A stretch of DNA of 57,614 nucleotides from an uncultured Candidatus Saccharibacteria bacterium (GCA_964520645.1 CAZFND010000004.1:1-57614); one strand, 5' to 3'; positions 1 to 57,614 are shown, numbered from the stretch's first letter. Numbers and translations: made by a program. Notes: generated by a model from the letters alone, not told the origin.

Positions 1-182
1 TAGCGGAAGCTGCTCGTGGAATATTTCAACAAAAAAACGTGTTATGCTCCTTTTTAGGACATACACTTACAGTGTCGTTATTGTGCATTCCAATTGGATG
101 CAGAATGGAATGAGGATTTCTCAAAGCCTCTGACAGCCTGGTAAGACAGGAAGAACGGGACAAAATAAAGAATAGTAGATAC

Positions 183-213
183 AAAAACACTCACCTTATG
201 GTGAGTGTTTTTG
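183..213. terminator. Rho-independent terminator with a bidirectional shape
   Basis: Stem CACTCACC (188-195) pairs with GGTGAGTG (200-207), loop TTAT. An A-run lies upstream and a T-run at 208-212. It closes whatever unit enters from the left edge; + frames 2 and 3 reach stops near 133 and 113. Confidence 0.7.
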
Positions 214-253
214 TTATCTGTAAAAAAGTGTATGATACAAAGTCTCTGTATAT

Positions 254-421
254 ATGAATACTATGGGTGATATTGCTCCGATATTTAAACTTTTTGTAAA
301 CACATTGATTGTGATTGGTATGATTGCATATTTTTCTTTGTATTATCTCTTAATTAAAATGATTATTGATGGTTTTTTGTACGTAATAAATAATGGGGGT
401 CTATTGACACTTATAAAGTAG
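254..421 (+). CDS. Hypothetical small membrane protein (55 aa, below the ORF-track cutoff)
   Basis: ATG ORF MNTMGDIAPIFKLFVNTLIVIGMIAYFSLYYLLIKMIIDGFLYVINNGGLLTLIK with a hydrophobic core. Composition is host-like and AT-rich. A -10-like GTGTATGAT lies about 20 nt upstream, and hairpin 446-470 lies downstream. No homolog recognised. Confidence 0.3.
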   Translation: MNTMGDIAPIFKLFVNTLIVIGMIAYFSLYYLLIKMIIDGFLYVINNGGLLTLIK

Positions 422-501
422 AGTTGTAATATTATGATTGCCTCTAAGACATGGTTGTCTTAGGGCTAGAACATTCATCTGTTTTTTGAAAGGGTGGAAT
501 T

Positions 502-678
502 ATGGCTGAAAGCCCTAAGTTGGATATCTCAACTCAAGAAGATACACAGCCTACTTGTGCTGATTTTGATCGAAAGTTGGGGACAGAGCTTCCTCATGAC
601 ATGCCAGGCTCTGTGTGTGTGGCAGAGCGGGACCGGGTGGAGAATTCAGACGAAATTCCTCCTGAAGGGGCGGATTGA
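502..678 (+). CDS. Hypothetical acidic 58-aa protein in a GC-rich island; a structured RNA is the alternative reading
   Basis: ATG at 502 is preceded by AGGGTGG 5 nt upstream. Translation is MAESPKLDISTQEDTQPTCADFDRKLGTELPHDMPGSVCVAERDRVENSDEIPPEGAD. GC is about 50%. The ORF is followed by hairpins at 686-700 and 704-730. It is not in the ORF track, which lists the overlapping 494..685 frame instead. Confidence 0.35.
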   Translation: MAESPKLDISTQEDTQPTCADFDRKLGTELPHDMPGSVCVAERDRVENSDEIPPEGAD

Positions 679-703
679 TCTTTAATGAGCACTTCGCTCA
701 TGA

Positions 704-730
704 CACCGCGTAGCGCATAGCTGCGCGGTG
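704..730 (+). terminator. GC-rich hairpin, probable terminator of the 502..678 unit
   Basis: CACCGCGTAGC (704-714) pairs with GCTGCGCGGTG (720-730), giving 11 bp with one G-U pair. The trailing sequence is AATTATTT, a poor U-tract. Confidence 0.45.
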
Positions 731-784
731 AATTATTTACAGAATCTTGTTTTTTCGACATTTTTTTGATATGGTGGTGGACAT

Positions 785-857
785 GCGCTAGTAGCTCAGT
801 TGGTAGAGCACATCACTGATACTGATGGGGTCCCAGGTTCGAATCCTGGCTGGCGCA
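785..857 (+). tRNA. tRNA-Ile, anticodon GAU
   Basis: Hand-folded 73-nt cloverleaf. Acceptor GCGCTAG/CTGGCGC, D-arm GCTC-AGTTGGTA-GAGC, anticodon arm CATCA-CTGATAC-TGATG, T-arm CCAGG-TTCGAAT-CCTGG, discriminator A. No CCA is encoded. Confidence 0.93.
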
Positions 858-938
858 CAAAATACTGTTGATTTTAGATCAAAAAAAGGTATTATATTTA
901 TTCATCCGTCGCCGTAGGGCGATTAATTAATTATTTCT

Positions 939-2372
939 ATGATTGAAACTAAGAAAACAAAAATTGTTGCAACAATCGGTCCGGCTACACAGAGTGTAGA
1001 AAAGTTAACTGAACTTCTACAAGCAGGATTTAATGTTATGAGACTCAACTTTTCTCATGGTGATTTTGCTGAACACCAAATGAAGGTTGATAATCTCAGA
1101 AAAGCAATCAAAAAGACAGGTATTCCTGCTGCTATTTTGCAAGATCTTTCTGGTCCAAAATTCCGAATTGGAGATTTTTATCAAGAACGAGTGCAGCTTA
1201 AAGCTGGTGATTTTATCACTCTTACAACAGAAAAAATTGTAGGTGATGAAAAGCGAGTTTCTGTAAACTATCCAACACTTCATGAAGAAATCATGGTGGG
1301 TAATATCATCATGGTAGATGATGGAAAGAAGAAGTTTGAAGTAGTAGAAGTAAAAGGTACTGAAATTAAGTGTAAGATTCTTGTGGGAGGAGATACTAAG
1401 GGTCGCCGAGGATTGAACCTTCCTGGTGCACCAATTAAAATCAGTGCTCTTACAGACAAAGATAAAAAAGATATTGATTTTGGTGTAAAAAATAACGTTG
1501 ATATTGTTGCATTTTCATTCGTACGAAGACCAAGTGATGTAATTGAACTTCGAGAAATTCTTAACGCAAAAAAATCAAAAGCAAAAATCATGGCTAAGAT
1601 TGAAACAATCGAAGCTGTAGAAGACTTTGATAAGATTCTTGAGCTTGTTGATATGATCATGGTTGCCCGAGGAGATCTTGGTGTAGAACTTGGTCATGAA
1701 AATGTACCTACTGTACAGAAGATGATTATTGAAAAGTGTCTTGAAGCTGGAAAGCCGGTAGTAACTGCTACACAGATGCTCGAATCGATGATCAAAAATC
1801 CTATTCCAACTCGAGCAGAAGTTTCAGACGTAGCAAATGCTATCTTTGATGGTACAGATGCGGTAATGCTTTCTGAAGAAACAACACTTGGTGAACATCC
1901 TATAGAAGCTGTGAATGTCATGGGACGCATTGCTCGAAAGGTAGAAAATGATCCTATCTATCAAGAACGAATGCTCGGACGACATCTCATGAAGCATCTT
2001 GGAAATAGTGATCGAACTGCTGATGCTATCACCAATGAAGTGGTGGATATGGCCAACACTCTTGATGCAAAGGCTATTGTTGCATTCACTGAATCTGGAT
2101 TTACTGCACGTATGATTGCTCGATACAAGCCTCTTCAGCCAATTGTTGCTTTTACTCCAAATGAAAAAACTCATACTCAACTCTTGGTAACGTTTGGATG
2201 TACACCAGTGCTTATCAAAAAAGTAAAAATGCTTAATGAAGCGGTAACAGAAGCAAAAGCATATATGCTTAAAAATAAGATTGCACAAAAAGGTGATAAA
2301 GTTGTTATTGCAACAGGATATCCATTTGGTAAAAAAATTGATACCAATATGGTGCTTATTGAGACTTTGTAA
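939..2372 (+). CDS. pyk: Pyruvate kinase
   Basis: 477 aa. Motifs KIVATIGPA, MRLNFSHG, IMVARGDLGVE, TATQMLESM, and a C-terminal alpha/beta domain. Confidence 0.95.
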   Translation: MIETKKTKIVATIGPATQSVEKLTELLQAGFNVMRLNFSHGDFAEHQMKVDNLRKAIKKTGIPAAILQDLSGPKFRIGDFYQERVQLKAGDFITLTTEKIVGDEKRVSVNYPTLHEEIMVGNIIMVDDGKKKFEVVEVKGTEIKCKILVGGDTKGRRGLNLPGAPIKISALTDKDKKDIDFGVKNNVDIVAFSFVRRPSDVIELREILNAKKSKAKIMAKIETIEAVEDFDKILELVDMIMVARGDLGVELGHENVPTVQKMIIEKCLEAGKPVVTATQMLESMIKNPIPTRAEVSDVANAIFDGTDAVMLSEETTLGEHPIEAVNVMGRIARKVENDPIYQERMLGRHLMKHLGNSDRTADAITNEVVDMANTLDAKAIVAFTESGFTARMIARYKPLQPIVAFTPNEKTHTQLLVTFGCTPVLIKKVKMLNEAVTEAKAYMLKNKIAQKGDKVVIATGYPFGKKIDTNMVLIETL

Positions 2373-2445
2373 TCAATAAGAATCTCAAATTCTTATACAA
2401 TAAAAAGTGATAGAAATTCTACCCCCATTATGTGATAATGGGGGT

Positions 2446-3798
2446 ATGAATTTTTTTAAAGGGAAAAAAGTAACTGTTATGGGCTTAGGGCTTCTTGGTC
2501 GTGGCTTGGGAGATGTAATCTTTCTGTCGCAGGAAGGTGCCGAGCTCATTGTGACTGATCTAAAAACAAAAGAACAACTAAGTTCAAGTCTCAAATCTTT
2601 ACAAGAAACGTTGGGTGATAATTTCAATAAAATCACGTTTGTTTTAGGTGAGCATAGATTAGAAGATTTTAAAGATAGAGATTTTATTTTAAAAGCTGCA
2701 GGAGTTCCTTTTGATTCTATCTACATAGCTGAAGCTCGCAAAAATAATATCCCAATAGAGATGGGAGCATCACTTTTTGCAAAATTAAGTGGAACAACAA
2801 TTATTGGTATTACGGGTACTCGTGGTAAAACTACGGTTACTCATTTATTGCATGATGTAATTACAGAAGCGGTAAAACGAGGAGAAATTAAATATAAAAA
2901 AGTTTTTCTTGGAGGAAATATACGAGGAGTTTCTACGCTTCAGTTTTTGAGAGAAGCAGGTAAAGAGGATGTTGCGGTACTTGAACTTGATTCATGGCAG
3001 ATGCAGGGGTTTGAAGAAGCACATATGAGTCCGCATATTTCAGTTTTCACGACATTTTTTAAAGATCATATGAATTATTATAAGAATGATCTCGATCATT
3101 ATCTTGATGATAAGGCTGCGATATTTAAATATCAAAATAACAATGATGTGCTTGTGGTAGGAAATCAGGCTACAGAAATGATTACAAAAAAATATCCTGA
3201 AATCCATAGCAAGGTGATAGTTGCAAGTGAAGAGAACATTCCCTCAGATTGGATACTTAAAATGCCAGGAATACATAATAGATACAATGCCGGCCTTGTA
3301 AAAGCAGCTGCTGAAGCACTTACTATTTCAGACTCTACAATAAAAGGGGTAATAGAGAATTTTGTGGGTGTTCCTGGTAGATTAGAATTTTTATGCGAAA
3401 TGAATGGTGTAAAGATTTATAATGACACAACAGCGACGACTCCTGATGCTACATTGGTTGCACTCAAAGCATTAGAAAAAAATATTATTTTGATTATGGG
3501 AGGAGCTGACAAACAGCTTGATATGACTGATCTTATACAAGCATTACCAGCACATACTAAAAGAGTGATTTTGTTAGATGGAACGGGGAGTGCTCGAATA
3601 GAATCTGAGCTTGTTAAAAATAAAGGAATTAATCTAGATAAAGCAGCTAGTCTTAAAGAAGCTGTTGAGAAAGCTGTAATTGCCGCAAAAGAAGGTGACA
3701 CTATTGTGTTAAGTCCGGCATTCGCTTCCTTTGGTATGTTCAAAAATGAATATGATCGGGGAGACCAGTTTAATGCTCTAGTAAAGAATCTTAAGTAA
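2446..3798 (+). CDS. murD: UDP-N-acetylmuramoyl-L-alanine--D-glutamate ligase
   Basis: Motifs VMGLGLLGRG, GITGTRGKTTV, NDTTATTPDAT. I place the start at ATG 2446, with GGGGG 3 nt upstream, rather than the track's GTG 2407. Confidence 0.92.
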   Translation: MNFFKGKKVTVMGLGLLGRGLGDVIFLSQEGAELIVTDLKTKEQLSSSLKSLQETLGDNFNKITFVLGEHRLEDFKDRDFILKAAGVPFDSIYIAEARKNNIPIEMGASLFAKLSGTTIIGITGTRGKTTVTHLLHDVITEAVKRGEIKYKKVFLGGNIRGVSTLQFLREAGKEDVAVLELDSWQMQGFEEAHMSPHISVFTTFFKDHMNYYKNDLDHYLDDKAAIFKYQNNNDVLVVGNQATEMITKKYPEIHSKVIVASEENIPSDWILKMPGIHNRYNAGLVKAAAEALTISDSTIKGVIENFVGVPGRLEFLCEMNGVKIYNDTTATTPDATLVALKALEKNIILIMGGADKQLDMTDLIQALPAHTKRVILLDGTGSARIESELVKNKGINLDKAASLKEAVEKAVIAAKEGDTIVLSPAFASFGMFKNEYDRGDQFNALVKNLK

Positions 3799-3800
3799 GA

Positions 3801-3806
3801 TATAAT
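3801..3806 (+). promoter_or_regulatory. -10 box (TATAAT) exactly 6 nt before the murC ATG; candidate leaderless start
   Basis: TATAAT at 3801-3806 and ATG at 3813, so the predicted +1 coincides with the A of ATG. No SD. Confidence 0.35.
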
Positions 3807-3812
3807 TAAAAA

Positions 3813-5129
3813 ATGGACGTAGATTTTAATAAAATTAAGGCACTACATTTTATCGGTATTGGCGGTGTGGGTATTTCTGCGCTCGCGCGATTGATGCTTA
3901 CTCAGGGTAAAGAAATTTCTGGTACAAATGATTCAGAAAGTCACGAAACACTGGATGGATTGAGGAAACAAAATGTAAAAATTTCTCTCGATACAAAACC
4001 GGAACATCTCCCTCAGGCTGATATGTATGTATATAGTGATGCGTGGCTTACCAATAATCCTGCAATTTTAGACGCAGCAAAATCTAAAGGTGTGCCTGTT
4101 CTTTCATATGCTGAAGCATTAGGAGTGGTATCAAAAAACTATAAAGTAATTGCAGTAGCTGGAGCTCATGGAAAGACAACAACAACAGCCATGGTGGCTG
4201 ATGTCCTTGAGGATGCAGGCTTTGACCCTACCGTTGTTGTAGGATCCCTTCGGTCAAAAACAAAAAGCAATTTTAGTGATGGAAAAGGTGAATATCTTGT
4301 TGTAGAAGCTGATGAGTATATGCGCCACTTCTTGAATTTTAATCCGTATATTCTTGTTATTTTAAATGTAGATGATGATCATCTAGACTATTACAAAGAC
4401 ATTGAGGATATAAAAGATGCTTTTGCAGCTCTTGTAAAAAAGACTGATCCGGATGGATTTATTATTTGTGATAAAGAATTGCCTCACATAGAAGATGTAG
4501 TGAGACATGCCAAAGCTACAGTAATAGATTATGAATTGTTTGGAGATTATAATTTGAATCTCAAAGTTCCCGGTCAGCACAATCTTAGTAATGCAGCCGC
4601 AGTACTCGCTGTAGCAGACGCTCTCAAGATTCCTCGAGCACAAGCCAAGAAGTCTCTCGAAGCTTTTTCTGGTACATGGCGTCGATTTGAATACAAAGGC
4701 AAAACGCAAAAAGGAGCAGCCGTATATGATGACTATGGTCATCATCCGACTGAAGTACAGGTGACACTACATGGTGCGCGGGAACTTTTTCCAGACAAAA
4801 AAATAGTAGTAGTTTTCCAACCACATCTCTATAGTAGAACAAAACAGCATGTGAAGAAATTTGGTTCTGCATTTGATCATGTTGATGATGTTGTTATTGC
4901 TCCCATTTTTGCGGCTCGGGAAGCACATGATCCCACTATCTCATCAGAAATGGTGGCAACAGAAATTTTTAAGCATAAAGCTGAACGGTTCCCACTTGGG
5001 GGACAAGTGCAAGCATTGGATTCATTTGAAAAAATAGAAACATATCTACGTCAGTTTGGAAGCGATACTATTATTATCACAATGGGGGCAGGGGATATTT
5101 ATAAAATTGCTGAGAAGTTAGTACAATAG
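3813..5129 (+). CDS. murC: UDP-N-acetylmuramate--L-alanine ligase
   Basis: Motifs HFIGIGGVGISALARLM, AGAHGKTTTTAM, DDYGHHPTE. Confidence 0.95.
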   Translation: MDVDFNKIKALHFIGIGGVGISALARLMLTQGKEISGTNDSESHETLDGLRKQNVKISLDTKPEHLPQADMYVYSDAWLTNNPAILDAAKSKGVPVLSYAEALGVVSKNYKVIAVAGAHGKTTTTAMVADVLEDAGFDPTVVVGSLRSKTKSNFSDGKGEYLVVEADEYMRHFLNFNPYILVILNVDDDHLDYYKDIEDIKDAFAALVKKTDPDGFIICDKELPHIEDVVRHAKATVIDYELFGDYNLNLKVPGQHNLSNAAAVLAVADALKIPRAQAKKSLEAFSGTWRRFEYKGKTQKGAAVYDDYGHHPTEVQVTLHGARELFPDKKIVVVFQPHLYSRTKQHVKKFGSAFDHVDDVVIAPIFAAREAHDPTISSEMVATEIFKHKAERFPLGGQVQALDSFEKIETYLRQFGSDTIIITMGAGDIYKIAEKLVQ

Positions 5130-5130
5130 T

Positions 5131-5730
5131 ATGGACCAGGCAATTTACGGATTATCCTATGTCGAAAATTTGTCCTATTTGGGGATTTTCTTAACTGTTG
5201 CATTTAGTGGTTACGCACTTCCTATTCCAGAAGAAATTGTTCTCATTTTAGGAGGATATTTGGCCGCTCGAGGAATTGTGAGCCTTCCTCTTGTTATGCT
5301 TATTAGTATTTTTGCAGGTACTACAGGAGATGGATTGATTTTTTATTTAAGTGGTCATGGAAGCCGATTTACCCAAAAGTATCATGAAAAAGTGGAGAAG
5401 ACCCACTTGGGCTGGTATCTCCGTCACATGAAGGAACATAGCTGGACAACGGTGTTTTTTTCACGATTTATTGTAGGAATGCGTTTTTTTAATCCTCTTG
5501 TTGCTGGACTCATGAATATTCAATGGAAGACATTTATTTCAGCGACATTTGTATCAACACTTATTTACACCCCTGTAGTTGTGCTCATCGGTTATTATTC
5601 TAATCATCAAATTTATAGAATTATACATCTTGCACGTTCAGTGCGGCATTTTATTTTGATAGGATTTACTATTTTGTCGATAGTACTTATTATTATATTT
5701 ATTAGAAATTTAATACAAAAGAAAACATAG
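5131..5730 (+). CDS. DedA/VTT-family membrane protein
   Basis: 199 aa. SGYALPIPEEIVLILGGYLAARG-type DedA signature and multiple TM helices. Starts 1 nt after the murC stop. Confidence 0.8.
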   Translation: MDQAIYGLSYVENLSYLGIFLTVAFSGYALPIPEEIVLILGGYLAARGIVSLPLVMLISIFAGTTGDGLIFYLSGHGSRFTQKYHEKVEKTHLGWYLRHMKEHSWTTVFFSRFIVGMRFFNPLVAGLMNIQWKTFISATFVSTLIYTPVVVLIGYYSNHQIYRIIHLARSVRHFILIGFTILSIVLIIIFIRNLIQKKT

Positions 5731-5732
5731 GT

Positions 5733-5738
5733 TATACT
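5733..5738 (+). promoter_or_regulatory. -10 box (TATACT) exactly 6 nt before ATG 5745
   Basis: TATACT at 5733-5738, ATG at 5745, no SD. Confidence 0.3.
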
Positions 5739-5744
5739 ACAGAT

Positions 5745-5939
5745 ATGTCCCGCAACACTTTTTACATGATATTGGGAGTAATGATTATACTTATTCCGTT
5801 CTCTGGGTTTCCTTCTTTTTGGAAGACGACATTCCATGTTGTTATAGGATTAATAATGATTGGGCTAGGTATGTTAATTTACCTTAATAAAAGAGCTCGT
5901 CGGTCGACAGAAGAGTTTGTAGAAAATCGAAAGCAATGA
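5745..5939 (+). CDS. Hypothetical 2-TM small membrane protein
   Basis: 64 aa with two hydrophobic helices and a basic C-terminal tail. ATGA overlap with the next gene suggests coupling. Confidence 0.5.
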   Translation: MSRNTFYMILGVMIILIPFSGFPSFWKTTFHVVIGLIMIGLGMLIYLNKRARRSTEEFVENRKQ

Positions 5940-7192
5940 GTAATAAAAGAAAAACTTATTTATTTTCTTTACTCTGTAGCATACTTGTATTGTTTGGTTT
6001 ATATTATTGGGCATTTCCATTTTTAACTCGTGATATATACGATGTTTCTGCTGAGTTGGTTAAAGGTATGGCTACTTCCTCAAATGATTTGTCGCCGATA
6101 CCAGATACAGTAAAGGAACAATTGCCTGTTGTAAGTCATGTTTCAACACCTCCTGCAGTAAAAGGAATTTATATGAGTGCATGTGTGGCCGGTTCAAAAA
6201 AATTACGAGAAGGACTCGTTGCTATTGCTACAACCACAGAAATAAATTCAATTATTATTGATGTAAAAGATTTTTCAGGAAAACTTTCATTCAATCCTAC
6301 CAATCCAGCACTTAAGCCTTATGTGTCGCCAAGTTGTGGAGCAGTTGATATGGCAGAATTCATTCGACACCTCCATAGTTTAAATATTTATGTTATTGGA
6401 CGAGTGACCGTATTTCAAGATCCATTTTATACAAAAGTACATCCAGAAGCTGCAATTCGCCGAAAGAGTAATGGTGGCTTATGGACTGATAAAAATGGTT
6501 TAAGTTATATAGATCCATCATCAACACAAGCATGGGATCATGTGATTGCTATCGCAGAAGCTTCGTATGACATTGGTTTTGATGAAATTAATTTTGATTA
6601 TATTCGATATCCTTCAGATGGAAATGTGAGTGATATTAGTTTGCCTGCAAAGAAAGGTGGATCAAAACCAGAGATCCTAGAATCATTTTTTAAATATTTG
6701 CATGAGCATATGAGTGCAAAGGGAATTATTGCATCAGCTGATTTGTTTGGAATGACGACAACAAATTATGACGACTTAGGTATTGGCCAAGTACTCGAAC
6801 GAGCATTGCCATATTTTGATTATATTTCACCAATGGTGTATCCATCACACTATCCTCCAGATTTTAATGGGTGGAAAAATCCAAATCTTGTTCCATACGA
6901 TCTTATTTATTATGTGATGAAACGAGGAGTAGAGCGTACACGTGCATCTTCAACACCTATCCATCTTACAGGAAGTACAAGAATTGGTACGGGTACACCA
7001 ATACTCTATACAAAACCTTCCTATGATATTCAAAAGCTTCGTCCATGGATTCAAGATTTTAACTACGGTGGATATTATGGACCTAAAGAGGTGAGGGCAC
7101 AGATTCAGGCAGCGTATGATGTTGGGCTTACTTCTTGGCTCATCTGGAATCCTTCTAATAAATACACGATTGAGGCACTCTACAAGGAGTAA
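5936..7192 (+). CDS. DUF4015-like putative glycoside hydrolase (TIM-barrel), membrane-anchored
   Basis: N-terminal TM helix. Motifs KGIYMS, IIIDVKDFSG, YVIGRVTVFQD, GFDEINFDYIRYPSDG recall the DUF4015 family. Confidence 0.65.
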   Translation: MSNKRKTYLFSLLCSILVLFGLYYWAFPFLTRDIYDVSAELVKGMATSSNDLSPIPDTVKEQLPVVSHVSTPPAVKGIYMSACVAGSKKLREGLVAIATTTEINSIIIDVKDFSGKLSFNPTNPALKPYVSPSCGAVDMAEFIRHLHSLNIYVIGRVTVFQDPFYTKVHPEAAIRRKSNGGLWTDKNGLSYIDPSSTQAWDHVIAIAEASYDIGFDEINFDYIRYPSDGNVSDISLPAKKGGSKPEILESFFKYLHEHMSAKGIIASADLFGMTTTNYDDLGIGQVLERALPYFDYISPMVYPSHYPPDFNGWKNPNLVPYDLIYYVMKRGVERTRASSTPIHLTGSTRIGTGTPILYTKPSYDIQKLRPWIQDFNYGGYYGPKEVRAQIQAAYDVGLTSWLIWNPSNKYTIEALYKE

Positions 7193-7268
7193 ATAGATTG
7201 TAATCTTAATAGTAATGTTGTCTGTTTAAAAGACCCTAAATACGTTATAATACTATACAACTTCTCAT

Positions 7269-9182
7269 ATGAATGGAGATCCTATTACATATTTTGCCGA
7301 AACTGACGCTCGCAGCAAGCGAGTACCTTTTGGCATAAAAGAATCTGATCGTTCTCGTCATATGTATATCATTGGCAAGACGGGTATGGGAAAGTCCACC
7401 CTTCTTGAAAACATGGCTGTGCAGGATATCAAAAACGGAGCTGGCATGGCCTTTATTGATCCTCACGGAAAGACAGCCGATCTTCTTCTTGATTATGTTC
7501 CTCAAGAACGTATAAAAGATGTGATTTATTTTGCTCCTTTTGATTTGGATTATCCAATCTCATTTAACGTGATGGAAGATGTGGGTCATGAGCGACGTCA
7601 CCTTGTTGCCAACGGACTCATGAGTGCATTCAAGAAAATTTGGGTGGATGCATGGAGTGCACGTATGGAATATATCTTGAATAATATTCTTCTCTCACTG
7701 CTTGAATTTCCTGATGCTACTTTGGTGGGAGTTAACCGAATGCTTGTTGATAAAGAATATCGAAAAATTGTTGTAGATAATATTACTGATCCTTCTGTTA
7801 AGGCGTTTTGGACTGAAGAATTTGCAAAATATGGTGATCGATATATGCAGGAAGCTGGTGCTGCAATCCAAAACAAAATTGGACAATTTATTTCCAATCC
7901 TCTTGTGCGAAATATTATTGGTCAGCCAAAGTCTACATTTGATATTCGTTCGATTATGGATGAGAAGAAGATTCTCATTATCAACCTCTCAAAAGGCCGG
8001 GTGGGTGAAGCCAATGCCAATTTGCTTGGAAGTATGCTCATTACCAAAATTTATTTGGCAGCGATGTCACGTGCAGATGCATCTCCAGGACTTCTCAAAA
8101 AGCTTCCAAGTTTTAATCTCTATGTAGACGAATTTCAATCATTTGCCAATGAGTCTTTTGCAGATATTCTCTCAGAAGCTCGAAAATATAAGTTGAGTTT
8201 GGTTATTGCACACCAGTATATAGAACAGATGAGTGATGAAGTGCGTGCTGCTGTGTTTGGTAACGTGGGAACAATGATCACTTTCCGTATAGGTGCACTT
8301 GATGCAGAAATATTTGAAAAGGAATTTTCACCTGCCTTCAATCAAGAAGATATGGTAAATCTTGGGTTTGCTCAGATTTATCTTAAACTCATGATAGATG
8401 GAGTAACATCTCAGCCTTTCTCGGGAGTGACCCTTCCTCCTATTGAGAAACCTCTTGTATCATTTAAAGAAGATATTATCCGATTCTCACGATCAACATA
8501 CTCTAATCCTCGAGCTGAGGTGGAAGAAGCTATTAGAAAATGGCATGAACCAAAGCACGATCCAAAACAGGATCAAAAACGTCTTGATGACAGACCACGT
8601 CAATCCCACTATGATAGAAATGATAGGGGTGACCGAAACGATAGAAGAGATTTGCCTTCACGAGAAGAGAAAAAAGCAACTCCAGCCCCTGATCTTAAAA
8701 ATATTTTGCGTTCTATAGTGGGGAATAACGCTAATACTCCTAAACCTCAGCCTCAATCTCAAGCCGGTTCTTCGATGAAGGTTCCTTTAAGGCAAGATGT
8801 TCAAAAACCTGAGCCTCAGCCACTGCGTGTTGTACCTCAAAAAGAAGCTCAAGAAAATGAATTAAGGAAAGCTATTTCTCTTAATTATAGTCGTAACGTA
8901 GAACCCATAGAAAAGAAAAAGACTGTTATAAAAAGAGAAAAAGGACCAAGCCAACAAAATTTGGCTGCATTACGTGATGCACTTAACTCAGTTATTAAAG
9001 AAAGAGAAGCAGAAATACTTTCTAATCAACAAAAAATTATTTCTGTATCTACAAAATCAGTACAAGCCCCAAAGCCTCAAATTCCAATAGTTGAAGCTTC
9101 ACTACCTAAAGTAGAACAAGCTAAGCCTGCTCGTGAAGTACCAGAAGATGTTTTGCGAAAAATCCTAGATACTGAATCATGA
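7269..9182 (+). CDS. Soluble VirD4/TraD-like (T4SS coupling-protein-type) P-loop ATPase with a long disordered tail
   Basis: Walker A IIGKTGMGKSTLLENM, Walker B-like FNLYVDEFQSF, and SEARKYKLSLVIAHQYIEQM. No N-terminal TM helices. The last ~200 aa are K/P/Q/R/E/D-rich low complexity (DRNDRGDRNDRRD). Confidence 0.78.
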   Translation: MNGDPITYFAETDARSKRVPFGIKESDRSRHMYIIGKTGMGKSTLLENMAVQDIKNGAGMAFIDPHGKTADLLLDYVPQERIKDVIYFAPFDLDYPISFNVMEDVGHERRHLVANGLMSAFKKIWVDAWSARMEYILNNILLSLLEFPDATLVGVNRMLVDKEYRKIVVDNITDPSVKAFWTEEFAKYGDRYMQEAGAAIQNKIGQFISNPLVRNIIGQPKSTFDIRSIMDEKKILIINLSKGRVGEANANLLGSMLITKIYLAAMSRADASPGLLKKLPSFNLYVDEFQSFANESFADILSEARKYKLSLVIAHQYIEQMSDEVRAAVFGNVGTMITFRIGALDAEIFEKEFSPAFNQEDMVNLGFAQIYLKLMIDGVTSQPFSGVTLPPIEKPLVSFKEDIIRFSRSTYSNPRAEVEEAIRKWHEPKHDPKQDQKRLDDRPRQSHYDRNDRGDRNDRRDLPSREEKKATPAPDLKNILRSIVGNNANTPKPQPQSQAGSSMKVPLRQDVQKPEPQPLRVVPQKEAQENELRKAISLNYSRNVEPIEKKKTVIKREKGPSQQNLAALRDALNSVIKEREAEILSNQQKIISVSTKSVQAPKPQIPIVEASLPKVEQAKPAREVPEDVLRKILDTES

Positions 9183-10327
9183 AAAAGATCCTCATTTTTT
9201 CTGTAGCCTATCATCCATTTGTGGGAGGTGCAGAAGTCGCCGTTAAAGAAATTACTGATCGTCTTGTCGGAGATGCTTCTTTTGACATGATTACACTTAA
9301 TCTCGATGAACGTCAAAAAAAGGAGGAACAAATAGGAAATGTGCATGTATATAGAATAGGTGATGGTAGAAAAATAAGTAAATTACTTTTTCCATACTAT
9401 GCCTCAAAAAAAGCAGCAGAATTGCATCGACAAAAAAACTATAGTGCTATCTGGAGTATTATGGCTAGCTTTAGTGGATTTGCTGCATTGATTTTTAAAT
9501 ATAGGCATCCAGAGGTTCCATTTATTCTTACGTTACAAGAAGGGGATCCATTAGATGGTATAAAAAGCAAGGTAAGATTTGTGTATCCACTATTTAAAAG
9601 AATCTTTACAAAAGCAGATACCATTCAACCTATTTCAAATTATCTTGCGGATTTTGCTCGATCGATGGGTACAAAAGCTCCAATTACAGTAATTCCAAAT
9701 GGTGTTGATGTAGCATTGTTTTCTCAGGAGATTCCTGAAGAAGAAAAAAATGAACTCATGCAGGCTCTTAATAAACAACCTCATGACATATTTATCATTA
9801 CTACATCTCGTCTGGTAATTAAGAATGGTGTTGGTGATATTATTTCTGCACTTACATACCTTCCACAGAACATTAAATTGTTAATTGTAGGTACTGGTCC
9901 GCTTCTTGAAGAATTACGACAATTGACACGTACCAATGGAGTAGGGAATAGGGTAATGTTTTTGGGATTTGTAGATTATAAAACTATCCCACTCTATTTA
10001 GCGGTATCTGACATTTTTATTCGGCCATCACTTTCAGAAGGAATGGGAAATTCATTTATTGAAGCTATGGCAGCACGTGTCCCAGTGATTGCAACGCCGG
10101 TGGGGGGCATTCCAGATTTTCTTAAAAATCATGAAACTGGAGTTTTCTGTAATCCTCAAGATCCACGAGATATAGCAGAAAAAGTAAATCTTCTTCTTAA
10201 TGATGGCTATCTTACCAATAAAATTGTGGCTCAAGCTTTTACTCTTGTTTCTCAAAAGTATGATTGGAATAGTATAGCCAAAACTATGGCTGAAAAAGTG
10301 TTTGCTGTTGACTTTTTAAATAAATAG
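9179..10327 (+). CDS. GT4-family glycosyltransferase
   Basis: 382 aa. ATGA overlap with the upstream gene. N-terminus AYHPFVGGAEV, and an EX7E region SLSEGMGNSFIEAMAARVPVIATPVGG. Confidence 0.85.
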   Translation: MKKILIFSVAYHPFVGGAEVAVKEITDRLVGDASFDMITLNLDERQKKEEQIGNVHVYRIGDGRKISKLLFPYYASKKAAELHRQKNYSAIWSIMASFSGFAALIFKYRHPEVPFILTLQEGDPLDGIKSKVRFVYPLFKRIFTKADTIQPISNYLADFARSMGTKAPITVIPNGVDVALFSQEIPEEEKNELMQALNKQPHDIFIITTSRLVIKNGVGDIISALTYLPQNIKLLIVGTGPLLEELRQLTRTNGVGNRVMFLGFVDYKTIPLYLAVSDIFIRPSLSEGMGNSFIEAMAARVPVIATPVGGIPDFLKNHETGVFCNPQDPRDIAEKVNLLLNDGYLTNKIVAQAFTLVSQKYDWNSIAKTMAEKVFAVDFLNK

Positions 10328-10335
10328 TGTATAAT
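10325..10335 (+). promoter_or_regulatory. TAGTGTATAAT promoter-like 11-mer, copy 1 of 3
   Basis: Identical 11-mers occur at 10325, 47694 and 51118. TATAAT at 10330-10335 lies ~75 nt upstream of the ATG of GC-rich ORF 10411. Confidence 0.45.
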
Positions 10336-10410
10336 AGTGTAAGAATATGTAAATCGCCTACGATGTAGTGGGCGACACATTGAACAGAATTTTACACATG
10401 TGGGGCATAT

Positions 10411-10788
10411 ATGCTCAAACTGACTTTGTTTACTGCTTTGATGGGGGCAGCATTTGTGATCGCTATTTTGAACGGATCCAATCTGACTGCACCCCTTTCG
10501 AGGGCAATTGCACCAGATTGCATGTTGCCGGGATCGCATGAGATTCGGCAGGTGGAGTTAAGAATCACCAATTCCACCGGTGGTGATGTCACGCTCATCA
10601 TTGAAGGTGAGAAGGTTGTTGTTCCACCGAGTGGTCTCACTCATGTTGTGTGCCCACATATGGGTACGTACGGATCGTTGGAAGGACTCCTCGTGGTGAC
10701 CATCATGTGTGGAGGTGACAAGGTTGAGCGAGGACTGAATGGCGCTCATGTCGAAAATGGCCGGCCGGTTTTGTTCGTGTTACTTTAG
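10411..10788 (+). CDS. Hypothetical secreted protein, GC-rich and compositionally foreign
   Basis: 125 aa with a signal-like N-terminus MLKLTLFTALMGAAFVIAIL and four Cys. About 50% GC against ~30% in the flanks. GTGGGG lies 7 nt upstream and the gene has its own terminator. Confidence 0.55.
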   Translation: MLKLTLFTALMGAAFVIAILNGSNLTAPLSRAIAPDCMLPGSHEIRQVELRITNSTGGDVTLIIEGEKVVVPPSGLTHVVCPHMGTYGSLEGLLVVTIMCGGDKVERGLNGAHVENGRPVLFVLL

Positions 10789-10805
10789 TGGTTCTGTCGC
10801 ACGTT

Positions 10806-10842
10806 AACCCCCACCCGAGATAATCGGGTGGGGTTTTGTTTT
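10806..10842 (+). terminator. Rho-independent terminator
   Basis: CCCCACCCGA (10808-10817) pairs with TCGGGTGGGG (10824-10833), followed by TTTTGTTTT. Confidence 0.8.
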
Positions 10843-10867
10843 ATATGCTGAGTTGAGATATGCTTAG

Positions 10868-12019
10868 ATGATGAAGATTCTTATAACCACTGGCATATTT
10901 CGTCCTGAGCTTGGAGGGCCTGCAACACTAGCTGCAGAGCTTCCAAAACGCCTACAAGCTGCTGGACACACTGTTGGGGTTATTACTTATTCTGATAAGG
11001 CTCAGTACGATTTTGACACTGAATACACCTTTCCACTTATTAGAGTAGTGAGAACTAAGAGTAAGTTTAAAAACTATAAAAATTACTTTTTTACAGTGCT
11101 TAAGTATGGACGGAAATATGATCTTATTTATTCTTTAGATTGGTTTTCTGCCGGAGTGCCTGTTATGCTTGCGGCGAAAGTATTATTTAAGAAATATGTG
11201 GTGCGTGTTGGTGGAGGATATATTTGGGAAAAATATTTGTCTCAGAACAATCCACCACTGACTCTCAAAGAATTTTACAAACAAGGACTATACAAAAAAT
11301 ATAAGAGCATGTATTTTTTAATTAAAAGCGTCCTCAAAAGTGCAACAGTAGTGATTTTTAACTCAGATGAGCAAAGAGAGATATATGAAAAATATTATAA
11401 TTTGAGTTCAGCTCGGACTCGCACTATCTTTAATGTAGTCCCTGAGCATAAATTTGGTTTATTACTTCAGAGTTACAACTTAAATAATGAAACTCGAGAT
11501 AAAGAAATAGTATTTGCAGGACGGTTTATAAAAATGAAAAATGTAGAATCTCTGATAAAAGCTTTTTCAAGGCTTACTGATCCTGCATTTAAATTGTTAT
11601 TAATCGGTGAAGGTCCTACTGAACCTGAGCTTCGTAAGCTTGTTGCAGAATGTAATCTGAGTGAAAGAGTGACGTTTATGAAGCCATTATCACAGCTTGA
11701 ATTGTATCGACGAATTGCAAATTGTTACTATGTCATTATTCCAAGCTGGACTGATGTTTCGCCAAATCAAGTCTATGAATGTTTGGCTCTTGATATTCCA
11801 TTTTTGCTGACTCAAGAAACATATTTAAGTATTAATAAAAAAGAATTTCTTAAAATCAATCCGGCATCAGTAGATGATATAGCCGAAAAAATGAATCTAT
11901 TATTAGATCCAGAGCAGTACAATAATTTTACTCAATCTTTGAGCAAGCTTCGGTTTAAACGCAGTTGGAATCAGGTCGTGCAGGAACATATGGATATTTT
12001 TAATAGTGTTATTCACTAA
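10868..12019 (+). CDS. GT4-family glycosyltransferase
   Basis: 383 aa. N-terminus MKILITTGIFRPELGGPA. The C-terminal Rossmann half is divergent (SWTDVSPNQVYECLALDIPFLLT). Confidence 0.75.
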   Translation: MMKILITTGIFRPELGGPATLAAELPKRLQAAGHTVGVITYSDKAQYDFDTEYTFPLIRVVRTKSKFKNYKNYFFTVLKYGRKYDLIYSLDWFSAGVPVMLAAKVLFKKYVVRVGGGYIWEKYLSQNNPPLTLKEFYKQGLYKKYKSMYFLIKSVLKSATVVIFNSDEQREIYEKYYNLSSARTRTIFNVVPEHKFGLLLQSYNLNNETRDKEIVFAGRFIKMKNVESLIKAFSRLTDPAFKLLLIGEGPTEPELRKLVAECNLSERVTFMKPLSQLELYRRIANCYYVIIPSWTDVSPNQVYECLALDIPFLLTQETYLSINKKEFLKINPASVDDIAEKMNLLLDPEQYNNFTQSLSKLRFKRSWNQVVQEHMDIFNSVIH

Positions 12020-12024
12020 CTCGT

Positions 12025-13155
12025 ATGAATGTTATAAGTATAGGTACAGACAGAAAATTATTTGAAAAAGAGAGCGGGGTATATAAGCGTACTCTTGAGT
12101 ATAGTACTCTTTTTACCGAATTACACATAATAGTATTTGCAAAAAAGTCTCTTACATTAAAAGAGACCCAAATAGCTCCAAACGTGTGGATTTATCCGAC
12201 TAACTCTGTCTCAAAATTTTTCTATGTATGGGACGCACTCTCTCTTGCAAAAAAAGTTATACGTAAGAAAACATGGGATACGAAAAGCACAGTGATAACA
12301 TGCCAAGATCCATTTGAGACAGGACTTGTAGGAGTACGTCTAAAAAAGAAATTTAATTTTAAATTACAATTACAAATTCACACTGATTTTTTAAGTGCAG
12401 AATTTATTAAACAGACTCTTGTAAATAGATTGAGAGTAAAAGTAGCTCAATATACTCTAAAATATGCAGATTCTATCAGAGTTGTATCAGAAAGAATTAA
12501 ACGTTCTGTAATAGAAAAAATACAAATTTCTGAGAAAAAAATATCTGTGTTGCCTATTTTTGTAAATAGAGAACTATTTAATACTTCTCAATTGCAGCAT
12601 ATAACATTATACCCTCAATTCTCTTCTACTATTTTAATGGCTTCACGTCTCACGAAAGAAAAGAATATAATTTTTGCTTTAGATGTATTTAAAGAAGTCC
12701 GTGAGAAGTATCCCAAGACTGGATTGATTATTATAGGTGAAGGCCCAGAAGTCTCTAATTTAAAAGCTCATGCAAAAAAACTAAAGATTCAGGATTCTGT
12801 TATTTTTGAGCCATGGCAAAATAATTTGGCTTCATATTATGCGTCAGCAGACATCTTTTTGCTCACATCACTCTATGAGGGGTATGGAATGACGTTGGTA
12901 GAAGCTGGACTGTCAGGTGCTGCAATTGTCACATCTGATGTTGGTATTGCAGGAGATGCATTGAAAGATTCAGAGAACGCATTTATTTGTACTGTTAATA
13001 ATAAAGACGCTTTTGTACAAAAAATTTCCCAACTACTCTCAAATACTGAACTAAAAAATAAATTTAAAGTGCAGATACAAAAAGATATTAATAATTTTAT
13101 TTTACAAGATAAAAAAGAGTATCTGAAGTTATATAAACAAAGCTTAGAATTATAA
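12025..13155 (+). CDS. GT4-family glycosyltransferase
   Basis: 376 aa. Motifs GEGPE and SLYEGYGMTLVEAGLSGAAIVTSDVG. Confidence 0.85.
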   Translation: MNVISIGTDRKLFEKESGVYKRTLEYSTLFTELHIIVFAKKSLTLKETQIAPNVWIYPTNSVSKFFYVWDALSLAKKVIRKKTWDTKSTVITCQDPFETGLVGVRLKKKFNFKLQLQIHTDFLSAEFIKQTLVNRLRVKVAQYTLKYADSIRVVSERIKRSVIEKIQISEKKISVLPIFVNRELFNTSQLQHITLYPQFSSTILMASRLTKEKNIIFALDVFKEVREKYPKTGLIIIGEGPEVSNLKAHAKKLKIQDSVIFEPWQNNLASYYASADIFLLTSLYEGYGMTLVEAGLSGAAIVTSDVGIAGDALKDSENAFICTVNNKDAFVQKISQLLSNTELKNKFKVQIQKDINNFILQDKKEYLKLYKQSLEL

Positions 13156-13156
13156 T

Positions 13157-14194
13157 ATGAAATTACTTATTTTTACACAAAAGGTTGATAGTAATGATCC
13201 TGTGCTTGGATTTTTTCATCACTGGATAGAACAACTAGCAAAAAAATATAGTGAAGTTACAGTTATTTGTTTGCAAAAAGGGCACTATAATTTACCTAAA
13301 AATGTTACGGTACTTTCATTAGGTAAAGAAGAGGGAATCTCACGAGTTAAATATATTAAGAATTTTTATAAGTATATTTGGCAGGAAAAAAATAATTATG
13401 ATGCTGTATTTGTGCACATGAATCAGGAGTATGTGCTCTTGGGTGGAGTGCTCTGGAAACTATGGGGCAAAAAAATATATATGTGGCGCAACCATCATGC
13501 TGGAAGTATGCTTACTGATATTGCTGCAGCATTTTGCACGCATGTATTTTGCACATCAAAGTATTCGTATACAGCTAAGTATAAGAAAACTATTCTTATG
13601 CCAGTCGGTATTGATGTGGAAATATTTAAAAAACTACCTGATCTTAAAAAAGAAAGAACAGTTTTATTTCTTGCCAGAATAGCGCCAAGCAAAAAGCCGC
13701 ACATACTTATAGAAGCATGTAAGCTACTCAAGGAGAGAAATGTAGCTTTTACCGCAAGCTTGTATGGCAATGCATTGCCTCAAGATCAGGAATATTATAA
13801 TAATCTAAAAAAGTTAGTTACAGAGTACCGTTTAGAAAAGAATATTCAGTTTTATGCGGGGATACCTAACACCGAAACAGTTCATGTCTATAATGCGCAT
13901 GAAATAGTGGTAAATCTTAGTTCTAGTGGAATGTATGATAAGACTATATTTGAAGCAATGGCATGTGAATCACTTTCACTCGCTTCTAATCTGAATTTAA
14001 AAGGGGAGATAGAAGACATGTTTTTATTTAAAGAGAACGATCCAGAAGATTTGGCACAAAAATTGCAAGCGCTCATTCAATTATCTTCTTCTGAAAAAAA
14101 TGTGTATAGTAAAGCTCTGCGTGAGTATGTGATTAGAAAACACAGTCTGTCTGAATTGTCTCAGCGCTTAGCCAAGATAATAAACAATAATTAA
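13157..14194 (+). CDS. GT4-family glycosyltransferase
   Basis: 345 aa. Motifs MKLLIFTQKVDSNDPVLGFFHHW and SSSGMYDKTIFEAMACES. Confidence 0.78.
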   Translation: MKLLIFTQKVDSNDPVLGFFHHWIEQLAKKYSEVTVICLQKGHYNLPKNVTVLSLGKEEGISRVKYIKNFYKYIWQEKNNYDAVFVHMNQEYVLLGGVLWKLWGKKIYMWRNHHAGSMLTDIAAAFCTHVFCTSKYSYTAKYKKTILMPVGIDVEIFKKLPDLKKERTVLFLARIAPSKKPHILIEACKLLKERNVAFTASLYGNALPQDQEYYNNLKKLVTEYRLEKNIQFYAGIPNTETVHVYNAHEIVVNLSSSGMYDKTIFEAMACESLSLASNLNLKGEIEDMFLFKENDPEDLAQKLQALIQLSSSEKNVYSKALREYVIRKHSLSELSQRLAKIINNN

Positions 14195-14195
14195 T

Positions 14196-14834
14196 ATGCA
14201 AATACCATCTGTATTAAGATTAGCTGAGCATAATGCACTTAAATCATTGACGTTTAATGGATCTATATTAGATATAGGTGGCGATAAAAAGTCTGATTAT
14301 CAAAAGATTATTGGTGGTTCTCACAGCATTACCACTCTTAATTTAGATGAGAAATCTAAGCCAGATATTTTTCATGATTTAGAAAAGCCCCTTCCCATTG
14401 CTACTCAATCCTACGATCATGTGCTTCTTATTAATGTGCTAGAGCACATATTTAATTACAAAGAACTATTACAAGAGTCAGTTCGAGTGCTAAAACCTGG
14501 AGGAACGATAGTAATAATTGTCCCATTTTTATTTCCTGTACACCCATCTCCGCATGATTTCCGTAGATTTACTGCAGAGACTTTGCAGAAAGAGTTGGAG
14601 CTCATTGGGGTAAAAGATATAAAAATCAAAGCATTGGGTACTGGAGTATTCGGCGCCAGATATTTAATGCTTGATAGATTATTACCAGCACCCATTAGGT
14701 TTTTAAGATATTACAGTGTGAGATATGTGGCAGTGATAGGTGATGTTGTATTAGTGAAACTTGCAAAAATGCTTCGCAAAAAATATGAACCGACTGACTA
14801 CGCTGTTGGATATTGTGTCACTGCAATAAAATGA
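14196..14834 (+). CDS. Class I SAM-dependent methyltransferase
   Basis: 212 aa. Motifs ILDIGGD, NVLEHI, LKPGGTIVIIVP. Confidence 0.78.
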   Translation: MQIPSVLRLAEHNALKSLTFNGSILDIGGDKKSDYQKIIGGSHSITTLNLDEKSKPDIFHDLEKPLPIATQSYDHVLLINVLEHIFNYKELLQESVRVLKPGGTIVIIVPFLFPVHPSPHDFRRFTAETLQKELELIGVKDIKIKALGTGVFGARYLMLDRLLPAPIRFLRYYSVRYVAVIGDVVLVKLAKMLRKKYEPTDYAVGYCVTAIK

Positions 14835-15952
14835 ATAAACCAAAACTCTTATTTGGAATAAATGATTTTACTGCGGGAGGAGCGCAGCGTCTTATCGTTG
14901 ATTTGTTTACTTCAAAAGAGTTTGCTCAGTATGAGCTGCATCTTATTACGTTTTTTGAACTTCCACATAGAAATGATTTTTATGCTGAACTTCCATCTTA
15001 TGTATCCATCCATCGATTAAATTTGAATGGGGTAAAAGATCTAGCAGGCTGGAAAAGGCTAATTGTTACACTTAAAAAGATTAAACCAGATGCTGTAGTA
15101 TCACACCTTTTTTTCAGTAATTTTATGCTCAGAATCATGAAGTTGTATTTTGGATATCCAATTATTACGGTAGAGCATAATACGTATACTGATAAATCAT
15201 TTATTCTTAAAGCTGTCGATAAAATATTATCTCTTATTACGTTTAAAATTGTTGCTGTATCTAAGACAGTAGCTTTGTATACTCAAAAACAAGAGAAAAT
15301 TCCCGCATCAAAGTTCAGGGTTATTTATAATGGTATCAATCTAGAAAAGCTTAAAAAAACTCAGTCTACAAAAAGTGTTTCAGAACTCAAACAAGAATTG
15401 GGGTTTAAAGAGTCAGATAAAATAATTATTAATGTTGCACGGTTAACTCATCAAAAAAACCACCATTTACTTATAGAGTCTTTTGCACAGTTAAAGAAAT
15501 CTGATTCACATAAAGAATATAAACTAATTATTTTAGGCGATGGCGATTTAAAGCAAGAACTTCAAGAAAAAGTGCAAGCATTACATCTTGAAGAACATAT
15601 ACAATTATTAGGCTTCAAGAATCCATTTCTATACTATGCGATAAGTGATTTTTTCATTTCAACATCAGAGATTGAGGGACTGAGCATTGCCTACATAGAA
15701 GCATTAGCATGTGGTGTGCCTATTGTAGCCACAAAAACTGCTGGTACAGATGAAATTATTAAAGATGGGTATAATGGCTACATTATTACAAAGCATGATA
15801 CTATGTCTGTTATTGCTGGGATAGAAAAAGTGATAGCTTCTAATCTAACTGATATGAAGCACAATGCCCAGCTTTCTTCTGAAAAATATTCTATTACTAC
15901 AACCGCACGAGAATACAAAGAACTTATTGAAGCACAGAATAATTCAAAATAA
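14831..15952 (+). CDS. GT4-family glycosyltransferase
   Basis: Start moved to ATG 14831 (MNKPKLLFG), which gives an ATGA overlap with the upstream stop. Motif SEIEGLSIAYIEALACGVPIVATKTAG. Confidence 0.85.
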   Translation: MNKPKLLFGINDFTAGGAQRLIVDLFTSKEFAQYELHLITFFELPHRNDFYAELPSYVSIHRLNLNGVKDLAGWKRLIVTLKKIKPDAVVSHLFFSNFMLRIMKLYFGYPIITVEHNTYTDKSFILKAVDKILSLITFKIVAVSKTVALYTQKQEKIPASKFRVIYNGINLEKLKKTQSTKSVSELKQELGFKESDKIIINVARLTHQKNHHLLIESFAQLKKSDSHKEYKLIILGDGDLKQELQEKVQALHLEEHIQLLGFKNPFLYYAISDFFISTSEIEGLSIAYIEALACGVPIVATKTAGTDEIIKDGYNGYIITKHDTMSVIAGIEKVIASNLTDMKHNAQLSSEKYSITTTAREYKELIEAQNNSK

Positions 15953-15954
15953 TT

Positions 15955-16734
15955 ATGACATTTGAAGAGATAACAAAAAAGTATGTTTATAGTCGCTATC
16001 CACGAGCAACTGTGCCTGAAAAAGAAAAGTATGTTCGAGATTGGCTCAAAAAAGTTGAGGTTTCTCGTTCTATTGTAAAAGATTTTGTAAAAAGAATAGG
16101 TGATGTCAAAGGAAAAAAAGTTCTCGATGCTGGATGTGGAAACGGAGGAATGAGTATTGCATTCTATGAAGCAGGAGCTATTCCTACTGGAGTTGAAGTT
16201 GAGAAAGAACTTTATGATATTGCTCACGTACATGCGCAATCATATTCTGCAAACATTAATTTTGTTTTATATGACGGCACAATTTTGCCTCTTCAAAGTA
16301 ATACATATGATAGTGCGATTTCTGTAAGTGTTCTTGAACATACCACAGATCCAGTGCTGTACCTTCAAGAAATTTTGAGAGTAATGAAGCCCGGGGGATC
16401 TCTGTACTTAGCATTTCCAAATAAACTCTGGCCAAAAGAAACTCACACCGGCTTATGGTTTCTTACATATTTACCTCTTTTCCTTATTAAAAAAGTCATA
16501 AAGTTATTTAATAGAAATCCGTTAGAAGATAATAATTTACACTTTTATAATTATTGGAACATGAAAAAGATGATTATTGAAGCTCAGGATGGTGCCTATA
16601 AATGGGTCATAGTTCCAGAAACAGGTGAGACATATAACAAGGTAAAAAAAGCTGTAAAGAAAGTGTTGGAATTATTTGGTTTATCATATAAAATGTTTTT
16701 ACCACATGTATCCGTCATCCTCAGAAAAGAATAA
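15955..16734 (+). CDS. Class I SAM-dependent methyltransferase
   Basis: 259 aa. Motifs VLDAGCGNGGMS, SVLEHT, MKPGGSLYLAFPN. Confidence 0.8.
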   Translation: MTFEEITKKYVYSRYPRATVPEKEKYVRDWLKKVEVSRSIVKDFVKRIGDVKGKKVLDAGCGNGGMSIAFYEAGAIPTGVEVEKELYDIAHVHAQSYSANINFVLYDGTILPLQSNTYDSAISVSVLEHTTDPVLYLQEILRVMKPGGSLYLAFPNKLWPKETHTGLWFLTYLPLFLIKKVIKLFNRNPLEDNNLHFYNYWNMKKMIIEAQDGAYKWVIVPETGETYNKVKKAVKKVLELFGLSYKMFLPHVSVILRKE

Positions 16735-17869
16735 AAAGATTAAAGTAGCTCTCATGAGCTATTCCATGGACAACCGTCAGGCAAAGGGTTCTGCGTTATA
16801 TACTCAAAAATTAATAGAGCAGCTTCTTTCTGATACGAAATTTGAATTCTTTTTCGTGCATTACGAGAAGACTAATGATGTCTTATATAAAAGAGCTCAA
16901 GAAATCATTATGCCTAAGGTAAAGTTACCATACGGATCTCGTTTTATTTCCCAACTTTTATTTTATTGGAAATATAGAAATAATAAATTTGATATTATCC
17001 ATTGGTTTCAGCCTCGAGTATATCCATTTTTTTGGCTTGCTCCAGCGTATAATAAAATTGTTACGGCTCACGGTGCAGGAGATATTACAGCTCCATCTTT
17101 TTTTAATTTTTCTAAACTAGTTTTTAATTTTACCCTTAAATATTTTAATAGATTGCTTGATATAGTCATTGCAGACTCTGAAGCAGCGCGACAAGAGGTG
17201 ATAACGTATTATCGTGTTCAACCTAAAAAAGTTAAAATAACATATTGTGGAGGAGGAGAGGATTACACACCTATTTCTAAAGAACTAGCCTTTCAAAAAG
17301 TAAGTAAAAAGTATAATATTTTTCATCCATACATTTTGACAGTGGGACGTTTGCAGCCTCACAAAAATATTCCTATGCTTATTAAAGCGTACAATCAAAT
17401 GAGGACACAGCACCCAGAGCGAACTGAACATCTAGTAATTGTGGGTAAGCCTCATTATGGTCATGACGAAATATATGCACTGGCAGCTGAATCTCCTTAT
17501 TCACTAGATATTCAGTTTATTTCTTATATAGAAATAAATGATTTAAATGCTCTGTATTCAGCAGCAGAAGTGTTTGTTTTTCCTTCATTAAATGAAGGAT
17601 TTGGATTACCTGTACTTGAAGCGATGGCATCAGGTGCTCCTGTTATTACCACTACCGTTACGTCACTACCAGAAATTGCGGGAGATGCGGGTATTCTTGT
17701 TGATCCTCATGATGCTACTGCATGTGCTAGCCATATGAATTCTATCTTATCTAATAAAAGTATTCGAGAGACTCTGATTCAGAAAGGGTTGGAACGAGCA
17801 AAGCACTTTACCTGGGCAAAGACTGGTGAAGCTACTAAGAAAATTTACTTAGATTTATTACAGAAATAA
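16706..17869 (+). CDS. GT4-family glycosyltransferase (start uncertain: 16706 or 16754)
   Basis: Motifs [41 protein letters not shown]. The track start at 16676 would overlap the upstream gene by 59 nt. Confidence 0.83.
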
Positions 17870-17884
17870 CGATACAATATAGCT

Positions 17885-18868
17885 ATGAAATGTCAGCTTT
17901 GTAATAAGATTGGTGAACAGAAGTATTTAGAATCACATACTGATTCTGGAATAGAGTATAAGCTATACGAATGTGTGAATTGTCATGCTCAATATTGGCT
18001 GCCACTCAAAAATCCTGGCGCTGCATGGTACGAACACGATACTCGATATGCTGGGGCAAATAAAAATCCTCCGCTTGAGCCAAATTGGAATCATAAAAAA
18101 GTCATTTCATTTCTTTTTCCGTTTAAGGGTAACGTTTTAGATGTTGGGTGTGGTACTGGTAACTTTCTTGCTCATGCATACAAGCAGGGGTGGAATGTGG
18201 CGGGAATAGATTTTGATCGTAATGCGATACGTGCAGCACATGATGTCTTTGGTCTCAAAAATACAGAAGTAAATGATTTAAAAACTTATTATGATAAGCA
18301 TAAAGCTTCTCATCAACCACCCTTTGATCTTGTTACGTTTTTTGATGTATTTGAGCATATAGATAATCATGGAGAATTTTTGAGTCTTATTAAAAATATG
18401 TTGACTCCAAATGGGTTTATTTCAATGAGTATGCCGTATCGATATGGCTCACGATGGCTTCAGCCCAATGATCTTCCACCACGACATCTCACTCGATGGG
18501 ATCGATCTTCTCTTACTCGATATCTAGAAAATAATGGCTTTAAGGTAAAGTACATACGAAGGGGAGCAGCACCATTCTTCTTCATTGTCATGAAATTACG
18601 ATTTAAGTATGGCAAATATTTTTCTTTTGGTTTAGTAAAAAAAGCTCAGGAAAATAATAAAGAAAAAATACAGTCTCACGCACCAGCTGCTCTTATAAGT
18701 ACAAATAAAAGCAAGAAAAGCTTTAAAGTAACAGCAATTCATGCACTCGCTAAGACAAAAGACATTGTCATATTTGGGATACCCGCAGCCATCATATGGT
18801 TTGGGTTCTTATTTACGAGAAAGAGATATACTGATCTTTTTGCTATAGCCCAGAAAGTTTCCAATTAA
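17885..18868 (+). CDS. SAM-dependent methyltransferase with an N-terminal zinc ribbon and a C-terminal TM helix
   Basis: CQLC...CVNC pairs, VLDVGCGTGNF, FDVFEHI, and a C-terminal IVIFGIPAAIIWFGFLF. Confidence 0.78.
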   Translation: MKCQLCNKIGEQKYLESHTDSGIEYKLYECVNCHAQYWLPLKNPGAAWYEHDTRYAGANKNPPLEPNWNHKKVISFLFPFKGNVLDVGCGTGNFLAHAYKQGWNVAGIDFDRNAIRAAHDVFGLKNTEVNDLKTYYDKHKASHQPPFDLVTFFDVFEHIDNHGEFLSLIKNMLTPNGFISMSMPYRYGSRWLQPNDLPPRHLTRWDRSSLTRYLENNGFKVKYIRRGAAPFFFIVMKLRFKYGKYFSFGLVKKAQENNKEKIQSHAPAALISTNKSKKSFKVTAIHALAKTKDIVIFGIPAAIIWFGFLFTRKRYTDLFAIAQKVSN

Positions 18869-18872
18869 TACC

Positions 18873-19952
18873 ATGTATAGCACTAAGCTATTTTTAGCAC
18901 CACCTATTTCGGGGTTACATGAGCTTCATCTCATTGCTTCTTATTTTGGTAGAGATGATGGAAGCAATACTCTTTTTACATCAAAAAATCCTGCAAACTT
19001 TGCATATAAAAATTTCTCTTTTACTGAGAATATACTAGAAGCCAACTATATTCTCATCCCTAACAGCATAAAAAAGCTTGATCAAAACATACAAAATTAT
19101 TTAGACTCAGTCAGAAGCTTAGCGAAGAGACATAATAAAAAAGTGATAGTGTTTATTGGAGGAGACTTATCTCACGATGTATTTATTGATGACATGATTG
19201 TATTTAAGGGGTCGCAATATAAGTACATGATGCGATCTAATGAAATAATCGTACCACCGTTTGCTGAGGATTTGCTTGAGGGAGATCAATTAACTATCAG
19301 AAAAAAATCGAAAAACACCAACCAAAAACCTGTAGTGGGATTTTGTGGTTGGGCAGGATTTGCTAATGTTCCTCAATTAATAAAATATCATGCAAGAAAC
19401 CTACTTATTAACTTCCAAAAAATATTCCGCCCTCATCTTGAAGTTCACAAGAAGGGTTTGTATTTTAGAAGAAAAGCGATACAGATTTTACAAAAGTCTC
19501 AATTAGTTTCTACCAATTTTATTATTAGAAATTCTTTTTCTGCTAATACAAAAACAATTTCTCTTGATCCTGTTCAAGCAAGAAAAGAATATAAAGAAAA
19601 TATTATTAGTTCAGACTTTGTACTCACGCCAAAGGGGGATGCCAATTTCTCTGTCAGATTTTTTGAGGTGCTTACGCTCGGCAGAATTCCTATTCTTATA
19701 GATACTGAGACAGTATTACCGTTAGAAAATGTTATAGATTATTCTGAATTTATGTTAAAAGTGAATTATAGAGACTTGAAAAAGTTACCAGAGATTATTT
19801 CAGAGTTTTATGCTAATCTAACGCCAGATCAATTCAGTATCATGCAGCATAAAGCACGGGAGGCTTATGAACTCTATTTACGCTATGATAGATTCTTTAG
19901 TTATGTGTTTTCTGGCCCCGTTGAGCGGTTATTACGAGAGATAAGAAAATAA
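18873..19952 (+). CDS. Exostosin (GT47)-like glycosyltransferase
   Basis: The C-terminal SDFVLTPKGDANFSVRFFEVLTLGRIPILID matches the remembered exostosin-domain signature. Confidence 0.6.
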   Translation: MYSTKLFLAPPISGLHELHLIASYFGRDDGSNTLFTSKNPANFAYKNFSFTENILEANYILIPNSIKKLDQNIQNYLDSVRSLAKRHNKKVIVFIGGDLSHDVFIDDMIVFKGSQYKYMMRSNEIIVPPFAEDLLEGDQLTIRKKSKNTNQKPVVGFCGWAGFANVPQLIKYHARNLLINFQKIFRPHLEVHKKGLYFRRKAIQILQKSQLVSTNFIIRNSFSANTKTISLDPVQARKEYKENIISSDFVLTPKGDANFSVRFFEVLTLGRIPILIDTETVLPLENVIDYSEFMLKVNYRDLKKLPEIISEFYANLTPDQFSIMQHKAREAYELYLRYDRFFSYVFSGPVERLLREIRK

Positions 19953-19962
19953 ATCAAAATAT

Positions 19963-21540
19963 ATGCATAAAATAATTAATTCTATATATACTTTTATAAA
20001 AAATAATTGGCTGCCTCTTGCAATTATCAGTGTGGGGGTGATGATTCAGCTATTTTTCTTAACCCGATCTTTTAACTTTCTTCTAACCAATATTATTCCT
20101 GATGATGCATTTTATTACTTTCAAATTGCTCGCAATATTGTCACAGGTCATGGTTCAACGTTTGATGGTATTCATGCAACAAACGGCTATCATCCTCTTT
20201 GGCTTCTTATTCTTTTGCCCATATTCAAATTCTTCTCTGTAGGGGGTACATTAGATTTTACTCCGGTGTATCTAACTCTTTCTCTAGAAATTATATGCAA
20301 TACAATAGCTGGTGTAGTAATGCTTGTTATCCTATCCAGATATACACATAAGCAGTGGCTCAAAGCGTTTGCTCTTATGCTGTGGTTCCTCAATCCATTT
20401 ATGATCTATGAAATGATGAATGGTCTTGAAACTGGACTCTCACTTATGTTAGTGGCACTGTTTTTCTTGTGTACTCTTAATGTGCAAAAAAATGCATCAA
20501 GAAAAAATATAATTATTGCATCCATTGTTGGGGGATTAATGGTGCTTGCAAGAATAGATAATATCTTTTTCTTAGCGTTTTTCTATCTCTGGCTCTGGTC
20601 AAAAGATTTTTCATTTAATCATTTCAAAAAAGTTTTTGGTTTTGGACTGATCTCTCTTTTAGTCATTTCACCATTCTTTCTCTGGAACATTTTTGGTTTT
20701 CATATGCTACTTACTTCGGCATCCGAGGGTAATACACGGGTAAGTCATCAGCTTATTGTCCAAGATCATGGTACCAGCCTGTTCCAGACTGCAAAAGCTG
20801 CGGTGTATAGCACACATTATCAAATTGTTGAGTTGCTGACGCGCTCAGGCGTCCCCGCAGGAATTCTTATACTTATTGGAATGGGATTGGGATATTGGCT
20901 TATTAAAAAGCAGGGAACTATTGAAACACGAGTAGCATATCTAAACGTAGAATTATTTTTGTTTGCAGGATTTCTCACAAATTTTCTTGCAAATAGTGCT
21001 ATTAGATGGGTGGGGCGTCCATGGTACTTCGTAGCATTTACGATCTTTGTAATGATATTTGTTGTGTGGCTATTTGAGCAATTTTTCGATGCTCTTACTT
21101 ATAAAAAGATTTTTATAAGTGTTGGAGTAGCATTTTTACTTTTTTCATTCTATGTGAATTGGAGTAAAAATCTTAAGAATCAATATGTACTCCAGAGTCA
21201 GATGTTTGAAGCAGCTCACTGGATGAATACTCATTTACCACAAGATGCGGTTATTGGGTCATTTAATACCGGTATAGAGGGGTATTTCTCTCGCAATAGA
21301 GTGATTAATCTTGATGGCTTAGTAAACAATAGTATTGGCGAAGCCTTCAAGCAGAAAAAGATTTGGTCATATATTAAAGCTCAAAAGATTGGCTACATTA
21401 GTGACTTCGATATTTATCTTTCTTATAGATATAAAAGTTTTATAGACAATACCGATGTATTTAATTCACTTACATTAGTACATCAAATGACTGAAGATGA
21501 AAATGCTTCACGAGTACTCAAGATCTATAAAGTAAAATAG
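19963..21540 (+). CDS. Polytopic membrane protein, GT-C-like glycosyltransferase or polymerase candidate
   Basis: 525 aa with about 12 TM helices. An early loop DDAFYYFQIARNIVTGHGSTFDG...TNGYHPLW carries acidic residues at the GT-C position, followed by a soluble C-terminal domain. Confidence 0.55.
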   Translation: MHKIINSIYTFIKNNWLPLAIISVGVMIQLFFLTRSFNFLLTNIIPDDAFYYFQIARNIVTGHGSTFDGIHATNGYHPLWLLILLPIFKFFSVGGTLDFTPVYLTLSLEIICNTIAGVVMLVILSRYTHKQWLKAFALMLWFLNPFMIYEMMNGLETGLSLMLVALFFLCTLNVQKNASRKNIIIASIVGGLMVLARIDNIFFLAFFYLWLWSKDFSFNHFKKVFGFGLISLLVISPFFLWNIFGFHMLLTSASEGNTRVSHQLIVQDHGTSLFQTAKAAVYSTHYQIVELLTRSGVPAGILILIGMGLGYWLIKKQGTIETRVAYLNVELFLFAGFLTNFLANSAIRWVGRPWYFVAFTIFVMIFVVWLFEQFFDALTYKKIFISVGVAFLLFSFYVNWSKNLKNQYVLQSQMFEAAHWMNTHLPQDAVIGSFNTGIEGYFSRNRVINLDGLVNNSIGEAFKQKKIWSYIKAQKIGYISDFDIYLSYRYKSFIDNTDVFNSLTLVHQMTEDENASRVLKIYKVK

Positions 21541-22791
21541 TTAAATTCTTTTAAGTAAAAAGAGAGAAACGGCGAGATTAATAAATCGCGCTATGATTCG
21601 TGCGATAATGACTCCTACTAGACCAAGGGTATATGCAAACCCAATAAGCAATCCTATCTGTGCAATAGAAGCGGTAAGGCTAAAGTAATACAGTTCTTTT
21701 TTTGCCATTTGAGCATTGAGTGCTGTTTGAGGCAATGAAAAAAGACTTGGAATTAAAGTAAGAGCATATATTTGTGAATACCATACATACTGATGATATT
21801 TGGGGAATAGAATGCTGAACAAAAAAGGAGAGGCAAATATATAGATAAGAGTAATCGGAATCAATGCAATACTTAATAGAATAGTCCATTTGAAGACATG
21901 ATTTTTTAGATCATCTTTTTCTTTTACTGAATACTTTGGCATCGCAAGTGTAGAGAGTGACCGGGTCATAAATGTCTTAGCTTGATCTACCGGTGCTGTA
22001 GCAACAGAATAAATGGCCAAAGCACTGGCACCTACGACTTGAAATACTAGAATTTTATCTATAAGTGTCGCAACTGTACTGATCACATTTATGAAACTCA
22101 GATGGATCCCATTTTTGATTGCTTCAGGATCTTGAGAAGCTTGTGGGGAGATTTTTGATGCTAAATACCAGGTGAAAAATCCTCTAAATCCTGTCCAGAC
22201 AATGAAGTAGGTGAGAAGCATGCAATACACATTTTGAGTAAGTACTGCTACTCCTGCTAGCGCAAGGGTTGCTACTACTTGGCTGAGTGCGTATGAAAGT
22301 GTAGATTCTTTAAATTGCTTTTTCCCACTAAAGATAGCGTCATAAAGATTAAAAGAATCCATGAACGGAGTGAAGAGTGCAACAACAATAAAGCTCCAAC
22401 CTAATAGCCAATTTCCATGTGCTGCATAATAGATGGCAGTAATAATAGAGGCTAGCCCGCCAAGCATTCCAAAGCGAATACGAGTTTTAAGGGCAGGGAT
22501 GAAACTACCATCATTTCCCCGAGCGATTGCTTGTGTAATAGATGTTCCCATGCCATTCAAGTTGGCAATCGCAAAAAATCCTGCAACCGAAAGTACGTAT
22601 TTAAATACCCCAAGTGTCTGAGGTAATAGGAAGTTGGCGTATACAATAGAAAGTACAAATGAAGTAGTAGCAAGTACTACTTGGCTCACTCCTACCCAGA
22701 AGCTGCCTTTAGCGATATATACAAGATCTGCTTTTATATAAGCGCCTATTTTATTCAAAAAAGTATGAATATATTGGTTTAACTGAGCCAT
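21541..22791 (-). CDS. Wzx-type oligosaccharide flippase (MOP/PST family)
   Basis: 416 aa with 12-14 TM helices and polysaccharide-biosynthesis-protein-like topology, set inside a glycan cluster. Confidence 0.75.
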   Translation of the reverse strand: MAQLNQYIHTFLNKIGAYIKADLVYIAKGSFWVGVSQVVLATTSFVLSIVYANFLLPQTLGVFKYVLSVAGFFAIANLNGMGTSITQAIARGNDGSFIPALKTRIRFGMLGGLASIITAIYYAAHGNWLLGWSFIVVALFTPFMDSFNLYDAIFSGKKQFKESTLSYALSQVVATLALAGVAVLTQNVYCMLLTYFIVWTGFRGFFTWYLASKISPQASQDPEAIKNGIHLSFINVISTVATLIDKILVFQVVGASALAIYSVATAPVDQAKTFMTRSLSTLAMPKYSVKEKDDLKNHVFKWTILLSIALIPITLIYIFASPFLFSILFPKYHQYVWYSQIYALTLIPSLFSLPQTALNAQMAKKELYYFSLTASIAQIGLLIGFAYTLGLVGVIIARIIARFINLAVSLFLLKRI

Positions 22792-22837
22792 AATGCCTTG
22801 ATTATAGCATTTTTTAGGGTATTATTAAGTAAATTTT

Positions 22838-23197
22838 ATGGCAATATTATTTCTCATTCTTGCATTTATTATGAATGGAAGTGCAAGTATTTTGCTCAAG
22901 TTGCATGCTGAACGAGGCTTCAGTACAAAAAATATACTAAGCATTAGCATTATTACTCAAAATATTTATTTCTTTTTAGCGCTTTTCTTGTTTGCATGTA
23001 ATCTAATTTTTTATACGTTAGCGCTTACCAAGCTTCCATTATCAACTGCATATCCAATAATGGTAGTCATGAGTTTTCTTATTGTGAACTCTTTTTCGTT
23101 TTTTTATTTTAAAGAGCACATCACATTGCCTCAAGTAATAGGCTACATATGTATCGTAGTTGGAATTACTCTCGTTATCGGATTTTCTAAAATTTAA
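22838..23197 (+). CDS. 4-TM mini-transporter (SMR/ArnE-F/GtrA-like lipid-linked sugar flippase candidate)
   Basis: 119 aa with four evenly spaced TM helices. Neighbours are a GT2 and a polytopic transferase. Confidence 0.6.
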   Translation: MAILFLILAFIMNGSASILLKLHAERGFSTKNILSISIITQNIYFFLALFLFACNLIFYTLALTKLPLSTAYPIMVVMSFLIVNSFSFFYFKEHITLPQVIGYICIVVGITLVIGFSKI

Positions 23198-24294
23198 GAA
23201 ACTTTTTCCAATCTCTCAAATGTCTTGATCCAGACATACATACCATCAAAGTATTTTTTGAGAAATGCTTGATGCTCAGGAGTAATTTTTTGCTTCTCTA
23301 ATTTTTTAGTGAGGCCATCTGCTATTTCTCGAAGACATCCTAAGTAATCTTTCTTTGTTAATTTGATGCTTTTAAGCATATCTGTGAATACCGTAGTAAG
23401 CATCATTCCATTATCTTCTTTCGCAAGATCTTTCCAGAAGTTGTGTGGATTTCGATCTTGATTAACTATTGGAGTTCCAAAAGAAATATAGTGATCTTTG
23501 TAATCAGCAATTTTCTTGATTACATAGGCAGCCCAGATATCATCGTATCTTCCAATGTAAGGACTCAAGAAATATGCAGGAATAACTTCTCGGGCGATAG
23601 ATGTGTTTTGTGAATTGAAAGGGGACCAGGTGTCTTTTGCCAATGCAAAGCTACTCTTTCTCAAATACTTTGTCGCTGTAATAGGATCGTTCTGATAATA
23701 AAGTCGTGTAAGAGCATCAATATCAGGTTCTCCAAGCCAGAATCCTGCGTTCACGACTATCTTCACATTACTTGTCTTTGATTTTTTATTCTCTTTTAAG
23801 AATCGTACTTCTGGTGGATATCCGCGGTGATAGAAGGATCGTCCTTTTTTCTCTTTGAGATAATCACACACATTGAGCCATCCTGTACTTGAAGAAATAA
23901 CTTCCATCTTTTTCTCAAGACCAACAGTATGGTGCTTTACAAAATCACTTGATAAGAAGAAGTTGTCATCATCAATGGTGATAATAAAATCAACATTTTT
24001 TTCATAAGCAAGAAGCATTCCAATATTTCTTCGCTGAATAGAATTGAATACAAGATGCTCACCAAGTTCTGGAAATCTTTTCAAGTATTCTACTTGATCA
24101 TCAACGTCGAGATATTCTAATTCAACATTATATTTCTTTTGGAGCTTGAGACAGTAGGGCTTGGCTTCTGGTGGAGTCTTTTTGTCACCGATAATAATGA
24201 AAATACAGTCATGCTTATACTGTTTTACATTTTTAATATAATTTTCGAGTAATTTAGGAACATTAATAGTCGTTGTAACAATTGCTGATTTCAT
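23194..24294 (-). CDS. RGP/GT75-family protein (reversibly glycosylated polypeptide / UDP-L-arabinopyranose-mutase-like)
   Basis: IVTTTINVPKLLENY, IITIDDDNFF, FYHRGYPPEVR, NAGFWLGEPDIDALT and IGRYDDIWAAYV run collinear with the plant RGP motifs I remember (TIDDDCFV, VRGYPFS, HGLWLNIPDYDAPT, IGRYDDMWAGW). Confidence 0.7.
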   Translation of the reverse strand: MKSAIVTTTINVPKLLENYIKNVKQYKHDCIFIIIGDKKTPPEAKPYCLKLQKKYNVELEYLDVDDQVEYLKRFPELGEHLVFNSIQRRNIGMLLAYEKNVDFIITIDDDNFFLSSDFVKHHTVGLEKKMEVISSSTGWLNVCDYLKEKKGRSFYHRGYPPEVRFLKENKKSKTSNVKIVVNAGFWLGEPDIDALTRLYYQNDPITATKYLRKSSFALAKDTWSPFNSQNTSIAREVIPAYFLSPYIGRYDDIWAAYVIKKIADYKDHYISFGTPIVNQDRNPHNFWKDLAKEDNGMMLTTVFTDMLKSIKLTKKDYLGCLREIADGLTKKLEKQKITPEHQAFLKKYFDGMYVWIKTFERLEKVS

Positions 24295-24303
24295 GTGTGT
24301 ATA

Positions 24304-25317
24304 TTATTTTAAATTTTTATCTTTCAAACGTTTATGTGCATATTCTAATACTCGAGTCATACCTTTTCTTAAACTAATTTTTGGTTTCCATTTGATCTCT
24401 TTGTTTAAAATAGTAGTGTCTGCATATCGAGACTGCACTCCTACTGGTTTATCAATGAGTCTTTTTATCTCTGCTGTATGGCCTTCTATGTCACAGAAGA
24501 GTGCAATTAATTCATTAAAGCTAGTGAGGGTGCCACTTCCAATGTTAATTCCACGCCCATCTTTTACTTTATCGAGAATAATCATCATTGCATCTACACA
24601 ATCATCAATATGAACAAAGTCGCGGCCTTGTTCACCGGTGCCCCATACCTCTATTGGGCTGTCATGACGTGCCACTCTCAAGGCAATAGAAGGAGTAGGA
24701 TAGGTAAGATCCTGATCTTCACCATATCCAGAGAATGGGCGAACACAAGCAACATGAAGACCATATTTACTATGAGCAAGCCGCGCAAGAAATTCCCCAG
24801 TCAATTTTGACCATCCATAGGTCATATCTGGTTGACCGAGCTTTTCATTAAATTGAATATACTCTTCTTTAAGCGCAAGAGCTTTCTCTTCTGATTGAAG
24901 GTGAATAGGGTAGGCAGCTGATGAAGAAGCATAGAGCAATCTCTCAAGAACACCTTTTGATCGAGTAGCCCATGTAAAGAGCATCGAATCAATTGCAAGA
25001 TCATAGGAGACCATAAGTGGATCTCCATCAATCAAGCTTCTGCCACCAACAATAGAAGCTAAGTGATATACGTCACTAAAAGCTGGGACTTTTAATTTAC
25101 TTTTCTTTTCTATGATATCTGAAAAAAATTGAAGAGCGTTGGCCTGAACAAAAGTTACTTTTTTCATCTCAGCTTTAGTAAGCCATGTATCAGGATGTTT
25201 GCCGGTGAATAAATTATCTACTATCCAGATTTTCTCTCCTTTATCCAAAAGTGCTCGGACTAAATGTCTTCCCACAAAGCCGCAACCGCCAGTAACCAGA
25301 ATAGGTTTATTTTTCAT
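24304..25317 (-). CDS. Extended-SDR NAD-dependent nucleotide-sugar epimerase/dehydratase/decarboxylase
   Basis: VTGGCGFVGRHLV Rossmann motif, catalytic YGWSK, and FVHIDDCV. Confidence 0.88.
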   Translation of the reverse strand: MKNKPILVTGGCGFVGRHLVRALLDKGEKIWIVDNLFTGKHPDTWLTKAEMKKVTFVQANALQFFSDIIEKKSKLKVPAFSDVYHLASIVGGRSLIDGDPLMVSYDLAIDSMLFTWATRSKGVLERLLYASSSAAYPIHLQSEEKALALKEEYIQFNEKLGQPDMTYGWSKLTGEFLARLAHSKYGLHVACVRPFSGYGEDQDLTYPTPSIALRVARHDSPIEVWGTGEQGRDFVHIDDCVDAMMIILDKVKDGRGINIGSGTLTSFNELIALFCDIEGHTAEIKRLIDKPVGVQSRYADTTILNKEIKWKPKISLRKGMTRVLEYAHKRLKDKNLK

Positions 25318-26035
25318 AACGTTTTACAATCTTTTCTTTAGGCATAAATAATACCTTAAGTCCTATCCTAAAGTAAACAAAATTTCTAAAAAATGAATTT
25401 TGAGATTCGCCTTCTTTGCGAGCTGTCCATGAAGATGGAATTTCCTTTACACTATATCCAAGTCGCAAAGGCTTGATGAGCGTTTCAAACAAAAAGGGAT
25501 GACGAAGTTCTTCCCACTGAATACTTTTTACAATTTCTATTTTAAATATTCTATACGCAAAGGTGAGATCTGTAAGTTTTGTTCTGTAAAGCATTCTAAA
25601 GAACAGCTGGAATATTTTATTTAAGATAAATTTAAGAACATTGTAGCCTTCAAAGTGAGCATTTCCAATCCATCTGGAGCATGTCACAATATCTACGTTT
25701 TCATTCTTTATCGTTTTCAAAAGATCTTTTACGGTGTGAGGATCAGTCTCAAGATCAGATGCCATAAGGATTACATAGTCTCCCGTTGCCGCATCAAAGC
25801 CATCGCGAATAGCTCCACCTAAAAAGGGTAGCTTTTGTTCGAGATGCTGTATTGCTTGAGGATACTTTTGTTTGAGACGAGTAATGACGGCTCTACTAGG
25901 CTCTGTTGTATATTTAGGAGAAGTGATAATAAGAAAAACGAATGTTTCATTAGGGTTCTCCCGTACTATAATTTCAATCGTTTGTTCCAGAGAAAATGTT
26001 TCATTTATCACTGGTAGCAGGACAGTTGTTTTCAT
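25307..26035 (-). CDS. GT2 polyprenyl-phosphate glycosyltransferase (DPM1/ArnC/GtrB-like)
   Basis: 242 aa. Motifs LLPVINE, MASDLETDP, CSRW. The stop overlaps the downstream SDR start by 11 nt. Confidence 0.82.
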   Translation of the reverse strand: MKTTVLLPVINETFSLEQTIEIIVRENPNETFVFLIITSPKYTTEPSRAVITRLKQKYPQAIQHLEQKLPFLGGAIRDGFDAATGDYVILMASDLETDPHTVKDLLKTIKNENVDIVTCSRWIGNAHFEGYNVLKFILNKIFQLFFRMLYRTKLTDLTFAYRIFKIEIVKSIQWEELRHPFLFETLIKPLRLGYSVKEIPSSWTARKEGESQNSFFRNFVYFRIGLKVLFMPKEKIVKRYEK

Positions 26036-26092
26036 ATTTCTTTACTTAGGGATAATAATGCATTATTATCGAGTCTATAGCAAATTATTTAT

Positions 26093-28312
26093 ATGACATT
26101 AAACACTATTCTTCGTAGATGTATTTTACTCGGACTTTTTATTGTTCCATTTATTCCGTTTGTTGTTGCTAATAGTTTGTTTTTCCCATTTATTACAGGA
26201 AAAGCATTTACGTTTAGAATTATTGTAGAAATAATACTTGGTTGTTGGGCAGTGTTAGCACTTACAGATCGTAAGTATATGCCTAAGGGATCTGCATTAC
26301 TTTATGGTTTTGCTGCATTCGTAGCTCTTATTGCACTCTCAGACATCTTTGGAGCAAATCCATTTAAGAGTTTTTGGTCAAACTTCGAGCGAATGGAAGG
26401 TTTAATTACCCTTATCCATCTTTTTGCATACTTTGTTGTTGCTTCAACAGTGCTTTCTACAGAGAAACTTTGGAACTGGTTCTGGACTGCATCAATTGTT
26501 GCTAGTTTAGGAACTACTATTTTTGGTTTCATGCAATTAGCAGGGAAGTTTAAGATCAATCAAGGAGGTGCACGTCTTGATGCTACATTTGGAAATGCTT
26601 CATATCTTGCTATCTATGTTCTATTCCACATATTTATTACTGCTTTCATTCTAGTATCGCCACAACTCTTTTTACTTCTTCCATTCACAGCAAAAAAGGA
26701 TGCAAAGTATTGGAAATGGGGGATTGGGGCAGTAATTATTATTCTTGAGGGTATTATTCTTTACTACACTGCAACTCGAGGTGCATTCTTGGGGTTAATT
26801 GGAGGTGGAATATTAACGTCAATTCTCATTATTGTTTTTGAAAAGAATAATACTCTTGTAAAAAAGATCTCAATGGCGGTGCTTATTGGAGCAGTTGCAG
26901 TTGTAGGAGCATTCTTCTTGTTTAAGAATTCTTCATTTGTTACCAAGAGTCCTGTGCTTTCTCGATACTCATCTATTTCTCTCAACGATCCGACAACAAA
27001 GTCACGATTCTTACTCTGGAATATGGCATACCAAGGATTTAAAGAACGACCGATCTTAGGATGGGGACAAGAAAACTTCAACTTTGTATTTAATAAATAC
27101 TATAGTCCAAAATTGTATGGTCAGGAGCAATGGTTTGATCGAACTCACAATATTATCTTCGATTGGCTTATTGCTGGGGGTATTCTCGGTCTTGGTTCAT
27201 ATTTGTTCTTTTATGCTGCTCTTATCTGGTATATCTGGAAGCGAAGAGAAGGGGTCACAGCATTTTCAGTAGCAGAAAAAAGTATTCTTACTGGTATGCT
27301 TCTTGGATATTTCATTCACAACTTATTTGTGTTCGATAACTTAGTAAGTTATGTGATGTTTATGTCAGTTGCTGCATATGTATATTCGAGAACTGCATTG
27401 TGGAACAAAGAGTACACATCATCAGGATCTGAGAATAGATTTATTGGTCCTGTTGCACTTGCTGTTACTCTTGTTGTTATTTATTTCTTCAATGTGATTC
27501 CAATACAAAGTAATAAGACATTAATTGCTGCAATTACTCCCTATGGAGATGGAAAAGTTGATAAAAATATTGCAGCTTTTAAAGAAGTAATTGCTACTGG
27601 TTCTATTGGCACTGCAGAAGCTCGAGAGCAACTTCTCGGTATGGCTGGACAGTTATTGGATCAACCTCAAACAGCACTCAACGCGCAGAGTAGATCAGAC
27701 TTAATTGCTCTTGCAGGAGATGAAATGAAGAAGCAAATTGCTCAAGTGCCAAATGATGCACGGTTCCAGGTGCTTATGGGATCATTTCTCACGCAGCAGG
27801 CAAAGTATGCAGAGGCATTACCGTATCTTTCTAAAGCCGCAGACCTTTCTCCACAAAAGCAAACTATTCTTTTTGCAAAAGGCATTGCTTACATTGGTAA
27901 TCAAGATTATCCTCGTGCTCTTGAAACATTTAAGAAAGCATATGACCTTGAACCAAAGTATACTGAATCTCTTATCCAGTATGCAGCTGCAGCCCTCTAT
28001 GCAAAAAATGATACTCTTGCACAAGAATTATTAAAAAAGCTAGATCCACAAACAGTAATTCATGATGATAGAATTTTGCGAGCATATTATATAACAGGTC
28101 AAACTAAACCGCTCCTCGCTATTTGGAAAGAACGTCTCGCTCAAAATCCTACAGATCCACAATTACACCTTTCATTAGCGGCAGCATACCTTCTCGCAAA
28201 TGATCGAAAGAATGCAATAGCAGAAATTCAAGCAGTTATTAAGCTCGAGCCTGGGTTTAAAGAACAAGGAGATTTCTACATTAAAGAAATTCAGGCAGGA
28301 CGAAATCCGTAA
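26093..28312 (+). CDS. Wzy_C (O-antigen-ligase/O-OTase-like) polytopic membrane protein with C-terminal TPR repeats
   Basis: 739 aa. Motifs GARLDATFGNASYLAIYVLF, TATRGAFLG, ILGWGQENF, then about 250 aa of TPR-like repeats. Paralog of 43609..46014. Confidence 0.75.
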   Translation: MTLNTILRRCILLGLFIVPFIPFVVANSLFFPFITGKAFTFRIIVEIILGCWAVLALTDRKYMPKGSALLYGFAAFVALIALSDIFGANPFKSFWSNFERMEGLITLIHLFAYFVVASTVLSTEKLWNWFWTASIVASLGTTIFGFMQLAGKFKINQGGARLDATFGNASYLAIYVLFHIFITAFILVSPQLFLLLPFTAKKDAKYWKWGIGAVIIILEGIILYYTATRGAFLGLIGGGILTSILIIVFEKNNTLVKKISMAVLIGAVAVVGAFFLFKNSSFVTKSPVLSRYSSISLNDPTTKSRFLLWNMAYQGFKERPILGWGQENFNFVFNKYYSPKLYGQEQWFDRTHNIIFDWLIAGGILGLGSYLFFYAALIWYIWKRREGVTAFSVAEKSILTGMLLGYFIHNLFVFDNLVSYVMFMSVAAYVYSRTALWNKEYTSSGSENRFIGPVALAVTLVVIYFFNVIPIQSNKTLIAAITPYGDGKVDKNIAAFKEVIATGSIGTAEAREQLLGMAGQLLDQPQTALNAQSRSDLIALAGDEMKKQIAQVPNDARFQVLMGSFLTQQAKYAEALPYLSKAADLSPQKQTILFAKGIAYIGNQDYPRALETFKKAYDLEPKYTESLIQYAAAALYAKNDTLAQELLKKLDPQTVIHDDRILRAYYITGQTKPLLAIWKERLAQNPTDPQLHLSLAAAYLLANDRKNAIAEIQAVIKLEPGFKEQGDFYIKEIQAGRNP

Positions 28313-28344
28313 TTATCTTGTGGGGTAAATATAATCTTGTAAAT

Positions 28345-28379
28345 AAAAGAGCCTACACATAGGCTCTTTTATTATTTTT
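28345..28379 (+). terminator. Rho-independent terminator
   Basis: AGAGCCT (28348-28354) pairs with AGGCTCT (28361-28367), followed by TTTTATTATTTTT. Confidence 0.7.
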
Positions 28380-28399
28380 CAGCTTGTTTTTAGAAAAGC

Positions 28400-28408
28400 T
28401 GTTATACT
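28400..28408 (+). promoter_or_regulatory. Extended -10 (TGtTATACT) ending 6 nt before ATG 28415
   Basis: TG at 28400-28401, TATACT at 28403-28408, ATG at 28415. Confidence 0.4.
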
Positions 28409-28414
28409 TGAGGT

Positions 28415-28738
28415 ATGAATATACAGATAGAAAAATCTATTTTTTTAGTTTTAGTGTTTTTACAAGCGTTTTTGTATGTGTCTTTTAATATTCTTTCCAT
28501 AATTACTCAAGGTTTTAATATGTTAATTGTTGGAATCGCTGGGGGGACAGCAATATTTCTTTTAATTCCAAGTTTGTTACTGTTTTTGTGGGGAAAGAAA
28601 ATTTATTTATCAGATAAGAGTAGAAGTATTTATTGGGGTATTAAATTATCTCTAATTCCACTTTATGTATTTGGAGGAATACTTTTGCTTGCTTTTGTAT
28701 CAATGTTAATTGCACCTGCTGGTGTTGGTAATTCTTAA
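28415..28738 (+). CDS. Hypothetical 3-TM membrane protein
   Basis: 107 aa, hydrophobic, no recognisable family. Confidence 0.45.
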   Translation: MNIQIEKSIFLVLVFLQAFLYVSFNILSIITQGFNMLIVGIAGGTAIFLLIPSLLLFLWGKKIYLSDKSRSIYWGIKLSLIPLYVFGGILLLAFVSMLIAPAGVGNS

Positions 28739-29030
28739 CATTAGTTCTCACCTTGGCGACTAGCCACCCAATATAGCTCAGGTTGACTCAGGAGATAATG
28801 GGCGTATAATTGTCTATGTGAGTGCTAATAATGTTAGCTCTTATAGCAAATGTAGCGCAATGACTCGTTTCGGCGAGTCTTTTGCGTTTTTGGGAAGGTA
28901 ACATTTGTATTCGTCTCATATCTCATATAGAATAGTAAAAGTTATGTTTAGGATCGGTTGATGGTTGCACTCACATTCTACATTTGTTTGGAGCTAGCCC
29001 CATCGACCGATTCTGGACGGAACTACTAGA

Positions 29031-30062
29031 ATGACTATCACAGAGAATATTTTATTAAAAGATCATACCACCTTTAGAATTGGTGGTCCTGCGCGCTATT
29101 TTGTTGTTGTAAAAAGTGTAGAGGAATTGCGTGAAGCTATTACTTTTGCTCAAGAAAAAAATCTTGCGTACTTTGTTTTGGGAGGAGGGTCAAATGTTTT
29201 GATTTCTGATGCTGGCTTTTCTGGGCTCGTTATTAAAAATGAAATAATGGGAATTCAAGAAAATATTCTTGATACGAATACTACAGAAATAATAGTGGGT
29301 GCAGGGGAGAATTGGGATGCTTTTGTTGCATATGCTGTATCGCATGGTCTATATGGTATTGAAAACTTATCACTCATTCCAGGTACGGTGGGTGCAGCCC
29401 CGGTTCAAAACATTGGAGCATATGGAGTAGAAATAAAAGATACTATTCAATGGGTAGAAGTATTTGATGCTCAAGAAAATATGATCAAAAAATTTACAAA
29501 TCAAGAATGTGAGTTTGAATACAGAGATAGTGTATTCAAAAAAGTAGAATATAAAAAATATATAATCACTCGAGTTTGTTTTCTTTTAAAAAAGAATGGG
29601 GTAGTAAGAGCTGATTATAAAGATATAGCTAATTATATAGAATCACACGCACTTAATATAAGTGAGCTTTCTTTAAAACTCATGAGAGAGATAGTAATAG
29701 ATATTAGAACTAATAAACTGCCTGATGTGAAAGCTGTTGGTACGGCAGGATCTTTTTTTAAAAACCCAATAATTTCTCAGGAAAAATATAATGAGCTTAA
29801 AATAAAATATCAAGACATGCCTTCTTTTCCTGCTGCAAATAATAATGTGAAGATTCCTGCTGCATGGCTCCTGGATAAGCTTTGTGGATTTAAAGGATAT
29901 CGAGATGGTGATGTTGGAGTTTACCAAAATCAAGCACTTGTGTTAGTAAATTTTGGAAATGCATCAGCGCAAGACATTTTATCACTCGCAGAAAAAATGA
30001 TTGCATGTGTAAAAGAAAAAACAGGAATTGAATTAGAAAAAGAAGTGCAAATAATAAAATAA
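29031..30062 (+). CDS. murB: UDP-N-acetylenolpyruvoylglucosamine reductase
   Basis: Motifs HTTFRIGGPARYF, LGGGSNVLISD, GTAGSFFKNP. Confidence 0.92.
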   Translation: MTITENILLKDHTTFRIGGPARYFVVVKSVEELREAITFAQEKNLAYFVLGGGSNVLISDAGFSGLVIKNEIMGIQENILDTNTTEIIVGAGENWDAFVAYAVSHGLYGIENLSLIPGTVGAAPVQNIGAYGVEIKDTIQWVEVFDAQENMIKKFTNQECEFEYRDSVFKKVEYKKYIITRVCFLLKKNGVVRADYKDIANYIESHALNISELSLKLMREIVIDIRTNKLPDVKAVGTAGSFFKNPIISQEKYNELKIKYQDMPSFPAANNNVKIPAAWLLDKLCGFKGYRDGDVGVYQNQALVLVNFGNASAQDILSLAEKMIACVKEKTGIELEKEVQIIK

Positions 30063-30230
30063 TTTTTTAAAAATAAATTAAAATAAAAAACTTATCCACA
30101 ATATATTTAAAAAAATATTGTAATACAAAATTATATATACGATAATACAGGTAAGGTCATTCAATAATTTTTTTTGGTCGAGATTAATTGTGAGTGAGTC
30201 ATAATTGGTAACAAATAATTTTACATCTCT

Positions 30231-30326
30231 ATGGCAGTAAAAAAGAAAGCAAAGAAGACAAAGAAATCTACAAAAAAGACAACAAAGAAGAAAGCTTCTA
30301 AAAAGAAATCTTCTAAAAGAAGATAA
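30231..30326 (+). CDS. Lys-rich 31-aa micro-protein (not in the ORF track)
   Basis: MAVKKKAKKTKKSTKKTTKKKASKKKSSKRR. It sits alone between an AT-rich promoter-like region and a strong terminator starting 8 nt after the stop. No SD. Confidence 0.45.
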   Translation: MAVKKKAKKTKKSTKKTTKKKASKKKSSKRR

Positions 30327-30333
30327 TGAAAGT

Positions 30334-30364
30334 AAAAACCCGGGGCATATGCCCCGGGTTTTTT
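30334..30364 (+). terminator. Rho-independent terminator
   Basis: CCCGGGGC (30339-30346) pairs with GCCCCGGG (30351-30358), loop ATAT, then T6. Confidence 0.88.
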
Positions 30365-30385
30365 ATGTGGTAGAGTTATAGTACT

Positions 30386-30976
30386 ATGAAAAAAATAATA
30401 CTTTCACCTTGGTATTGGTTATACGCTATTATTTCAATAATTTATACGGCAGTTACATATTTCCCATTGGATTTTAAGTGTTTACAAGAAGGTACTGGGG
30501 GTTTTTGTGGTGTCTTTACTGGTATATTAAATCTTCCTGCACTTGTAATAATGTTTCCTTTTTCCATGCTTAAGATGTTTAATCCTGGTCCGGATCAACC
30601 CTGGTCTTCTACGGCTTTAATTACATATTATATACTTATGGTAATGGGTTGGTTAATACTAGGAGCTATTGTTGGATGGGTAATTTCTAAGATGTTAAGA
30701 AGGGGAACGTCTTTTAATTCTATTAAATTTGAAAAAGGAATTCTTACATTTCATATAATTGGAATTGTTCTTATTCTGGGGAAAATATTTTCTGCAGAAG
30801 GATTATTTGTATTTCTGGCTATTCCCATTATGATCATTACAATACCTGCATTAATGGTTCGTCTGTACCAGTCTTTAATTTTTAGAAATTATTCAAAAAT
30901 GGTTCAGTATCTCCTATTGATTTTGTTGCCCTTTGTTTGTCTAGGTCTCGTTACAGGATTCTGGAGTATTTTCTAA
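30386..30976 (+). CDS. Hypothetical polytopic membrane protein
   Basis: 196 aa with 5-6 TM helices. TATAGT lies 4 nt upstream of the ATG. No family recognised. Confidence 0.5.
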   Translation: MKKIILSPWYWLYAIISIIYTAVTYFPLDFKCLQEGTGGFCGVFTGILNLPALVIMFPFSMLKMFNPGPDQPWSSTALITYYILMVMGWLILGAIVGWVISKMLRRGTSFNSIKFEKGILTFHIIGIVLILGKIFSAEGLFVFLAIPIMIITIPALMVRLYQSLIFRNYSKMVQYLLLILLPFVCLGLVTGFWSIF

Positions 30977-31021
30977 AGTATCTAGTGCATATAATCTATT
31001 TTGTGATACCATAGCTGTACT

Positions 31022-33556
31022 ATGCTTGGATTAGAAAAATTATTTGGAAATAATAGTGAACGAGCGATTAAAGCCTTTTTACCCAATGTAAAGAAAATCA
31101 ATGATTTTGAGGCTACTATTGCAGCGCTTACTAATGAGCAATTAAAGGCAAAAACGGCTGAATTTAAGGATAAATTGACTAAAGGGGCAACAGTTGATGA
31201 ACTATTGCCTGAAGCTTTTGCTGTGGTGCGTGAAGCTGCTAAGCGTACTCTTGGTCAGCGACATTTTGATGTGCAGCTTATTGGAGGAATGATTTTGAAT
31301 TCAGGTGCTATCGCCGAAATGAAAACTGGAGAAGGAAAAACTCTGGTAGCAACACTTCCTGCATATCTTAATGCACTTTCTGGAAAAGGTGTCCATGTAG
31401 TGACTGTGAATGATTATCTCTCACGACGTGACGCTGTGTGGATGGGACAAGTGCACTCATTTCTTGGTTTGTCAGTAGGTGTGATCAATCATGATGCATC
31501 ATATCTTTACGATCCTGAACACAAAGAACTTGATAAAGAACGAGATGAGGTAGCTTCATTTAAGGTAGTGTATGAATTTTTGCGACCATGTACTCGTCGA
31601 GAAGCATACATGGCAGATATTACCTACGGAACAAATAATGAATTTGGTTTTGATTATTTGCGTGACAATATTGAATATGATGTTGAAAAACTTCGTCAGC
31701 GTGAATATAACTATGCAATCGTAGATGAAATCGACTCTATCTTAATTGATGAAGCGCGAACTCCGCTTATTATTTCTGCACCTACCGTAGAATCAGAAAA
31801 TCTATATGCAACGTTTGCAAAAATTGCTGAGCAACTTAAAGAAGGAACTGATTATGAAATTGATGAAAAACTTCGTGCGATCACACTAACAGATGAAGGA
31901 ATCACAAAAGCAGAAAAGCTATTGGGTGTAGATAATATGTATACAGAAAAGGGAATTAAATATGTGCATCACCTCGAAACTGCTGTCCGAGCGAAGGCCC
32001 TCTTTAAACGGGAAAAAGAATATGTAGTAAAAGATGATGGTATTACAATTGTTGATGAATTCACAGGACGATTGCAGCCCGGTAGACGATGGTCTGAAGG
32101 CTTGCATCAAGCTATTGAAGCTAAAGAAGGAGTAACAGTACAAAAAGAAACTCGGACCTATGCGTCTATTACATTCCAGAATTATTTCAGACTATACAAA
32201 AAATTGTCTGGTATGACTGGTACAGCTCTTACTTCTCAAGAAGAATTCTTGAAAGTATATGGTCTTGAAACAATTGCTGTTCCGACAAATCGTCCTGTAT
32301 CTCGAAAAGACTTCAATGATCTCATTTTTCAATCTGAATTAGGAAAATTTAAGGCAGTTGCGAAAAAAATTAAAGAAGTAAATAAAATTGGTCAGCCGGT
32401 TCTTGTGGGTACTGTTTCAATTGAAAAAAATGAATTACTCGGACAATTTCTTGCACGAGAAGGTATTAAACATGAAATTTTGAATGCTAAAAATCATGAG
32501 CGCGAAGGAGAAATTATTGCAATGGCTGGTAAAAAAGGAGCAGTAACTATAGCAACCAACATGGCGGGCCGTGGAGTGGATATTAAGCTTGGTGGTCCAG
32601 AAGCAACTCCCGAAGAACGCGAAGAGATCAAAAAAATTGGGGGACTTTATGTGATTGGAACGGAGCGTCATGAAGCACGACGTATTGATAATCAGCTCCG
32701 AGGCCGTTCGGGACGACAAGGAGATTCAGGTACTACACAGTTTTTTGTTTCGCTTGAAGATAGTCTTATGCGTATTTTTGCATCTGACATGATTAAGAAT
32801 TTGATGGGGCGCTTTGGAATTCCTGAAGATGAACCAATCGAAAATAGAATTATTACGCGATCTCTTGAATCGGCACAAACAAAAATAGAAGGATTTCATT
32901 TTGATTCTCGAAAACATACTCTTGAATACGATGATGTGCTCAATTATCAACGAAAGATTGTTTACGAACGACGACGAAAAGTGCTCATGGGTAAAGGAGA
33001 AGAATTGAAGCAATTACTCGATGAAATTCTAAAAACTGAACATGCAGATGATGCTACAAAAAATCTTCTAGAAGAAAAGAAAAAAACATTAGGTGAAGAA
33101 GAATTCTACAAAACAGTACGTAGACTTCTCTTGCAGACAATAGATATGTATTGGATTGATCACTTGGAAATTATGGAATACGTTCGTTCATCAGTAAATC
33201 TCCGTGCATATGGTCAGCGTGATCCACTTATTGAATATAAGAAAGAGGGATTGAGACTATTCAAAGAAATGGAACAGGGAATTAATGCCCAGGTAATGTC
33301 ACTCATTGCAGGTATTAATGCAGGAGCATTTCAAGAAGAAGAACAAAAATTGCGAAATGTTCAAAAGCAAGCTCAGCTTATTGGTGGATCTGAAACAACT
33401 ACTGATGCAGCATCTTCTCAAGTAAATAATGTATCTTCTGGAGAGAAATTAAATAGAAATGAGAAAGTTATAGTGACAAAAGCGGGTAGTGAGATGGAAA
33501 TTAAGTTTAAAAAACTTGACCAGTTTCTCAAAGATGGTTGGGTAGTAAAAAAATAG
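31022..33556 (+). CDS. secA: Preprotein translocase ATPase SecA
   Basis: Motifs MKTGEGKTLVATLPAYLNAL, DEIDSILIDEARTPLIIS, GRSGRQGDSG. Confidence 0.97.
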   Translation: MLGLEKLFGNNSERAIKAFLPNVKKINDFEATIAALTNEQLKAKTAEFKDKLTKGATVDELLPEAFAVVREAAKRTLGQRHFDVQLIGGMILNSGAIAEMKTGEGKTLVATLPAYLNALSGKGVHVVTVNDYLSRRDAVWMGQVHSFLGLSVGVINHDASYLYDPEHKELDKERDEVASFKVVYEFLRPCTRREAYMADITYGTNNEFGFDYLRDNIEYDVEKLRQREYNYAIVDEIDSILIDEARTPLIISAPTVESENLYATFAKIAEQLKEGTDYEIDEKLRAITLTDEGITKAEKLLGVDNMYTEKGIKYVHHLETAVRAKALFKREKEYVVKDDGITIVDEFTGRLQPGRRWSEGLHQAIEAKEGVTVQKETRTYASITFQNYFRLYKKLSGMTGTALTSQEEFLKVYGLETIAVPTNRPVSRKDFNDLIFQSELGKFKAVAKKIKEVNKIGQPVLVGTVSIEKNELLGQFLAREGIKHEILNAKNHEREGEIIAMAGKKGAVTIATNMAGRGVDIKLGGPEATPEEREEIKKIGGLYVIGTERHEARRIDNQLRGRSGRQGDSGTTQFFVSLEDSLMRIFASDMIKNLMGRFGIPEDEPIENRIITRSLESAQTKIEGFHFDSRKHTLEYDDVLNYQRKIVYERRRKVLMGKGEELKQLLDEILKTEHADDATKNLLEEKKKTLGEEEFYKTVRRLLLQTIDMYWIDHLEIMEYVRSSVNLRAYGQRDPLIEYKKEGLRLFKEMEQGINAQVMSLIAGINAGAFQEEEQKLRNVQKQAQLIGGSETTTDAASSQVNNVSSGEKLNRNEKVIVTKAGSEMEIKFKKLDQFLKDGWVVKK

Positions 33557-33566
33557 ATCGTGCGGG

Positions 33567-33577
33567 TGTGGTATAGT
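33567..33577 (+). promoter_or_regulatory. Extended -10 of TRTGn type (TGTGgTATAGT)
   Basis: Ends 10 nt before ATG 33588, giving a predicted leader of about 4 nt. Confidence 0.45.
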
Positions 33578-33587
33578 ATCAGAAAGA

Positions 33588-34661
33588 ATGTCTGATGTTA
33601 GTACACAATTTTATATTCATACCTATGCGGCATGGGAGAGTATGCTCGACGATATTAAAAATGCTCAAACATCAGTAGATATTGAGCAGTATATTTTTAC
33701 TATTGATACTATAGGTAAGAAATTTCTTGATGCACTCTATGAACGAGTACACCATGGCGTAAAAGTACGTATTATTTGTGATGCAGTAGGAAGCTATGGA
33801 TTTTTTAGCTCAGAAGTCCCACGTATACTCGAAAAAGTGGGAATCGAAGTACGATTTTTTAATCCTATTAGTTTGTGGTGGGTAACAAAATATTCATCAA
33901 ATTTTTTTCGTGATCATAGAAAATTGATGATCGTTGATGGTCATATCGCTCATATCGGTGGTGTAGGAATTCAAGATAAAATGAGGGAGTGGCGTGACAC
34001 GCATATGCGTATCAAAGGTCCTCTTGTTCAAGATATTGCCGAGACATTTCTCATCATGTGGAATCGTATGGAGAAATCATCATTCATTCGATTCCCACGA
34101 GTGCATCACTATGTAAAAAATTATCGATTGATGACAAATGCACCTCGCATTGGTCAGCGCTTTTTGTATCGTGAATTGATCGCGAATATACGTAATGCAC
34201 AAAAATATATTTATCTTACGACCCCGTATTTTATTCCAGATGTTCGTCTGTTTCGGGTATTAAAATTGGCTGCTAAGCGTGGAGTGGATGTCCGACTTCT
34301 TGTCCCAGAAATTGCTGATTCTTTATTTATTAATAATGCTCGCGAATCATATTTTTCTTCAGCACTTAAAGCTGGAATAAAAATATATATTTATAAGCCA
34401 GTTATTATGCACGCCAAGACCGCAGTAATTGATGATGAGTGGGCAACTGCAGGAAGTTTTAATCTTGATAGTTTGAGTTTGCATTTCAACACTGAAGCTA
34501 ATGTTTCGTCTGAAGACAGAGAATTCATTGTAAATATTAAAGTGCAATTTTTGAATGATAGTGCTCTTTCACAAGAAATTGTATTGAGTGAATGGAACAA
34601 ACGTTCATGGCGAAGGAAATTTCTTGAGTTTTTGACATGGCCATTTCATAGCATTATGTGA
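33588..34661 (+). CDS. cls: Phospholipase-D-family cardiolipin/phospholipid synthase, without an N-terminal TM
   Basis: Two HKD motifs: HRKLMIVDGHIAHIGGVG and HAKTAVIDDEWATAGSFNLD. Confidence 0.85.
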   Translation: MSDVSTQFYIHTYAAWESMLDDIKNAQTSVDIEQYIFTIDTIGKKFLDALYERVHHGVKVRIICDAVGSYGFFSSEVPRILEKVGIEVRFFNPISLWWVTKYSSNFFRDHRKLMIVDGHIAHIGGVGIQDKMREWRDTHMRIKGPLVQDIAETFLIMWNRMEKSSFIRFPRVHHYVKNYRLMTNAPRIGQRFLYRELIANIRNAQKYIYLTTPYFIPDVRLFRVLKLAAKRGVDVRLLVPEIADSLFINNARESYFSSALKAGIKIYIYKPVIMHAKTAVIDDEWATAGSFNLDSLSLHFNTEANVSSEDREFIVNIKVQFLNDSALSQEIVLSEWNKRSWRRKFLEFLTWPFHSIM

Positions 34662-34708
34662 CCTTGGCAAGTGGAAAAGATCTGCTAGACTACATTTATA
34701 TTCATTAA

Positions 34709-35998
<1,290 letters not shown>

Positions 35999-36001
35999 AA
36001 G

Positions 36002-37513
36002 ATGAAGCAATTCAAACAAGTTGTACTTATTGTTCTTGATGGATGGGGATATAGAGAAGATCCCACTCACAATGCTATCGCTCAAGCTAAACTTCCTCAT
36101 TTTGATTCACTTTGGAAGAAGTATTCTCATACTTTATTAGAAGCATCAGGCTTGGCTGTGGGGTTGCCGGAGGGTCAAATGGGTAATAGTGAAATAGGAC
36201 ACACTACCATTGGAGCAGGAAAAATAATTGATACAGACCTTGTTCGAATTGCGAAAGCTATAAAAGATAATCAGTTTATTTCAAATCCTGCATTCAATAC
36301 ACTTTTTGATCATGTAAAAAAATATGATTCTGTGCTTCATGTAAAAGGTTTGATTGGAACAGGAGGAGTCCATGCTCATAGTGAGCACCTTCATGCATTT
36401 TTGAAGGCAGCAAAAGAAGCCGGAATCAAAAAAATCGCAATTCACGCATTTACTGATGGACGAGATACTCCACCTCAAAGTGCTGCAGGATATCTTGAAG
36501 AATTAGAGAATGTTATAGAAGATCTTGGTATAGGATTTATTGCAAGTAGTTCTGGAAGATTCTATGCAATGGATCGCGATAATAATTGGGATCGACTCAA
36601 GAAAGTGGAAGAAGTGATTTTTGAAGGTAAAGGTAAGACTATTCAGTCTAAAACCCCTTCGCACATTGTTCGTGCATTATATAAAGAAAATAAAGTAGAT
36701 GAGCATCTTGAGCCTATTATGTTCTTAGATGAAAATGGAAAGGGATATACTGTAGGGAAAAATGATGGGGTATTCTTTTTCAATTTCAGATCTGATCGTG
36801 CAAAAATGCTTTCAAAAAAGATCAAAGAGCATGTTGAAAAAAATAATGTATGTTTTGTAACACTTACTGAATACGATAAAGACTTTAACGCTCATGTAGC
36901 ATTTCCTCAGATTCCTATTGAGACTACGCTTGCTGCAGAAGTTGCTGCTCATGGTATGACTCAGGCTCATATCGCTGAAACAGAAAAATTTCCCCATGCA
37001 ACCTACTTCCTCAATGGAGGCAAAAAAGATCCTCATTCTGGAGAAGCTCATATTCTTCTTGATAGTCGCAAAGATGTTCCTACGCACGATTTAGCTCCTA
37101 AGATGCGTGCTGAAGCTATAGCTAATAAAGCTATTGAGGAAATTAATAAAGGCACTCATTTTATTTTTATAAATTTTGCGAATCCCGATATGGTAGGACA
37201 TACAGCTAATGTCCCTGCCATTATTGAAGCACTCGAGGAAGTAGATACACAGCTTGGACGTGTTGTGACTGCTCTTTCCAAGCATGATGGAATTGCATTT
37301 GTTACTGCAGATCATGGTAATGCAGAAGTGAATGTTGATCTTATTACAGGAGAGCGACACACTGCGCATACTATTAATCCTGTTCCAGCTATTCTCACTC
37401 ATTCAGAAGTAGTCTTTAAAAATAAGGGAGGATTGGCAGATATTGCTCCTACCATTTTGAAGCTCTTGAACATTAAGCAACCAAAGAGTATGACAGGACA
37501 GAGTTTGGTATAA
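36002..37513 (+). CDS. gpmI: 2,3-bisphosphoglycerate-independent phosphoglycerate mutase
   Basis: Motifs VLIVLDGWG, GNSEIGHTTIGAG, TADHGNAE. Confidence 0.96.
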   Translation: MKQFKQVVLIVLDGWGYREDPTHNAIAQAKLPHFDSLWKKYSHTLLEASGLAVGLPEGQMGNSEIGHTTIGAGKIIDTDLVRIAKAIKDNQFISNPAFNTLFDHVKKYDSVLHVKGLIGTGGVHAHSEHLHAFLKAAKEAGIKKIAIHAFTDGRDTPPQSAAGYLEELENVIEDLGIGFIASSSGRFYAMDRDNNWDRLKKVEEVIFEGKGKTIQSKTPSHIVRALYKENKVDEHLEPIMFLDENGKGYTVGKNDGVFFFNFRSDRAKMLSKKIKEHVEKNNVCFVTLTEYDKDFNAHVAFPQIPIETTLAAEVAAHGMTQAHIAETEKFPHATYFLNGGKKDPHSGEAHILLDSRKDVPTHDLAPKMRAEAIANKAIEEINKGTHFIFINFANPDMVGHTANVPAIIEALEEVDTQLGRVVTALSKHDGIAFVTADHGNAEVNVDLITGERHTAHTINPVPAILTHSEVVFKNKGGLADIAPTILKLLNIKQPKSMTGQSLV

Positions 37514-37541
37514 TAGAGGCATAACTCTAATAATAAATAAT

Positions 37542-37958
37542 ATGTATATTTTTGTAGTGAATGCTGTGCCGGTATTGCTGGGAACGCTCGCAGCTGTATT
37601 GCTCGGAATGCTGTGGTATGGACCATTATTTGGAAAAATGTGGAAACAGCTTTCTGGAATTTCACTTGAAGAAACACCACATACAAAAAAACAAGAACAA
37701 CTCTCTTCTCTATATATTACTTTGTTAACACTATTGATGTCATACATTCTTACCGTGTTTTTTAGAAATCTACTCGTTATTTCTATTCAACAAGCATTAC
37801 TCATTCCAGCGCTTATTTGGATTGGCTTTATTGCTCCCATTACATCAAAAGAATATATTATGAATAAAAGTAAACCATGGAAATTGTATTTTATTAACAG
37901 TGGATACGTGCTTTTGAGTTTGCTTATCATGGGACTCATCAACTTTTGGTTAAGATAG
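37542..37958 (+). CDS. DUF1761-like membrane protein
   Basis: 138 aa. The GMLWYGPLFGKMW motif and four TM helices. Confidence 0.6.
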   Translation: MYIFVVNAVPVLLGTLAAVLLGMLWYGPLFGKMWKQLSGISLEETPHTKKQEQLSSLYITLLTLLMSYILTVFFRNLLVISIQQALLIPALIWIGFIAPITSKEYIMNKSKPWKLYFINSGYVLLSLLIMGLINFWLR

Positions 37959-37969
37959 TAATTTTGAGT

Positions 37970-37975
37970 TAATAT
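37970..37975 (+). promoter_or_regulatory. -10 box (TAATAT) exactly 6 nt before ATG 37982
   Basis: TAATAT at 37970-37975, ATG at 37982, no SD. Confidence 0.3.
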
Positions 37976-37981
37976 ATACCT

Positions 37982-39013
37982 ATGGAAACAATAAATACAA
38001 AGTCACAATATATTTTCTTTCTCTTTTTATTTTGGGGAATATTTCTTATATTATTTTTTATCTTTAAGCCTTTTCTCAATCCACTTGTTCTTTCATTGTC
38101 GCTAGCAATTGTCTTTTATCCTTTGTATCAGAGATTGTTAAAGGTTGTACGTGGGCGCGAGACGATAGCTGCATTTCTTACGGTAATTATTATTTTTGCA
38201 TCGGTAGGAATACCGCTCTTAGTTATCGGGGGAATGTTATTTAATGAAGCGCGAGGCCTCTATGTTTCATTAATAAGTCAGGATATGGGCTCTGGCTTTA
38301 CAACAGAGATTACTGCAGTTATTCAACGATATGTTAATTTTATTTCTCCTACTACTACTGTTGATCTCAGTGAATATGCTAAGTATACACTTGGCTGGGC
38401 AGTAAATAATCTCAATTCTTTTTTTTCTAGTTTCTTCCATATTGCTCTCTTTTTCCTTATTATGATTTTCTCTCTTTTCTATTTATTGAAAGATGGAAAG
38501 CGTTTGCGGGAAACATACATGAAATTCAGTCCTCTCTCAAATGTACATGATGAAACTATATTGATAAGAATTGCTGGTGCTATATCGACAGTGATTAAAG
38601 GATCATTGATCATTGCTTGTCTTCAAGGAATACTTGCTGGATTTGGTACATGGATGGCAGGAGTTCCCAATCCAATGATTTGGGGAGTGTGTGCTGCAAT
38701 TGCTAGCTTGATTCCTGGTGTAGGAACACCCTTAGTAATTATTCCGGCGATTGGGTACTTGTTTTTTGTGGGTCATATTCCTCAGGCAATAGGATTGCTT
38801 ATCTGGGAAATCGCTATTGTAAGTACAGTAGACAATTTCCTTTCACCACATCTTATTGAGCGAGGACTAAAGATTCATCCATTCTTTATTCTTATTTCGA
38901 TTCTTGGAGGTATTATGTTCTTTGGACCAGTAGGATTTATTCTTGGTCCTGTTGCTCTTGCATTTTTCTTCGCTCTTATCGATATTTATCCTCGGATTGC
39001 TCATATAATATAG
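37982..39013 (+). CDS. AI-2E (PerM/UPF0118) family transporter
   Basis: 343 aa with about 8 TM helices and a C-terminal ILGGIMFFGPVGFILGPV signature. Confidence 0.82.
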   Translation: METINTKSQYIFFLFLFWGIFLILFFIFKPFLNPLVLSLSLAIVFYPLYQRLLKVVRGRETIAAFLTVIIIFASVGIPLLVIGGMLFNEARGLYVSLISQDMGSGFTTEITAVIQRYVNFISPTTTVDLSEYAKYTLGWAVNNLNSFFSSFFHIALFFLIMIFSLFYLLKDGKRLRETYMKFSPLSNVHDETILIRIAGAISTVIKGSLIIACLQGILAGFGTWMAGVPNPMIWGVCAAIASLIPGVGTPLVIIPAIGYLFFVGHIPQAIGLLIWEIAIVSTVDNFLSPHLIERGLKIHPFFILISILGGIMFFGPVGFILGPVALAFFFALIDIYPRIAHII

Positions 39014-39014
39014 T

Positions 39015-39422
39015 ATGAAAAAAGTCTTACGATATTTTGATAAATTAGAAGATCGAGTACGAGGGCGATTGTCACGATACCCAATCTTGTATGCAATTAT
39101 TGGAGGTAGTGCCGTGGTACTGTTTTGGCGGGGAGTGTGGGTTACAGCAGACGAAATTTCTATGACGCTACCTGCTCAGTATCTCTGGCTTGATGGTCCA
39201 CTTTCGGTTGCAATTAGTGTATTTGTATTGTTGATCACAGGATTGTTTGTTTCATTCTTTTTGACAGACCGTATTATCCTTTCAGGCCTGAAGCAAGAAA
39301 AGAAACTTGAAGAAAAAACAGAAAGTGAAGTTCGCACAGAAGGTAATATTTTATTAGATCTCAAGGATCAGGTTAATAAAATAGAAAAAGAGATTCAAGA
39401 AATAGATACCAAAATTAATTAA
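39015..39422 (+). CDS. Hypothetical 2-TM protein with a C-terminal coiled coil
   Basis: 135 aa with two TM helices, then the charged heptad-like EKKLEEKTESEV...KIEKEIQEIDTKI. Confidence 0.5.
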   Translation: MKKVLRYFDKLEDRVRGRLSRYPILYAIIGGSAVVLFWRGVWVTADEISMTLPAQYLWLDGPLSVAISVFVLLITGLFVSFFLTDRIILSGLKQEKKLEEKTESEVRTEGNILLDLKDQVNKIEKEIQEIDTKIN

Positions 39423-39433
39423 TATATATTGTT

Positions 39434-39781
39434 ATGAATATTATTTTAAAACTGTTTGTAAATACACTTGTGATAATGCTCGTAGCATATTTTTTGCCTG
39501 GCTTTTTGGTTCCCAATTTATTTACTGCATTTATTGTCGCATTAGTATTGGGTATTATTAATATTACTCTTAAGCCCATTCTCCTTCTTGTTACATTACC
39601 TATAAACATTCTTACATTAGGATTGTTTACCTTTGTAATCAATGCTCTTATGTTGATGCTTGTTGCTTCTATTGTAAAAGGATTTGAAATTTCTGGTTTC
39701 CCAACAGCATTACTAGCTGCACTTATAATCTCAGTAGTGCACTTCTTTATTTATAGTCTCGATACTCCACGAAAAAATTAA
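39434..39781 (+). CDS. DUF360 / 'phage holin 4_2'-family small membrane protein
   Basis: 115 aa. LVAYFLPGF...LGIINITLKPILLLVTLPINILTLGLFTFVINALML matches the remembered family pattern. Confidence 0.72.
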   Translation: MNIILKLFVNTLVIMLVAYFLPGFLVPNLFTAFIVALVLGIINITLKPILLLVTLPINILTLGLFTFVINALMLMLVASIVKGFEISGFPTALLAALIISVVHFFIYSLDTPRKN

Positions 39782-39782
39782 T

Positions 39783-40682
39783 ATGCAGCCACTTAAAGTA
39801 ATCACTCACAGCGGCCGTTATCATTCTGATGACATTTTTGCTGTTGCCACACTCAGTATTTTGTTTAAACAGCAAAATAAAAGTTTTGAAATAATAAGAA
39901 CAAGAGAGCCAGAAATAATAAAAACAGGGGATTTTGTTGTGGATGTTGGAGGTGTATATGATTCAGAACATAATGCCTTTGATCACCACCAGCCAGGTGG
40001 AGCAGGTATGCGAGAAAATAAAATTCCGTATGCAGCATTTGGTTTGGTATGGAAGAAGTATGGTGAACTTGTTGCAGGTTCTCCTTCTCGAGCTGCAAAA
40101 ATAGAAAAAGATTTGGTAATGCCAATTGATGCAAATGATAATGGTGTAGCAATATCAGAGTCTCTTTTTAATGATGTTAGCCCATTTTTAATTCAAGATT
40201 TCTTTAGAGGCTTTTATCCAACATGGAAAGAGTCTGAAGATAAGCTCGATACTACATTTGTAGAGCTTGTTACTATCGCTCAAGGTATTTTGCTAAGAAA
40301 AATAAAGCATGAAGAAGCACGAGAAGAGGCAGATCAATTTGTCACTGCTGCATATAGACTTGCTCCCGACAAACGACTCATTCTTCTTGATAAACCATAT
40401 CCTTGGACTGATGTACTCATTAATTTCGAAGAGCCACTTTTTGTCATAAAGCCAGTTTTGGACGGGACTAAGTGGAGCGTGAGCGCTGTACCAGTCGATC
40501 ATTCTGGTTCCTTTAAAAATCGTATGGCATTACCACAAGAATGGGCAGGAAAAAGAGATGAAGAATTGCAGAAAATTACGGGGGTAACCGATGCTGTATT
40601 TTGTCATAACAAACTTTTTATGGTTGTTGCTGTATCAAAGGAAGGAGCTCTACAGCTTGCACAACTTGCCTTAGCAAGATAA
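39783..40682 (+). CDS. MYG1/UPF0160-family metal-dependent hydrolase
   Basis: Motifs THSGRYHSDDIFAVA, DHHQ, FCHNKLFM. Confidence 0.85.
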   Translation: MQPLKVITHSGRYHSDDIFAVATLSILFKQQNKSFEIIRTREPEIIKTGDFVVDVGGVYDSEHNAFDHHQPGGAGMRENKIPYAAFGLVWKKYGELVAGSPSRAAKIEKDLVMPIDANDNGVAISESLFNDVSPFLIQDFFRGFYPTWKESEDKLDTTFVELVTIAQGILLRKIKHEEAREEADQFVTAAYRLAPDKRLILLDKPYPWTDVLINFEEPLFVIKPVLDGTKWSVSAVPVDHSGSFKNRMALPQEWAGKRDEELQKITGVTDAVFCHNKLFMVVAVSKEGALQLAQLALAR

Positions 40683-40694
40683 GGTATAGATACT

Positions 40695-41666
40695 ATGGCA
40701 TTTATTGATGAATTAACAATTTTCGCTCAGGCGGGCAAAGGAGGACATGGTGTCGTCCGATGGCGTCATGAGAAGGGTAAAGATCTCTCTGGAGCCGCTG
40801 GTGGCAATGGAGGTAAGGGAGGCGACGTCTATGCTCGCGCTGTTCGTGATATTCAGCTTCTGGCTAAATATAAACACAAAAAGGAATTTGCTGCAGGCAA
40901 AGGTGAAGATGGCATGCGCAACAGTATGCATGGAAAGGATGGTGAAGATCTCATTATTGATTTTCCTATTGGTTCTATTATTACCAATCTTTCAACTCAG
41001 AAAAAGCATAGTTTTCTAAAAGAAGGTGAGGAAGTACTTCTTCTTAAAGGTGGTCGTGGTGGGCTTGGAAACGAGCATTTCAAGGCGTCTACCAATACTA
41101 CTCCTACAGAATTTACTTATGGTAAAGAAGGTGAGGAGGCTAACTTTTATATCGAACTTGAGCTTGTTGCTGATGCTGGGCTTGTTGGGTTGCCAAATGC
41201 GGGTAAATCTAGTCTTTTAAATGAACTTACCAATGCAAAATCAAAAGTAGCGAGTTATCAATTTACTACACTTGAGCCAGCTCTGGGCGATATGGAAGGA
41301 TTCATTCTTGCCGACATTCCCGGTCTTATTGAAGGCGCATCAGAAGGCCGCGGTCTTGGTATTAAATTCTTGAGACATATCAAACGTACAAAATTGGTTT
41401 TACACTGCATTTCTCTCGAAAATGAAGATATGATGGGAGTCTACAAAACTATTAGAAAGGAACTTGATGCGTTTGATATGTCCCTTTCTCAAAAAGAAGA
41501 AATAATTATTCTCACAAAAACTGATCTTGTCACACCGGATGTCCTTAAAGATAAAATTAAAGAATTCAAAAAAATTACAAAAAATATTTTCACTGTTTCT
41601 ATTCTTGATGATGCATCTGTAAAAGAGCTTAAAGATAGTCTCATAAAGATTTTAAGAAAAAATTAA
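40695..41666 (+). CDS. obg: GTPase Obg
   Basis: Obg fold FIDELTIFAQAGKGGHGVVRWRHEK. G1 GLPNAGKSSLL, G3 DIPGLIEGA, G4 TKTD. Confidence 0.95.
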   Translation: MAFIDELTIFAQAGKGGHGVVRWRHEKGKDLSGAAGGNGGKGGDVYARAVRDIQLLAKYKHKKEFAAGKGEDGMRNSMHGKDGEDLIIDFPIGSIITNLSTQKKHSFLKEGEEVLLLKGGRGGLGNEHFKASTNTTPTEFTYGKEGEEANFYIELELVADAGLVGLPNAGKSSLLNELTNAKSKVASYQFTTLEPALGDMEGFILADIPGLIEGASEGRGLGIKFLRHIKRTKLVLHCISLENEDMMGVYKTIRKELDAFDMSLSQKEEIIILTKTDLVTPDVLKDKIKEFKKITKNIFTVSILDDASVKELKDSLIKILRKN

Positions 41667-41670
41667 AAAG

Positions 41671-41679
41671 TGATAGCAT
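41671..41679 (+). promoter_or_regulatory. Extended -10 (TGaTAGCAT) ending 6 nt before the gatB ATG
   Basis: TG at 41671-41672, TAGCAT at 41674-41679, ATG at 41686. An alternative TAGAAT at 41679-41684 makes this ambiguous. Confidence 0.3.
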
Positions 41680-41685
41680 AGAATC

Positions 41686-43113
41686 ATGAAAGACTACAAA
41701 GTTACTATTGGCTTGGAAGTGCACGCAGAACTCAATACGAAGACCAAGATGTTCTGCAATTCTAAGAACGATCCGGATGAAAAGCGGCCCAACGTCAATA
41801 TTTGTCCTATCTGTATGGGACATCCTGGAACACTGCCTGTAATCAATAAAGAAGCAGTAAAGCATGTGTTAAAAGTGGGCTTGGCACTTAATGGCGAGCT
41901 TGCCGACTTTACTGAATTTGATCGGAAGAATTATTTTTATCCTGACATTCCAAAAGGCTATCAGCTTTCACAGTACAAATTTCCACTTGTTAAAGGTGGG
42001 GAATTGGCAGGAGTAAAGATTACTCGAGTACACTTAGAAGAAGATACTGGTAAAAATACGCATCAGACTGACGGATTTAGTCTTGTAGATTACAACCGTG
42101 CAGGTGTGCCGCTTATGGAGCTTGTGACCGAGCCGGTCATTCATAGTGCCGAAGAGGCTGTGAAATTTGCAAAAGAATTGCAGCTAGTTCTCAAGTATTT
42201 GGGAGTGGGCGAAGCAAATATGGAAAAAGGAGAGATGCGAGTTGAAGCAAATATTTCTATTAGTGATGATCCTACAAAATTTGGTACAAAAGTAGAAGTA
42301 AAAAATCTCAACTCATTTAGAGCTGTAGAGCGTGCTATTAAATATGAAGTGGAACGTCATGCAAAATTGCTTGAGAAAGGGGAGAAAGTAATTCAGGAGA
42401 CACGAGGCTGGAATGAATCTTCTGATTCTACATATTCTCAGCGCAAGAAAGAAGATTCACATGATTACAGATACTTCCCAGATCCAGATCTTCCAAAACT
42501 TAGAATTTCAGAGATTCCAGAATTTAACAAAGAAGTATTACAAAAAGAGCTCAAAGAATTGCCTTGGGAAAAAAGAGCACGATACGAAAAAGAATTTGAA
42601 CTCAAACCTGCAGATGTAGATATTTATATCCAGTCACCAGAATGGGGTCATTATTTTGAAGCGCTTATTGCAGATTTTGGAGGTGACAAGAAGCTTATCA
42701 AGCTTGCATCAAACTATATAAGTTCTGATTTATTGGGATTAGTAAAAAAAGAACCTGAATTTTGGGAAAAAAGTCCTATCTCTGACAAGAGCTTTGCAGA
42801 ATTAATTAAAATGGTTGGAGAAAATAAAATAAATTCTCGAGCTGCAAAAGATATTTTAGCGATACTGTATAAAGAAGGAGGAGCTCCATCACAGATAGCA
42901 GAAGCTAAAGGATTGCTCCAGAAGAATGATGAAGGGGAACTCAAAGCTATTATTCAGAAAATTATTACAGATAATGCTAAAGTAGTTGCTGAATACAAAG
43001 CTGGCAAAGAAGCGTCACTACAGTTTCTTATTGGACAAGGTATGAAAGCTACGCGTGGATCAGCCAATCCAGAACTTCTTAAAAAGCTTTTTATCGAGGG
43101 ATTAGCCAACTAG
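41686..43113 (+). CDS. gatB: Asp-tRNA(Asn)/Glu-tRNA(Gln) amidotransferase subunit B
   Basis: Motifs IGLEVHAELNTKTKMFC, NRAGVPLMELVTEP, and a C-terminal YqeY-like domain. Confidence 0.96.
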   Translation: MKDYKVTIGLEVHAELNTKTKMFCNSKNDPDEKRPNVNICPICMGHPGTLPVINKEAVKHVLKVGLALNGELADFTEFDRKNYFYPDIPKGYQLSQYKFPLVKGGELAGVKITRVHLEEDTGKNTHQTDGFSLVDYNRAGVPLMELVTEPVIHSAEEAVKFAKELQLVLKYLGVGEANMEKGEMRVEANISISDDPTKFGTKVEVKNLNSFRAVERAIKYEVERHAKLLEKGEKVIQETRGWNESSDSTYSQRKKEDSHDYRYFPDPDLPKLRISEIPEFNKEVLQKELKELPWEKRARYEKEFELKPADVDIYIQSPEWGHYFEALIADFGGDKKLIKLASNYISSDLLGLVKKEPEFWEKSPISDKSFAELIKMVGENKINSRAAKDILAILYKEGGAPSQIAEAKGLLQKNDEGELKAIIQKIITDNAKVVAEYKAGKEASLQFLIGQGMKATRGSANPELLKKLFIEGLAN

Positions 43114-43127
43114 TATTTTTTAATTAA

Positions 43128-43138
43128 TGTGGTATAAT
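43128..43138 (+). promoter_or_regulatory. rnpB promoter, extended -10 (TGTGgTATAAT)
   Basis: The predicted +1 near 43145 matches the 5' end of the P1 helix. Confidence 0.6.
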
Positions 43139-43146
43139 ATTACCAC

Positions 43147-43496
43147 TTTGCATCGGATAATTGCGTCCTAAGAGTAATCGAGGGATGAGGAAAGTCCGAA
43201 CACTTGCCTGCCTTACGGCAGACAGCAGGGTAGCGGGTAACGCCCGTCTGGAGCAATCCACGAGGTGCGAGCAGAGACGTCTTGGTCTGAAAAGACCGGA
43301 CATCCATTTATGGATGAGTCTTCATATAAGCTTAGGGCTTGCTCTGAGCGAAGTCGAAGAGTGAAACGGCTAAATCCTTACTTAAGTGCAAGGCCGTGTC
43401 CCGAGAGTAATCGCGGGAAGAGCTGCTTGACCCTGTGAGCAATTACAGGGCTAGATAAATAATTATCGATAACAGAATTCGGCTTATAGATGCAAA
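43147..43496 (+). ncRNA. rnpB: RNase P RNA, bacterial type A
   Basis: Universal motifs GAGGAAAGTCCG (43187-43198) and ACAGAATTCGGCTTAT. GGGTAACGCCC element present. P1 pairing TTTGCATC (43147-43154) with GATGCAAA (43489-43496). A GC-rich island in an AT-rich context. Confidence 0.9.
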
Positions 43497-43503
43497 GCAT
43501 ATC

Positions 43504-43537
43504 AAAACTCGTCAGCCTAAGGCTGACGAGTTTTGCG
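43504..43537 (+). terminator. Rho-independent terminator after rnpB
   Basis: AAAACTCGTCAGCC pairs with GGCTGACGAGTTTT as a 14-bp perfect stem, loop TAA. Confidence 0.88.
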
Positions 43538-43566
43538 TTGAATGCAGTATCAGTATGAGATATAAT
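43538..43566 (+). promoter_or_regulatory. Sigma-70-type promoter TTGAAT-17 nt-TATAAT
   Basis: -35 at 43538-43543, 17-nt spacer, -10 at 43561-43566. ATG 43609 lies ~36 nt from the predicted +1. Confidence 0.55.
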
Positions 43567-43608
43567 TACATGAGCATTTTTGATAATAATATTTTTAGCA
43601 AATAAATT

Positions 43609-46014
43609 ATGGAACCTGAAAAAAAGTCTTCACGTCTTAACAATCGTTTTAATTATCTCGTTGTAGGCATTGTCCTTGCGCTTGTTGGTATTATTCCACT
43701 CTTTTTCATTCCGTCTGTGTTTATTGCCCTCCCATTTGCTAAAGCTATACTTCTCTATGGTGTAGTGCTTGTTGCGCTCTGTTTGTGGGTTATTGCTCGA
43801 CTTCAAGAAGGTAAGGTGAGTATTCCTCGACACTTCTTTTTTGTAGCGCTTGCCTTGGTTCCTATAAGTTATATTGCTTCAGCACTTTTTTCTGGTTCTC
43901 GTGGTACGTCATTTTTTGGCCAAGGATTTGAAACTCAGACTGCTGGTTTTATTTTCATTGCCTCACTTTTGACGTATATAACAGCGCAGGTCTTTAGTTC
44001 AAAGAAAAATATTACCTATGGCTATCTTGCATTTTTAGCCCCATTTCCTCTTATAGCTCTCTATCATATTGCTCGCTTTTTCTTTGGTGCATCTTTTCTC
44101 TCGTTTGGAGTTTTTGTTACCAATACTGCATCATTATTAGGAGGATGGAATGATTTGGGAATTTATGTAGGTTTAGTTGCTCTGTTTTCATTTGTTACAT
44201 TTGAATTATTACCACTTGAGCGATGGATGAGATCGATTCTTATCGGATTTTTTGTTGTATCCCTCTTTTTGCTCACGGTTATTAACTTTACGTTGAGTTG
44301 GTATGTATTAGGAACAGTGGCATTACTCTTCTTTATTTATAATTTTATTTTTAGTAGATCTAAGCTACAGGACAGTACTGGACGTAATAACATATCGATA
44401 ATTTCTATTATAGTTATCGTTGTTGCTATAGTTTTTATCATGATGAAAGGGAATATTTACAATACTCTTTCATCTTCACCGCTTAAGCTTAGTTTCTTTA
44501 ATGCATTGAACATATCAAATACAGAAGTTCGGCCTTCATGGATGAGTACTCTTTCAATTGCAAAGCATGCTTACGCACAAAATCCTATTTTGGGTATTGG
44601 ACCAAATCGTTTTGCAAATATCTGGCAACTCTGGAAGCCAAGCGATGTAAATACTACAATCTTTTGGTCAACTGATTTTAATTCTGCGACTGGATTTGTT
44701 CCAACTTCTATGATTACAACCGGTGTTGTGGGACTTATTGCTTGGCTCGCATTTCTCGGTTTATTGCTCTATGCAGGAATTGTGTCAATTTTTAAAAAGA
44801 GAGATACCATGAGTCAGTATCTTACTGTTTCCTCACTTATTTCTGCACTCTATTTGTGGGTGTTTAGTATTATGTATATACCATCAGCGACTATCTTAGT
44901 ACTTACATTCTTTTTCACCGGTCTCTTTTTTGCTTCTCTTATAGAAAATGGATCAATCAAAACTGTGACTTTTGATTTTATGAAAGATTCACGAGCAAGT
45001 TTCATTTCTGTAATTGTGCTTATTCTTGTAATTATAGGTACACTTGCTATCGGATCTATTGAGATCAAAAAATTCACAAGTGCATTTTACTTTAATAAAG
45101 GATTAGCTTTAGCAAATAATAATGGCAAAATAGACGATGTGGAATCCTATTTTAATAAAGCAATACAATATAATGAAGCTGATCTATACTATCGTGTATT
45201 AAGTAATATTGCTCTCGCTAAGCTCAATCTTCTCGTCTTAAATCAAAATTCTATTGCATCTACTACTCTTCAAACTCAATTTACAACTACATTTGCATCA
45301 GCGCTCTCTTCTGCTCAGCAAGCACTTGCGCTTGATCCAACAAATTACCAAAATCTTGTAGCACAAGGTCTCGTATATGATGTGCTCTTCCAGCTTGGTA
45401 ATACAGAGGCATATAGCAAAGCTCAACAGTCATATGCACAAGCAGCAGTACTCAATCCTACAAATCCTGCAATTCTTCTCAATCTCGCTCGTCTTGAAGT
45501 CGCACATAAAGATCTTCCAAAAGCTAAAGACTACATAGGTAAAACCTTAACTCTTAAGGGAAATTATACGGATGCTATATTCTTGCTTTCACAAATTCAG
45601 GTAGCAGAAGGGGATATAAAAAATGCGATAAAGTCTGTCCAAGCTGAAGTATCTATTGCTCCAAACGATCCAGGTATTTATTTTGAATTAGGATTGTTGT
45701 ATTACAACGACAAACAATATGGCAATGCTGCTGCTACGTTTGAACAAGCTATAATGCGAGCACCTGATTATGCGAATGCTAAATATTTCTTGGGTCTTTC
45801 TTACTATCGCTTAAATAAAGTAAGTGAAGCGATCAAGCAATTTCAAGATATAAAAGTAACAAATTCTGATAACAAAGAAGTTGATCTTATCCTCACTAAT
45901 TTAAAGGCAAATCGAGATCCATTTGCAAACGTAAAAGCTCCACTCGATAATAAGCCAGAAAAGCGTGCACAGCTTCCAATAAAAGAAAGTAGTAATACTA
46001 GTACGACTGAATAA
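43609..46014 (+). CDS. Wzy_C (O-antigen-ligase/O-OTase-like) polytopic membrane protein with C-terminal TPR repeats
   Basis: 801 aa. N-terminal ~480 aa are polytopic (ILGIGPNRF loop). C-terminal TPR units include ALDPTNYQNL, LNPTNPAILLNLA, IAPNDPGIYFELG, RAPDYANAKYFLG. Confidence 0.75.
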   Translation: MEPEKKSSRLNNRFNYLVVGIVLALVGIIPLFFIPSVFIALPFAKAILLYGVVLVALCLWVIARLQEGKVSIPRHFFFVALALVPISYIASALFSGSRGTSFFGQGFETQTAGFIFIASLLTYITAQVFSSKKNITYGYLAFLAPFPLIALYHIARFFFGASFLSFGVFVTNTASLLGGWNDLGIYVGLVALFSFVTFELLPLERWMRSILIGFFVVSLFLLTVINFTLSWYVLGTVALLFFIYNFIFSRSKLQDSTGRNNISIISIIVIVVAIVFIMMKGNIYNTLSSSPLKLSFFNALNISNTEVRPSWMSTLSIAKHAYAQNPILGIGPNRFANIWQLWKPSDVNTTIFWSTDFNSATGFVPTSMITTGVVGLIAWLAFLGLLLYAGIVSIFKKRDTMSQYLTVSSLISALYLWVFSIMYIPSATILVLTFFFTGLFFASLIENGSIKTVTFDFMKDSRASFISVIVLILVIIGTLAIGSIEIKKFTSAFYFNKGLALANNNGKIDDVESYFNKAIQYNEADLYYRVLSNIALAKLNLLVLNQNSIASTTLQTQFTTTFASALSSAQQALALDPTNYQNLVAQGLVYDVLFQLGNTEAYSKAQQSYAQAAVLNPTNPAILLNLARLEVAHKDLPKAKDYIGKTLTLKGNYTDAIFLLSQIQVAEGDIKNAIKSVQAEVSIAPNDPGIYFELGLLYYNDKQYGNAAATFEQAIMRAPDYANAKYFLGLSYYRLNKVSEAIKQFQDIKVTNSDNKEVDLILTNLKANRDPFANVKAPLDNKPEKRAQLPIKESSNTSTTE

Positions 46015-46022
46015 TTTACATT

Positions 46023-47696
46023 ATGGTAAAAAGAATTTTTCGATTAATTACCCAAGAAATCAGCGGTGTTCATGAAGCCGCATATCTTTTGGGGTTCTTC
46101 GCTCTTTCTTCCCAAGTTTTAGCACTTGTGCGGGATAGATTACTTGCCGCAACTTTTGGGGCAAGTCATGCTCTTGATGCCTATTATGCAGCTTTTCGAA
46201 TTCCTGATTTTATCTTTGTCTCTATTGCCTCAATGGTATCTATTTCTGTGCTTATTCCATTTCTCATGGAGCGAATTAACAAGGGTGAGAGTGAAGCAAA
46301 AGAATTTATCGATGCAGTATTTAGTATCTTCTTTTTTATCATCGCCGCAGTAGGAATTGTGGCATATATTCTTACTCCATACTTGCTTCACATATTTTTC
46401 CCAACATTTACCTCAGATTTTGATACTCTCACCACGATGACTCGTATTATGCTGCTGTCACCCATTTTTTTGGGATTCTCAAACTTTCTTGCAAGTATTA
46501 CACAGATTTATCGAAGATTCTTTATTTATGCCATAAGTCCTATTGTCTATAACTTAGGAATTATTATTGGAATCGTATTCTTATATCCATACTTAGGAAT
46601 TGTTGGTCTTGCGTGGGGAGTAGCTCTTGGAGCATTTCTTCATTTCTTTATTCAAGTGCCGTTTGTAGTAGGGAAATCATTGTTCCCTCGAATTCATTTT
46701 AAAGTAAACATTGAGCCAGTACGCAAAGTTATTCTTGTATCATTGCCGCGTACGCTTACAATTTCTTCTAATGAAATAGCAGAATTTTTCTTAGTATCAC
46801 TGGCATCACTTCTTGCTGGGGGAGCAATTTCTGTTTTCAATTTTTCATGGAATTTGCAATCGGTGCCACTTTCAATTGTGGGAGTGAGTTATTCGTTGGC
46901 AGCGTTTCCTGTGCTTACAAAATTCTATACTACAGGAGATACAAAAAAGTTTGTTAACCAAATGATTGTCACAAGTAAGCACATTATCTTTTGGTCAATA
47001 CCAATCATGGTAATGTTTATTGTTCTTCGGGCGCAGATTGTACGTGTCATTTTGGGATCGGGGCACTTTGACTGGGAAGCAACGCGCTTAACTGCTGCAG
47101 CACTTGCTCTTTTTACGCTCTCACTCATTCCACAAAGTCTTACTATGCTTTTTGTACGAGCCTATTATTCTCGAGGCAATACACGCAAACCTCTTTTAAT
47201 GAATTTTGTTTCTGCGGGTCTTATCATTCTGTCATCGTACATGCTTGTCTATGTATTTAATCACACTCCTTTTTTCAGATATTTTATAGAAAGCTTACTT
47301 CGTGTTTCAGATTTGCCTGACGTTGTCGTACTTATGTTGCCATTAGGTTTTACTATTGGAGCAACGATCAACATGATTATTCACTGGGTCGCGTTTGAAA
47401 AAGATTTTAAAGGCTTTACTCAGGCAATTGCACGTTCGTCATTTGAAGTTGTATCTGCTTCAATCCTCATGGGAGCTGTGACGTATTACATTCTTGATAC
47501 ATTTGGGCACATTTTTGATCTTGATACGTTTGGAGGAGTATTTTTGCAAGGCTTTATCGCAGGTATTATTGGTATTGTTATCTGGCTTGCAGTGCTTATC
47601 ATTCTTAATAATAAAGAAATTGTCGAAATATCAGGAGCGCTTAAGAGAAAAATCTGGAAAGCTGAACCTATTCCTTCCGATTCATTATCAATGTAG
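46023..47696 (+). CDS. murJ: Lipid II flippase MurJ (MviN)
   Basis: LVRDRLLAATFGASHALDAYYAAFRIPDFIF signature and 14 TM helices. 8-nt gap from the upstream gene. Confidence 0.9.
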   Translation: MVKRIFRLITQEISGVHEAAYLLGFFALSSQVLALVRDRLLAATFGASHALDAYYAAFRIPDFIFVSIASMVSISVLIPFLMERINKGESEAKEFIDAVFSIFFFIIAAVGIVAYILTPYLLHIFFPTFTSDFDTLTTMTRIMLLSPIFLGFSNFLASITQIYRRFFIYAISPIVYNLGIIIGIVFLYPYLGIVGLAWGVALGAFLHFFIQVPFVVGKSLFPRIHFKVNIEPVRKVILVSLPRTLTISSNEIAEFFLVSLASLLAGGAISVFNFSWNLQSVPLSIVGVSYSLAAFPVLTKFYTTGDTKKFVNQMIVTSKHIIFWSIPIMVMFIVLRAQIVRVILGSGHFDWEATRLTAAALALFTLSLIPQSLTMLFVRAYYSRGNTRKPLLMNFVSAGLIILSSYMLVYVFNHTPFFRYFIESLLRVSDLPDVVVLMLPLGFTIGATINMIIHWVAFEKDFKGFTQAIARSSFEVVSASILMGAVTYYILDTFGHIFDLDTFGGVFLQGFIAGIIGIVIWLAVLIILNNKEIVEISGALKRKIWKAEPIPSDSLSM

Positions 47697-47704
47697 TGTA
47701 TAAT
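47694..47704 (+). promoter_or_regulatory. TAGTGTATAAT promoter-like 11-mer, copy 2 of 3
   Basis: Its TAG is the murJ stop. TATAAT at 47699-47704 ends 7 nt before GTG 47712. Confidence 0.4.
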
Positions 47705-47711
47705 AAATAGC

Positions 47712-50700
47712 GTGAAACAGAAGTTATTGTATATTTTTCTTCTTCTCTTATTCTTTTTGCCTACATTTGCAGGGGCATCTACTACTGATGGCACAATTGA
47801 TCCTACATACAATCGTGCTCGGTTTATAAATGGAACGGGTGGGTATATCAACTTTGCAGCATCGCAAGGTAATGTTCATGTGACCGATGCTGGAATGACG
47901 GGCTATGCCTGGAGTGAAAATTATGGATGGATCAATCTCAATCCTGCTAATGGAGGAGTCTTGAATGATGCTGAAGGAACACTAAGTGGCTATGCTTGGG
48001 GTGAAAAAATGGGATGGATAAATTTCAAACCTACAAATGGTGGTGTAACGATTGATGCCAATGGTAATTTTTTGGGTTATGCATGGAGTGAAAAATTGGG
48101 ATGGATTTCTTTCAACTGTGCAACAGAAGGGAATTGTGGCAGCACAAGCTACAAGGTGATGACTGATTGGCGTCCATTAACCGTACGCAATAGTACAAGT
48201 ACACCAGGAGGTGGAGGTTCGGGCGGCGGCGGTGGAGGGGGTGGTGGTTGTGTTACGGGATGTACGCCGCCGCCTTCTTTTGACGTCTGTCCAAATATTG
48301 CCGGAAATCAAACGTCTGTTCCACCTGGCTTGGTAGTAAACCTCGCAGGTAGTTGTGTTGCACCTCAAGCATGTCTTGCATTGCCACAACAGCTCAAACA
48401 GAGTCTTGATGTCATGCTTGTGATAGATCTCTCTGGTAGTATGAACGATACTATTGGTGGAGCTACAAAAATTTCTCAAGCTAAGGCAGCAGCGATAACC
48501 TTTGTAAATAGTCTTGATCCTAATTCGGATAAGGTAGGTCTCGCAACATTTGCAAATACAAGTAGATTAGAAAACGCTCTTACGAGTGTATTTGGTCCTG
48601 TAAACACAAAAATAAATAGTCTCGTTGTAAGTGGTGGTACAAATATTGGTGATGGAATTCAGACTGCTCACAACGAACTTGTTGCTCATGGACGTTCAAA
48701 TGCAAAGCATATTATTATTCTTTTGACTGATGGATATGTGAATGCCCCTGGAACAAATCCATATGGATATGCTGTGGGTACTTCAAATACAGCTAAATCT
48801 GGAGCAGATATTATTTATACTATTGGACTAGGATCAACAGTAGATGCCTCATTTTTGAAAACGGTAGCAACGCAAGCAAGTAATTACTATTATTCTCCAA
48901 CGGGTAGTGATCTCCAAAATATTTATCTTCAAATTTCTGCGATCGAATGTACATCACAAACTTCGAATGTTTCAGGAAAAATAATACAAGATCAAAATGG
49001 AAATGGAGTGTATGATCAAGGTGAATTGGGATTTTCAGGAGCTACTATAGATATTATAAGTACCAACGCTTCGCAACCGATGCGTGTTGCCGTAACACTT
49101 TCTGACGGTTCCTTCAATTTTTCTGGCGTTGCACCAGGAGATTATCTTGTCTGTTCAGAGCAGCAGGGAAGTTATACTCAAACATATCCGCTACTCAACA
49201 ATGGTTGTTTCTCTATATCTATCATTCAAGGATATAGTGTTAACGAATTAGTCTTTGCCCTTACATCGGGCGCTCCTCCTACATCTGGAGATTCATGTAA
49301 CAATATTTCAGGTATACAAACGAGTATTCCACTAGGATTGGTATCTGACGGATCAGGTAATTGTATTCCACCAGGAGTTACTCCAACCGATCTTTGCTCT
49401 AATATTTCAGGTAATCAATTTTACATTCCAGACGGAATGATTTTGGATGAACAAGCTCAATGCGTAATTCCGCTCCAACCAGTAGATGTTTGCCCTAATA
49501 TGGCCGGCAATCAGGCATTCCTTCCTGCTGGAATGGAATATGATAGTCTTGGCAATTGTACTCCAATCACAAATGCAGATCTTTGTCCTAACATTGCAGG
49601 AGCTCAAACTACCGTTCCTTCAAATATGTCGATTAATAGTCAGGGTGATTGTGTGACTATTGTAAGCGATATGTGTCCAAATATTATGGGCACGCAAGGA
49701 GTAGTTCCATTAGGAATGGTGATGGATATAGATGGTAATTGTGTCGCTGCAACTGCAACACGAGATGTTTGTGTAAATATTTCAGGTACTCAAAATTCGG
49801 TGCCCGCAGGTATGACCGTAGATGGTGATGGCAATTGTACATTAATTCCACTATCAACTGATGTATGTCCCAACATTACAGGAGAACAATCATCAATTCC
49901 TGGAGGTATGAGATATGATTCAAATGGCAATTGTATTACACCTCCGCCTCCATGTGTTGGTATTTTGTGTAATCTTCCTACAATTGATATTCCATCACTT
50001 CCACCATTACCTTCGTTGCCACCTGTATTTCAGGGATATGTAGATAGTGGAACTAATACTGTGGGTGATATTCAGCGAGCACTTCAAGATATTTATAAAG
50101 ATCCAAATGTGAGTATCACGGGTAAAGCATTTAGTTTAATTGGACTTATTGTTGGATTATTGGGTGCGCTTTCTGCACTCTTCCTGACACCACTTTCATT
50201 GGCAGAATTGGTTCTCTTACCATTTAGATTGTGGAGTTTGTTAATGAGTCTTCTTGGATTCAAAAAGAAATATCGACCATGGGGAACTGTATACGATAGT
50301 GTGACAAAGCAGCCACTTGATCCTGCATATGTAGTGCTCAAAGATAGCCAGGGCAATGATATCTCTACTGCGATTACTGATCTTGATGGACGATACGGCT
50401 TTCTTACTCAAGGAGGTTCATTCAGTCTTGTTGCTAATAAGACAAATTACACATTCCCTTCAGAAAAATTGGCAGGGAAGACTTCTGATGAATTGTATAC
50501 CAATCTCTACTTTGGAGGGCTTGTGACAGTAGATGCGAAGACTGCTGTGATTGATAGAAACATTCCTCTCGATCCACAAAATTTTGATTGGAATGAGTTT
50601 GCAAAGAGGAATAAAAATTTGATGAAGTTTTATTCTGCACGAGATCGAATGTTTCATAAACTTGCTGATCTATTCTTCAGACTTGGTTTCATTTGTGCGC

Positions 50701-51053
50701 TTGTTGGTGCATTTGTAACTCCAGAGCCATACAACTTTATTATCGTTGCCGCATATCTTGTAATTATCGTTCTTCGAAAAATGGGAATTAGAGGAAGAAG
50801 TTATGGATTCATCACAGAAACTGAAACAGGAAATCCACTTTCATTTGCGATCATTAGAATTATTTCTCCTAGTCTTCGAAAAGAAATTTTCCACAAAGTT
50901 GCAGATCAATTTGGTCGTTACTACTGTCTTGTTCCAAAAGGAAATTATATTGTTCGTATCGAACGTAAGAATCCAGATGAATCGTATAGTGTCGTTGCAG
51001 AAATGGCAGTCCTCGCTCCTCGAGGTATCATCAATCAAGGATTCAAAGTCTAG
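47712..51053 (+). CDS. Giant surface protein: signal peptide, GYAW-GWI repeats, Gly linker, vWA domain, SdrD/Cna-B-like domain, Cys-repeat array, then TM helices alternating with CarboxypepD_reg-like beta-sandwiches
   Basis: 1113 aa. Signal KLLYIFLLLLFFLPTFAGA, MIDAS VIDLSGSM, GKIIQDQNGNGVYDQGE. TM pairs lie near aa 800-850 and 960-1000. WGTVYDSVTKQPLDPAYVVLKD...DLDGRYGF. The start is GTG and is uncertain; TTG 47727 is possible. Confidence 0.85.
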   Translation: MKQKLLYIFLLLLFFLPTFAGASTTDGTIDPTYNRARFINGTGGYINFAASQGNVHVTDAGMTGYAWSENYGWINLNPANGGVLNDAEGTLSGYAWGEKMGWINFKPTNGGVTIDANGNFLGYAWSEKLGWISFNCATEGNCGSTSYKVMTDWRPLTVRNSTSTPGGGGSGGGGGGGGGCVTGCTPPPSFDVCPNIAGNQTSVPPGLVVNLAGSCVAPQACLALPQQLKQSLDVMLVIDLSGSMNDTIGGATKISQAKAAAITFVNSLDPNSDKVGLATFANTSRLENALTSVFGPVNTKINSLVVSGGTNIGDGIQTAHNELVAHGRSNAKHIIILLTDGYVNAPGTNPYGYAVGTSNTAKSGADIIYTIGLGSTVDASFLKTVATQASNYYYSPTGSDLQNIYLQISAIECTSQTSNVSGKIIQDQNGNGVYDQGELGFSGATIDIISTNASQPMRVAVTLSDGSFNFSGVAPGDYLVCSEQQGSYTQTYPLLNNGCFSISIIQGYSVNELVFALTSGAPPTSGDSCNNISGIQTSIPLGLVSDGSGNCIPPGVTPTDLCSNISGNQFYIPDGMILDEQAQCVIPLQPVDVCPNMAGNQAFLPAGMEYDSLGNCTPITNADLCPNIAGAQTTVPSNMSINSQGDCVTIVSDMCPNIMGTQGVVPLGMVMDIDGNCVAATATRDVCVNISGTQNSVPAGMTVDGDGNCTLIPLSTDVCPNITGEQSSIPGGMRYDSNGNCITPPPPCVGILCNLPTIDIPSLPPLPSLPPVFQGYVDSGTNTVGDIQRALQDIYKDPNVSITGKAFSLIGLIVGLLGALSALFLTPLSLAELVLLPFRLWSLLMSLLGFKKKYRPWGTVYDSVTKQPLDPAYVVLKDSQGNDISTAITDLDGRYGFLTQGGSFSLVANKTNYTFPSEKLAGKTSDELYTNLYFGGLVTVDAKTAVIDRNIPLDPQNFDWNEFAKRNKNLMKFYSARDRMFHKLADLFFRLGFICALVGAFVTPEPYNFIIVAAYLVIIVLRKMGIRGRSYGFITETETGNPLSFAIIRIISPSLRKEIFHKVADQFGRYYCLVPKGNYIVRIERKNPDESYSVVAEMAVLAPRGIINQGFKV
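47901..48117 (+). repeat. Three tandem ~25-aa repeats GYAW[SG]E[NK]xGWI[NS][LF]xPxNGGV
   Basis: The three copies are GYAWSENYGWINLNPANGGV, GYAWGEKMGWINFKPTNGGV and GYAWSEKLGWISFNC. Confidence 0.8.
49296..49934 (+). repeat. Seven tandem Cys-bounded ~28-aa repeats (C-x-N-[IM]-x-G-x-Q-x3-P-x-G-[ML]-x5-7-C); an eighth copy lies at 48288..48356
   Basis: Examples: CNNISGIQTSIPLGLVSDGSGNC, CPNMAGNQAFLPAGMEYDSLGNC, CPNITGEQSSIPGGMRYDSNGNC. Confidence 0.85.
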
Positions 51054-51055
51054 TA

Positions 51056-51086
51056 TAAAATACCGCCAACTAAGGCGGTATTTTTA
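51056..51086 (+). terminator. Rho-independent terminator
   Basis: TACCGCC (51061-51067) pairs with GGCGGTA (51074-51080), then T5. A second hairpin AGGGG-ATAAA-CCCCT follows. Confidence 0.8.
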
Positions 51087-51117
51087 GGGGATAAACCCCT
51101 TTACTTTTTCATAATTA

Positions 51118-51128
51118 TAGTGTATAAT
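51118..51128 (+). promoter_or_regulatory. TAGTGTATAAT promoter-like 11-mer, copy 3 of 3
   Basis: TATAAT at 51123-51128, ~100 nt upstream of ATG 51236 of the GC-rich membrane-protein gene. Confidence 0.45.
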
Positions 51129-51235
51129 TTAACCAGTCTAAAAGTTCGTTGACGTTCGTTCATATCTTTGTCAGTACTGTGTACTAAACGTGTCTAAGCT
51201 TCTGAACTAATCACATCTCTTGTAAGGAGCTGGTC

Positions 51236-53146
51236 ATGGTCTCTGCAGTGGTTTTTATTCTCGTCACAATGTCACTACTCCTGTTCGTGTGCTTTGGAGT
51301 AGGTCTTGCTTTTTCGCGGCCTCTCCATCTTTTTCAACAGGGCACCAAAGCCCAGTTGATCAACTGTAATGCGATTGGTTTGGGTTTGATCTTGTTGATC
51401 TTGCAGTTTGTCCACTTCGTTTTGCCAATAACTTCGAATTTGATTCTGTGGTTCATGGCAATTGCGATCGTGAGCATTGTCGCTGCGTCACTTTCTGGAT
51501 CTTTGCGGATTACTCACATGTCGTGGAGGATGGTTGTTGCGAGTGTTTTGTTTGTTTCGTTGCTCGCGATCGTGGCCTGTCACTCTTTGGGATTTTTCCA
51601 GGTGAGCGACGGAATTGCTTACCATTGGAATCTTGTGAAGTGGACTAACCAGTATCCTATTATTCCGGGGTTGGCTAACGTCTACGAGAGGCTTGGGTCG
51701 AATAACTCGATCCATTTGTTCGCTGCAATGCTCAACACTGGCTTGCTGAGTGATCATGCAAACTTGGTCAATTGTTTCATGATTAGCTTGATGCTCGTCC
51801 ATGTAGCAGCAGGGTTCGTTGGAATGTCCCAGCGGCGAGGCTCGCAATGGGGAAATATAATGGGAGTTGCTTGCCTTCTCCCGATTTTTTACCACATTTT
51901 TGCCAATCCAGCAGGGACAGCGGATATTGGATATGTCTCATCTGACGAACCCATGTCTTGGATGGTGTTTCTGGGATTGATGTCTGTTGTTCACTTTATG
52001 TTTGGTGCAGAGAAATCCGATAAACCTTCTCACTTGGCTACTGCAGTGATCTGTTTTGCTACTGCAGCAACGATAAAACTGAGTGGTATATTCGTTTTTG
52101 CTGTCGCAGCCATGTTGCTGATTATTCTTCTGGTGAAAAGCCGGGAGTATCGTACATGGCGCTATGCGACACTTTACGGAGTGGCCACTCTGATGATTGT
52201 CTGTTCAGCCGTCCGAGGGGTAATTATTTCGGGTTTGCCGTGGTTCCCAATCGATAAGGGATTTGATGTCCCTTGGCGGTTGCCATCGAAAGAGGTAGCT
52301 GCTGGGAGGTTCCTCATTGATGTTCACGCAAGGTTCAATGGGAACATGAATCACACTCAAACAGAGTCCTATTTGTTCCACCCAGACTTCCTTGGTCAAT
52401 TCACATGGAGTAACTCTGGATGGGGGATTCTGATCGCTACCTTCTCACTTCTCATGGCCATTGTGGTCATGTATAAATATCAGCGTCGCCAAATGATGGG
52501 TTCTTTCAAGAAGGTGTGCTGTGTTTACACTCTCATCATCGGGCCGTTGTTGTTCTGGATTGTAACGGCGCCAGCGATGAGATTCGCATGGCATTTCTTC
52601 TGGCTCATTCCCATCGTTGCGTTGGTTTACCTTTTCTATGTGACGGAGGGGCTCAACCTCTCTAATTTCAAAGAAAGGTGGCTAGTACGTTTGATGGCTC
52701 CAGCAATGGTGTGTTTGTGGGCGCTGTTCTATGTTGGAAGTCCTGTGATGAACCTTACAGGAACAGCTTTTTACAGCGGGCCTTCTGTTGCTGGTCATGA
52801 GTTTTGGAATCTGGTCACTGCTAAACGTAGTTCCGAACAAGAGCGTCAGGCTCAGTTTGGGTTCTATTACCCACGAGCACTTGTCGGAGGTAAGCTTATC
52901 AGGGTCCAAGCTTCATCAGGATTGATATTTGTACTTCCTGATGCGCCTCAGAGTGCTACACTTGAATTGCTGATTGGAGATTTGCCGATTACTCCTCATG
53001 CGATTCCAACAAGTAGTCTCATTGGAGATGTTGGGTTGCTTAATCCCACGAAGGGAGTCGCAGGAGGGTTCTATCGAATCTCCTCAGAAAAGGGAGGTAT
53101 ATTGACAAGGTTGCCAACTGTCGTCAAACAGGTGGCATCGAGATAA
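51236..53146 (+). CDS. GC-rich polytopic membrane protein (O-antigen-polymerase/GT-C-like candidate), compositionally foreign
   Basis: 636 aa with about 14 TM helices and a soluble ~130-aa C-terminus. Loop DGIAYHWNLVKWTNQYPIIPGLANVYERLGSNNS. Strong SD AAGGAG 7 nt upstream. About 48-50% GC. Confidence 0.7.
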   Translation: MVSAVVFILVTMSLLLFVCFGVGLAFSRPLHLFQQGTKAQLINCNAIGLGLILLILQFVHFVLPITSNLILWFMAIAIVSIVAASLSGSLRITHMSWRMVVASVLFVSLLAIVACHSLGFFQVSDGIAYHWNLVKWTNQYPIIPGLANVYERLGSNNSIHLFAAMLNTGLLSDHANLVNCFMISLMLVHVAAGFVGMSQRRGSQWGNIMGVACLLPIFYHIFANPAGTADIGYVSSDEPMSWMVFLGLMSVVHFMFGAEKSDKPSHLATAVICFATAATIKLSGIFVFAVAAMLLIILLVKSREYRTWRYATLYGVATLMIVCSAVRGVIISGLPWFPIDKGFDVPWRLPSKEVAAGRFLIDVHARFNGNMNHTQTESYLFHPDFLGQFTWSNSGWGILIATFSLLMAIVVMYKYQRRQMMGSFKKVCCVYTLIIGPLLFWIVTAPAMRFAWHFFWLIPIVALVYLFYVTEGLNLSNFKERWLVRLMAPAMVCLWALFYVGSPVMNLTGTAFYSGPSVAGHEFWNLVTAKRSSEQERQAQFGFYYPRALVGGKLIRVQASSGLIFVLPDAPQSATLELLIGDLPITPHAIPTSSLIGDVGLLNPTKGVAGGFYRISSEKGGILTRLPTVVKQVASR

Positions 53147-53177
53147 ACGAATGATCGCGTCTGCGGCCTAAAAAGCC

Positions 53178-53210
53178 AAAAGCGCCGAGCTTACACTCGG
53201 CGTTTTTTTC
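53178..53210. terminator. Bidirectional rho-independent terminator between convergent genes
   Basis: GCGCCGAG (53182-53189) pairs with CTCGGCG(C), flanked by an A-run and T7. Confidence 0.85.
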
Positions 53211-53235
53211 TGCTTAAAAACAGTTAAATAAGAGA

Positions 53236-53640
53236 TTACTTTTCTAATACTCTAAGAATTTCTGAAACAATTTCGTCTGGAGTGATAGTAGCTTTGATCA
53301 AAAACGCTGTAGCCCCTAGATCGGTCGCTTGCTTGATATCTTTTTCTTCACCGAGATTAGAAAAGACAACAATAGGAGTTTTCTTGAAAGCTGAATCATC
53401 TCTAAGTTCTTTTAAAATATCAAATCCACTCATATCAGGAAGGAGGAGATCGAGGAGAATAAGATCAGGTTTTTCTTTTTGAATAGTACTTACTGCTTCA
53501 CCACCTTTGCTTACCAAACTTACATTAGCTTTTGCTCCGATAAGCTTCTTTACAACAAGACTTCCAAGGAAGGTGTCATCTTCTACTATTACAATTTTTT
53601 TACCTGCGAGTGTTAATGCTGAATCTTTGCTTGTTGTCAT
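53236..53640 (-). CDS. Stand-alone response-regulator receiver domain (CheY-like)
   Basis: 134 aa. Motifs IVEDD, phospho-acceptor LILLDLLLPDMSG, VVFSNLG, FLIKA. No output domain. Confidence 0.9.
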   Translation of the reverse strand: MTTSKDSALTLAGKKIVIVEDDTFLGSLVVKKLIGAKANVSLVSKGGEAVSTIQKEKPDLILLDLLLPDMSGFDILKELRDDSAFKKTPIVVFSNLGEEKDIKQATDLGATAFLIKATITPDEIVSEILRVLEK

Positions 53641-53760
53641 ATATTTTAGTGATTTGTATCCCTCTATTCTACTCTAAAGTAGTTTCTATGGGAAGTATAA
53701 GTATAGATACTTCATACATGTGGAAAACTCCTTATTTTTCAACAATAATTTATGTATGCA

Positions 53761-53771
53761 TGTGATATAAT
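53761..53771 (+). promoter_or_regulatory. Extended -10 of TRTGn type (TGTGaTATAAT)
   Basis: Predicted +1 near 53778, 20 nt before ATG 53798. Confidence 0.45.
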
Positions 53772-53797
53772 TTGAGAGTGTATGTAATTAGTATGTA

Positions 53798-56700
53798 ATG
53801 AAGCAGTATAAAGATTTTGTAAATCTGAAATTCTTTGGTTCTATGGTTATTTTCATGGGATGTATTCTCATGGTTTTTGGCTTCGCTTCATTTGCATACG
53901 CTCTTCCATATTCTCCAGGTGAGACACTCGATCCAGGATGTACTCCTGGAACTGCAAATTGTACTGTTAGTAATGTAAGTATTGCCGATTATTTCATTGG
54001 TACAACAACCGCTACTTCTACATATGCTGGTGGAATCCAAACGACATCATTGTATGTGACTTCTTCAAGTGCATCATCAACATTTAATAATGGGATCAAT
54101 CTTTCTGGTGGTTGTTATGCAGTGAGTGGAACATGTTTGACCCCACTTACAAACAGCGTGACTGGGCTCACCTATAGTGGTGGAGCTTTGTCACTTACTT
54201 CTGGATACAACATTCCTCTCACTGCCTCAACAACAAACTGGAATAGTTTTTATGACACCCCATCATCACGGATTACAGCAGGAACAGGACTCAGTTGGAG
54301 TGGAAATACACTTAACGCTAGTGGAGGATCATCAGCATCTTCTACACTTTTGTCTGATACAAATACATTTAGTGCTACCAACACATTTTCGCAAGGTATA
54401 AGACTTGGTGCGTATTCCGTAATTGATCCTGTAAATGTAGATTTCAATTTTGCTGATCAAGGAGGGAATTCTAAAATCCGTTACAATTTAGGAGCATTTA
54501 CAATCCGTAATGGAGGAGGTAATACTACTTTAAATATAGATGGAAATGGATTGTTACAAATTTCGAATGTTTCAGGTTTAGAAAAGTTTCGTGTAGACGC
54601 ATCAACAGGAAATGTTGGTATTGGAACTACATCCCCATATGCAAAATTGTCAGTTGCAGGTGAGATAGTTGCTGCAAACTTCACAGGTACAACAACTGCA
54701 ACTTCAACTCTTGGAGGTGGATTGTCAGCTACACGTCTTCTTACAACAGCAACATCAACAATTGCTGGCATAAACCTCAATGCAGGATGTTACGCAATTA
54801 ATGGAACTTGTCTTTCATCAGGTGGTAGTGGAACAGTAACCTCAGTTGATATGACAGTGCCTACTGGTCTTTCAATTTCTGGTAACCCTATTACAACATC
54901 TGGAACATTAGCCCTTACTTACGCAAGTGGATACGCAGGAGTATTAACCGCTTCTACAACTAATTGGAACTCTTTCTACGACACTCCATCAACACGTATT
55001 ACTGCAGGAACAGGACTCAGTTGGAGTGGAAATACACTTAATGCTAGTGGAGGATCATCAGCATCTTCTACGCTTCTTGCTGATGCAAACACATTTAGTG
55101 GAAATAATGCATTTACAGGAACAAATAATTTTACTGGCAATCTTGGTGTAGGCACATCATCTCCATATGCCAAGCTCTCAGTTGCGGGACAAATTGTAGG
55201 TGCATACTTTACAGGAACAACCACAGCAACATCTACGCTTGCAGGAGGATTACAGACAAGTGCTTTGAATATCACATCATCAAGTGCATCATCAACGTTT
55301 AGTAATGGTATCAATCTTGCCGGTGGTTGTTATGCTGTGAACGGAAGTTGTATTACGGGAGGCGGAGGTGGTGGTGGATCAGGAACAGTAAGCTCGGGTC
55401 TATTTGGCCAATTGGCATGGTATGCCGCTGATGGCACAACCGTCTCAGGTACTTCGACTGGACGTCTCACGGTGGGATCGTTAAATGCTACATCTACTAC
55501 AGCCACCTCAACATTCTTAGGAGGTCTAAGCATTGGTACTACAACGTCCGAATCACGATTGCATGTTGCAGATAATTCTAATTATGTAATGACTCTTCAA
55601 AGAGCCTCTTCTACCTCTGCAGAAATTGCTCCTGTAAATAACCTTATCCGTTTTAGTAATGATGTTTCAACAGGCAAATATAATGGCTATATTGGTATGT
55701 CTGGAAGAGCTGGGGGAGGTGTCGTATATCTAGATCCAAGTGCAGATACATCAGTTCAATTAAATGTGGGTGGTGGAGCCACACATTATGGAGTTTTGAG
55801 TGATTTTTGTGCGACATTAACTGGACCTTATGCTAATTTGTGTGCTTCTAAGCATATAAATTATTATGATTACTTTAATACGGGCGGTGTAGGTGCTGGA
55901 GGTAACGATGGTACGTATGTGGATGGGAGTGGTACAGATATTTATGATATGAGTAATGTGAGTTTGAATGGACAAAAAGCAACTCGGATTACGATACGAG
56001 CATATGCCAGAAGTGGAGGTACTCCACAGGGAACTGTTAATATAAAAATTAATGGTGTAGCTCAAACAGCTCAAAATTTTGCTATGCCAAATGACAATAC
56101 TGTAGTCTGGAGTAGTTTCTCATGGAATGGATCGTTTACTCAATCGGATATTGATAGTTTACAAGTGGTTTTGACGGGTGGTACTTATCAGGTTACATTT
56201 GCTCTATTTGCTGAAGTTACCGTCCCAGATCCTACAACATCAGCGCTTGTATTTGCAACAAATCAGAATCCATCAGTTGAAGCATCAACAACAGAAAAGA
56301 TGAGAATCACTGCTCTCGGAGATGTGGGGATTGGACTTACTACTCCAGAATCACGTCTTCATATTTACTCAACAAATCAGCTCAATGATTATCTACTTAC
56401 TCTTCAGAGAGCAACATCATCACTTGCAAGCAACTTAATTAAATTTGCAGTAGGCACTAGTTCAGAACTCTATGGAGGTTATATTGGATTGCTTGGTAAA
56501 AGTGGAAGTGGTTCATTAACAAGTGCGTTAGATCCAAACGCAGATACTGCCACTGTAGAGTGGACTCCATCTACAGGTACGGATCACTATGCTGTTATCG
56601 ATGATGGTACGCAGCAGCCTACCACTCCTAATACAGCGGATTACATTAATCATTATTTGGACAATGGAGGATTTGGTACTGCTAGTGGCAGTGTTAATGA

Positions 56701-57614
56701 CGAGTTTGATATGGGAACAATAGCAAATATTAGTACTATCTCATCTATCACTTTATGGGTACATGGATATTACTATAATGATGATTGTGACGCCATAACT
56801 GCAACTGGAAATATAAAAATTGGCAGTACTTGGGAAACTCCACAAACCCTTAGCTTGAATGTCAATACTGGTGCCTGGACATCAATTACATTCTCTGGTG
56901 CAACAACGTCTGCAATGACGCAAAGTGATCTTGATAATCTTAAAGTTCGATTAACCTCTACTATTACTAATGCACGCAGTAATGGTTGTGAAAACAAAGT
57001 ACAGGCAATGTACTTAGAAGTTACATACTTGCGTGAATCCGCATCATCAAACCTCGTCTTCGGAACCAATGCTACCCCATATGTATCAACAACAACTGTA
57101 GAGCGACTAAGAATCACCACCGATGGAAACGTAGGAATTGGAACAAGTACACCTTGGGCAATGTTTTCAATTAACCCTACATCTACTCTCAATGCTGCAC
57201 CTTCATTTGTCATTGGATCATCCACTGGTACACGATTCATAGTAACCAATTCAGGAAATGTAGGCATAGGTACCTCTTCACCAACCGCTCAACTTTCAAC
57301 AACTGGCACCGTCAGATTTTCAAACTTTGGTTCAGGATCACTCCAGACAGATGCAAACGGAAACTTGTCGGTATCATCTGACGAGAGACTCAAGACAATT
57401 GTAAGTGACTTTGCAACAAGTACCAGTGTACTCGAGAAGCTCACTCACTTAAATGGAATCATCTACAAGTGGAACGAAGCCTCAGGACTCGATCAAGTCA
57501 ATGAATATGTTGGATTCACTGCACAGAATGTAGAAAGCTACTTCCCACAACTTGTCGGCCAGAATCCAAATGGCTACAAGTCACTTAACTATGCAGCATT
57601 AACTGTCCCATTAG
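53798..57614 (+). CDS. Giant repetitive S/T/G-rich fibre protein with a C-terminal tail-fibre intramolecular-chaperone (S74-like) domain; 3' end lies outside the window and the ORF is not in the ORF track
   Basis: The frame is open for 1272 codons from ATG 53798 to the window end, re-checked at 12 lines. N-terminal anchor MVIFMGCILMVFGFASFAYA. Recurrent GNVGIGTTSPYAKLSVAG motifs. C-terminal SSDERLKTIV...IIYKWNE...GFTAQNVESYFPQLV. Confidence 0.85.
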   Translation, partial: MKQYKDFVNLKFFGSMVIFMGCILMVFGFASFAYALPYSPGETLDPGCTPGTANCTVSNVSIADYFIGTTTATSTYAGGIQTTSLYVTSSSASSTFNNGINLSGGCYAVSGTCLTPLTNSVTGLTYSGGALSLTSGYNIPLTASTTNWNSFYDTPSSRITAGTGLSWSGNTLNASGGSSASSTLLSDTNTFSATNTFSQGIRLGAYSVIDPVNVDFNFADQGGNSKIRYNLGAFTIRNGGGNTTLNIDGNGLLQISNVSGLEKFRVDASTGNVGIGTTSPYAKLSVAGEIVAANFTGTTTATSTLGGGLSATRLLTTATSTIAGINLNAGCYAINGTCLSSGGSGTVTSVDMTVPTGLSISGNPITTSGTLALTYASGYAGVLTASTTNWNSFYDTPSTRITAGTGLSWSGNTLNASGGSSASSTLLADANTFSGNNAFTGTNNFTGNLGVGTSSPYAKLSVAGQIVGAYFTGTTTATSTLAGGLQTSALNITSSSASSTFSNGINLAGGCYAVNGSCITGGGGGGGSGTVSSGLFGQLAWYAADGTTVSGTSTGRLTVGSLNATSTTATSTFLGGLSIGTTTSESRLHVADNSNYVMTLQRASSTSAEIAPVNNLIRFSNDVSTGKYNGYIGMSGRAGGGVVYLDPSADTSVQLNVGGGATHYGVLSDFCATLTGPYANLCASKHINYYDYFNTGGVGAGGNDGTYVDGSGTDIYDMSNVSLNGQKATRITIRAYARSGGTPQGTVNIKINGVAQTAQNFAMPNDNTVVWSSFSWNGSFTQSDIDSLQVVLTGGTYQVTFALFAEVTVPDPTTSALVFATNQNPSVEASTTEKMRITALGDVGIGLTTPESRLHIYSTNQLNDYLLTLQRATSSLASNLIKFAVGTSSELYGGYIGLLGKSGSGSLTSALDPNADTATVEWTPSTGTDHYAVIDDGTQQPTTPNTADYINHYLDNGGFGTASGSVNDEFDMGTIANISTISSITLWVHGYYYNDDCDAITATGNIKIGSTWETPQTLSLNVNTGAWTSITFSGATTSAMTQSDLDNLKVRLTSTITNARSNGCENKVQAMYLEVTYLRESASSNLVFGTNATPYVSTTTVERLRITTDGNVGIGTSTPWAMFSINPTSTLNAAPSFVIGSSTGTRFIVTNSGNVGIGTSSPTAQLSTTGTVRFSNFGSGSLQTDANGNLSVSSDERLKTIVSDFATSTSVLEKLTHLNGIIYKWNEASGLDQVNEYVGFTAQNVESYFPQLVGQNPNGYKSLNYAALTVPL
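54278..54345 (+). repeat. 68-nt near-identical intragenic repeat, copy 1
   Basis: GCAGGAACAGGACTCAGTTGGAGTGGAAATACACTTAA(C/T)GCTAGTGGAGGATCATCAGCATCTTCTAC. There is one mismatch to copy 2. Confidence 0.9.
55004..55071 (+). repeat. 68-nt near-identical intragenic repeat, copy 2
   Basis: Same core as 54278..54345. It lies within a ~245-aa tandem protein duplication. Confidence 0.9.

Follow-up and report, generated by a model that had tools for sequence, protein, structure and literature searches.

The analysed window, a 57,614-nucleotide stretch of DNA from an uncultured Candidatus Saccharibacteria bacterium, is part of a Patescibacteria (CPR) chromosome and contains a GT75 gene within a polysaccharide locus. 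The genes and gene groups of this locus are as follows:

9179..19952, plus strand: upstream glycan-assembly genes, identified with Pfam as six GT4, three or four methyltransferases and a GT47/exostosin-like gene (18873-19952)
19963..21540, plus strand: divergent GT-C glycosyltransferase (denoted U525) with ~9-11 transmembrane (TM) segments and a C-terminal soluble domain
21541..22791, minus strand: Wzx-type (MOP) polysaccharide flippase (Pfam Polysacc_synt_3 and Polysacc_synt; locus context)
22838..23197, plus strand: small ~4-TM protein of the DMT/SMR superfamily, ArnE/ArnF-like (weak Pfam EamA and Multi_Drug_Res matches; hydropathy)
23194..24294, minus strand: GT75 gene for a predicted mutase of the bacterial MtdL-like lineage, Ile86/Gln279 subclass (366 aa, ATG start)
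24304..25317, minus strand: extended SDR, nucleotide-sugar epimerase-like (Pfam Epimerase, 121.7 bits)
25307..26035, minus strand: GT2 of the polyprenyl-phosphate glycosyltransferase type, DPM1/DPMS-, ArnC- and GtrB-like (242 aa; Pfam Glycos_transf_2)
26093..28312, plus strand: Wzy_C/O-antigen-ligase-like membrane protein with C-terminal TPR (Pfam Wzy_C, 74.5 bits, and TPR; context)

The GT2, SDR and GT75 genes are tightly packed, with the GT2 stop overlapping the SDR start by 11 nt and a gap of 9 nt between SDR and GT75. No terminator-like site was found between the three genes, and a promoter and terminator scan of the 21.4-28.5 kb region yielded no excess over shuffled sequences. The small DMT/SMR gene is convergent with the GT75 gene and overlaps its 3' end by 4 nt, and the Wzy_C-like gene is divergent from the operon. 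The upstream genes probably build the acceptor glycan. The precursor genes Gmd, ManC and HddA/C were not found within the window, a point against the GDP-sugar pathway proposed below. An origin of the locus from a mobile element was considered but rejected, as genes of housekeeping function (Mur ligases, MurB, SecA, enolase, GatB, MurJ and the RNase P RNA) make up the flanks, and synteny is preserved in a 79%-identical relative.

The GT75 open reading frame is present exactly as given in the preliminary description, and its translation contains all five of the peptides quoted there (IVTTTINVPKLLENY, IITIDDDNFF, FYHRGYP, NAGFWLGEPDIDALT and IGRYDDIWAAYVIKKI). The homology to the RGP (GT75) family that had been proposed is borne out by the Pfam RGP profile PF03214, which matches the protein nearly at full length (residues 15-362, model positions 16-340/342) with 62.8 bits (E=4e-17; gathering cutoff 23.8). 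The competing assignment to STELLO/DUF288 was rejected, as PF03385 reached just 18 bits (cutoff 27.8) and aligned with residues 250-331 only. Hydropathy analysis detected no TM segments in the GT75 protein.

The closest relative with a solved structure is MtdL, the GT75 GDP-L-galactopyranose/GDP-L-fucopyranose mutase of the A201A pathway in Marinactinospora thermotolerans (PDB 7XPR, 7XPS, 7XPT, 7XPU, 7YUA and 8HL8), and the label 'plant-type' originally attached to the protein does not hold. In phmmer comparisons, the GT75 protein scored 152 bits (E=1.8e-43) against MtdL vs 24.7 bits (E=1e-4) against a plant UAM (rice UAM2), and the corresponding scores of the GT75 family profile were 238 and 31.7 bits; rice UAM2 (8CID) is the sole plant structure in the PDB copy searched, and its alignment to the GT75 protein is partial. 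BLASTP aligned the protein with MtdL at 30% identity over ~353 residues (E=1e-56). The AF2 model (pLDDT 94.2, pTM 0.93) is predicted to consist of the same three domains, GT-A, core and C-terminal helices, as the MtdL crystal structures, and in Foldseek searches it matched MtdL with TM 0.90 (rmsd 2.6 Å), OsUAM2 with TM 0.65-0.69, and generic GT-A enzymes with TM below 0.45. Judged by these score gaps, the Foldseek comparison and the nearest-neighbor class analysis described below, the GT75 protein is a member of the GT75/RGP family in the bacterial MtdL/Hyg20 lineage, and its activity is probably the conversion of a GDP-linked sugar from a six-membered to a five-membered ring.

Bacterial members of the family had been described as rare and uncharacterized, and both statements have to be revised. 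At least 5,941 homologs were found at E<=1e-5, in many phyla, forming 2,336 clusters at 50% identity, and even a narrow pattern scan matched 131 GTDB species across many phyla. Both MtdL and Hyg20 have been characterized biochemically, and crystal structures of MtdL are available (PMC9937993). A search of the literature for reports connecting RGP/UAM with CPR bacteria returned none.

The key GT75 residues of the window protein are T8, D37, K39, S85, I86, R89, D108-D109-D110, N111, R157, D191, S228, Q229, R249, D252, Q279, R281 and H284. The catalytic and substrate-binding residues of MtdL have been defined by mutagenesis (PMC9937993), and the equivalents of R90, D109-111, N112, R159, D195, S228, Q229, R257, D260, R289 and H292 show little or no variation among the homologs. 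The DDD motif (D108-D109-D110), which aligns to D109-D111 of MtdL, is invariant in 120/120 homologs; R157, located in the FYHRGYP peptide, is likewise conserved in 120/120 close homologs and in 130/130 representatives of a wider set. R157 aligns to MtdL Arg159, which has been equated with the autoglycosylated Arg158 of OsUAM1 (PMC9937993), so the reversibly glycosylated arginine of the plant proteins has a counterpart here.

The residues involved in base recognition point away from UDP-arabinopyranose, the substrate implied by the preliminary description. When plant residues were introduced into MtdL (T13P and S86D), GDP binding was weakened or abolished (PMC9937993). The window protein keeps the GDP-type residues at both positions (T8 = MtdL T13, S85 = S86), together with D37 (= Asp40), which is common to all, and lacks the UDP-type residues of the plant enzymes (Pro at the equivalent of MtdL residue 13, and Asp at those of residues 42 and 86), with Thr8, Lys39 and Ser85 in their place. 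Lys39 occupies the position of MtdL Asn42, and most bacterial members have Lys there (116/130). Among the 130 representatives, position 8 is not dominated by Pro, and none has Asp at position 85. We consider it rather likely that the nucleotide base is GDP. A plant-type enzyme would instead convert UDP-L-arabinopyranose to UDP-L-arabinofuranose for a bacterial cell-surface arabinan; the PF03214 match is in line with such a role, whereas the marginal similarity to plant UAM compared to MtdL, in both sequence and structure, and the GDP-type Thr8 and Ser85 argue against it.

The active site differs from that of MtdL at two positions: Asp87 is replaced with Ile86, and His287 with Gln279. In MtdL, Asp87 contacts O4 and O6 of the sugar, and the D87N and D87S mutations abolish activity; His287 is a Mn ligand, and the plant class-2 RGPs that lack the equivalent His (AtRGP5 and OsUAM2) are inactive (PMC9937993). 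Among the close homologs of the window protein, Ile or Val is found at position 86 in 119/120, and Gln at position 279 in 119/120. The two positions co-vary across the 130 representatives (I/V with Q in 48, D with H in 31), and the Ile/Val86-Gln279 proteins form a coherent clade, with nearest-neighbor class concordance of 57/60; the nearest neighbors of MtdL belong to the D/H class. The Ile86/Gln279 subclass is new and has no characterized members.

These substitutions, which affect positions important in MtdL, count against the mutase reading, as judged from the alignment. Ile86 and Gln279 might inactivate ring contraction and leave a regulatory, scaffolding or self-glycosylating partner, similar to class-2 plant RGPs, or a true transferase, an idea to which the dead Asp87 mutants and the inactive plant proteins lend some weight. 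We regard this as highly improbable: the remaining residues for catalysis and substrate binding do not vary across phyla, including R249, the counterpart of the Arg257 that the inactive plant RGPs also lose; co-variation within a coherent clade is expected for re-tuned specificity rather than decay; and, as a matter of general chemistry, the Gln amide oxygen can ligate Mg2+ or Mn2+. Furthermore, a variant with Val86 is encoded directly downstream of a GDP-L-fucose synthase (GFS), the Hyg20-type pairing, and the existence of a natural SDR-GT75 fusion (P0122), in which the SDR half is 55% identical to the window SDR, speaks for a metabolic role.

By analogy with MtdL, the GT75 protein is a candidate mutase of the Ile86/Gln279 subclass, and the adjacent SDR is presumably the partner that makes or modifies its GDP-sugar. 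The SDR contains the Ser-Tyr-Lys triad (YASSSAAYP ... Y167GWSK171), and its profile matched TmGalE (125 bits), BcUGAepi (119 bits) and GME (108 bits) in the PDB; with UDP-sugar 4-epimerases and GME scoring similarly, the reaction read from these comparisons is ambiguous. No NCBIfam equivalog came near its cutoff, and the GDP-L-fucose synthase model, whose cutoff is 500 bits, scored 87. An MtdL-like enzyme would be expected to have GDP-mannose 3,5-epimerase as its partner, but this identity was rejected for the SDR. The scaffold is GME-like, but in the alignment to AtGME (2C59) the catalytic C145 and K217 correspond to Ala135 and Pro207, both invariant in the SDR family, whereas GME catalysis requires the Cys/Lys pair (PMC6678494). 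A 4,6-dehydratase or a UXS decarboxylase was dismissed as well, the TDE and TSE motifs of these enzymes being absent from the family consensus. The lack of a UXS-type decarboxylase signature argues against UDP-arabinose synthesis; in favor of it, the top PDB matches include UDP-sugar 4-epimerases.

By similarity, the GT2 protein groups with the polyprenyl-phosphate transferases. Its top NCBIfam matches are all enzymes of this type (AglJ, PgfS, Dol-P hexose transferase and ArnC), and its family profile matched DPMS (88 bits, E=6e-24), ArnC (68 bits) and GtrB (43 bits) in the PDB, with nothing else above 37 bits. Because all NCBIfam equivalog cutoffs were missed, no named enzyme is an ortholog of the GT2. 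No TM domain was detected in the 242-aa protein.

The membrane proteins of the locus include candidates for the subsequent steps. The small DMT/SMR protein scored 33 bits against ArnF and 23.5 bits against ArnE in NCBIfam, both below cutoff, and is a candidate flippase for a lipid-linked sugar; its convergent arrangement with the GT75 gene recurs in seven CPR loci. U525 is the presumed transferase for which the lipid-linked sugar, once outside the membrane, would serve as donor. Its first extracytoplasmic loop carries an acidic motif, IPDDAFYY (D47-D48 of PDDAFYY are invariant), and its homologs are annotated as GT39 or ArnT-like. The match of U525 to PMT_2 is sub-threshold (19.4 bits), but hhalign against the PMT_2 neighbors of GT75 gave a probability of 99.1% (E=1e-18), and the top 28 Foldseek matches of its AF2 model (pLDDT 91) are all GT-C, including ArnT (TM 0.56/0.55), AftB and EmbA/B. 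U525 genes are located directly upstream of GT2 in five of the related loci. The Wzx-type flippase is syntenic in four loci, and the position of the Wzy_C-like gene recurs in seven.

Genes within 8-10 kb on either side of GT75 were counted in the relatives. The order GT2>SDR>GT75 was found in ~31 non-redundant loci from Patescibacteria, Nitrospinota, Acidobacteriota, Gammaproteobacteria and one archaeon. SDR orthologs (320-656 bits) are located directly upstream of GT75, within 300 bp, in 45/86 loci, and GT2 orthologs occur no farther than 3 kb from GT75 in 47/86; GT2-GT75 pairs without the SDR also exist. GT-C genes (PMT_2 or U525) flank the operon and were detected within 8 kb in 23/86 loci, a count obtained with limited sensitivity for divergent membrane proteins. 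The GT2-SDR-GT75 operon is widely conserved and unstudied, and it appears to contribute to decorating the cell surface by attaching a sugar to a lipid carrier.

The gene contexts point to a GDP-6-deoxyhexose or a GDP-heptose derivative, not UDP-arabinose, as the sugar. GDP-L-fucose synthase (442-454 bits) precedes GT75 in L006/L016, L034, L035 and L066, the last with the gene row HddA-like > NTP-transferase > 4,6-dehydratase > GFS > GT2 > GT75. HddA/HddC (GDP-heptose; HddC is a guanylyltransferase) genes are adjacent to the P0122 fusion and in four more loci, 5/88 in all, and none lies within 10 kb in L089 or L090; because they are missing from the window and occur in so few loci, the GDP-heptose idea is only a lead. 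Genes resembling UDP-glucose-6-dehydrogenase (UGDH) were found near GT75 in L007, where an AglM-type gene (223 bits) and an SDR flank it, and in L025. Such neighbors would fit UDP-sugars and count against our preferred reading, making a route from UDP-GlcA through UDP-Xyl to UDP-Ara possible; however, the GDP-pathway neighbors, GFS and HddC, are present in far more loci than UGDH, and a GME-like SDR is another neighbor in relatives. Taken with the base-recognition residues, this makes the UDP-L-arabinopyranose mutase a very unlikely explanation.

In one alternative reading, the same mutase chemistry could feed cytoplasmic Leloir enzymes, with the NDP-furanose used directly by the 242-aa GT2, which could be an ordinary Leloir transferase, by the GT4s or by the GT47-like protein, and the undecaprenyl-diphosphate repeat unit flipped by Wzx and polymerized or ligated by Wzy_C, without a lipid-monophosphate furanose donor. 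The known NDP-furanoses (UDP-Galf, GDP-L-Galf, GDP-L-Fucf and UDP-Araf) are all consumed by Leloir transferases, among them the GT2 enzymes GlfT1/2 (see also PMC9937993). The window locus encodes Wzx, Wzy_C and many GT4s, and GT-C genes were seen near GT75 in just over a quarter of the loci. Nevertheless, the only significant solved relatives of the GT2 family, and its NCBIfam neighbors, are lipid-carrier enzymes; the GT2-(SDR)-GT75 block travels with PMT_2 or U525 genes in five loci where Wzx and Wzy are absent; and in CPR loci the gene next to GT75 encodes a small membrane protein resembling ArnE/F. We rate direct use by Leloir enzymes as unlikely, if worth keeping in view.

Our preferred explanation, which we hold to be somewhat likely, is that the GT75 protein is a GDP-sugar furanose mutase supplying a lipid-phosphate-linked furanose donor for extracytoplasmic glycosylation; on the lipid-carrier route taken by itself, we are evenly divided. 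The protein would be a soluble, cytoplasmic, divalent-metal-dependent mutase converting a nucleotide-sugar pyranose to the furanose. By analogy with MtdL, the DDD motif and Gln279, at the His287 position, would hold the diphosphate-binding metal; Arg157 would attack the anomeric carbon to form a transient glycosyl-arginine; and the ring would reopen and reclose via O4, with release of the NDP-furanose. The SDR, which has C4 oxido-reduction machinery only, would make or tailor the GDP-sugar before GT75 contracts its ring. The DPM1/ArnC-like GT2 would then move the furanose onto polyprenyl phosphate, the ArnE/F-like small protein would flip the lipid-linked sugar across the membrane, and the GT-C (19963-21540) would add it to a glycan or protein of the cell surface that the surrounding locus produces. 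A literature search for undecaprenyl-phosphate furanose donors made via a mutase found nothing relevant, and no precedent for a GT2-made Pol-P-furanose derived from an NDP-furanose, which counts against this route.

Furanose sugars are absent from mammals, and few enzyme types make them. The textbook bacterial route depends on the flavin-dependent Glf family. The GT75 class considered here, predicted to be arginine- and metal-dependent, has an altered active site, is found in Patescibacteria, Acidobacteriota, Nitrospinota, Proteobacteria and other phyla, and appears to be wired to a lipid-carrier GT2 and a GT-C. If the proposed pathway is true, it would constitute a new branch of bacterial envelope glycobiology, open an initial way into the surface glycans of CPR bacteria, which are ultrasmall and live attached to host cells, and provide new enzymes for rare GDP-furanoses; if it is not, what remains is a correct but ordinary annotation, that of a bacterial GT75 mutase in a polysaccharide locus. 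More tentatively, and with the balance against it, the Ile86/Gln279 GT75, GT2 and GT-C might together represent an unrecognized, widespread route from GDP-pyranose through GDP-furanose and Pol-P-furanose to GT-C, which would yield the first such donor outside mycobacterial DPA and, where the sugar is a heptose or 6-deoxyheptose, as may be the case in some lineages, the first GDP-heptopyranose mutases.

Among the known systems, MtdL is the closest in fold (GT-A, core and C-terminal helical domain) and shares with the window protein the DDD motif, R157 (= R159), D191 (= D195), S228, Q229, R249 (= R257), D252 (= D260), R281 (= R289) and H284 (= H292), as well as the base residues T8 and S85; it differs in having Asp87, His287 and Asn42 where the window protein has Ile86, Gln279 and Lys39. 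MtdL is encoded in a nucleoside antibiotic cluster and feeds a Leloir transferase, whereas the window gene belongs to a locus for envelope glycans and is accompanied by a polyprenyl-P GT2, an SDR and a GT-C. Hyg20 of Streptomyces hygroscopicus (hygromycin A), a GDP-L-fucopyranose mutase compared here by description only, is likewise a bacterial GT75, and its gene pair, a GDP-L-fucose synthase with GT75 next in line, is seen again among the relatives of the window gene; however, it serves secondary metabolism rather than an envelope glycan, and the window SDR is not a GDP-L-fucose synthase. The plant class-1 RGP/UAM proteins (OsUAM1 and AtRGP1-3) belong to the same CAZy and Pfam family, have the DDD motif and the catalytic Arg, and would share the metal-dependent, flavin-independent ring contraction taken to be common to the family, but they act on UDP-sugars, are Golgi-associated and lack an operon context, and their similarity is marginal.

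UGM/Glf, Fcf2 and the C. jejuni CDP-sugar mutase HS41.17 catalyze the same net conversion of NDP-pyranose to NDP-furanose and have the same role in surface glycans, but Glf-type mutases share neither fold nor mechanism with GT75: their nucleophile is FADH2 (PMC12369002), whereas GT75 employs Arg and a metal. The C. jejuni HS:41 furanose mutase was thus rejected as a characterized relative, being FADH2-dependent and Glf-type.

The proposed downstream logic resembles that of the Arn (ArnC GT2, ArnE/F flippase, ArnT GT-C) and Gtr (GtrA/GtrB/GtrC) systems. In these, an SDR-tailored NDP-sugar is loaded onto undecaprenyl phosphate by a DPM1-like GT2, flipped by a 4-TM protein and transferred outside the membrane by a GT-C. 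The window GT2, SMR-like protein and GT-C each match Arn/Gtr families best, although, because the matches are below family-specific cutoffs, these genes are analogs or distant relatives rather than orthologs. The Arn and Gtr systems differ in carrying pyranoses (L-Ara4N and Glc), and no ring-contraction step is known in them. The sole lipid-phosphate furanose donor known to be used by GT-C enzymes is decaprenyl-phospho-arabinofuranose (DPA), the substrate of the Emb/Aft arabinofuranosyltransferases of Corynebacteriales; of these, AftB and EmbA/B were matched by the U525 structure. DPA originates from PRPP through decaprenyl-phospho-ribose and DprE1/E2 epimerization, not from an NDP-furanose, and its pathway includes neither GT75 nor a DPM1-like GT2.

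The ORF at 23194-24294 (minus strand, ATG start, 366 aa) is present as claimed in the preliminary description, where its product was regarded as a plant-type reversibly glycosylated polypeptide (RGP) or UDP-arabinopyranose mutase, rare and uncharacterized in bacteria, and the translation contains all five peptides quoted there. The Pfam RGP profile (PF03214) matched residues 15-362 with 62.8 bits (E=4e-17; gathering score, 23.8), whereas STELLO was rejected as a better family, with a sub-cutoff score of 18 bits over about 80 residues; NCBIfam contained no model matching the protein. The best solved-structure matches, full length, were the 'Transglycosylse' entries 7XPR, 7YUA, 8HL8 and 7XPU (E=1.8e-43, 152 bits), and the sole plant entry among the structure matches, UDP-arabinopyranose mutase 8CID, scored 24.7 bits (E=1e-4). 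The former four represent MtdL, which acts in the A201A pathway as a GDP-L-galactopyranose/GDP-L-fucopyranose mutase and is one of the two characterized bacterial GT75 enzymes, the other being Hyg20 (PMC9937993). BLASTP against the MtdL sequence recovered from the alignment gave 30% identity (E=1e-56), and a profile of 29 relatives scored 238 bits with MtdL versus 32 bits with 8CID. In Foldseek, the best match of an AlphaFold2 model made with an alignment of 29 relatives as input (pLDDT 94.2, pTM 0.93) was MtdL (TM 0.90, rmsd 2.6 A), followed by rice UAM2 (TM 0.65-0.69); the remaining matches were generic GT-A enzymes (TM <0.45). Together, the PF03214 match, the MtdL scores, the profile, and the model with its Foldseek ranking make GT75 membership secure and place the protein in the bacterial (MtdL/Hyg20) rather than the plant lineage. 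Thus, the family assignment stands, and the plant affinity gives way to a bacterial, GDP-type one.

The supposed rarity of bacterial members and their lack of characterization are contradicted by the homolog counts and taxon spread and by MtdL and Hyg20, respectively. A word-indexed search yielded at least 5,941 homologs at E<=1e-5; the named top ones come from Harrisonbacteria, Kaiserbacteria, Doudnabacteria and Parcubacteria, and one is already annotated as 'arabinopyranose mutase-like protein'. When the 50%-identity representatives were searched exhaustively, 2,336 clusters passed E<=1e-3, while 1,219 passed E<=1e-10 and 356 passed E<=1e-30. Among the GTDB species representatives, 131 genomes matched a narrow peptide pattern; they include members of many Patescibacteria classes, Acidobacteriota (Bryobacterales, Terriglobia), Nitrospinota, Nitrospirota, Gammaproteobacteria, Chlamydiae, Chloroflexota, Dormiibacterota, Verrucomicrobiota, Desulfovibrionaceae, Rhizobiaceae, one Nocardioides isolate and one archaeon. 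The window itself comes from the chromosome of a member of the Patescibacteria (Paceibacteria/Parcubacteria): proteins carrying these names share 77-83% identity with its SecA.

For comparison with the query, the functional residue map of MtdL was used (PMC9937993); the DDD motif at 109-111 indicates that 7YUA_A numbering is native MtdL numbering. The residues common to both proteins show no or almost no variation among the best 120 homologs and across 130 representatives drawn from the wider family.

Functional residues shared by the query and MtdL (query; MtdL; role)
T8; T13; base recognition
I10; I15; base recognition
D37; D40; base recognition
S85; S86; base recognition
R89; R90
D108-D110; D109-D111; DDD motif
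N111; N112
R157; R159; nucleophile, equivalent of the plant autoglycosylated Arg
D191; D195
S228, Q229; S228, Q229
R249; R257
D252; D260
R281; R289
H284; H292

With the GT75 fold and catalytic residues in place, the query departs from MtdL at three mapped positions (N42 to K39, D87 to I86, and H287 to Q279). K39 is not distinctive because Lys is the bacterial majority state (116 of the 130 representatives). The other two positions matter in MtdL, where D87N or D87S destroys activity and H287 is a Mn ligand (PMC9937993). Position 86 is Ile or Val, and position 279 is Gln, each in 119 of 120 close homologs, and the two co-vary among the 130 representatives (Ile/Val with Gln in 48, Asp with His in 31). 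After removal of these signature columns, the nearest neighbor fell in the same class for 57/60 Ile/Gln and 28/35 Asp/His proteins; the nearest neighbors of MtdL are of the Asp/His class. This co-variation and concordance show that the query belongs to a coherent, selected Ile/Gln subclass without a characterized member. We interpret the substitutions as re-tuning of the specificity for sugar or metal rather than as decay, because all other catalytic residues are kept; inactive plant class-2 RGPs have lost the Arg257 equivalent as well (PMC9937993).

The GT75 gene is the last in a tight minus-strand operon, GT2>SDR>GT75, the products of which are all soluble and assigned to the cytoplasm.

The operon and its surroundings
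9.2 to 20 kb, upstream: six GT4s, methyltransferases and a GT47-like gene
19963-21540, plus strand: U525, a 525-aa Pfam-less membrane protein
21541-22791: Wzx-type flippase
22838-23197, plus strand: 119-aa protein with about four TM segments, convergent on the GT75 3' end; best NCBIfam matches ArnF and ArnE
23194-24294, minus strand: GT75, 366 aa
24304-25317, minus strand: SDR, 9-nt gap to GT75
25307-26035, minus strand: GT2, stop overlapping the SDR start by 11 nt
26093-28312: Wzy_C+TPR protein, divergent from the operon

The glycan locus is flanked by housekeeping genes, and synteny is kept in a relative with 79% identity. A 359-aa protein (18873-19952, plus strand) combines an Exostosin/GT47 domain (50 bits) with a weak RXYLT1_C match; it represents another mainly eukaryote-known family in this locus, with syntenic orthologs in three GT75-bearing loci of other genomes (L001, L036, L039). 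A gene for a 637-aa HerA/TraG/VirD4-like ATPase (7269-9182, plus strand; weak DUF87, TrwB_AAD_bind, TraG-D_C and T4SS-DNA_transf matches) separates a DUF4015 glycosyl-hydrolase-like gene from the first GT4. Elsewhere, an 801-aa protein (43609-46014, plus strand), with C-terminal TPR repeats and about 650 Pfam-less N-terminal residues, recalls the Wzy_C+TPR protein in architecture; its gene is directly upstream of MurJ (46023-47696, plus strand). A predicted 1113-aa surface protein with VWA, SdrD_B-like and CarboxypepD_reg domains (47712-51053, plus strand) may serve an episymbiotic CPR cell as an adhesin and could itself be glycosylated as part of the surface. Bacterial class A RNase P RNA (43145-43502, plus strand, 112 bits) lies between gatB and the TPR protein gene, and tRNA-Ile(GAT) lies at 785-858. 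A 115-aa Phage_holin_4_2 family protein (39434-39781, plus strand, 110 bits) is encoded amid housekeeping genes and has no further phage genes in its vicinity. The region of about 3 kb at 53700-56700 holds no ORF longer than 112 aa; five of its short ORFs follow one another on the minus strand, and its GC content is about 0.41 versus about 0.35 elsewhere. No Rfam family reached the gathering score there, and neither its pieces nor the flanking ORFs (51236-53146, 636 aa; 56773-57267) had a Pfam match. Possible explanations are gene degradation, fast-evolving small proteins and an unknown RNA.

Across phyla, GT75 is tightly linked to polyprenyl-phosphate-type GT2, SDR and GT-C enzymes. In 55 of the 86 GT75-bearing loci examined (a few duplicates included), no more than 300 bp separate GT75 from an SDR; 45 of these SDRs are orthologs of the window SDR (320-656 bits). 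A GT2 ortholog lies within 3 kb in 47 loci. About 31 non-redundant loci, distributed over five phyla and one archaeon, show the GT2>SDR>GT75 order; L007, L042, L045, L047, L049, L055, L064 and L084 carry a GT2>GT75 pair lacking the SDR. These gene groups are often bordered, directly upstream or downstream, by a PMT_2-type GT-C (L004, L005, L007, L008 and L010) or by a U525 ortholog (L002, L020, L031, L032, L036, L039 and L085). P0122 is a natural SDR-GT75 fusion (SDR half 55% identical to the window SDR, E=8e-138). The representative search yielded P0123, a 570-aa GT75-methyltransferase fusion (RGP domain, 1-364; Methyltransf_11/23, about 410-520), a hint that some lineages O-methylate the furanose or its precursor. 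In L002, too, methyltransferases adjoin GT75. The L089 glycan cluster with SDR>GT75 also contains split transketolase genes (Transketolase_N, Transket_pyr) and, after them, an SDR (2585-5296); they may serve chain extension or supply of a higher-carbon sugar precursor.

In the PDB, all matches to a profile of 21 GT2 orthologs were polyprenyl-phosphate glycosyltransferases (Pyrococcus DPMS, 88 bits; ArnC, 68; GtrB, 43); the NCBIfam neighbors of the GT2, all below cutoff, are AglJ, PgfS, Dol-P hexose transferase and ArnC. U525 has a sub-threshold PMT_2 match, aligns in hhalign with the PMT_2 proteins encoded at other GT75 loci at a probability of 99.1% (E=1e-18), has homologs annotated as GT39 or ArnT-like, and contains an invariant DD in 'PDDAFYY'. 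The top 28 structural matches of its predicted fold (pLDDT 91) are all GT-C enzymes, including STT3/PglB, DPY19, AftB, ArnT (TM 0.56/0.55), ALG9, Pmt4 and Emb. The SDR retains the Ser-Tyr-Lys triad, and its profile scored similarly with TmGalE (125 bits), BcUGAepi (119) and GME (108). Cys145 and Lys217 are needed for 3,5-epimerization by GME (PMC6678494); in an alignment to Arabidopsis GME, these are an invariant Ala and an invariant Pro in the SDR, and GME identity was rejected. A 'YP..Q..E....LKE' insertion is common to the SDR and GME but missing in TmGalE. The simplest reading is that the SDR, with its GDP-sugar-type scaffold, performs only C4 (or exocyclic) oxido-reduction, for example 4-epimerization.

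The nucleotide is probably GDP, and UDP-arabinose is an unlikely substrate. The base-recognition residues Thr8 and Ser85 are of the MtdL type, and introduction of the plant residues into MtdL (T13P, S86D) weakened or abolished GDP binding (PMC9937993). None of the 130 representatives has Asp at position 85, and position 8 is mostly Thr. Near-threshold GDP-L-fucose synthases (GFS; 442-454 bits, cutoff 500) directly precede GT75 in L006/L016 and L066, as do weaker GFS-like SDRs in L034, L035, L077, L081 and L087. The P0122 gene divergently adjoins HddA (436 bits) and HddC (217 bits), the latter being the heptose-1-phosphate guanylyltransferase; L035, L066, L077 and L081 carry similar pairs no more than 8 kb from GT75. 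L066 encodes, on a single strand, HddA-like>NTP-transferase>Gmd-like 4,6-dehydratase>GFS>GT2>GT75, resembling the Campylobacter GDP-6-deoxyheptose logic; the C. jejuni HS:41 capsule contains heptofuranose (PMC12369002). Against GDP, or neutral, are a UDP-glucose-dehydrogenase-like gene that adjoins GT75 in L007 and lies nearby in L025, and the absence of HddA/HddC from the window and from the 10 kb around GT75 in L089 and L090. Candidate sugars are a 6-deoxyhexose, a heptose or a 4-epimerized hexose.

We infer a five-step pathway in which the SDR would produce or tailor a GDP-pyranose; GT75 would contract the ring via a glycosyl-Arg157 intermediate, with the metal held by D110 and Q279; GT2 would make a polyprenyl-phosphate furanose; the ArnE/F-like protein would flip the lipid-linked furanose; and the GT-C would move it onto a glycan or protein that the Wzx/Wzy-type locus around the operon assembles. 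In the main rival reading, cytoplasmic Leloir transferases consume the furanose donor directly. For the lipid-linked route, each half has a precedent: GlfT exemplifies GT2 enzymes able to use NDP-furanoses, and DPA with Emb/Aft exemplifies GT-C enzymes able to use a lipid-phosphate furanose. The literature search found no described system joining the two. The gene alone is a further member of a known family; the Ile/Gln variant with its operon is plausibly a new variant, and its proposed downstream pathway is testable and unprecedented.

Follow-up and report, generated by a model that had tools for sequence, protein, structure and literature searches.

Elongated fibres that end in a Peptidase_S74 domain are known from phage tails and from the surface of a bacterium that binds prey. 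The first S74 domains to be described were those of endosialidases and other tailspike depolymerases, and both trimerisation and nucleated folding are established for the domain family. Phage representatives include endosialidase K1F, the T5 L-shaped fibre, and the S16/T4-type long tail fibre distal subunit (6F45). Bdellovibrio bacteriovorus displays MAT (mosaic adhesive trimeric) fibres on its surface, 13 with and 8 without S74, that bind prey glycans; they have a signal peptide, a trimeric beta-helix shaft in which rung and capping-loop motifs recur, and, in all members, a conserved ~130-aa beta-rich N-terminal domain, and the SDxxxK motif was defined for S74 fibre termini (Caulton et al. 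2024, PMC10769870). These phage tail fibres and MAT prey-recognition fibres are the closest studied analogues of a gene that lies at the end of a 57,614-nt stretch of DNA (the window), which is of chromosomal Patescibacterial (CPR, ultrasmall bacterium) origin with high confidence. Its nearest relatives, Patescibacterial proteins named “tail fiber domain-containing” or “DUF5011 domain-containing”, are annotated only, with no functional description found in the literature searched.

The gene opens at ATG 53798, the first possible start because the nearest in-frame stop 5′ of it is TAG 53789, and translation of 53798-57614 (+) gives 1272 codons, 0 stops, and 1 additional nt (3817 = 3 × 1272 + 1), in agreement with the preliminary description of this DNA. 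Given the base composition, a run of 1272 codons would escape stops by chance with a probability of ~1e-36. It is, as had been stated, the largest ORF in the window, the runner-up being 1113 aa at 47712-51053, and its omission from the ORF track has the cause then proposed: no stop lies inside the window, and ORFs running off the end of the source are not listed. The ORFs that are listed across the gene are antisense shadows, e.g., 54976-55314(−) and 56773-57267(−). The product is acidic (pI 4.6) and rich in the residues named earlier (T 14.4%, S 12.5%, G 12.3%, N 7.8%, A 8.3%). The quoted N-terminal sequence was located, as were the four examples of the rung motif, at aa 271, 447, 841, and 1153; a fifth lies at aa 1110. 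The HMM searches that the same description had proposed matched Peptidase_S74 and tail-fibre families (phrog_9942, E 7.6e-12; phrog_18345, E 1.1e-4), which, together with PDB sequence matches, bears out its claim of a genuine, very large gene for a repetitive protein akin to phage tail fibres. A real gene for an S74-type fibre is thus very likely.

Approximately 230 aa are probably missing because the paralogue P0001 runs 230 aa beyond the equivalent point and because 101-526 aa (median 248) follow the catalytic Ser in 53 homologues, against 79 aa inside the window here; scans for sequence continuing the gene past the window end found no extension. The probable reading is that the ORF is the 5′ ~85% of a Patescibacterial chromosomal gene, cut by the window end, and that its product is a homotrimeric surface fibre that is secreted and follows the plan of phage tail fibres.

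Table. Features of the fibre gene and its surroundings, in window coordinates.
Feature	Position	Strand	Basis or remarks
Secreted VWA + SdrD_B + CarboxypepD_reg protein, 1113 aa	47712..51053	+	Pfam; signal-peptide-like N-terminus
Response regulator, single-domain, 134 aa, divergent	53236..53640	−	Pfam Response_reg, E 2.4e-21
Intergenic region, AT-rich, 157 nt	53641..53797		shared with divergent response-regulator gene; presumed fibre promoter region
Fibre gene, 5′ part	53798..57614	+	1272 codons, open to window end; ~230 codons probably missing
Predicted Sec-type signal peptide, aa 1-35	53798..53902	+	K2/K5/K11 n-region, h-region aa 12-32, AYA/LP
Conserved N-terminal region, aa 36-137	53903..54208	+	PGETLDPGCTPGTANC motif, then shaft module A copy 1 ending ...GGCYAVSGTC
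Shaft stretch: module B copies, module A copy 2, rung 1	54161..55117	+	self-comparison
Module B copies, aa 122-198 and 356-440	within 54161..55117	+	up to 88% identical, ...TASTTNWNSFYDTPSxRITAGTGLSWSGNTLNASGG
Module A copy 2, aa 276-379; GNVGIGT rung 1, aa 271	within 54161..55117	+	self-comparison
Recombination tract, aa 297-427	54686..55078	+	393 nt, 99.0% identical to P0002 gene
Module A copy 3 (aa 449-534), GNLGVGT rung 2, then poly-Gly linker	55142..55399	+	self-comparison
Module C copy 1, aa 564-865	55487..56392	+	fibre rung, ...TLQRASS...NLIRF...GYIG..., insert 1, ...ALVFATN...TEKMRIT..GDVGIG
Jelly-roll insert domain 1, aa 641-809	55718..56224	+	insert HMM i-Evalue 5.5e-73
Module C copy 2, aa 830-1132	56285..57193	+	self-comparison and three-way alignment with P0002
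Jelly-roll insert domain 2, aa 905-1078	56510..57031	+	AlphaFold2 model
Two terminal GNVGIGT rungs, aa 1110 and 1153	57125..57376	+	lead to predicted cleavage site
Peptidase_S74 / intramolecular chaperone, first 79 aa	57377..57613	+	Pfam PF13884; cut by window end

The N-terminus sets the protein apart from phage S74 fibres in that a Sec signal peptide, assigned together with its cleavage site by rule (n-h-c organisation, AxA), replaces the virion-attachment region. The protein has a single hydrophobic segment (aa 12-33), which ends in AYA/LP, and an AxA-type site immediately precedes the PGETLDP motif in all 13 of the 13 homologues sharing this N-terminal type. The signal peptide is therefore predicted to be cleaved, and the earlier term “signal-anchored” is probably wrong. 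As for cell-attachment features, neither a sortase motif nor a second TM segment was found in the fibre protein or its full-length relatives. The PGETLDPxCxPGxxNC-type motif is common to 13 of the 120 top homologues, the others carrying different N-termini. This N-terminal region is 70-76% identical to that of P0001, and it is the only part in which identity (~52%) is retained by the positional orthologues at a syntenic locus in GCA_034680565.1 (L107). Cys48-Cys55 and Cys106-Cys113 have i/i+7 spacing, and the 12 cysteines of the mature fibre all fall in 6 local pairs. The shaft may be a mosaic in which repeated modules are stapled by CxxxxxxC loops.

The fibre comprises (i) three kinds of repeated shaft module, (ii) five GNVGIGT-type rungs, and (iii) two ~170-aa jelly-roll inserts. 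The repetitiveness noted in the preliminary description is real in the protein and in the DNA, where direct repeats (D1) at 54221-54388 and 54947-55114 are 84% identical. The two copies of module C are ~40% identical to each other. The jelly-roll inserts, which phage S74 fibres do not have, matched no family in Pfam. Insert 2, modelled by AlphaFold2 with a 15-copy alignment, is an all-beta sandwich (pLDDT 91.7, pTM 0.88); an AF2 monomer model of an entire module was poor (pLDDT 45.6). Structurally, the insert 2 model comes closest to uncharacterised phage proteins in BFVD (E 6.8e-12, TM 0.77), and its PDB matches are weak and CBM/MAM/Cry-domain-III-like (TM <= 0.48). None of the 120 top homologues carries the insert, and outside the fibre ORF its HMM matches only P0002, P0121 (8 copies), P0138, and P0213.

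These domains bear on a rival reading in which the product, rather than adhering to a partner cell, would be secreted to act upon its surface as a tailspike-like enzyme or effector, for instance a polysaccharide depolymerase. The first description of S74 on depolymerases, reflected in the Pfam name of PF13884, “Chaperone of endosialidase”, would suit such a role, as would the pectate-lyase-type domains of some family members (PF12708 in P0080 and P0109, PF13229 in P0103). However, no catalytic domain was detected within the 1272 aa in the window, and its globular parts are confined to jelly rolls of non-enzymatic appearance; an enzyme is very improbable. In the favoured surface fibre, the jelly rolls would stand out laterally as two beta-sandwiches per chain, or six per trimer, and, judged by fold alone, they would be the likeliest ligand-binding, probably glycan-binding, elements.

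The S74 terminus was absent from the preliminary description, yet this putative intramolecular chaperone/autoprotease is the key mechanistic feature of the protein. The PF13884 match (42.4 bits, E 8.6e-11) clears the curated gathering score of 22 and spans aa 1194-1253 and profile positions 1-57 of 58. A putative catalytic Ser-Lys dyad, S1194-D-E-R-L-K1199, opens the domain as an SDxxxK motif and aligns with SSDRRIK of 6F45, in keeping with the SSDxRxK shared with phage S74 fibres. Following Sec export and removal of the 35-aa signal peptide, the C-terminal chaperone would trimerise the chains and nucleate folding of the beta-rich shaft from the C-terminus. The Ser1194/Lys1199 dyad would then cut just before Ser1194, freeing the chaperone and its tail; both steps are predicted from domain membership alone. 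The mature fibre would comprise aa 36-1193, at ~118 kDa per chain.

Like MAT fibres (S74 subgroup, e.g., Bd3182, and Bd2133, 8OND), the protein is cellular and of ~1000+ aa. A signal peptide is followed by an N-terminal region that is conserved, by GxVGIGT-type rungs that are putatively beta-helical, and by an S74 terminus with SDxxxK; in both cases the family is multi-copy and mosaic, and the bacterium lives on other bacteria. Its terminal rungs align with the beta-helix rungs of Bd2133 and also with 8ON4 and 8OML. This match is confined to generic rungs and has marginal E-values: 1.2e-4 for the whole protein against Bd2133, with domain i-Evalues of 0.016-0.08, and 0.26-0.4, weak, against 8ON4 and 8OML. 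The comparison covers the tips, the part of MAT fibres represented in PDB entries; at the other end, the present protein has a conserved N-terminal region of its own (PGETLDPxCxPGxxNC). The present protein differs from MAT fibres in coming from another phylum, presumably with a single-membrane envelope as in CPR bacteria generally, and in that its globular domains are lateral within the shaft rather than at the tip.

Given these likenesses, an episymbiont counterpart of MAT fibres can be hypothesised, in which the fibre most likely makes contact with partner cells, host cells, or some other surface; a role in adhesion or host recognition stands at about even chances. A structural part of the envelope, S-layer-like or a wall-associated sheath, would dispense with specific ligand recognition, its variability serving evasion of phages or predators. 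An abundant, T/S-rich, acidic secreted protein suits that role, as do its neighbours (MurJ, a Wzy_C/TPR protein, and an LIC_10190-family membrane protein) and the rapid divergence of the fibre from its L107 counterparts at an otherwise conserved locus. S74 chaperones, however, are known on elongated trimeric fibres and spikes (PMC10769870) and are not known on lattices, the architecture is that of a shaft with lateral jelly-roll knobs, and multi-copy mosaic families are typical of recognition proteins, all of which render a purely structural part unlikely.

The surroundings of the gene are cellular throughout the 53 kb upstream, and the window holds the chromosomal markers GatB, Obg, RNase P RNA, MurJ, SecA, and enolase. 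The fibre gene probably forms its own transcription unit because the + strand gene 5′ of the locus is closed by a strong terminator-like hairpin at 53178-53207; sigma-70-like matches in the presumed promoter region are weak and no more than in shuffles. The syntenic L107 holds, in order, MurJ (77% identical), the VWA protein (a full-length orthologue, 58% identical), the response regulator (73% identical, in the same position and orientation beside the fibre gene), two tandem fibres, a LamG protein, LepA, and DivIC, and partial synteny also occurs in L001 and L004-L007. An earlier statement that the vWA gene is adjacent to the fibre gene does not stand, as it lies two genes off with the terminator and the divergent response-regulator gene in between. 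Since the MurJ-VWA-response regulator-fibre order is kept in a related genome, an “attachment locus” is nonetheless a reasonable hypothesis from gene order.

This setting also weighs on whether the ORF encodes a receptor-binding tail fibre of a virion, at the edge of a prophage starting at the window end. Such a reading would account for the S74 domain, the PHROG tail-fibre matches, the PDB match to a phage long tail fibre, the phage-like fold of the insert, and the sequence held in common with the phage-like element described below, and the DNA downstream lies beyond the window. It is nevertheless very unlikely: phage fibre genes share the elongated repetitive shaft, the tail-fibre repeats, and the mosaic recombining organisation, but this gene lies on the chromosome in a conserved neighbourhood of housekeeping genes, no phage structural module lies upstream, and the L107 fibres occupy the same position with housekeeping genes on both sides (MurJ/VWA/response regulator; LepA/DivIC). 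The N-terminus carries a Sec signal, neither BppL_N nor any other docking domain was detected, and a single-sequence scan of IMG/VR returned no relative.

The fibre has 890 homologues, mostly Patescibacterial, of which many are named “tail fiber domain-containing protein”; those from public MAGs include P0010, P0019, P0014, and P0086, with E down to 1e-70; the generic repeat alone matches 16,382 cluster representatives. The S74 end is present in 53 of the 120 top homologues.

The phage-like relative is P0002, the fibre of a 40,528-bp integrase-bearing element (Logan SRR14271331/35/40), whose circularity follows from a pair of 40,528-bp contigs, each a circular permutation of the other. The genes around P0002 have no cellular homologues, and relatives of the element occur on IMG/VR viral genomes; there, the viral relatives of P0002 keep only its termini, including the tip, and lack the shaft shared with the fibre ORF, a further point against a virion part. 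P0002 shares with the fibre ORF module C with the insert (40-42% identity) and ~450 aa of shaft at 54% identity, but it differs in its BppL_N-type N-terminal region, Gly_rich_2, and non-S74 tip. The 393-nt tract, internal and in frame, differs from P0002 at 4 positions, all synonymous, and its flanks fall to ~54% and 43%. Because of this near-identity with a fibre gene of a circular element, the tract indicates recent exchange of a segment between a likely phage and the chromosome, the direction of transfer being a matter of inference.

In principle, a patch made during metagenome assembly could account for the tract, and the gene could in part be a chimera into which the assembler collapsed or patched several paralogous fibre genes. 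The window ends within S74 sequence 98% identical (protein) to P0001, a usual sign of a contig breaking at a repeat, and exact blocks of 131, 68, 47, and 40 aa are shared with P0002 and P0001. Against this, the frame is unbroken over 3.8 kb, the module order is that of family members, the tract retains its synonymous differences, and mosaic blocks are equally expected from real gene conversion in such families; an artefact is accordingly highly improbable. To judge from these sequences, segmental recombination diversifies the fibre gene family and extends to receptor-binding fibre genes of phage-like elements, the tract itself being a direct instance. More tentatively, and at well below even chances, Patescibacteria outside Saccharibacteria may recognise and hold their partners via chromosomal S74-processed “tail fibres”, a CPR counterpart of MAT, with these cellular fibres and the receptor-binding fibres of phages infecting the same hosts drawing on a common, actively recombining pool of shaft and jelly-roll modules; if so, the tract would provide a direct host link for an uncultivated ~40-kb phage family. 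The multi-copy, mosaic character of the family is evident in the tandem pair of L107 and in the exact blocks that P0001 and P0002 share with the fibre amid divergent sequence.

Translated from ATG 53798, the frame stays stop-free until the window ends (1272 codons plus 1 base); given the local base composition, a run this long has a chance probability of ~1e-36. Translation could start no earlier than this ATG, since a TAG stands in frame at 53789. The preliminary description named the frame as the largest ORF in the window, which it is (the runner-up encodes 1113 aa), and it is missing from the ORF track only because the ORF lister leaves out frames that are still open at an end of the sequence. 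The N-terminus and every motif instance quoted there are found in the translated product, with a fifth GNVGIGT at aa 1110. That description was right at its core in reading the frame as a giant surface fibre, phage-tail-fibre-like and missed for want of a stop; overlooked in turn were an S74 chaperone and the truncation of the gene inside it. The ORF is a real, truncated gene. The identity and architecture described here are held with high confidence, while a role in adhesion or host recognition is given even chances.

Pfam Peptidase_S74 (PF13884) starts at S1193-S1194-D-E-R-L-K1199, with a score of 42.4 bits (cut-off 22, E 8.6e-11), and is preceded by two further GNVGIGT rungs. In endosialidases and phage tail fibres, this family serves as intramolecular chaperone. 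S74 domains trimerise, act as a template on which the triple-stranded shaft upstream folds, and finally cleave themselves off. A residue-level alignment with 6F45, a phage long-tail-fibre distal subunit, keeps "vSSDxRxK" and the helices after it, and the catalytic signature of PF13884 is the SDxxxK Ser-Lys motif (PMC10769870). By analogy with S74-terminated phage fibres, whose mechanism it would share, the window fibre is expected to trimerise, template its shaft, and cleave itself. Cleavage would leave a mature fibre of aa 36-1193, with a computed mass of ~118 kDa per chain and a pI of 4.6. The window fibre differs from a virion fibre in two respects: phage gene context and a docking N-terminus are both lacking.

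Only 79 residues follow Ser1194 before the window ends; in 53 motif-bearing homologues, the residues after this serine number 101-526 (median 248). The paralogue P0001 is 98% identical to the last 60 aa of the fibre and runs on for another 230 aa, which comprise the remaining chaperone, a coiled-coil-like stretch, a GFFxxLTVG...C...C module, and an S/T/P-rich tail. Judging from these lengths and this continuation, ~230 codons are probably absent from the gene. Near-identity to P0001 exactly at the window end looks like a contig break at a repeat; P0001 is not encoded within the window (tblastn). Among the metagenome contigs scanned, none matched the last 55 nt exactly; searching them at protein level with the last 124 aa brought up relatives at ≤63% identity only, none extending the gene. 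P0001 and the homologues P0014 and P0086 all end in a conserved post-chaperone module (GFFxxLTVG...PxGITL...G.PYC...G.C) followed by an S/T/P-rich tail, which P0086 retains despite being without the S74 motif.

The sole hydrophobic stretch of the fibre is aa 1-35, where a K-rich n-region is followed by an h-region (aa 12-32) and the sequence AYA↓LP. All 13 homologues that share this N-terminal type have an AxA-like site a few residues upstream of PGETLDPxCxPGxxNC, a conserved motif, so that a rule-based prediction reads aa 1-35 as probably a cleaved Sec signal peptide; the "signal-anchored" label proposed earlier is therefore probably wrong. A type IV pilin-like signal was rejected, as the N-terminus is without the G↓F/M-T-L-I-E motif. 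Sortase or C-terminal transmembrane anchoring was likewise rejected, since the full-length relatives P0001, P0014, and P0086 are without LPXTG and a hydrophobic C-terminus. N-termini in the family are of at least three interchangeable types. Some members (P0005, P0021, P0052, P0106) open with a helix-turn-helix-like N-terminus (...YTxDYIxxLAREGKI...) without a signal peptide, and others have a signal peptide followed by INYQGKLT.

Self-comparison by a scan of 60-aa fragments (whole-protein self-BLAST gave the identity HSP alone) resolves the mature chain into a mosaic of repeated modules A, B, and C. Every one of the 12 cysteines in the mature chain has a near neighbour, giving six local pairs with four CxxxxxxC loops among them, an arrangement that fits an extracellular protein.

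Features of the fibre, its neighbourhood, and related loci (aa, fibre product; other coordinates, nt)
Feature	Coordinates	Strand	Remarks
Fibre gene	53798-57614	+	cut off by window end
Module A	aa 44-137, 276-379, 449-534		3 copies, each with GGCYAxxGxC end
Module B	aa 122-198, 356-440		2 copies, ≤88% identical
Module C	aa 564-865, 830-1132		2 copies, ~270-300 aa, ~40% identical
Inserts in module C	aa 641-809, 905-1078		~170 aa each, interrupting a fibre rung
131-aa block shared with P0002	54686-55078	+	putative exchange tract
VWA gene	47712-51053	+	1113 aa, GTG start
LIC_10190-family gene	51236-53146	+	polytopic membrane protein
Terminator	53178-53207
Response regulator gene	53236-53640	-	single-domain, CheY-like
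RNase P RNA	43145-43502	+	bacterial class A, 112 bits; between GatB and TPR gene
tRNA	785-857	+	single in window
Large TPR membrane proteins (two)	26093-28312, 43609-46014	+
HerA/TrwB-like ATPase	7269-9182	+
Element carrying P0002	L088 1-24330, L089 1-18159, L090		Logan SRR14271331, SRR14271335, SRR14271340
Fibre ORF in L004	8342-23155		4937 aa, downstream of Obg-GatB
Laminin_G_3 / Toxin_R_bind_N gene in L107	14094-16190	+	698 aa, directly after two fibres

The module C inserts are rare. They are absent from the top 120 whole-protein homologues (0/120), and insert 2 alone gave no match in a word-index homologue search. An exhaustive profile search returned 16,382 cluster representatives, nearly all matching the generic rung alone, with the insert itself seen only in P0002 (one copy), P0121 (eight), P0138 (four), and P0213 (two). 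P0121 is a giant relative of 6179 aa on an NCBI contig of 326,818 bp. None of 15 insert copies had a significant Pfam match (top, Enas, E 0.011, under its cut-off). With the 15-copy alignment, AlphaFold2 predicts a confident all-beta jelly roll (pLDDT 91.7, pTM 0.88); the model of the whole second module C from three sequences was poor (pLDDT 45.6) and was excluded from the fold search. The top Foldseek matches of the insert model are uncharacterised phage proteins (BFVD, E 6.8e-12, TM 0.77). Its PDB matches are weak (TM ≤0.48) and comprise carbohydrate-binding modules, MAM domains, domain III of Cry toxins, and the MAT tip of Bd2734. From fold class alone, the inserts are taken to be putative lateral ligand-binding knobs.

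The top homologue of the fibre varies by segment (P0086, P0001, P0002, P0029, P0056, P0110). The fibre has one exact block (131 aa) in common with P0002 and three (68, 47, and 40 aa) with P0001, set in sequence that is 30-55% identical. Over the 131-aa block, the DNA is 99.0% identical to the P0002 gene, all four differences being synonymous, and identity drops abruptly to ~54% and ~43% in the flanks. On this sequence pattern, the block is read as a recent recombination tract.

P0002 belongs to a phage-like element recovered from two sequencing runs as contigs that both measure exactly 40,528 bp and are 100% identical over 16.5 kb. They are circularly permuted, with different break points offset by 1,610 nt, so the molecule is circular. 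It encodes a tyrosine integrase, the only match that PHROGs and Pfam gave for nine genes of the element other than P0002. At its N-terminus P0002 itself (1979 aa) bears the receptor-binding-protein motif BppL_N; it also contains a Gly_rich_2 domain. IMG/VR viral genomes, several of them 34-40.6 kb long, carry relatives of P0002 and of its 491-aa neighbour. These relatives keep only the N-terminal ~76 aa and the C-terminal tip of P0002; its central shaft, the part resembling the window's fibre, is not conserved in them, and an IMG/VR scan with the window fibre ORF found no viral relative. The element is probably an as yet uncultivated phage of Patescibacteria, a reading based on circularity, the integrase, BppL_N, and the IMG/VR relatives rather than on capsid or terminase hallmarks, which were not found in it. 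On the simplest reading of the tract, a phage-like element infects this lineage and bears a chimeric fibre with a shaft drawn from the cellular pool of fibres; transfer would then run from that pool to the element. Host links based on sequence are rare, and the tract offers one for an uncultivated family of viruses; it also suggests that cellular and viral fibres are able to evolve as a single module pool.

The window is cellular in content (Obg, GatB, RNase P RNA, tRNA, MurJ, MurB, SecA, enolase, iPGM, and envelope-polysaccharide genes). Among 890 fibre homologues, those with a named source are mostly Patescibacteria (Paceibacterota, Kaiserbacteria, Taylorbacteria), and the seven related loci taken from GTDB genomes all belong to Patescibacteria MAGs. 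The syntenic locus L107 (GCA_034680565.1) keeps MurJ (77% identical), the VWA protein (58%, full-length), and, in the same position and orientation, a minus-strand response regulator of 134 aa (73% identical). Past the regulator stand two fibres in tandem, P0086 of 1398 aa without S74 and P0014 of 1163 aa with S74, and after them a LamG-type protein, LepA, and DivIC. Obg-GatB or TPR-MurJ also lies near fibre genes in L001, L004, L006, and L007. Together, the cellular window, the Patescibacteria homologues, and the conserved locus argue strongly against a prophage gene, although what follows the fibre gene lies beyond the window. Fibres at the conserved position are ~52% identical between the window and L107 in the first ~115 aa only and ~26% elsewhere; fast-evolving cargo thus sits at a stable locus.

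The closest studied cellular system is the mosaic adhesive trimeric (MAT) family of Bdellovibrio bacteriovorus, with 13 S74 and 8 non-S74 fibres, each having a signal peptide and a conserved N-domain; MAT fibres are displayed on the surface and take part in prey glycan recognition (PMC10769870). Rungs of the window fibre align only marginally to the MAT crystal structures 8OND, 8ON4, and 8OML, so the fibre is said to work like a MAT fibre and is not classed as a member. S74-processed trimeric fibres are a known, auto-annotated kind: public pipelines already label relatives "tail fiber domain-containing protein". NCBIfam gave no match for the fibre itself. New here are the lateral jelly-roll inserts and the phage-chromosome exchange tract. 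The literature searched describes no such fibres in Patescibacteria. How ultrasmall CPR bacteria locate and attach to their hosts is largely unknown, type IV pili being the one means implicated so far, in Saccharibacteria only (PMC12206443, PMC9894109). The gene, from a very large unstudied family, is a concrete candidate for CPR host recognition. It offers a predicted processing site (S1194/K1199) and two candidate ligand-binding domains modelled as well folded, and it gives a handle on both host recognition and phage-host module exchange.

The VWA gene, called adjacent in the preliminary description, is in fact two genes off, beyond a terminator and the divergently transcribed response regulator gene. 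Its secreted product, with an N-terminus resembling a signal peptide and with VWA, SdrD_B, and two CarboxypepD_reg domains, is a candidate adhesin encoded within this conserved neighbourhood; a VWA-like gene adjoins a fibre in L005. An "attachment arsenal" of fibre and VWA protein is a hypothesis. The response regulator may control the fibre locus. Between it and the VWA gene, the LIC_10190-family protein (NCBIfam E 1.6e-46), missing from L107, is a possible modifier of envelope or T/S-rich surface proteins. The Laminin_G_3 protein of L107 hints at what may sit just past the window end. Elsewhere in the window, the HerA/TrwB-like ATPase has DUF87 / TrwB_AAD_bind domains, and one of the two TPR membrane proteins carries a Wzy_C O-antigen-ligase domain.
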